Part shown: in pieces, positions 1 through 17,175 of the stretch | Numbering within the stretch: position 1 is the stretch's first letter | How the letters are laid out: each line of letters opens with the position of its first letter | Source: Candidatus Thorarchaeota archaeon | GTDB taxonomy: Archaea; Asgardarchaeota; Thorarchaeia; Thorarchaeales; Thorarchaeaceae | NCBI GenBank assembly: GCA_003345555.1 | Contig: PRDJ01000032.1 | Coordinates: forward strand, 1 to 17,175 | Direction of reading: 5' to 3' | DNA: 17,175 bases | Made by a program: the position numbers and the translations under genes | The notes under the pieces: generated by a model | The model's database searches: none | What the model saw: the letters and a program-made list of their open reading frames with translations, nothing else | Told to the model about the DNA's origin: nothing

Positions 1-1
1 G

Positions 2-205
2 GAGCAGAATATCGATTTCAGTCAGCTTGTGTATTCAACACAAGGCAAAACAGGAGCAGACATCAAGGTCATGTGTACAGAGGCAGGAATGTTTGCTATA
101 CGTGATGAAAGGGTCTGCGTGACACAAGATGACTTCCGTCGGGCTATAGCAAAGCTACAGGGCCGAGCGGGCGGCGACAAGATTCCCACCGGGATATACT
201 GCTAG
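2..205 (+). CDS. pan: Proteasome-activating nucleotidase (PAN), C-terminal fragment (5' truncated by window)
   Basis: Manual translation of frame 2: ...TQGKTGADIKVMCTEAGMFAIRDERVCVTQDDFRRAIAKLQGRAGGDKIPTGIYC*. This matches the AAA lid motif GADIKxxCTEAGMFAIR of PAN/Rpt and ends in an HbYX-type tail (I-Y-C). Absent from the ORF track because it has no start in the window. Confidence 0.9.
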   Translation, partial: EQNIDFSQLVYSTQGKTGADIKVMCTEAGMFAIRDERVCVTQDDFRRAIAKLQGRAGGDKIPTGIYC

Positions 206-249
206 CAGCTCCGAAGACGGTCGTGTTTCTACAACGAAACCCCCTGTAA

Positions 250-1113
250 ATGAGCAAGAATCATGCGCGGACTTGTGTTGAGAGAATGCGATATCGAGAC
301 TACCTGCAGGCAAAGCTGAATGTACCCCTCTCTGAAGGTACCAAGCTGCCCTCAGGTTTTCAAATGGTAGGACATGTTGCCCTAGTACACTTAGACCACC
401 GGTTTTGGCAATATGCAGAGCAAGTTGGCGAGCTGACGATTGAATACAACCGGAGAATCAGGTCTGTGGCTGCTAGATGTGGGCCAACGAAGGGAGTAAC
501 TCGCAAACCTGCGTACAGACTCGTTGCTGGGGACCCCGATACTGTTACAACTCTTACTGAAGGAGGGATCAAATTCAGTCTCGACCCGCTGCTTGTTACG
601 TTCTCCCGAGGAAACAGACAGGAGCGACTGAGAGTATCATCAGTTGTCAGGCAGGGGGAAGTTGTGGTCGATATGTTTGCGTGCGTGGGACAGTTTGCCT
701 TGCCTGTTGCCAAGGCGAAGAGCTCTCAGGTGTTTGCTATAGAGATTGATCCTGTTGCATACGGATTCCTTCTTCAGAACGTAAGACTGAACAACCTAGA
801 CAACAAGCTGGTGCCAATACTGGGTGACTGCAGGGAGGTCCACCCAGTAGGAGTGGCAGACAGAGTAATCATGGGGTACCTTCATGATACATTCATGTTT
901 CTGCCCGCTGCATTTGAGACGCTATCCAAGGCGGGGGGTATGATTCACATGCATGTTGCCACTCCGATGAAGAATATCGCTTCCCTCAAGGAAATGATTG
1001 CATCCGAAGCAGCAGAGAGAGGTTTTCGTGCGAACATTGTCGTACGTAGAGTCAAGACTTACTCTCCTGGAGTCGAGCACATAGCATTCGATATCCATGC
1101 GGCTCCGAATTGA
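250..1113 (+). CDS. taw2: Trm5/TYW2-family SAM-dependent tRNA-modifying enzyme, most like archaeal Taw2 (wyosine aminocarboxypropyltransferase)
   Basis: Motifs FSLDPLLVTFSRGNRQER, VVDMFACVGQF (motif I), AIEIDP, ADRVIMGY, IHMH and KTYSPGVEH follow Taw2 order. The true start may be ATG 286. Trm5 activity cannot be excluded from sequence alone. Confidence 0.75.
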   Translation: MSKNHARTCVERMRYRDYLQAKLNVPLSEGTKLPSGFQMVGHVALVHLDHRFWQYAEQVGELTIEYNRRIRSVAARCGPTKGVTRKPAYRLVAGDPDTVTTLTEGGIKFSLDPLLVTFSRGNRQERLRVSSVVRQGEVVVDMFACVGQFALPVAKAKSSQVFAIEIDPVAYGFLLQNVRLNNLDNKLVPILGDCREVHPVGVADRVIMGYLHDTFMFLPAAFETLSKAGGMIHMHVATPMKNIASLKEMIASEAAERGFRANIVVRRVKTYSPGVEHIAFDIHAAPN

Positions 1114-1221
1114 GTTGCAGAAGGTATGAGCGCAATCATTTTATTCGAAGCCACAGGAAGACATGAACGAAGCTCAAGCCGACCCACTCAGGCAAGTCGT
1201 GAGTCAACAGGGGTTTATCAT

Positions 1222-1611
1222 ATGGGATTCAGAGGTATGTCGCCTAGACAACTCGAGCGAATGATGAAGAGAATGGGAATTGAACAGAAAGAGCTCGAAG
1301 ACGTAAGAGAAGTGATAATCCGTTTCACTGACAAGGAGTGGGTGATTGACAAAGCACAAGTCGTGATGATTAAGCAAGCGGGCGTTGATTCCTATCAGGT
1401 GACCGGATCTAGGAAGGAACGTGGGCTGGCCAAGGCCAGCTCGGAGAGCGACACGGCGAAATCTCCTCAGAAAAAGGTGACGGATATTCCCGTTGAGGAT
1501 GCAGCACTGGTAGCAAGCCAGACTGGCGCCACAATTGAAGCTGCAACGGATGCGCTGAGAGAGAGTGATGGTGACTTGGCAGCAGCTATACTGAAGTTGC
1601 GGCGTGGCTGA
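1222..1611 (+). CDS. nac: Archaeal nascent polypeptide-associated complex protein (NAC barrel + C-terminal UBA)
   Basis: MSPRQLERMMKRMGIEQKELEDVREVII...YQVTG, then EDAALVASQTGATIEAATDALRESDGDLAAAILKL. Start moved from 1126 to ATG 1222, which follows a GGGG RBS-like run; the upstream extension is not NAC-like. Confidence 0.92.
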   Translation: MGFRGMSPRQLERMMKRMGIEQKELEDVREVIIRFTDKEWVIDKAQVVMIKQAGVDSYQVTGSRKERGLAKASSESDTAKSPQKKVTDIPVEDAALVASQTGATIEAATDALRESDGDLAAAILKLRRG

Positions 1612-1663
1612 GCTTGCACGAGCTGTAATGTGTGTAATACAAATGAAACCTGCGTGAGAAATC

Positions 1664-2305
1664 CTACGAGTTTGGAACCTTCTGCCTCAACCGCTCCTTG
1701 ACCATCTTTATCCGGTAGAAATCCTCGCGTTCTCTCTCTTCGAGTGCGAGTTTCACAAAACGAACCGTGGCATCAAGACGTGGTATCACCACGGTCTCAA
1801 GAGCAGACACCCTTCTCTTGGTCCTTTCAATTTCCAAGGCGAGCCTCTTCACGCTGGACTCAATTTCTGCTAGGCGGGTAATGGTTCGCAGTGCATCTCG
1901 GAACTTTGAACTCATTAGGTCGAGCTTTGCGCTGGAGTCGGGTAACGAATAAGGTAGCGCAGGGTTCTCTTGATCGACTGATAATACTGGGACTCGAACG
2001 CCCATGGTGGACCTAGTTGAGATGGTGAGATCGGCGCGCATCTTGCTTGCATATGCGAATTCCACAACACGTGATGGTCCCATTATCATTTTGGCTTGCG
2101 TCAGTGCAGAATAGGCGTCTTTCAGAGTTGCATTCACCTTTTCGCGAGCATCCTTGATTTCTGCTATGGCGTTGAAGAACTCCATGATCAATGAATCGCG
2201 CTTCTCTCTCAATAACTTGTGACCGCGTTCGGCAAGAGCCATCCTGTTCTTGAGGGCCAACAGCTCCATTCGTGTCGTCTTTGTTCCGGGGAGAATCTTG
2301 CTCAT
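1664..2305 (-). CDS. atpD: A/V-type ATP synthase subunit D
   Basis: TRMELLALKNRMALAERGHKLLREKRDSL, STMGVRVP and EIERTKRRVSALETVVIPRL...LEEREREDFYRIK are hallmark subunit D motifs. GAGGA lies just upstream of the ATG. Confidence 0.95.
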   Translation of the reverse strand: MSKILPGTKTTRMELLALKNRMALAERGHKLLREKRDSLIMEFFNAIAEIKDAREKVNATLKDAYSALTQAKMIMGPSRVVEFAYASKMRADLTISTRSTMGVRVPVLSVDQENPALPYSLPDSSAKLDLMSSKFRDALRTITRLAEIESSVKRLALEIERTKRRVSALETVVIPRLDATVRFVKLALEEREREDFYRIKMVKERLRQKVPNS

Positions 2306-2383
2306 GCTTCCTCACACTCGTGATAGGTATTGGTCTCTGGCGAGATTGGTTGTAGGACGTTGCAATCTAGGAACCATCTGACC

Positions 2384-2662
2384 TCAGCTCAGTGTGAATA
2401 TGAAGGCACTGAGAAGAGCACCGAAGACACAAACAAGCAACCACTTGATGAGATGCCTGTCAATTCCGGCAGGATTCTCATCGATCTGACCAGTTACAGC
2501 CAGAGTCGCCAATGAAATGAACAGAAACGCGAACGGCAGCGAGACGGTCTTGCTTGTCAGCGAAGATTCGGTAAGTACTATCACTCCCGCAAGACCGCAG
2601 AGGATTAGGAATGAAAGGATCATAAGTGAATCCAGCACGCGTCGGATTCGTTCCACGTCCAT
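2384..2662 (-). CDS. Small integral membrane protein (about 3 TM helices), unknown function
   Basis: 92 aa with three hydrophobic stretches separated by short polar loops. Co-oriented with atpD and 78 bp upstream of it. Confidence 0.7.
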   Translation of the reverse strand: MDVERIRRVLDSLMILSFLILCGLAGVIVLTESSLTSKTVSLPFAFLFISLATLAVTGQIDENPAGIDRHLIKWLLVCVFGALLSAFIFTLS

Positions 2663-3008
2663 TTCGTCATTCTCCTATCATGGCCAGGCGCGCATCTCCT
2701 ATGCCTTATCTCCCGACCTCGCGGATGACCTGAAAAAGGTTATGCCTAACCATCGAGTGCCCTCTTGCTAGGATGATTGTATCACGGGATCTCAACTTGG
2801 CAGATTGCATGTGCTATGGAGAAGGCCCGTGAGAAGTGATCAATTTGATTCGTTGTCTTGATCGATAATCAACTCTCATCACAAGTCGAGGCTGTCGGAA
2901 GCATGGCTACCGCACATCTTATTACAAGGAGCGACATTCTTGTGGGTGGTATTACAAGCATTACTTATCATACCGACCCAGAAAGCGGCAGGAGAAGGCT
3001 TGAAGATC

Positions 3009-3983
3009 ATGACTATTGCCATCTATGAAAGCGCGCTGATACGTCACTTCAATACTAGAAAGGAGGCCTTGCGCGCCTGGGAAGAGAAGATCGGCTGTCG
3101 CTCGTCTCCTTTCAGAGGTTACAAGATGCCTGACTCCCGACTCTACATTGAGCAGCCAGACTTCTTGGATAGCATAGTCGACTTGGTACTAACGAATGAG
3201 CGGCATATATTCATCCGTGGACCAGTAGGCTCCGGGAAGAGTACGCTCATGCTACTAGCACTCAGAGATCTTCCGACGCTTATGGACCGGAGAGGCAATA
3301 GATTCGCAGTTGGATATGTGGGAATGAGTGGGCTGTATGAGAAGCAGATGGCTTCGGCAATCGCTGACGCTCTAAGAATCAAATACAAGAGATCATGGGA
3401 AACCAATGAAATCATAGAAGCGGTATCAGCTGAGTGCGTGAGAAGGTATATCGAAGAGAAGTCGAGAACTGCACTCTTTATTGAGGACGTAGCGGACAAC
3501 CAAGAAGCTGCATTTCACAAGATTCGATACTTGGCGGATCTTCCTACCGAAGAAATGAAGGAAAGCTACAAGGGTGCATTGGATGAGCCCATTGTGACTC
3601 TGATCATGAGTGGGACAATGGAATACTGGAATGCGATGCTGAACTTCCTTCCTCAGATAGCTGATAGGACAGAGCCCCTAGATGTTCCCGCGCTTGACAA
3701 TCAGAAAGCAAAGGAGTTCGTAGCAAGACGGATTGCCTACGCACAGGGAAAGATTGATGTCTTTGATAAAGACAGTTTTGAGATTCACCCGTTTACAGAC
3801 AAAGCAATAGAGTTGATCAACACGGCTGCAAAAGGAAATCCACGCGATATTCGTATGCTAGCACGCGGTTGTGAACAAGTTGCAGCTGATGAATTCAGCA
3901 AGAACGGAGACCCGACGGTCACTCAGGGTATTGCGAAACTTGTAACGGAGGCTTATGCCGCGTTATTGAAGGAGGTGCACTAG
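3009..3983 (+). CDS. ExeA/AAA_22-like AAA+ ATPase
   Basis: N-terminal IGCRSSPF...PDSRLY (ExeA-like GLxxxPF...PD), Walker A GPVGSGKST, Walker B region ALFIED, IMSGTME, PQIADR and lid FTDKAIELINTAAKGNPRDI. Start set at ATG 3009 (or TTG 3000) after GGAGAAGG, rather than 2940. Confidence 0.85.
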   Translation: MTIAIYESALIRHFNTRKEALRAWEEKIGCRSSPFRGYKMPDSRLYIEQPDFLDSIVDLVLTNERHIFIRGPVGSGKSTLMLLALRDLPTLMDRRGNRFAVGYVGMSGLYEKQMASAIADALRIKYKRSWETNEIIEAVSAECVRRYIEEKSRTALFIEDVADNQEAAFHKIRYLADLPTEEMKESYKGALDEPIVTLIMSGTMEYWNAMLNFLPQIADRTEPLDVPALDNQKAKEFVARRIAYAQGKIDVFDKDSFEIHPFTDKAIELINTAAKGNPRDIRMLARGCEQVAADEFSKNGDPTVTQGIAKLVTEAYAALLKEVH

Positions 3984-4304
3984 GTGAGCGTCCTCGGGAA
4001 ATATCGACGCGAGTCAGGAAGAGAGGAGGAACAGAAGACAGAGAGCGCAACGAAGGTCCGAGAGATTCAGAGAGCCGGTGCAGAGAAGAAGAGAGACGGG
4101 ACGGTCAGACAGGCAGAGGCTGTACCAAACAATGAACGAAGAAGCCCGATAGTTTCATTCTCGATACCAACTGATCTCAGGGCATGTCTTCAGGCAATAA
4201 GGAAGGACAAGTCAATCAACTTGAGCATGTGGGTCGAGAAGCGGCTCCGGGAAGCAATACTCCATGAGTTTCCGGGTATAGCTGAGAAATACTTGCAAGG
4301 CTGA
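3984..4304 (+). CDS. Small protein with charged, probably disordered N-terminus and C-terminal ribbon-helix-helix DNA-binding domain
   Basis: The GTG start directly abuts the ATPase TAG, with a strong RBS GGAGGTG at 3971-3977. SPIVSFSIPTDLRACLQAIRKDKSINLSMWVEKRLREAI fits the beta-alpha-alpha RHH pattern. Confidence 0.8.
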   Translation: MSVLGKYRRESGREEEQKTESATKVREIQRAGAEKKRDGTVRQAEAVPNNERRSPIVSFSIPTDLRACLQAIRKDKSINLSMWVEKRLREAILHEFPGIAEKYLQG

Positions 4305-4398
4305 TGTCTAGTGGATTCGGATGCCATACGTGTAATACAGAAGGCGACAGAATCATCTGGGAATTCCTCATGCGTTGGGCGGCGCTCTTGTTGAACGA

Positions 4399-5805
4399 TT
4401 AGCTTGTATCGCGAACACTAGGTCTACGGAATTGTGCATAGTCTGCTGCGCGGGCCAAACACAATGCGGCCAAGGACGGATCATCATAGCACGGTATTCT
4501 GTTTGACTCCAGAAGGTCCTTTCCCGGCTTACCAACACTACCAGCCAGCCATACTCCAACAACTGGCTTTTGGACTCCAGCAGCCCTGACGCCTTCGAGT
4601 AAGCCTTCGGCATGTTCGACTTGAGTCATACCCGCAAAGGTCGGTACGACACATATTTCCAAGAGCATGTCAACGCTTGAGTCCCTCAGTATCTGTTCAG
4701 TCGCAACACGATATTCCCATCTTGCCCCCGTTGCCAGCAAATCAATCGGATTGTCAACGGATGCCAACGGTGAGAAAGCGCTGCTTATCTCGTGACGAGT
4801 TTTCTGGGAAAGAGTAGACATCGTAAGACCCAGATCGGAGACCGCGTCAGCAGCTAGGACCCCTGCACCGCCGGTATTAGTAATAATACAAACATTACGA
4901 CCCTTCGGTAGAGGCTGGTAATCGAAGATCTTGCAGAGTTCGAAGAGTGTGTCCAATGTCGGGGCAGTAACACAACCAGCTTGTCGAAGCATCCCGGTGA
5001 AGACCGCTGTAGAAACGGCTAGTGACCCTGTGTGCGATTTCACAGCCGTGTTGCCACTTTCGCTTCGACCGCCCTTAAGCACTACAACGGGCTTCTCTCT
5101 CGAAGCATTGCGGAGCGATTCGTAGAGTTTTCGACCTTCTTTGATGCCTTCGATGTAGACTGCAATCACCGTGCTATCCGCGTCTTCCCTAAAATAATCC
5201 AAGACCTCGCCGATTTCGATGTCAGCTGCATTGCCAATGCTAGCGAACTTGCTTAGTCCTATCCTTCTGGCTTGTGTAGTGTAAATACTCGCGCCTCCAA
5301 GCGCTCCGCTCTGGGAAACAAATGCGATGTTTCCCCGTTCTGGCATGATTGTGAAAGTTCCATTGAACAGCCTGGTGTTCAAGACACCAACGCAGTTGGG
5401 ACCAATGAGCCGCACTTTCGAGTCTCTTGCGGCCCTCACAAGTGATTCTTCCAGCCTCGTGCCTTCCGAGCCGGTCTCGCTGAACCCGCCGGATACAACA
5501 ACGGCACAACGAGCACCCGACCTCCGGATATCGGGGATTAGTCCGGGACAGTTCTTGGCGTCTACTGCGACTATTACCAAGTCGACCGTCTCAGGCAGCT
5601 GAGTCAAGCTTGAGTATGTCTCAACGCCCATGACTCGGCCCGGAGTACGACTGATAGGATAAACCCGCACTGATGACTTTACGAGATTGGCCATTATACT
5701 GTTGCCAAGTTTCTTGGGATCGGCAGATGCGCCGACTAGGGCAACGGCATGAGGACTAAAGAACGGATCCATGTCTCTAGTTGAGTCTGTCCGACTGATG
5801 GCCAC
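4399..5805 (-). CDS. acdA: Acyl-CoA synthetase (ADP-forming), alpha subunit
   Basis: VALVGAS..PKKLG CoA-binding fold, RLIGPNCVG, SQSGALG, SIGNAAD, KGGRS, SHTGSLA (phospho-His), TNTGGAGVLAAD, NPIDL. Confidence 0.93.
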   Translation of the reverse strand: MAISRTDSTRDMDPFFSPHAVALVGASADPKKLGNSIMANLVKSSVRVYPISRTPGRVMGVETYSSLTQLPETVDLVIVAVDAKNCPGLIPDIRRSGARCAVVVSGGFSETGSEGTRLEESLVRAARDSKVRLIGPNCVGVLNTRLFNGTFTIMPERGNIAFVSQSGALGGASIYTTQARRIGLSKFASIGNAADIEIGEVLDYFREDADSTVIAVYIEGIKEGRKLYESLRNASREKPVVVLKGGRSESGNTAVKSHTGSLAVSTAVFTGMLRQAGCVTAPTLDTLFELCKIFDYQPLPKGRNVCIITNTGGAGVLAADAVSDLGLTMSTLSQKTRHEISSAFSPLASVDNPIDLLATGARWEYRVATEQILRDSSVDMLLEICVVPTFAGMTQVEHAEGLLEGVRAAGVQKPVVGVWLAGSVGKPGKDLLESNRIPCYDDPSLAALCLARAADYAQFRRPSVRDTS

Positions 5806-5871
5806 AATTCCACTCGTGAGATTATTCGATTTATGTGTAGCGTGTGGGGCGAGAGAAACAGAATGAGAAAC

Positions 5872-7131
5872 CTATTCCCAACGATACCATTCCGGCAAGC
5901 CATGAGGCATTTCTCGGTACAGGTTTCTTAGACGCCTTCGGTTTGGGCGTTCCGAATGCACGGTCTCAGCTACCAGGCGTCTTGCTTCCGGGCACTTCTT
6001 GGCTATGCTGTAGAGAGCTGACAATGATGCGTCTACTGATTCCTTCGATGCGGCCTCACATACTATGTCAATGAGCACAGATGCTGCGGATTCGTGATAA
6101 AAGCTACCAAGGGCAGCGATGGCCAACGTCGAGATACGAGTGTCCTCCAAACGAGCAAGCCTGCTGAGAGTTGGCACTGACTCCGGCGCTCTTACTACTA
6201 AATGATCGCCAGTGTTACGTATTAACTGCCGATAGCTGTCGCTCGACTCAGTTGTCTGGTACGAGGCAAGCGAGCTATAGAGCATCACATTCAATGTAGG
6301 AACGGACCATCTGCTGCCCGCCGCGCGCAGCACTTCCTCATCCTGATTGATGATTGATTCCAGCAATCTTCTGTAAAACTCATTGAGAGGCCTCTCATTT
6401 TCCGGACGAATCAACTCCGGCAATGGCTTTTCATACTCCGCTGGGGGTAAGCGCTCTTGTAGTGCGTGTAATACAAACATTACATCCCCATCTAGGTCTT
6501 CTGCATCGAGCCCCCTTACGCCAAGTTCGGACAAGACTATACGTCCTATTTCGGTAAGCCAAAGCTGACGTAGGTCCGCCATACCTCTGCTTACAAGGTC
6601 CCGGACTATTCTAGCCTCGGTCCTCCTTGCTTTCTCAAGCAGCAGCATCGTTTCGGGAGACCTTGTATCTGAGAAGTCGAAAAAGAGGGTGTCGCCTGAT
6701 GCGACTTGGTCTGCCGCGAGTTCCTCAGTTCGTTGTACAAATCGAGAAGTGGCCGACACTAGAGAGTCTTCGTCTTCCAGTTCGTCTAGAAGAATCATCG
6801 TGTCACAGTTAACCGGTTCAAGTCCGGTGCAAGAAAAGAGCTCAAACACCATCTCACGGTACTTCAATGGTTCTACGGGGGCACGGTAGCCAGCAGATCG
6901 CATTGGGATTGGATACTCCTCGTGAAACGATTTGCGAAGGCAATCTAGGGCACCTGACCAACCCTCTCTTTGCTCGATGATTGCCAAGAAATCCACCAAA
7001 TCGCGCCCTCTTCTTTCTGCTACAGCATTTGCGGTCTCCTGTATTCGCCCCTTGCTTTCAGCCTCCTTTGCACGTTCTGAACTGGCTTTCAGAATCCAGC
7101 TACGACCATCATTATCGGCCAATGTGACCAC
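5872..7131 (-). CDS. Hypothetical all-helical protein with C-terminal HEAT/PBS-like repeats
   Basis: 419-aa ORF with protein-like composition. VPTLSRLARLEDTRISTLAIAALGSF...SVDASLSALYSI resembles HEAT repeats. Start codon uncertain. Confidence 0.7.
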   Translation of the reverse strand: MVTLADNDGRSWILKASSERAKEAESKGRIQETANAVAERRGRDLVDFLAIIEQREGWSGALDCLRKSFHEEYPIPMRSAGYRAPVEPLKYREMVFELFSCTGLEPVNCDTMILLDELEDEDSLVSATSRFVQRTEELAADQVASGDTLFFDFSDTRSPETMLLLEKARRTEARIVRDLVSRGMADLRQLWLTEIGRIVLSELGVRGLDAEDLDGDVMFVLHALQERLPPAEYEKPLPELIRPENERPLNEFYRRLLESIINQDEEVLRAAGSRWSVPTLNVMLYSSLASYQTTESSDSYRQLIRNTGDHLVVRAPESVPTLSRLARLEDTRISTLAIAALGSFYHESAASVLIDIVCEAASKESVDASLSALYSIAKKCPEARRLVAETVHSERPNRRRLRNLYREMPHGLPEWYRWE

Positions 7132-7434
7132 TACGAAGACTCATTCGACCACAGTTCCCCGCCCAGACGAATAAGAGTTTGTCTCATAGCGCCCCCTACA
7201 CGCTGACCAAGCTGGATTGGGGGCTCTTTCTTGCCGAGAAATTGCGCAGGTCGAAGCGCCCCGCGCGGGAGTTGCACTACTTAAACATGTGGGACTCAAT
7301 CCCGATGGTGTACCTATGGGATTTTCTTGATGTCTAGATTGCTTGGTCCGCCCGAATCATAGCTGAACAGGAGATTATCGCCAGATGTTGCCGTTCTAGG
7401 ATTAGAACTATGTATCATTGTGCAAGATTCAACA

Positions 7435-7621
7435 TTGAGTGTGTCGTGCTAAAAGCACCGATCGAATAACACTTGGATTCGACTCCCATTGCCTATCAAA
7501 GGTATCTCTATCTCCTCAAATGCGCATACCTCTAGGGTGACCCGATGAGGGCTTTGGTCGCGTCGCTCGCACCAGTGTTCGTTCATGTCGGTTATGAGTA
7601 CTGATAGCATGACACACTCGA
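7435..7621 (+). ncRNA. Candidate structured RNA or fold-back element (long imperfect hairpin)
   Basis: 7435-7451 pairs with 7605-7621 over 17 bp with 2 G-U pairs. Nested helices: 7457-61/7588-92, 7464-67/7581-84, 7468-73/7574-79, 7495-7501/7552-58, 7514-18/7546-50. Identified by eye; no known family recognised. Confidence 0.45.
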
Positions 7622-7662
7622 GTTTGCTATTCTAATGAGCGCCTTTTCCTTCATTTGGCGCC

Positions 7663-8223
7663 TTATCTCGATGAAGAATCCTGCCTCTCCTTCTGACGCG
7701 ATAGGTCAGATTTCAAAACAAGAGGTGAAGCAAGGTTTTCTAGTGCCGCGACTATGGCTTTCTCAGCGATTCTATAGGTTTCAAGATCTTCGTTGCTGAG
7801 ATCGGCCTTTCCAGCTAATGCATCGCGGATGCGCCTGTAGTCGCCAATCTTCCCTGCGATTTCCTCGAAAGGTCTGAAAATGGTGAAATCAAAGAAACCT
7901 AGGTATGACAAGAGGAGCATAGTGTGGAGGCACTGGGTGACGTTCTTTCGCGCCTGCCTTAGAGTTCGGTTGAAAGAGCCGCGACTGACTCCTGTGACCT
8001 TGGGAGTTTTCCTAGATCGGAAGGAGGCTTTCTTGTCGTAAGGTATATGCATACCATAGCTGTCCTCGATGATTAAGTCAATCAAGAGCGTCTCTAGCTG
8101 AGCGCTTGTTAAACTAGAACCCCGCAATAGCGCCCTGAGAATCGGTTCCTTCAACACTTGGCTGGTACGAGAAGAAATGGTTCCTGTTCGTCTAGGCTTG
8201 ACTTGACCTGTTCTTGGTTCCAT
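7663..8223 (-). CDS. Conserved archaeal hypothetical protein, putative HTH DNA-binding protein
   Basis: The pattern LT..QLETLLID...KA..R...VSRGSFNRTLRQARKN resembles an uncharacterised archaeal family with a helix-turn-helix-like core. Start placed at ATG 8223; the ORF track gives 8241. Confidence 0.7.
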   Translation of the reverse strand: MEPRTGQVKPRRTGTISSRTSQVLKEPILRALLRGSSLTSAQLETLLIDLIIEDSYGMHIPYDKKASFRSRKTPKVTGVSRGSFNRTLRQARKNVTQCLHTMLLLSYLGFFDFTIFRPFEEIAGKIGDYRRIRDALAGKADLSNEDLETYRIAEKAIVAALENLASPLVLKSDLSRQKERQDSSSR

Positions 8224-8545
8224 ATGCCATAGTCCCTTCAAAGCTAATCTCTTACAAGTTACAATAGCTTGAGAATCGTGAAGCCACTAAATGCCTGTGA
8301 ATCCTTGGGGGAGAGTCACGACTGAACGTATTCGAGAGATGAGCTGTGACCCTCGGGCGGATACGCTTTTGTATACATGCACTACTTACAAATCGATGTA
8401 AAGCCTTTCTGGATGTGCAAGGTCTGGAGACAATCAGTAGATTGGATGCCTTTTCTGTGTGGAAAATAAACAGACGCCTAGTGCCAATCGTAGGCATCAT
8501 ATATCTCATGAGACAGCGTACAGAAGAACGAAGGGAGGGTTCGTG

Positions 8546-8962
8546 CTACCTAGTCGGCAGTGTCCACTCCGAGCCTGGGCGCACGGGCACGAAACTAAGG
8601 ATGATATTCCCTCTAATGTCGTCAAACTTGAAAACGCCGAGCATTCGAGTGCCGGTCGGGGTATCCCATCCGAGCCACCCTCTGCTGATATAGTACTGGA
8701 ACACATCTCTGCAGTGCTTTCTGACCTGCAAAAATAGGTTCCGATAGTGTCTTCGCTGCGAAGGCCGAATGCCCCACCGCCCCAGAATGAAACGATTTGC
8801 CAGACCATTGCTCGAGACTAGGATAGGCCTCCTTCCTATAGGCTCAGTAAGGATAGAGTTGCGGAGAGCGTCTTTCAGGCACTCCGGTATCGAAGCCAAA
8901 ATAGAGGGCGTCGGTTCTGGTTCTCCCAGGAAGGTTGACTCTGATTCAATCGTCGGACACAT
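8546..8962 (-). CDS. Hypothetical protein, possible winged-helix fold
   Basis: 138 aa. Apparent helix-strand-helix-helix (SSNGLANRFI; YRNLFLQVRKHCRDVFQYYISRG) followed by beta-rich segments. More protein-like than the overlapping ORFs. Confidence 0.6.
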   Translation of the reverse strand: MCPTIESESTFLGEPEPTPSILASIPECLKDALRNSILTEPIGRRPILVSSNGLANRFILGRWGIRPSQRRHYRNLFLQVRKHCRDVFQYYISRGWLGWDTPTGTRMLGVFKFDDIRGNIILSFVPVRPGSEWTLPTR

Positions 8963-9145
8963 ATCCTCAATCGTTGATTAGTCCTGTACAAGACTTATGA
9001 GCGCCTACATAATGGATCCGTCAGGTTGTGTCTTCTTCTCTTTGCGGATGTATTATCGTACATACTTGTAATACGACCGTACCACCAAGCCTTCTACCGG
9101 TGGGAAGGCCGGTTTGCCAGTTCACTGACTTAATATCACAAAGCG

Positions 9146-11542
9146 GTGCGATATGCGAACAGGTCTGAGGACTTGAAGCAAAGGGCAGACATCCATATCA
9201 TCGGTGTCGTTCAGGGTGTCGGTTTTCGGCCTTTTGTCTACGGCCTCGCGAAGGAGTTGAACCTAGTTGGGTATGTCCTGAACCTGGGAAATGCCGGAGT
9301 ACAGCTAGTGGTGGAGGGCCGCCGAGGAGACATCGAGGGCCTAATCGCCGAAGTGAAATCTAGGGCACCAGCCGTATCGCGGATAGACGGAATCAATGTC
9401 GAATGGAGCGATGCAACGGGTGAGTTCAACGAGTTCAGAATTGAGAGATCCGTCGACGTGAGAAAAGAAACATCTGGTCTCGACATGCCCCCAGACATCG
9501 CTATGTGTGAGGACTGTGTGGCTGATTTGCTGAGATCCGGCTCTCGTTGGCACCTGTATCCTTTTACCTCATGTTCTATCTGTGGTCCTAGATTCTCGAC
9601 AATCACAAGTCTTCCTTACGACCGCCCAAATACGACCATGACGGATTTTCCTTTATGCAATACGTGTAATACGGAGTACAACAACCCGACCGATCGTCGA
9701 TACTATGCGCAGACCATCGCATGTCCAGAGTGTGGGCCAATCTATCGATTACTGGATCCATTAGGTAGGCTAGTAGAAGACTCTGAACCAATCGCCACAG
9801 CCGCAAAGCTCGTGGAGAACGGAAAGATAGGAGCATTTCAGGGAATATCAGGCACACATTTGGTCACAATGACCAGCAAACCAACAGCGATTCAGGAACT
9901 CAGGGAGAGAAAAAGAAGATTGCGCAGGCCATTCGCGATAATGGTCAGAGACCTAGAGACCCTGAGAAATCAGTTTCTCGTGTCGTCACAAGAGATAGAT
10001 CTGTTGACTTCTTGGCGAAGACCAATTGTGTTGGTCAAGAAGAGGAAAGGTTCGAAAGAATCTGACAAAGATTCTTCGAGGATTACACGAGAGATACCCG
10101 CTGAGTCTCTGGAGTTGATATCTCCCGGTTTAGATACGGTCGGTGTTATGCTGCCTTACTCAGGCCTACATCATCTCTTGTTTCACTACATGGATGAACC
10201 AGGACTGGTGATGACAAGTGCCAATCCGACGGGCTTGCCCATGTATGTTAACCCTGAGGTCATCATTTCTGAGCTGAAGGGGATAGCTGACCTCTTCCTG
10301 GTCCATAATAGGAGAATCGAGCAAAGAGCAGACGATTCTGTGATCAAACTCTTGCTGAACGGCCCCATCTTCATTCGGAGGGCACGCGGCTACGTTCCAG
10401 AACCAATTATAGTAAATGGCCTATCAAGAGAAGCTAAGTTGATTGCAGTTGGGCCAGAGGAAAGAGCGACTGGAGCAGTTCTTAGTAGAGGCAAGGTCTA
10501 CCAGACTCAGCACATAGGGGATACGAACAGAGCAGAGAACATCGATTTTCTCTGGGATGCATTGAGTCACCTCATGAACATCCTTGCAGTAACGAGACTC
10601 GATGCTGTTGCCTGCGACCTTCATCCGGAATTTCTTAGCAGTGAATTCGCAAGGAATTTGGCGGCTGAACGAAAGGTGCCCGTGCTTCCTGTCCAACACC
10701 ATCATGCTCATCTTGCGGCCCTGCTTGCAGACTCGGGTCTCCCTGCTGATACCACTATTGCGTGTATTACAATCGACGGCTTTGGATATGCTCTTGGCGG
10801 TGAGTCGTGGGGAGGAGACGTCTTAGTTGGCAATGCCGTCGAAGCCACAAGAGCAGGGGGATTGAAGCGGCAAGCCTATTCAGGCGGCGACTTGTCCGCT
10901 ACTTACAGCGCAAGAGCTCTGCTAGGAATACTCGGTGATTCATTTGACGTTAGTGAGATTTCTCATTTGATAGGAAAGGCACAGATCGCGCCAGGTGTTG
11001 TTGCTACTGGGAGCAACCTATCAATGCTTTCTGAAATGCGACAGCGACGTGTGAATGTCTTGTACAGCACGAGTGCAGGCAGGTTTCTTGATGCTGTGTC
11101 AGCTGCCCTTGGTCTGTGCTTCGAGAACAGCTACGACGGAGAATGTCCGATGCAGTTGGAGGCGGTCGCTCGCGAAACAGGCCTCAGGATCAATAAGGAA
11201 CATAGTCTTGAGAAATCGGTCGTGCTGGATAGCACAGAAGCTATTCGAGAGATTCTGCGGCTTAGGAGACAGGGCGTTCCAACAGAGGAAGTCGCTTATG
11301 CAGCGCAATGGTACCTAGGGGAGTCGCTGGCGACTATTGCGTGCATGGTCTCCATGGAGAGGGGGATTGGGTCTGTAGGAGTCTCTGGTGGAGTTGCAGT
11401 TAACCGGATTGTTACGCAGGCTATCTCTACGACGGTGGAAAAGGAAGGGCTCAAGTTATTGGTTCATAGAAATGTGCCACCTGGTGACGGAGGAATCTCT
11501 GTTGGTCAGATTGTTGTGTCCGCATCGAATCTGAATCAGTGA
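9146..11542 (+). CDS. hypF: [NiFe]-hydrogenase maturation carbamoyltransferase HypF
   Basis: Acylphosphatase domain GVVQGVGFRPFVY, zinc fingers CEDC/CSICGPR and CNTC/CPECGP, YrdC-like TSAN, QHHHAH, DGFG, GGVAVN, PPGDGGISVGQ. The true start may be TTG 9173, after GAGG. Confidence 0.97.
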   Translation: MRYANRSEDLKQRADIHIIGVVQGVGFRPFVYGLAKELNLVGYVLNLGNAGVQLVVEGRRGDIEGLIAEVKSRAPAVSRIDGINVEWSDATGEFNEFRIERSVDVRKETSGLDMPPDIAMCEDCVADLLRSGSRWHLYPFTSCSICGPRFSTITSLPYDRPNTTMTDFPLCNTCNTEYNNPTDRRYYAQTIACPECGPIYRLLDPLGRLVEDSEPIATAAKLVENGKIGAFQGISGTHLVTMTSKPTAIQELRERKRRLRRPFAIMVRDLETLRNQFLVSSQEIDLLTSWRRPIVLVKKRKGSKESDKDSSRITREIPAESLELISPGLDTVGVMLPYSGLHHLLFHYMDEPGLVMTSANPTGLPMYVNPEVIISELKGIADLFLVHNRRIEQRADDSVIKLLLNGPIFIRRARGYVPEPIIVNGLSREAKLIAVGPEERATGAVLSRGKVYQTQHIGDTNRAENIDFLWDALSHLMNILAVTRLDAVACDLHPEFLSSEFARNLAAERKVPVLPVQHHHAHLAALLADSGLPADTTIACITIDGFGYALGGESWGGDVLVGNAVEATRAGGLKRQAYSGGDLSATYSARALLGILGDSFDVSEISHLIGKAQIAPGVVATGSNLSMLSEMRQRRVNVLYSTSAGRFLDAVSAALGLCFENSYDGECPMQLEAVARETGLRINKEHSLEKSVVLDSTEAIREILRLRRQGVPTEEVAYAAQWYLGESLATIACMVSMERGIGSVGVSGGVAVNRIVTQAISTTVEKEGLKLLVHRNVPPGDGGISVGQIVVSASNLNQ

Positions 11543-11588
11543 TCAAATGGAGTGATGCAGCCCATTCTGTCGGATTCGTTGGGAAATA

Positions 11589-12215
11589 TCATAGTCGGAG
11601 CATTCCACCCACCTGTGCAAAGCCGAGGTTGAATGCTGCAGAGTTCACTTGCTGAAATTGCTCCGGTACTGTATCGTACAAAGATTGTAAGGCAGAATCT
11701 TTGGTTACTGGTACCAGCTCGGTGCTGATTATTGCACCTAACATGACCATGTTTAGTGAATTCGGACTACCGGCCTTCTCTGCAAGCTCCATCGCATCGA
11801 ACTCAATCACGTTAGTGGTGAATCTCTTCGTTGCACTCATTATCGCGTCGTGATCCGGATATGTTCCTTGGTCCATTGAGACAGCTACTGGCAGTAGGAT
11901 ATGAGAACTCATGATTACACATCCATTAGGGGCGACCAGATGGATTTCACGCAGAGTCTCGATTGGTTCGAAACCTACCACGAGATGCGCGGTGCCTGGA
12001 TCAATGATAGGACCCTTTGCATGTTCGCCTATTCTAATTGTGCAAAGAACGTGGCCACCACGTTGGGCCATCCCGTGTATCTCGCCAACTCGGACATTAT
12101 GACCGTCCAGCATGGCTGCTTTTGCTAACACTTCTGCAAGAGTTAGAACGCCTTGGCCGCCTACCCCGCTAAGAGCCACATTCGTGACATCGACTGTATT
12201 ACGAACAATACGCAT
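11589..12215 (-). CDS. iorB: Indolepyruvate:ferredoxin oxidoreductase beta subunit
   Basis: GVGGQGVLT, GEIHGMAQRGGHV, GFEPIETLR, NMVMLGA. Starts 3 nt after the iorA stop, with GGGAGG at the end of iorA. Confidence 0.93.
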   Translation of the reverse strand: MRIVRNTVDVTNVALSGVGGQGVLTLAEVLAKAAMLDGHNVRVGEIHGMAQRGGHVLCTIRIGEHAKGPIIDPGTAHLVVGFEPIETLREIHLVAPNGCVIMSSHILLPVAVSMDQGTYPDHDAIMSATKRFTTNVIEFDAMELAEKAGSPNSLNMVMLGAIISTELVPVTKDSALQSLYDTVPEQFQQVNSAAFNLGFAQVGGMLRL

Positions 12216-12218
12216 TCT

Positions 12219-14108
12219 TCAGTCCTCCCGGTTTATGGCACCTTTAGGACATACAGCCGCACAGATACCACACTCGTTGCACAGAGTCTCATCAACCACG
12301 GCCTTGTTTGTCTCAGAATCAAAATACATCGCCGGACATGAAAGCCGATGAAGACACCGTTTGCAGGCGTTACATAGATCTGAGTTGACTCGATAGGGAT
12401 GCGGCGGAGTTCCGGTTTGTTGCCTATCGATGGCTGCAAGAAGTGCACATGGTTCTCTGGACACCAACACGGCCGGTTGTTTGTTTTCTCTCACCCATAC
12501 AACCATCTCTCGGATCTCTGACACCAAGGTGGCCATGGAATCAAACGGTCGTACCATTCTTACATAGTTCACACCTAAGCCCTTGCACACATCAACTATG
12601 TCAATCGGACTAACCTTCTCTTGCATCCCTGTAAGGCCCGTACCAGGATGTGGCTGCTGTCCTGTCATCGCTGTAGTACGATTGTCAAGCACGACCACGC
12701 TGATTGGGTGTCTGTTGTACACCGCGTCAACTATGCCCGGAAGGCCTGAAGCGAAAAACGTGCTATCGCCAATTGTGGCTACGACGTCCTGATCAGTAAC
12801 CCGTGCTATTCCACAGGCAGTAGTGATTGACGATCCCATGTCAAACAGTATGTCTGCTGTCTCGAGAGGGGGAGCAATGCTCAGCGTATAGCAGCCTATG
12901 TCAGATGGGTAAATCGCCTTTCCCCTAGTAGCCACTCGAATAGCATAGTACGTCGCCCTATGGGGACAGCCAGCACACAGCAGTGGTGGTCGGGACGGTA
13001 ATGAGGACAATTCCTCAGCTTTCGAGTCAATTTGCTGCCAGTTAATAGGTGTATTACGATTCAGAATCTTGGCCAATCCCTCTATCACTGTTCTGGGGGT
13101 GTATTCGTAAGTCCTAGGAAAGTAACCTTGTTCCTTGCCCAAAATTGTGACTACTATGTGGTTCAGTTGTGCGACCCGGCGCACCTGGGTTTCCAAGAAG
13201 GGTTCCAACTCCTCTACCACTACCACTTTCGTGTGCTCTTGCAAGAAGTCGGAGATCTTCCGTTCTGGCAGAGGGTGCGTCATTCCCAGTTTGAGTATCT
13301 CGGCCTTTAGACCGAGGGTTGAGACTGCCTCAATGGCATAGTTGAAGGCCACGCCACTCGTGATTATGCCAAGCTCGCCTTCACCGATTCTATAATTCAG
13401 GGATGTCTCCTCAGATATTCTTCTGGCCTTCTCGATTTGCTGTAGTAACCAAGGATGCCGCTTGTATGCTACCGACGGAATGGGAACGAATCTGAATGGA
13501 TCTTTGTCGAATTTCACAGTTGAAACACGGTCTCGCATAGGACCTAGCTCTACTGGTGCTCTCGTGTGACTGACACGAGTAGTCGTACGGTAGAGAACGG
13601 GGAGCTCGAGTTTCTCGGATATATCAAAGGCCTCAATGAGCATGGATTTGGCTTCGACAGGATCAGAAGGTTCCAACATTGGTGTGTTGGCCATGAGAGC
13701 ATAGTAGCGCGAGTCGTTCTCGTTTTGCGAGCTCCACATACTTGGGTCGTCTGCGACCACCACCACCATGCCTCCGCGCACTCCTACGTATGCTAGCGAG
13801 AGGAACGGGTCGGCCGCTACGTTTAGTCCCGGGCCTTTACAGGCGATCATTGACCTCACTCCAGCGACCGCGGCAGCACCAGCAACCTCCATTGCGACCT
13901 TTTCGTTTGTACTGAATTCGAAATAGAAATCGGGAATACGTGTAGCTATAGCTGTCAGATTGTTGCCGATTTCACTGCTCGGCGTCCCAGGATATACTGC
14001 CACCAGACGTACCCCTGCTTCCAACACGCCTCGAGCTATTGCTTCGTTGCCCAGAAGCAGTATCCTCTTCCCCGGGTTATCCTCAAGCAGTTCAGTAGGT
14101 TTGGTCAA
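12219..14108 (-). CDS. iorA: Indolepyruvate:ferredoxin oxidoreductase alpha subunit
   Basis: LLGNEAIARG, NEKVA, GLNVAADP, DDPSMWSSQNE, CAGCPHR, DIGCY, IGDSTF, LDNRTTAMTGQQP and a C-terminal 2x[4Fe-4S] motif. Recognisable IorA sequence begins near TTG 14108 (629 aa); the extra 97 codons in the ORF track up to 14399 are not IorA-like. Confidence 0.95.
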   Translation of the reverse strand: MTKPTELLEDNPGKRILLLGNEAIARGVLEAGVRLVAVYPGTPSSEIGNNLTAIATRIPDFYFEFSTNEKVAMEVAGAAAVAGVRSMIACKGPGLNVAADPFLSLAYVGVRGGMVVVVADDPSMWSSQNENDSRYYALMANTPMLEPSDPVEAKSMLIEAFDISEKLELPVLYRTTTRVSHTRAPVELGPMRDRVSTVKFDKDPFRFVPIPSVAYKRHPWLLQQIEKARRISEETSLNYRIGEGELGIITSGVAFNYAIEAVSTLGLKAEILKLGMTHPLPERKISDFLQEHTKVVVVEELEPFLETQVRRVAQLNHIVVTILGKEQGYFPRTYEYTPRTVIEGLAKILNRNTPINWQQIDSKAEELSSLPSRPPLLCAGCPHRATYYAIRVATRGKAIYPSDIGCYTLSIAPPLETADILFDMGSSITTACGIARVTDQDVVATIGDSTFFASGLPGIVDAVYNRHPISVVVLDNRTTAMTGQQPHPGTGLTGMQEKVSPIDIVDVCKGLGVNYVRMVRPFDSMATLVSEIREMVVWVRENKQPAVLVSREPCALLAAIDRQQTGTPPHPYRVNSDLCNACKRCLHRLSCPAMYFDSETNKAVVDETLCNECGICAAVCPKGAINRED

Positions 14109-14207
14109 GTTATCATGCGCCCTATGGAGAACCGGTCCCAGAAGAGCTTGGACAGGTGATTGTGTATCTATCTTATGGTATAGAGAACAAAGACGCACAC
14201 AAGGATC

Positions 14208-14219
14208 CAAACAAAAACA
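14208..14219 (-). terminator. U-rich tract (TGTTTTTGTTTG on minus strand), copy 1 of an exact 12-bp direct repeat
   Basis: CAAACAAAAACA occurs at 14208-14219 and 14380-14391. Oligo-U tracts act as archaeal terminators; function here is inferred. Confidence 0.35.
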
Positions 14220-14249
14220 AACTGAGGAAGACCACGGAGAGCTGGAGAC

Positions 14250-14267
14250 TTGGAACACGTGTTCCAA
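14250..14267. repeat. 18-bp perfect palindrome, copy 1 (TTGGAACACGTGTTCCAA)
   Basis: Exact self-complementary 18-mer, preceded by CTGGAG. Confidence 0.9.
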
Positions 14268-14342
14268 CCACTCGACCAACTGATCGGCGAGTCGGGGTCG
14301 GCTGGAGCTTCTAGTTACTCCCCTCTGCTTCCACTGGAGCAT

Positions 14343-14360
14343 ATGGAACAGATGTTCTAA
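14343..14360. repeat. Palindrome copy 2, degenerate centre (ATGGAACAGATGTTCTAA)
   Basis: GGAACA and TGTTC half-sites conserved with the central 2 bp changed; also preceded by CTGGAG. Confidence 0.8.
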
Positions 14361-14379
14361 CGCGATAATAATACTACTA

Positions 14380-14391
14380 CAAACAAAAACA
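14380..14391 (-). terminator. U-rich tract, copy 2 of the 12-bp direct repeat
   Basis: Identical to 14208-14219; lies downstream of the 14509-14799 gene on the minus strand. Confidence 0.35.
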
Positions 14392-14400
14392 GATGACATT

Positions 14401-14424
14401 CCGCTTCAGAAGCGGCTATTTATA
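14401..14424 (-). promoter_or_regulatory. Candidate TATA box (TATAAATA, 14424-14417) immediately followed by palindrome CCGCTTC-N-GAAGCGG (14401-14415)
   Basis: Near-consensus archaeal TATA on the minus strand with CGATAAG upstream, and a 7-1-7 perfect inverted repeat abutting it. Confidence 0.5.
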
Positions 14425-14487
14425 CTTATCGACCCACATCTAACCAATATGCATTCTCCTTCGACCGGAAATGATGGGGCCTGGGAG

Positions 14488-14505
14488 TTGGAACACGTGT
14501 TCTAA
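14488..14505. repeat. Palindrome copy 3 (TTGGAACACGTGTTCTAA)
   Basis: One mismatch from copy 1; separated by 3 bp from the stop codon of the 14509-14799 gene; preceded by CTGGGAG. Confidence 0.9.
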
Positions 14506-14508
14506 ATC

Positions 14509-14799
14509 CTAATCTAATTGTCTGCTTACCTCGAATGTTTTGGTGATCAGGATGTCTTGGTACGAGTGGAACAGTGCTTCGAATGCTCCTCTGTATTCCG
14601 AAGGCACCAGTATTGCAGATGCAGTGACTGCAACAGAGCCTGAGCACTCTTCTAGTAAGCCTGGCTTTCGCTTCTCTCTATACCCTCCTTTCGTTCTCCA
14701 AGAATACATGAACCCATAGAGCTCCTTTGTAAAAGAGACTCTTCTAGCGTTGGTCTCGCGCGCCCGTTTGCAGTCGTACACATATAGGTAGTAAACCAT
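14509..14799 (-). CDS. Small basic protein with putative Cas2/VapD-like ferredoxin fold
   Basis: The N-terminal strand ending in YD (MVYYLYVYD), helix NARRVSFTKELYG, GLL...ASAILVP, helix and terminal strand TFEV mirror Cas2/VapD topology. No other cas genes in the window. Confidence 0.6.
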   Translation of the reverse strand: MVYYLYVYDCKRARETNARRVSFTKELYGFMYSWRTKGGYREKRKPGLLEECSGSVAVTASAILVPSEYRGAFEALFHSYQDILITKTFEVSRQLD

Positions 14800-14814
14800 T
14801 GCAATCTCAAGCGC

Positions 14815-14832
14815 TTAGAACACGTGTTCCTC
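14815..14832. repeat. Palindrome copy 4 (TTAGAACACGTGTTCCTC), inverted relative to copy 3
   Basis: 14815-14830 is the exact reverse complement of 14490-14505; it lies 15 bp upstream of the ATG at 14799. Confidence 0.9.
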
Positions 14833-14958
14833 TTTCAGGGCGAGTATTACAAAGCCGTGTATATCAAAAGCTTAAAGCCACAACAACTGGTCGCTAGCGG
14901 CGTCCGGCGACAGCAGCTATGAGCGTCAGCACAGCGATTCACACGAGGAGGGATCTCC

Positions 14959-16272
14959 GTGAATGTAATCGGCCTGAGAAAAGAGGAGAAACCTTTCGAA
15001 ACACGCGTTCCGGTAATACCAGAACATGTTGACATGCTCAAGAGCAGACATAATATCAACTTCATAGTCGAGCCGAGTGAAAACCGTGCATTCAACGCCG
15101 AAGAGTACATGGAAGCCAAGGCTCAGATACTGCCCTTGAAGGGTAGTTCGGCACAAGTTGTTCTAGGAATAAAAGAGATGCCCGACGATTTCTTTGAGCG
15201 TGGCAAGGCATACGTCTTCTTCAGTCATACCATAAAAGGACAACCGCACAACATGCCGATGCTAAGAAGCATCATGACTGCAAAGGCGACACTCATAGAC
15301 TACGAACGAATACTAGATGACAAGGGCAAGAGACTCATTTACTTTGGAAACTGGGCCGGAATGGCTGGTCTCTCCGACACACTCTATATTCTGGGACAGC
15401 GTCTCGAAGTTGAACACATGAGACCAAACCCGTTCAAGCATATGAAGCGCACACTCGAGTGCAAGGATCTTTCCGAGCTAAAGGACTCCTTCAGAGCATT
15501 AGCCAAACAAATAGAGATCGAGGGATTACCAAAGCGACTACGTCCCTTTGTCATTGGCTTCGCCGGATACGGAAACGTCTCTCGAGGAGCCCAAGAGCTG
15601 TTTGATTTGCTTCCTCACGAATCGGTTCAACCAGATGAGCTGGCGCAGACAACTTCACAGCAGAATCTATTGTACAAGTCCGTCTTCAGAGAGGAACACA
15701 TGGTAGAGCCTATCGACCCGACTGCTAAGTTCAATCTCCAGGATTACTATAGCTATGGCAAGGGGAAATACAAGCCCGTCTTCGAACGCTACGTCCCATA
15801 CCTCACGGTTCTACTGAACTGCATTTACTGGTCTGACAAGTATCCCCGATTGGTATCAAAAGACTTCATCAAGGCACACTGGAAGGACAAGCACCGAAGG
15901 CTCCGTGTCATAGGCGACATTTCCTGTGATATCGAAGGTGCCATTGAGTTCACACTTCAGGCTACCAACCCTGCAGAACCGGCTTTCACTTACCTCATCA
16001 AGAAAGACCGAATTACCTCCGGTGTATCTGGAGAAGGACCAGTTGTGATGGCAGTAGATAATCTGCCGTCCGAGCTCCCAAGAGAATCGTCAACCTCTTT
16101 CAGTGCATCTCTTCTCGACTATATACCAATACTGGCAAATGCAGATTTCACCGTGCCTTTCGACCAACTTCACCTACCCCGAGAATTGAAGGATGCAGTG
16201 GTCGTATACCAAGGCAATCTAACCGAGAACTACGAATACCTTCGAAAGTACACAGAACAACTAGGAGGATAG
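14959..16272 (+). CDS. Lysine-ketoglutarate reductase / saccharopine dehydrogenase (lysine-forming) family; homologue of the N-terminal LKR domain of AASS
   Basis: GLRKEEKPFETRVP, GIKE, FFSHTIKGQPHNMPML, LIDYE, FGNWAGMAG, GYGNVSRGAQE, IGDISCD, AVDNLPSELPRESS. RBS GAGGAGG at 14945-14951. Confidence 0.9.
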   Translation: MNVIGLRKEEKPFETRVPVIPEHVDMLKSRHNINFIVEPSENRAFNAEEYMEAKAQILPLKGSSAQVVLGIKEMPDDFFERGKAYVFFSHTIKGQPHNMPMLRSIMTAKATLIDYERILDDKGKRLIYFGNWAGMAGLSDTLYILGQRLEVEHMRPNPFKHMKRTLECKDLSELKDSFRALAKQIEIEGLPKRLRPFVIGFAGYGNVSRGAQELFDLLPHESVQPDELAQTTSQQNLLYKSVFREEHMVEPIDPTAKFNLQDYYSYGKGKYKPVFERYVPYLTVLLNCIYWSDKYPRLVSKDFIKAHWKDKHRRLRVIGDISCDIEGAIEFTLQATNPAEPAFTYLIKKDRITSGVSGEGPVVMAVDNLPSELPRESSTSFSASLLDYIPILANADFTVPFDQLHLPRELKDAVVVYQGNLTENYEYLRKYTEQLGG

Positions 16273-16275
16273 AAC

Positions 16276-17175
16276 ATGAAGACCGTACTCTGTCTAGGCG
16301 CAGGCTTGGTGTCTCGACCCTACATCGAATACATATCAAAACACGGATTCCATCTGATCATAGCCAGTAGAACCAAGAGCAAAATAGAGGCCATGACTCA
16401 GGCTTTCAGGAACGCCGAAGCTGTTTCCTTCGACATTAACACAGACGACAAGTTGCTTGACGATCTAACTTTCAAGGCCGACTTGGTCTGTTCCTTACTA
16501 CCGTACGTCTACCACGTCAAAGCCGCCAAGATTGCAGTCAAGCATCGCAAACCCTTCTGCACCACTTCTTACATATCTGACGAAATGAAAGCATTAAACA
16601 AGCAGGCAACTGATGCCGGTATTCCTCTTCTAAATGAGTGCGGCGTCGATCCAGGTATTGACCACATGAGTGCTATGAAAATCATAAACCACATTCATCA
16701 GAACGAAGGCAAGATAACATCCTTCATCTCTCACACAGGAGGCCTCCCTGCACCTGATGCAAACAACAACCCGTTTGGGTACAAAGTCTCTTGGACACCT
16801 AGAGGAGTCTTGCTTGCAGGTCGAAACGACGCTCATTTCGTCAGAAATAGGAAAGAAGTGGTTATTCCTGGGCCAGAGCTCTTTGACAGCTACCAAATAA
16901 TCGAAATACCGGGAGCAGGTAAGTTCGAGGTTTATCCAAACCGTGACAGCGTTTCATATATCGACATCTACGGTATTCCTGAAACAGAGACAATGCTGAG
17001 AGGCACTCTCAGGAATATAGGCTGGTGCTCTACTCTCAAGAAAATAGCTGACCTGGGTCTCCTAAGTATCGAAGAGCAGCCCTTCGCCAATCTGACTTAC
17101 CGGCAGATGATCAGCAAGCTGATTTCTTCCGAGGATGCTGACATTGTTCGTGCTGTGGCGTCAACCCTCAAGCTT
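16276..17175 (+). CDS. Saccharopine dehydrogenase (glutamate-forming); homologue of the C-terminal SDH domain of AASS (3' truncated by window)
   Basis: Manual translation: MKTVLCLGAGLVSRP...SLLPYVYH...TTSY...NECGVDPGIDHMSAM...GGLPAP...NPFGYKVSWTPRGVL...YPNRDS...RGTLR. ATG is 3 nt after the upstream stop, RBS GGAGGA at 16264-16269. Open to the window end, so missing from the ORF track. Confidence 0.93.
   Translation, partial: MKTVLCLGAGLVSRPYIEYISKHGFHLIIASRTKSKIEAMTQAFRNAEAVSFDINTDDKLLDDLTFKADLVCSLLPYVYHVKAAKIAVKHRKPFCTTSYISDEMKALNKQATDAGIPLLNECGVDPGIDHMSAMKIINHIHQNEGKITSFISHTGGLPAPDANNNPFGYKVSWTPRGVLLAGRNDAHFVRNRKEVVIPGPELFDSYQIIEIPGAGKFEVYPNRDSVSYIDIYGIPETETMLRGTLRNIGWCSTLKKIADLGLLSIEEQPFANLTYRQMISKLISSEDADIVRAVASTLKL

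Follow-up and report, generated by a model that had tools for sequence, protein, structure and literature searches.

Why does one stretch of a Thorarchaeota genome carry the same 18-bp palindrome four times? The DNA analysed here, a single stretch of 17,175 nucleotides (the window), contains four GAAC-N4-GTTC cores, at 14253, 14346, 14491 and 14818, one in each palindrome; shuffled windows contain 0.29 such cores on average and none of 200 shuffles reached four. The initial annotation of the sequence had described the four copies, their spacing of 93, 145 and 327 bp and a 12-mer, GAACACGTGTTC, common to three of them, all of which is borne out. It had also envisaged that the repeats could be an artefact of assembly. 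Contigs from three runs (two wetland studies) span positions 13900 to 15100 in one piece and show four substitutions, none of them within the palindromes, and no indels; in run X7 the same stretch is covered in three short, low-depth pieces only. Since three independent metagenome assemblies carry the palindromes, they are not an assembly artefact. We infer that, at the edges of a predicted replication origin, they are real, conserved sites where a putative DNA-binding protein docks. The best explanation overall, and in our view the probable one, is that protein-binding palindromes are conserved fixtures of the predicted Thorarchaeota origin.

A predicted replication origin with bracketing palindromes

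The nominally intergenic stretch of 850 bp that holds the palindromes has the architecture of a classical archaeal replication origin, with two origin recognition boxes (ORBs) in inverted orientation around an A+T-rich core (Table 1). It is predicted from these elements to be the chromosome replication origin of a Thorarchaeota archaeon. The strict ORB pattern has only two matches in the 2.28-Mb genome, one being ORB-A, which is kept at the orthologous place in relatives, and the other lying at C10:82768, 139 bp from another palindrome. The ORB-B orthologue in the same-genus genome G003 is canonical. The 120-bp spacer between the ORBs is 63% A+T against 50% for the window, and the corresponding spacer in relatives is much richer in A+T. 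Across 62 loci, the 41.7 kb searched at up to 300 bp from a palindrome yielded 20 ORB-like matches, and the other 183 kb yielded one. In the closed 1.42-Mb genome of a relative, the only two occurrences of the 17-nt ORB word form an inverted pair next to orc1 and the small gene.

Table 1 Features of the predicted origin and its flanks, with positions in the window
Feature	Position	Strand	Remarks
iorA, indolepyruvate:ferredoxin oxidoreductase alpha subunit	12219..14108	-	Pfam POR_N, TPP_enzyme_C, Fer4
Palindrome P1 (copy 1)	14250..14267		perfect TTGGAACACGTGTTCCAA; outer bracket, iorA side
ORB-A, origin recognition box	14320..14339	-	minus strand CTCCAGTGGAAGCAGAGGGG; matches ORB consensus quoted in PMC4153887 Table 2
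A+T-rich stretch between ORBs, candidate DNA-unwinding element	14340..14459		conserved CTATTTATAC word at 14416
Palindrome P2 (copy 2)	14343..14360		ATGGAACAGATGTTCTAA; weak copy, abuts ORB-A
ORB-B, degenerate origin recognition box	14460..14479	+	TTCGACCGGAAATGATGGGG; inverted relative to ORB-A
Palindrome P3 (copy 3)	14488..14505		3 nt past stop codon of 96-aa gene, 8 nt from ORB-B
96-aa gene, embedded in predicted origin	14509..14799	-	basic product, pI 9.1; predicted ferredoxin-like fold and homodimer
Palindrome P4 (copy 4)	14815..14832		-33 to -16 from ATG of 96-aa gene
Lysine-ketoglutarate-reductase-like gene	14959..16272	+	Pfam AlaDh_PNT_N, AlaDh_PNT_C
Saccharopine dehydrogenase gene	from 16276		Pfam Sacchrp_dh

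Orc1/Cdc6 would be expected to bind the ORBs and the origin to fire from here. Neither in this genome nor elsewhere in its family does an orc1/cdc6 gene adjoin the locus: the genome has its two orc1 genes on contigs C50 and C30, in neither case close to an ORB, and G003 has no orc1 within 5 kb of the locus. Adjacency of orc1/cdc6 is usual, not obligatory, at archaeal origins. Within the window the sign of the GC skew switches at about 12 kb, but a length of 17 kb is too short to judge by; twenty 20-kb samples from the closed relative G026 were noisy, their skews ranging between -0.07 and +0.10, and showed no replichore pattern.

The predicted origin is hidden from routine annotation because half of it is taken up by a 96-codon extension that ORF callers give to iorA. 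The iorA gene probably starts at the TTG at 14108 and not at the ATG at 14399; its orthologues are 629 to 630 residues long and the upstream extension is not conserved. We note that the initial annotation had missed the ORB-type origin with its embedded, conserved 96-aa gene, in which the palindromes sit and which they bracket.

The order palindrome, gene, palindrome, ORB, A+T-rich core, ORB, palindrome is observed in about 25 Thorarchaeota genomes. Sequence comparison places P1 and P3 just outside the two inverted ORBs, and P3 and P4 on either side of the 96-aa gene. P1 sits 52 bp from ORB-A on its outer side, and in about 25 genomes the equivalent site is found 8 to 70 bp outside the forward ORB; this variation in palindrome-to-ORB spacing argues against a rigid composite site. 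In nearly all of the Thorarchaeota genomes, as well as in the related Asgard families f2 and f7, a P3-like site occurs at -27 to +60 bp relative to the small gene's stop codon. P4 follows a conserved TAATAC word, would overlap the promoter region of the 96-aa gene, and has an equivalent in the same place in at least nine Thorarchaeota genomes. P2 is different. With four mismatches to the consensus, and with palindromy not kept at its position in G003, it is on comparison a weak, lineage-specific copy beside ORB-A. It is P1, P3 and P4 that we regard as probable conserved fixtures of the Thorarchaeota chromosomal origin.

In families f2, f3 and f7 the small gene and the ORB/A+T-rich core/ORB unit adjoin orc1/cdc6 and a gene for a winged-helix protein of roughly 210 residues. 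The flanking genes differ among families f1, f2 and f7 and the palindromes stay just outside both ORBs. In f2 both palindromes hug the ORB pair, and none is located upstream of the operon of the winged-helix and small genes. Family f3 has the ORB pair together with the winged-helix and small genes but no palindrome, which is therefore dispensable for this type of origin.

The palindrome as a putative protein-binding site

Variation was scored over 122 sites from about 30 genomes (244 half-sites). The 18-mer varies at position 3 (the edge) and position 9 (the centre), in agreement with the initial annotation, which had placed the variation at the centre and edges. Position 3 is G in just 53% of half-sites, and its changes are one-sided in 76 cases against 16 that are two-sided and complementary, whereas position 8, the base that would lie in the loop of a hairpin, is invariant (244 of 244). 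The two half-sites vary independently of each other. Such one-sided variation fits DNA half-sites and does not fit an RNA stem. The palindrome is thus probably an 18-bp, two-fold symmetric protein-binding DNA site with the half-site TTRGAACAY. The initial annotation had also assigned each copy a CTG-purine flank, giving a polar unit of 26 to 28 bp. The blocks are indeed present at the four copies; the larger unit fails for want of a conserved flank. Of 121 sites, 12 have a CTGRR word no more than 15 nt away (12.4 expected), the flanks carry at most 0.22 bits at any position, and the CTGGAG next to copy 2 is the dyad of the origin recognition box.

The palindrome occurs in 22 of the 24 genomes of the family, at 1 to 11 copies each, with the reversed control near zero. 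Each genome has the same site at one to eight further places, mostly less than 200 bp upstream of genes. Of 44 non-origin copies 28 are intergenic (12% expected; P = 6e-16, with the related genomes not being independent), and 24 of these 28 face a gene start within 0 to 201 bp. Together with the independent half-sites, this placement supports the operator-like sites of a dimeric regulator that had been suggested at the outset. A scan of the genome and its relatives, also proposed there, returned neighbours that are mostly metabolic or have no known function. Those that can be named lean to amino-acid metabolism (IOR, LKR/SDH and glutamate dehydrogenase) and further include a LysW-like protein, an oligopeptide ABC ATPase and an M20 peptidase. 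DNA-repair genes are hit only inside their coding sequence (Fpg and PolX). We note that an ordinary regulator would explain the promoter-proximal copies equally well.

Candidate binders and a possible role

The leading candidate for the protein that binds the palindrome, though a tentative one, is the basic 96-aa protein encoded within the origin. Its gene is single-copy in 23 of the 24 family genomes and is also present in f2, f3 and f7; all of its 59 homologues come from Asgard metagenome-assembled genomes. The protein matches no Pfam or NCBIfam family. A HMMER search of the whole library identified a narrow family with 10 representatives below 1e-10, and a sequence search of the PDB returned chance-level matches only (E of 0.14 or worse). 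The AlphaFold2 model (pLDDT 93) is a beta-alpha-beta-beta-alpha-beta fold of about 90 residues in which an invariant Asp closes strand 1. The predicted homodimer scored 0.56 compared with 0.21 for the best control, with 100% contact agreement between runs and pLDDT of at least 87; among proteins of known structure, 20 of 30 that were solved as pairs attained that mark, as did 1 of 23 that were solved as single chains. The predicted interface takes in the C-terminal strand and strand 1. Foldseek gave no match at E up to 0.001. The ESM Atlas holds structural neighbours that are unnamed archaeal proteins and fusions with NTP_transf_2 domains, which we treat as leads only.

The origin-linked winged-helix protein is a less likely binder, and the remaining probability goes to something else. 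The winged-helix gene was not found in the assembly of this genome, which is attributed to an assembly gap because synteny puts the gene about 1 kb beyond the contig end. The distributions are nested: all genomes with the palindrome have the small gene, and all genomes with the small gene have the winged-helix gene. Co-occurrence therefore does not discriminate between the two candidates, and since f3 is free of the palindrome neither protein predicts it.

In the mechanism that we propose, a dimeric sequence-specific protein would occupy the palindromes and mark the borders of the origin. In that position it could modulate the initiation of replication or the loading of the helicase. Another possible role is to shield the origin against transcription of the genes on either side, an idea suggested by the positions of P4 over the putative small-gene promoter region, P3 after the stop codon and P1 before iorA. 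Elsewhere in the genome, this protein would serve as a transcription factor at the few copies that lie near promoters. A more specific proposal, which we put forward as a possibility short of even chances, is that the palindrome and the 96-aa protein form an undescribed Asgard origin-control module. The basic homodimer would then sit on both borders of the cassette, on its own promoter and on a handful of metabolic promoters, gating Orc1/MCM action or insulating the origin from transcription, and the start of replication could be coupled to the state of the cell. If the binder of the palindrome modulates initiation, it would exemplify an archaeal factor that connects the borders of an origin with the promoters of genes.

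Asgard archaea are the closest known relatives of eukaryotes. Our literature search found no paper mapping the cis elements of any Asgard replication origin and no publication describing an Asgard origin bracketed by palindromes. The locus offers a concrete, conserved Asgard origin candidate with two paired ORBs, sites of a second class and a small protein encoded within it, and these parts can be tested with oligonucleotides and recombinant proteins, with no need for culture.

Alternative readings and known systems

The palindrome could instead be an ordinary transcription-factor operator, possibly of an autoregulated 96-aa protein, with the small gene, iorAB, the LKR-SDH pair and a few other genes as its targets; its position at the origin would be incidental and it would have no role in replication. 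The recurrent placement of P4 just upstream of the small gene, the promoter-proximal location of the non-origin copies, the leaning of nearby genes to amino-acid metabolism and the f3 origins, which work without the palindrome, all favour this reading. Against it are the sites that keep their place outside the ORBs in f1, f2 and f7 despite different flanking genes, the f2 copies that hug the ORB pair and leave the operon upstream region empty, and the palindrome at the second ORB locus of the genome. We consider it unlikely, although the most serious of the alternatives. Much less probable is that the palindromes are recombination sites, at which crossover by a site-specific recombinase or exchange between short inverted repeats inverts the ORB/A+T-rich core/ORB cassette. 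Recombination sites had been listed by the initial annotation, and the idea keeps a little life because the cassette is flipped between close relatives: it is inverted in this genome and G003 relative to G001, of the same genus, and to G022, and the flip covers the unequal palindrome-to-ORB spacers (alignment scores of 43 to 46 flipped against 18 to 21 direct). The 6-bp arms and symmetric 6-bp centre would also allow either orientation. There is, however, no recombinase gene in the window, single copies occur at conserved promoter positions far from any partner, and the flips, which any inverted repeat could bring about as a side effect, are rare in evolutionary terms.

RNA hairpins, also raised at the outset, would be bound or cut by the neighbouring Cas2/VapD-like protein in a mini repeat-nuclease cassette. 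The predicted model of the 96-aa protein does superpose on Cas2 (TM 0.52-0.60, rmsd of about 3 Å, Foldseek E of 0.07-0.1), it shares with Cas2/VapD the fold, the interface of strand 1 and C-terminal strand and the Asp that ends strand 1, and P3 would fall in the 3′ untranslated region of the small gene. VIA-align, however, returned a generic ferredoxin-like list in which Cas2 and VapD (Z of 6.0-6.4) score no better than many unrelated proteins of that type (top Z of 8.0, TM1266). There is no sequence match to Cas2 or VapD, the spacing is irregular, CRISPR array and cas1 are absent, and the 96-aa gene is syntenic, single-copy and not mobile. At the RNA level, compensatory changes are not seen, the supposed loop base at position 8 does not vary, the common variant in sense orientation gives A.C and not G.U, and an Rfam search of 13900-15100 at E up to 1 gave no match. 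We judge the hairpin idea highly improbable. A CRISPR-like array with Cas2 was also considered and rejected, given the spacing of the copies, the lack of a Pfam or NCBIfam match to Cas2 and the lack of cas genes in the window. Least credible of all is the operator of a known regulator, either the LexA SOS box (GAAC-N4-GTTC) or the NrpR nitrogen operator (GGAA-N6-TTCC). The core strings coincide, the 12-mer of the palindrome appears as a LexA box in a review of the Staphylococcus SOS response, and two copies lie inside the repair genes Fpg and PolX. These two are within coding sequence, though, and the conserved site of 18 bp is longer than either box; the NrpR arm GGAA is not kept, because of the frequency of G at position 3. 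In the 93%-complete genome the NrpR domain PF01995 was not found and LexA_DNA_bind PF01726 gave one match of 21.1 bits, below the cut-off of 23.7, while controls gave matches. The GAAC-N4-GTTC core noticed by the initial annotation is thus identical to that of the Firmicutes and Actinobacteria SOS box, whereas the host is archaeal, no LexA scores above the cut-off and the nearby genes are mostly metabolic, with no repair regulon. The palindromes are not a bacterial-style SOS box.

With the palindromes read as probable protein-binding fixtures of the origin, parallels can be drawn to other origins. CtrA at Caulobacter Cori and the Spo0A boxes of Bacillus oriC are examples of regulators that bind bacterial origins as well as promoters. 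The logic of one factor with several origin sites plus promoter sites would be the same here; the domain of life and the initiator are different and the motifs are unrelated, so that the analogy is one of logic only. The ORB-type origins (Sulfolobus/Saccharolobus oriC1, Pyrococcus oriC and the predicted oriC of Methanomassiliicoccales) have the same inverted consensus ORBs around an A+T-rich spacer, and the likeness extends to orc1/cdc6 next to the locus in f2, f3 and f7. This family differs in having no adjacent orc1/cdc6, in the conserved 96-aa gene embedded at the locus and in the additional 18-bp palindrome that brackets the ORB pair; the papers we consulted describe none of these three features for the ORB-type origins named.

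At Sulfolobus oriC1 the small basic protein UBP binds an accessory motif, ucm, and many other sites (Dhanaraju et al. 2025, PMC12141716). A profile of the 96-aa protein gave no UBP match among PDB sequences at E up to 10, and neither the motifs nor the proteins are related in sequence. Like the palindrome, ucm is a non-ORB accessory motif of an origin, and UBP binds further chromosomal sites much as the putative binder of the palindrome would at promoters. The ucm motif is 11 bp long and lies between the ORBs, whereas the Thorarchaeota palindrome is 18 bp long and sits on their outer side; UBP binds in monomeric form and the palindrome suggests a dimer. Should the binder of the palindrome modulate initiation, it would count as a new accessory factor of origins, comparable with the Sulfolobus UBP.

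Four palindromes in an 850-bp gap

A pattern scan of the window recovered the four GAAC-N4-GTTC palindromes of the initial annotation where it had placed them; shuffled windows averaged 0.29 matches, with no shuffle among 200 reaching four. The 12-mer said to be common to three copies, GAACACGTGTTC, was confirmed. Copy 2 is a variant with four mismatches, sits directly beside ORB-A (one of two origin recognition boxes, ORBs) and is not kept as a palindrome in the same-genus genome G003. We can exclude an assembly artefact, since three public wetland-metagenome runs (two studies) each yield contigs that cover 13900-15100 unbroken, with four substitutions relative to the window, none within the palindromes, and no indels. 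The observation is real with one exception, the proposed polar unit of 26-28 bp. CTG-purine blocks do adjoin all four window copies, that beside copy 2 (CTGGAG) being the ORB dyad, but this does not generalise. Of 121 sites in about 30 genomes, 12 have a CTGRR word within 15 nt, against 12.4 expected, and there is next to no information in the flanks. This leaves an element of 18 bp without polarity.

The window is an entire 17-kb contig of a 2.28-Mb genome (G000) that is 93% complete. In the ORF list the iorA frame runs 96 codons further, to 14399, an extension not conserved in relatives; the true start is probably the TTG at 14108. With this start, and the lysine-ketoglutarate-reductase-like (LKR) gene beyond, all four palindromes fall in an 850-bp gap (14109-14958). 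The 96-codon frame (14109-14399) extends iorA through P1, ORB-A and P2, and since relatives lack it, gene callers may mis-annotate a 726-aa IorA and so mask the origin. Homologues of the small 96-aa ORF in the gap are all in Thorarchaeota or other Asgard metagenome-assembled genomes. The split LKR-like and saccharopine dehydrogenase (SDH) genes are adjacent and follow the order of the two halves of the bifunctional enzyme of eukaryotes. Two words at the edges of the gap, TACCATAAGATAGATACA and GCTTTAAGCTTT, are conserved family-wide and may be promoter elements. We note that GTAWTAC occurs 11 times in the window and 91 times in all 2.28 Mb (0.69 expected, Poisson P = 2e-10). Its copies (1634-15013) recur about once per 1-2.6 kb, within and between genes; one, at 14844, is just upstream of P4.

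Features of the window and other palindrome copies in G000 (palindromes by first base of the 18-mer)
Feature	Position	Strand	Remark
AAA+ ATPase gene, then 106-aa gene	2940-4304		
iorB and iorA		minus	one side of gap
TACCATAAGATAGATACA	14163-14180	minus	between P1 and iorA; TACCRTAAGACTGATA in relatives
P1	14250		GAAC-N4-GTTC at 14253
ORB-A	14320-14339	minus	CTCCAGTGGAAGCAGAGGGG
P2	14343		GAAC-N4-GTTC at 14346
ORB-B	14460-14479	plus	degenerate
P3	14488		GAAC-N4-GTTC at 14491
96-aa ORF	14509-14799	minus	inside gap
P4	14815		GAAC-N4-GTTC at 14818
GCTTTAAGCTTT	14865-14880		between P4 and LKR gene
LKR-like and SDH genes	14959-17175		other side of gap
Palindrome	C10:82629		beside ORB
Palindrome	C17:25705		between MetRS and ubiquitin-like gene
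Palindrome	C57:58282 (L010:1498)		1 mismatch; inside Fpg/Nei DNA glycosylase coding sequence

A predicted replication origin

Placed side by side, the orthologous gaps of seven relatives each contain canonical inverted ORBs around an A+T-rich stretch. In the window the two boxes conform to the archaeal ORB consensus cited in Table 2 of PMC4153887, CTTCCAGTGGAAACGAAAGGGGT, and the roughly 119 bp between them are 63% A+T, against 50% window-wide. The whole genome contains just two matches to the strict pattern TCCA-N2-GGAA-N4-6-GGGG, ORB-A and one at C10:82768 on another contig, 139 bp from a further palindrome copy. Among 62 loci fetched around palindromes, 20 ORB-like matches lie in the 41.7 kb within 300 bp of a palindrome and only one in the remaining 183 kb. 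Matches to a 17-nt ORB word are almost confined to these loci in the five whole genomes searched; a closed 1.42-Mb relative has exactly two, an inverted pair 214 bp apart. We predict that the gap is an Asgard replication origin with a new accessory site. In the closed relative these two ORB words, its only ones (G026:C1:622.6 kb, L079), enclose an A+T-rich core next to orc1 and the small gene. For the published closed Odinarchaeum genome the origin was placed at +1 by a local GC-skew minimum (PMC9246712). Our literature search turned up no work on the ORB elements or the origin cis-structure of Asgard archaea, and none with the palindrome 12-mer in an archaeal context.

The order of elements is fixed across a map of 27 genomes. 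A palindrome corresponding to copy 4 precedes the small-gene ATG by 15-33 bp in at least nine genomes; the small gene is followed by the counterpart of copy 3, which falls from 27 bp before to 60 bp after the stop codon. Then come a reverse ORB, the A+T-rich core, a forward ORB and, 8-70 bp outside the latter, the counterpart of copy 1, with iorA next. The ORB/core/ORB cassette (14250-14505, compared with L024 and L041) is inverted in G000 and G003 relative to the same-genus G001 and another relative, G022. When the copy 3-to-copy 1 stretch of G000 or G003, unequal palindrome-to-ORB spacers included, is set against that of G001, reverse alignment beats direct (43-46 versus 18-21), which indicates that the cassette flipped at or near the palindromes. 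Such a flip may simply follow from the presence of inverted repeats, or it may reflect recombination; the window contains no recombinase gene.

In the window's own family, Thorarchaeaceae, no orc1/cdc6 adjoins this locus, and the two orc1 genes of G000 are on other contigs without a nearby ORB. Three related families (f2, f3 and f7) have the small gene and the ORB pair next to orc1/cdc6. The f2 order is orc1, a 166-aa winged-helix gene, a 97-aa gene, palindrome, ORB, AT-rich core, ORB, palindrome and iorA. In f3 a 98-aa gene, ORB, AT-rich core, ORB, two winged-helix genes and orc1 follow one another without a palindrome, and in f7 a 95-aa gene, ORBs and palindromes are about 1.4 kb from a winged-helix gene and orc1. 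In Thorarchaeaceae the winged-helix gene is separated from the small gene by about 3 kb, which include the inserted LKR-SDH pair; it was not found in G000 (93% complete) because its expected place is just past the contig end. From this synteny we read the locus as an ancestral orc1-linked origin at which Thorarchaeaceae would have lost the orc1 adjacency and gained the LKR-SDH insertion. The window's AAA+ ATPase (347 aa, weak AAA_22 match), whose gene is immediately followed by the 106-aa gene, has 30% identity (E = 2e-47) to an ATPase adjoining the f7 origin; the small partner genes of the two have no detectable similarity.

A second locus of similar layout, G000:C10:82629-82790 (L001:1499-1660), has in order a perfect palindrome, about 100 bp of A+T-rich DNA and an ORB close to the consensus, CTCCACTGGAAACGGTGGGGT; downstream is a 140-166-aa gene without a family. 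Its palindrome is kept in nine genomes, with an ORB about 140 bp away in six of them. The locus could be another origin, or a promoter under Orc1 control.

Symmetry and distribution of the site

With at most one mismatch the motif occurs in 22 of 24 family genomes (1-11 copies each) and in f7, and the reversed-sequence control gave about zero; the f2 palindrome is a CATATG-centred variant. The initial annotation had offered RNA hairpins as one alternative. The half-site over 122 distinct sites is TTRGAACAY; position 3 has 76 one-sided changes, 16 complementary changes on both sides and 3 non-complementary ones on both sides, the mostly one-sided pattern that independent half-sites predict. Position 8, a loop base in any hairpin, is invariant in 244 of 244 half-sites, and the common variant reads A.C, not G.U, in the small-gene sense. 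These observations do not suit an RNA stem. The pattern fits a DNA site of two-fold symmetry for a dimer, in which one helical turn separates the half-site centres.

Outside the two ORB loci there are 44 copies, 28 of them intergenic, in sequence of which the same gene calls assign 88% to coding regions (P = 6e-16, the related genomes not being independent); 24 of these 28 face a gene start within 0-201 bp. Sites conserved across genera lie between the divergent MetRS and ubiquitin-like genes, upstream of the gene for an oligopeptide ABC ATPase and at a gene of the histone-deacetylase family; further neighbours are glutamate dehydrogenase, thioredoxin, a LysW-like protein and F420 ligase. The copy within the Fpg/Nei gene occupies the same codons in G003.

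Candidate binders and proposed role

The 96-aa protein is conserved, single-copy and basic (pI 9.1), and its model (pLDDT 93) has a ferredoxin-like fold with a basic beta-hairpin. The homodimer prediction scored 0.56 against 0.21 for the best control; 20 of 30 proteins whose solved structures are pairs attain this mark, as does 1 of 23 whose structures are single chains. The runs agreed in 100% of contacts with pLDDT of at least 87. The modelling supports dimerisation, with a Cas2-like memory effect in the model possible. The fold resembles many other ferredoxin-like proteins at least as well as Cas2 and VapD, and the sequence matches no family, so we do not assign the protein to Cas2. The protein is a candidate binder of the palindrome, and the origin-linked winged-helix protein is a second candidate. 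Since f3 has both proteins and ORBs without the palindrome, neither predicts the site.

The main rival is that the palindrome is purely a regulator's site. The suggested resemblance to operators of dimeric regulators holds for the symmetry and promoter-proximal position of the sites; the important context is a predicted origin with an accessory site. The SOS-box (LexA) version of this explanation did not hold up, the only LexA_DNA_bind match in G000 being sub-threshold, and NrpR was not found in G000 (93% complete). Comparison establishes the conserved placement, symmetry and promoter-proximal spread of the site. For the origin, we infer that a dimeric protein would occupy both borders of the ORB cassette, as well as the promoter and 3′ end of the origin-embedded small gene. 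Bound there, it might modulate initiation or helicase loading or, alternatively, shield the origin from transcription of flanking genes, and at other loci the same protein would control a small number of promoters. Bacterial regulators that bind both origin and promoters have an arrangement similar in logic. The nearest precedent for the palindrome and its binder is the ucm motif at Sulfolobus oriC1, bound by UBP, a small basic protein that is needed for origin function and also binds hundreds of other sites (PMC12141716).

Follow-up and report, generated by a model that had tools for sequence, protein, structure and literature searches.

A small Asgard-specific gene beside a predicted replication origin in Thorarchaeota

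The window analysed here, by which we mean the whole stretch of 17,175 nucleotides of contig PRDJ01000032.1, contains a small gene of 291 bp lying between iorA and a divergent gene with alanine dehydrogenase/PNT domains (Table 1). A scan of the larger window ORFs against Pfam bore out the earlier statement that no cas1, integrase, transposase or antitoxin domain is present. The start of iorA is probably the TTG at 14108 rather than the ATG at 14399 that opens the long ORF: in the long form, the Pfam POR_N domain begins only at residue 124, whilst the alignment with related proteins begins at residue 1 of the short one. With this start, around 400 bp separate the small gene from iorA, and reading towards the divergent gene the order of features is P1-c, ORB-R, a core of ~120 bp, ORB-L, P1-b, the small gene, P1-a and LKR.

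Table 1 Features in and around the small-gene locus, numbered from the first nucleotide of the window
Feature	Position	Strand	Description
iorA	12219..14108	-	Indolepyruvate:ferredoxin oxidoreductase alpha
P1-c	14250..14267		Perfect 18-bp palindrome TTGGAACACGTGTTCCAA, outside ORB-R, ~145 bp upstream of iorA start
ORB-R	14320..14339	+	CCCCTCTGCTTCCACTGGAG; C-string plus dyad, inverted relative to ORB-L
AT-rich inter-ORB core	14340..14457		Candidate duplex unwinding element (DUE); contains TATAAATAG and T-run
P1-like site	14346..14357		GAACAGATGTTC; 2 mismatches, within AT-rich core
ORB-L	14458..14480	-	Read as GCCCCATCATTTCCGGTCGAAGG; degenerate dyad, 3 mismatches to TTTCCACTGGAA
P1-b	14488..14505		Palindrome TTGGAACACGTGTTCTAA, 3 bp after stop of small gene, just outside gene-proximal ORB
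Small gene	14509..14799	-	96 aa; Asgard-specific family without Pfam or NCBIfam model
P1-a	14815..14832		Operator-like palindrome; core GAACACGTGTTC at 14818-14829, 18-30 nt upstream of small gene's start codon
GTATTAC	14844..14850		Motif GTAWTAC, ~22 nt upstream of P1-a
LKR gene	14959..16272	+	Divergent; alanine dehydrogenase/PNT domains; named 'lysine-ketoglutarate reductase (LKR)' in the preliminary description

The small gene first attracted attention on account of the perfect 16-bp inverted repeats that bracket it, at 14490-14505 (GGAACACGTGTTCTAA) and 14815-14830 (TTAGAACACGTGTTCC). These are indeed 100% complementary and lie, as described, 3 bp past the stop and 15 bp ahead of the start; the two further copies that had been reported are also present, one as an exact 12-mer (14253-14264) and one with two mismatches (14346-14357). 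Each arm is also palindromic in itself, comprising a site (designated P1) of 18 bp, TTRGAACACGTGTTCYAA, around a 12-bp core, GAACACGTGTTC. Because each arm is a palindrome, any two P1 copies will resemble inverted repeats, and the 'inverted repeat' is therefore one palindromic site found twice rather than a pair of terminal repeats. To judge from its sequence, P1 (TTRGAACAYRTGTTCYAA) is a dyad-symmetric, operator-type candidate protein-binding site. Allowing up to two mismatches, the core has five matches in the window where 0.67 are expected, a number reached in none of 200 shuffles; one of these, with two mismatches, is a look-alike within the LKR coding region (14999-15010). Exact 12-mers number only six in the whole 2.28-Mb genome and three of them are at the small-gene locus. 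The P1-like site in the AT-rich core is not kept in a locus from the same genus (L005) and is probably non-functional. Upstream of P1-a, GTAWTAC is found at -52 ± 5 relative to the small-gene start in most of 34 loci (the window's own included), against a genome-wide density of only 0.04 per kb, and is possibly a promoter element or a site for a second factor.

The small gene is present in 73 of 87 Thorarchaeia genomes, as a single copy in 72 of them and as two copies in the other. Both neighbours (LKR and iorA) and the orientation are constant in 33 related loci, two of which stop short of iorA. Comparison with relatives, proposed earlier as a way of finding an empty site, uncovered no empty allele: in five Thorarchaeia genomes apparently without the small gene, LKR next to it likewise went unmatched, so that in these the locus is probably unassembled rather than empty. 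For the same reason, the five genomes tell us nothing about P1 in the absence of the protein. The small gene is a real, core gene of the Thorarchaeia and is conserved in Asgard archaea.

What fills the gap between the small gene and iorA is an origin-like region, with one P1 copy outside each ORB. The inter-ORB core has a GC content of 37.7%, compared to 51% for the genome. An inverted ORB pair around an AT-rich core of 120-130 bp is seen in all 31 loci measured, where the median core GC is 30.5%, and the counterpart of the degenerate ORB-L is near-consensus in L005 and other relatives; ORB-R of the window is itself a good box. The ORBs of Thorarchaeia read ACCCCTTCATTTCCACTGGAA and have both a 14-nt core, CATTTCCACTGGAA, and the C-string in common with ORB1 and ORB2 of P. 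furiosus, oligonucleotides of which bind Cdc6/Orc1 in gel shifts (PMC1904270). A strict ORB pattern occurs just twice in the 2.28-Mb source genome; 800 kb of samples of the closed Odinarchaeum genome contained a single occurrence, at the orthologous site. On sequence grounds, we predict that the gap is a classical archaeal chromosomal origin, and replication would be expected to fire from it. In the source genome the two orc1/cdc6 genes are not adjacent to the locus, being found on contigs C50 and C30. GC skew was uninformative in Odinarchaeum (40 samples of 20 kb); at the locus in genome G058 it changed sign only weakly, from +0.010 to -0.012, which was not significant (p = 0.13), the cumulative skew showing a local maximum there and not a dip, and in G023 it could be read on one side only, the contig ending 18 kb past the locus.

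During the evolution of the Thorarchaeia the segment with the ORBs and core, from P1-b to P1-c, has been inverted two to three times. Such flips, and the perfect 16-bp repeats around the gene, might be cited in favour of an early suggestion that the unit is a cassette, non-autonomous and mobile or else invertible, with terminal inverted repeats as its boundaries. Against this, the small gene has the same place and orientation in all 33 related loci and is single copy in all but one of the genomes that carry it, and these observations refute the suggestion. Furthermore, the self-palindromic arms have further copies at promoters of unrelated genes, there is no recombinase gene among the window ORFs scanned and the cases in which the gene is 'missing' are those that also have no match to LKR. 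We give the cassette next to no chance of being correct.

Further clues to the function of the gene come from its location in other Asgard archaea. The small proteins of families f2, f15, f16, f25 and f26 are 35-40% identical and, f2 apart, these families have neither iorA nor LKR in common with the Thorarchaeia as a neighbour of the gene. In all five, an inverted ORB pair follows the small gene, ~20-220 bp from its stop, and in f2, f15, f16 and f26 an orc1/cdc6 gene is found 1-2.5 kb away. An orc1/cdc6 gene near an ORB pair is the textbook context of an archaeal origin, and the position that it holds in other Asgard families is taken in the Thorarchaeia by the LKR gene. The small gene is thus physically linked to an ORB pair across six Asgard families. 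Family f27 has the small gene, yet no ORB pair beside it, and a relaxed ORB pattern gave no convincing pair in two of its genomes (G341 and G342). A sequence search with the Odin protein found no homologues outside the Asgard archaea.

P1 follows the gene in much of this range. In all but one of the 33 related Thorarchaeia loci (32) a copy is located 20-36 nt upstream of the small-gene start, and the positions just past the stop and outside the distal ORB are likewise conserved in Thorarchaeia. The P1-b position is kept in f2, f15, f16 and f25 in addition to the Thorarchaeia, with P1 variants of the form GAACA-YR-TGTTC occupying equivalent places in these four families, whilst the copy outside the distal ORB is found in Thorarchaeia and the sister family f2. 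The exception is the Odin-like f26, in which the small gene adjoins the ORB pair but P1 is neither found there nor enriched in the genome; whatever origin-linked role the protein has in that family therefore does not need P1.

The preliminary description had allowed that the motif might be a genome-wide operator unrelated to the gene, and this is partly borne out, in that Thorarchaeia genomes have 2-17 copies (0-3 for a reversed control), but the motif remains tied to the small gene. Counts of at least six are seen only in gene-bearing families, namely f1, f25 (22-23) and f27 (6-9, here in the company of the small gene and no neighbouring ORB pair). Most of the f25 sites examined are intergenic, many of them close to gene starts. 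In two families P1 precedes unrelated genes, that for MetRS among them, and no coherent regulon theme was apparent among the P1-adjacent genes of f25 and Thorarchaeia, which include those for MetRS, OMP decarboxylase, an ATP-grasp protein and several unknowns. At a second locus of the source genome P1 is paired with an ORB (contig C10:82632 and 82767), and the pairing is also seen in the orthologous loci of genomes G058, G010 and G014; the 155-aa protein encoded at this second locus has no kinship with the small protein.

These data bear on the possibility that the locus is mainly a transcriptional switch for amino-acid catabolism, acting on LKR/saccharopine dehydrogenase and iorAB, with the small protein as a RAM/ACT-type ligand sensor with a DNA-binding partner and the ORBs as incidental. 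P1 copies are found in both divergent promoter regions by Thorarchaeia synteny, which would suit a switch of this kind, as would the C-terminal domain of LrpC being the top structural match of the small protein, albeit a weak one (see below). However, beyond f1 and f2 it is the ORB pair, and not iorA or LKR, that accompanies the small gene; at the second locus, P1 is found paired with an ORB; and none of the other P1 targets observed is a catabolic gene. We therefore regard a catabolic switch as improbable.

The small protein had no match in searches of Pfam, NCBIfam and PDB sequences. Its AlphaFold model (pLDDT 93.8) is ferredoxin-like, with secondary structure elements in the order beta-alpha-beta-beta(hairpin)-beta-beta-alpha-beta. 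The protein is basic (pI 9.1) and six of the 19 residues of the beta-hairpin (residues 29-47) are Lys or Arg. Residues R20, F23, K25, G29, Y32, W34, G47, S61 and F77 are invariant in the family, and D9, the Asp at the end of the N-terminal strand (YVYD), is nearly so. When modelled as a homodimer, the protein scored 0.56 compared to 0.02 for the best control, a mark reached by 20 of 30 proteins solved as same-chain pairs and by one of 23 with a single-chain structure. Between runs, at least 97% of contacts are the same and the partner pLDDT is at least 87, and the modelled interface comprises strands 4-9, 58-62 and 85-96. Foldseek searches of the PDB and Swiss-Prot models returned only weak, generic ferredoxin-like matches, headed in both by the LrpC domain (E 0.012-0.015, TM 0.44). 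The same predicted fold, with TM 0.78-0.84 over ~90 residues, is seen in uncharacterised archaeal proteins of 88-123 aa and in the C-terminal domains of Pol-beta-type nucleotidyltransferases (ESM Atlas and AFDB clusters); these come from Aenigmatarchaeota, Hadarchaeota and Methanobacteriota, have no known function and are not connected to the small protein by sequence searches.

The small protein was originally described as Cas2/VapD-like, and from this it had been suggested that it might be a nuclease or toxin acting on repeat RNA or DNA, in the manner of a type III toxin-antitoxin or proto-CRISPR system. There are points of resemblance: like Cas2 and VapD it is a protein of ~90-100 aa with a beta-alpha-beta-beta-alpha-beta core, a first strand ending in Asp and a dimer modelled via the C-terminal strand; the best match of the family profile in the PDB is a Cas2, although this is not significant (E 0.64); Cas2 structures 3exc and 1zpw are matched at Z 6.7; and the modelled dimer has residues 7-9 and 58-62 at its interface, which we take to be an arrangement resembling that of Cas2 dimers. 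However, an Asp-ended N-terminal strand, a ferredoxin-like fold and a homodimer are common to Cas2, the small protein and many unrelated ferredoxin-like proteins, and it is unrelated proteins of this fold that give the top structural Z (7.8, with VapD at 6.0), the Cas2 entry among the AFDB clusters being ranked 30th (TM 0.50).

HMM, profile-profile and structure comparisons likewise give no specific support to kinship with Cas2 or VapD. The Cas2 Pfam model (PF09827, CRISPR_Cas2) matches none of 69 family members at E values up to 10, the profile-profile probability against an alignment of Thorarchaeal Cas2 is 0.5% and a PF09827 search of 87 genomes picks up true Cas2 in 18 of them, at other loci, and in no case the small gene. 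Neither Cas1 nor Cas2 HMMs have a match in the source genome, which is 93% complete, and residue 60, an Asp in most family members, is Ala in that genome. Unlike Cas2 and VapD genes, the small gene has no cas or antitoxin context and is core and origin-linked, a near-universal distribution that is also unlike that of defence or toxin genes. The nuclease or toxin reading finds no support in these comparisons and we consider it highly improbable. A VapD/toxin-antitoxin module would be expected to show an antitoxin gene next door and a distribution that is patchy and mobile; here the neighbours are LKR and the origin/iorA, the gene is found in 73 of 87 genomes, as a single copy in all but one, and VapD is matched at only Z 6.0.

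Taken together, the results make it about an even call, in our judgement, that the unit originally flagged is the gene-proximal half of a Thorarchaeota origin region, with the small protein an origin-linked accessory that probably binds P1 and regulates its own synthesis. That the protein is an autoregulated binder of its own palindromes was one of the readings offered at the outset and is the one that fares best: the presence of P1 in its own promoter in 32 of 33 loci gives it comparative support, whilst the binding itself we infer. That it is the small protein, rather than another factor, that binds P1 is suggested by the same association. The main rival accepts the origin but has P1 bound by a different factor, for example a conventional transcription factor or the second of the two Orc1/Cdc6 paralogues, leaving the small protein with another origin-linked job; it could then bind ORB, unwound DNA or RNA, or contact Orc1/Cdc6 or MCM, and be merely P1-regulated. 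We know of no case in which a ferredoxin-like fold of the kind seen in the small protein reads a DNA palindrome, and the fold is not a known sequence-specific reader of dsDNA. In addition, f26 has the gene beside ORBs without any P1, P1 lies ahead of MetRS and further unrelated genes in two families, and the genome encodes two orc1/cdc6 genes. Weighing on the other side, P1 is found in the small gene's own promoter not only in the related Thorarchaeia loci but also in f16 and f25, strong P1 enrichment is seen only in gene-bearing families and a symmetric dimer with two basic hairpins, as modelled, would suit a dyad site. On this basis a different binder of P1 seems to us unlikely, though a serious contender.

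Were the small protein to bind P1, events at the locus would most likely run as follows. The Orc1/Cdc6 initiator would bind the two inverted ORBs and the DNA would melt in the core between them. A dimer of the small protein would bind P1 via its two basic beta-hairpins; bound at P1-a, which separates the start codon from the likely promoter elements, it would repress its own promoter, and bound elsewhere it would occupy the outer flanks of the origin. From there it would influence the loading of Orc1/Cdc6 or MCM, or else shield the origin from transcription. The second conserved promoter in which P1 is paired with an ORB fits with cooperation between the small protein and Orc1/Cdc6. Somewhat more tentatively still, we suggest that the 96-aa protein could be an unrecognised, Asgard-specific origin factor, the dimer of which binds the ORB-flanking P1 sites, controls its own synthesis and cooperates with Orc1/Cdc6.

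If this is true, the protein would be a component of origin licensing or of an origin boundary for which no counterpart is described in other archaea, encoded by a gene tied to the origin more tightly than orc1/cdc6 itself. Among known prokaryotes the Asgard archaea are the nearest relatives of eukaryotes, and we found no description of Asgard replication origins or origin accessory factors in the literature searched. The locus supplies a defined, conserved origin sequence, made up of an ORB pair with its AT-rich core and the palindromes that flank it, together with a small protein, the candidate accessory, that is amenable to expression and to in vitro assays with Orc1/Cdc6 and MCM. There are also implications for the closed Ca. 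Odinarchaeum genome, in which an ORB pair is found with cdc6 at ~622.6 kb: coordinate +1 of that genome was reportedly placed where cumulative GC skew has a local minimum, on the view that this marks the potential origin, and the ORB/cdc6 site bears on that choice.

How does the predicted Thorarchaeia origin compare with known systems? In its inverted ORBs, dyad core, C/G-string and AT-rich unwinding region it resembles the Orc1/Cdc6-bound origins of Pyrococcus (oriC) and Sulfolobus/Saccharolobus (oriC1). The adjacent orc1/cdc6 gene typical of ORB-type origins is found in four of the related Asgard families, the Thorarchaeia origin being without it. Unlike those origins, it adjoins a 96-aa gene of unknown family, and an extra 18-bp palindrome brackets both the ORBs and the gene; no origin with such an adjoining gene and bracketing palindrome was described in the literature searched. 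UBP, the ucm-binding protein of Sulfolobus oriC1, is a basic protein of 111 aa that dimerises via its C-terminal strand and uses beta-hairpins to read a short motif inside the origin, many other genomic sites being bound too (PMC12141716; PDB 9EFD-9EFF). The motif, ucm, is an 11-bp non-palindromic sequence between the ORBs that is bound by a UBP monomer, and linkage of the UBP gene to the origin is not reported (PMC12141716); P1, in contrast, is an 18-bp dyad outside the ORBs. UBP was not matched in our PDB sequence searches with the small protein and its family profile and is absent from the 50 best structural matches. The resemblance is functional only; as an origin-binding accessory UBP offers what may be the closest functional analogy to the role proposed here for the small protein.

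The preliminary description reported perfect 16-bp inverted repeats around a 291-bp gene, and their coordinates and spacing hold. In this metagenome-assembled Thorarchaeota genome (2.28 Mb, 93% complete), of which the window is one entire 17,175-bp contig (C32), complementary 16-mers lie at 14490-14505, 3 bp past the stop codon of the 96-amino acid ORF (here the small gene), and at 14815-14830, 15 bp ahead of its start. Although the arms are indeed complementary, they appear as inverted repeats because each is a copy of the same palindromic site, so that the pairing follows from a single dyad site being present twice. This site, P1, comprises a 12-bp core (GAACACGTGTTC) inside an 18-bp palindrome (TTRGAACACGTGTTCYAA). 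A third exact copy is found at 14253, and copies with two mismatches at 14346 and 14999. Allowing up to two mismatches, the window contains five matches against 0.67 expected, a number reached in none of 200 shuffles, and three of the only six exact 12-mers in the whole genome are at the small-gene locus. The pattern is real and non-random.

Features of the small gene and the adjoining spacer in the window
Feature	Position	Strand	Description
P1-c	14250-14267		
ORB-R	14320-14339		
AT-rich core	14340-14457		
ORB-L	14458-14480		degenerate dyad in window
P1-b	14488-14505		
Small gene	14509-14799	minus	ORF, 96 aa
P1-a	14815-14832		

The spacer between the small gene and iorA (indolepyruvate:ferredoxin oxidoreductase alpha) is very probably a replication origin. 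The long iorA ORF (12219-14399, minus strand, ATG at 14399) shows Pfam homology from residue 124 onward only and its relatives begin to align at a TTG (14108); judged by homology, the ATG start is an artefact and TTG 14108 the supported start. Because iorA would begin there, 14109-14508 is predicted to be non-coding. The longest ORF runs ~290 bp over the origin, and annotation from ATG 14399 would conceal the origin within coding sequence. Alignment of the spacer across relatives reveals a fixed order of P1, ACCCCTTCATTTCCAsTGGAA, an AT-rich core, TCCAsTGGAAATGAAGGGGT and P1 again. The two boxes are, on their sequence, inverted copies of the archaeal origin recognition box (ORB), the site of Orc1/Cdc6: they have a 14-nt core and C-string in common with ORB1 and ORB2 of P. 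furiosus, which contain CCCCCAGAGTTTCATTTCCACTGGAA and bind Cdc6/Orc1 in gel shifts (PMC1904270). The inter-ORB core is 120-130 bp long in 31 of 31 loci measured, with a median GC content of 30.5% (37.7% in the window, where the genome as a whole has 51%). Matches to the strict ORB pattern number just two in the whole window genome; 800 kb sampled from closed Odinarchaeum sequence contained one, at the orthologous site. GC skew was uninformative in Odinarchaeum and showed a weak flip in the Thorarchaeia genome G058 (+0.010 to -0.012, p = 0.13), where cumulative skew is locally maximal at the locus.

Other short elements were seen nearby. The motif ATACCAYAAGAYTGATACA (window 14161-14181) is conserved in Thorarchaeia loci, ~55-100 bp 5' of where iorA starts, and is probably an iorA promoter or regulator site. 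The 7-nt palindrome GTAWTAC (window 14844-14850), at -52 +/- 5 of the small-gene start in most of 34 loci, is frequently 12-25 nt from downstream P1 copies, occurs at just 0.04 per kb genome-wide and is possibly a promoter element or second factor site. The single-contig genome G058 has an extra lone ORB, CCCCTTGGTTTCCAGTGGAA, at C1:1811731, ~4 kb from the origin pair. Elsewhere in the window (2940-4304), a 347-amino acid gene with weak Pfam matches to AAA/NB-ARC-type ATPases is followed, with zero gap, by a 106-amino acid ORF without Pfam match.

The small gene is a real, core gene of Thorarchaeia. It is found in 73 of 87 whole genomes, as a single copy in all except one, and in 22 of 24 high-quality genomes; in five genomes without a match the neighbouring lysine-ketoglutarate reductase (LKR) gene is likewise unmatched, so that the locus is probably unassembled there. 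Gene order is constant in all 33 related loci checked (divergent LKR upstream, small gene, a spacer of ~400-540 bp, iorA), two of which end before iorA. Exhaustive HMMER searching gathered the family into 14 clusters at 50% identity and a profile search gave 167 clusters at 90% identity, all the named ones being called 'hypothetical protein' and coming from Thorarchaeota or other Asgard lineages. Near-universal single-copy presence and fixed synteny rule out the mobile or invertible cassette first proposed, as the neighbours do not change in the 33 loci and the gene is never inverted among those compared; the same distribution and synteny are unlike those of toxin or defence genes.

The family is also present in the sister family f2 and in the Asgard families f15, f16, f25, f26 (Odin-like, including Ca. 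Odinarchaeum yellowstonii LCB_4, G340) and f27; none was found, for instance, in 27 f8 genomes, and 118 f21 genomes gave one marginal match. Protein identity is 35-40% for f2, f15, f16, f25 and f26; in these families iorA and LKR are not near the gene (except iorA in f2), and an inverted ORB pair, flanking an AT-rich stretch, follows within ~20-220 bp of the small-gene stop. In four of them (f2, f15, f16 and f26) orc1/cdc6 is encoded at a distance of 1-2.5 kb, which makes this a predicted classical origin neighbourhood. The orc1/cdc6 genes of the window genome are on contigs C50 and C30, apart from the small gene: in Thorarchaeia proper, orc1/cdc6 has relocated and the small gene has remained beside the ORBs. 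The gene–origin linkage is therefore older and tighter than that of any other neighbour. With gene and ORB pair linked across six families, the closed Odinarchaeum genome included, a functional link between them seems likely.

In Odinarchaeum LCB_4 (L040, 619354-625632) a perfect inverted ORB pair is located at ~622.65-622.87 kb, directly after OdinLCB4_003355, the small gene, with cdc6 1.5-1.7 kb distant. The published coordinate +1 of this genome was placed where cumulative GC skew has a local minimum, away from the ORB pair.

P1 is found 20-36 nt 5' of the small-gene start in 32 of 33 related Thorarchaeia loci, and also within a few tens of bp 3' of the stop and beyond the distal ORB, at times accompanied by one additional copy. 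GAACA-YR-TGTTC variants occupy equivalent places in f2, f15, f16 and f25; homologues in these families, as in Thorarchaeia, thus carry similar palindromes, but neither P1 nor its variants is found at the f26 loci. That the f26 gene adjoins ORBs where P1 is absent is the strongest point for the main rival explanation, in which the origin stays as predicted but P1 is bound by another factor, a reading that we consider rather unlikely. Counts of the P1 core per genome across the whole phylum, with the reversed sequence as control, bear on the same question: 2-17 per Thorarchaeia genome against 0-3 for the control, 22-23 in f25, 6-9 in f27 and mostly 0-3 (maximum 5) in families without the small gene. 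This co-occurrence of P1 abundance with the gene is suggestive but should not be read as a statistical test, since related genomes are non-independent. Tentatively, at slightly under an even chance, we take the small protein itself to be the P1 binder.

The f25 genomes G335 and G336 have 22-23 exact cores (GAACATATGTTC) in 1.4-2.0 Mb against none for the reversed control; the majority of sites examined are intergenic, many close to gene starts, and those in G335 form an extended TTAGAACATATGTTCTAA-type palindrome. This lineage would be the best for defining a P1 regulon, and there are hints of a small conserved one beyond the origin. P1 is seen 5' of the MetRS gene both in Thorarchaeia (G000 C17:25708, L002; G018, L093) and in distant f25 (G335 C2:5936, L100). 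A second P1–ORB locus in the window genome (C10:82632-83205, equivalent to L001:1502-2075) combines a full P1 with a TATA-like, AT-rich box and an ORB in inverted orientation, CTCCACTGGAAACGGTGGGGT (C10:82632-82786), its elements lying in front of or within the 5' end of an uncharacterised 155-amino acid gene from a conserved three-gene cluster; the order of the elements is preserved at its orthologues in G058, G010 and G014. Placement at promoters and this second pairing with an ORB suggest that P1 behaves as a protein operator recurrently accompanying Orc1/Cdc6 boxes.

The ORB-core segment between P1 copies occurs in both orientations, differing by clade. Within the inter-ORB core of the window (14340-14457) and of 31 related loci a conserved asymmetric block, TATAAATAGCTGTTTCnGAAGC...TTATCTCCATTTTT, varies accordingly; the flipped form is seen in one subclade of genus g11 and two other lineages. 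Mapped on the iorA and LKR tree, the flips imply ~2-3 inversion events, which does not indicate a fast inversion switch and would fit rare recombination within a symmetric origin, between its oppositely oriented copies of the ORB or of P1.

Sequence searches with the small protein gave no match in Pfam, NCBIfam or PDB. Its AlphaFold2 model (pLDDT 93.8; beta1-alpha1-beta2-beta3-beta-beta-alpha2-beta) has a ferredoxin-like core and a protruding hairpin (residues 29-47). The protein is basic (pI 9.1), with Lys or Arg at six of the 19 hairpin residues; R20, F23, K25, G29, Y32, W34, G47, S61 and F77 are invariant in the family and D9 nearly so. The suggested kinship with Cas2 or VapD is not borne out. 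Fold searches return generic ferredoxin-like matches only, Cas2 (Z 6.7) and VapD (6.0) ranking under the top match (7.8); the best Foldseek match is the LrpC C-terminal domain (E 0.015), and the true structural relatives, at TM 0.78-0.84, comprise uncharacterised proteins from archaea together with Pol-beta-type nucleotidyltransferase C-terminal domains. A Cas2 Pfam search of 69 family members gave no match, a Cas2 HMM run over 87 genomes never picked up the small gene, comparison of the family profile with a Thorarchaeal Cas2 alignment gave a probability of 0.5%, and Cas1 and Cas2 HMM searches of the window genome found no match. Modelling supports a homodimer: the complex scored 0.56 (best control 0.02). 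Of 30 proteins solved as one-chain pairs, 20 attained this mark, as did one of 23 whose structures are single chains. Runs share at least 97% of their contacts, partner pLDDT is at least 87 and the modelled interface comprises residues 4-9, 58-62 and 85-96.

An origin-linked module, for and against which we judge the case evenly balanced, would combine these features: the small protein would bind P1 palindromes as a dimer, and once bound would repress its own promoter and occupy the outer flanks of the ORBs. Searching the full text of the literature turned up no account of ORB origins or of origin factors from Asgard archaea. The closest functional precedent for the small protein is Sulfolobus UBP, a basic protein of 111 amino acids that uses a hairpin, binds to the ucm motif of oriC1 and makes contact with MCM (PMC12141716), although the two proteins are unrelated in sequence and their binding sites differ.
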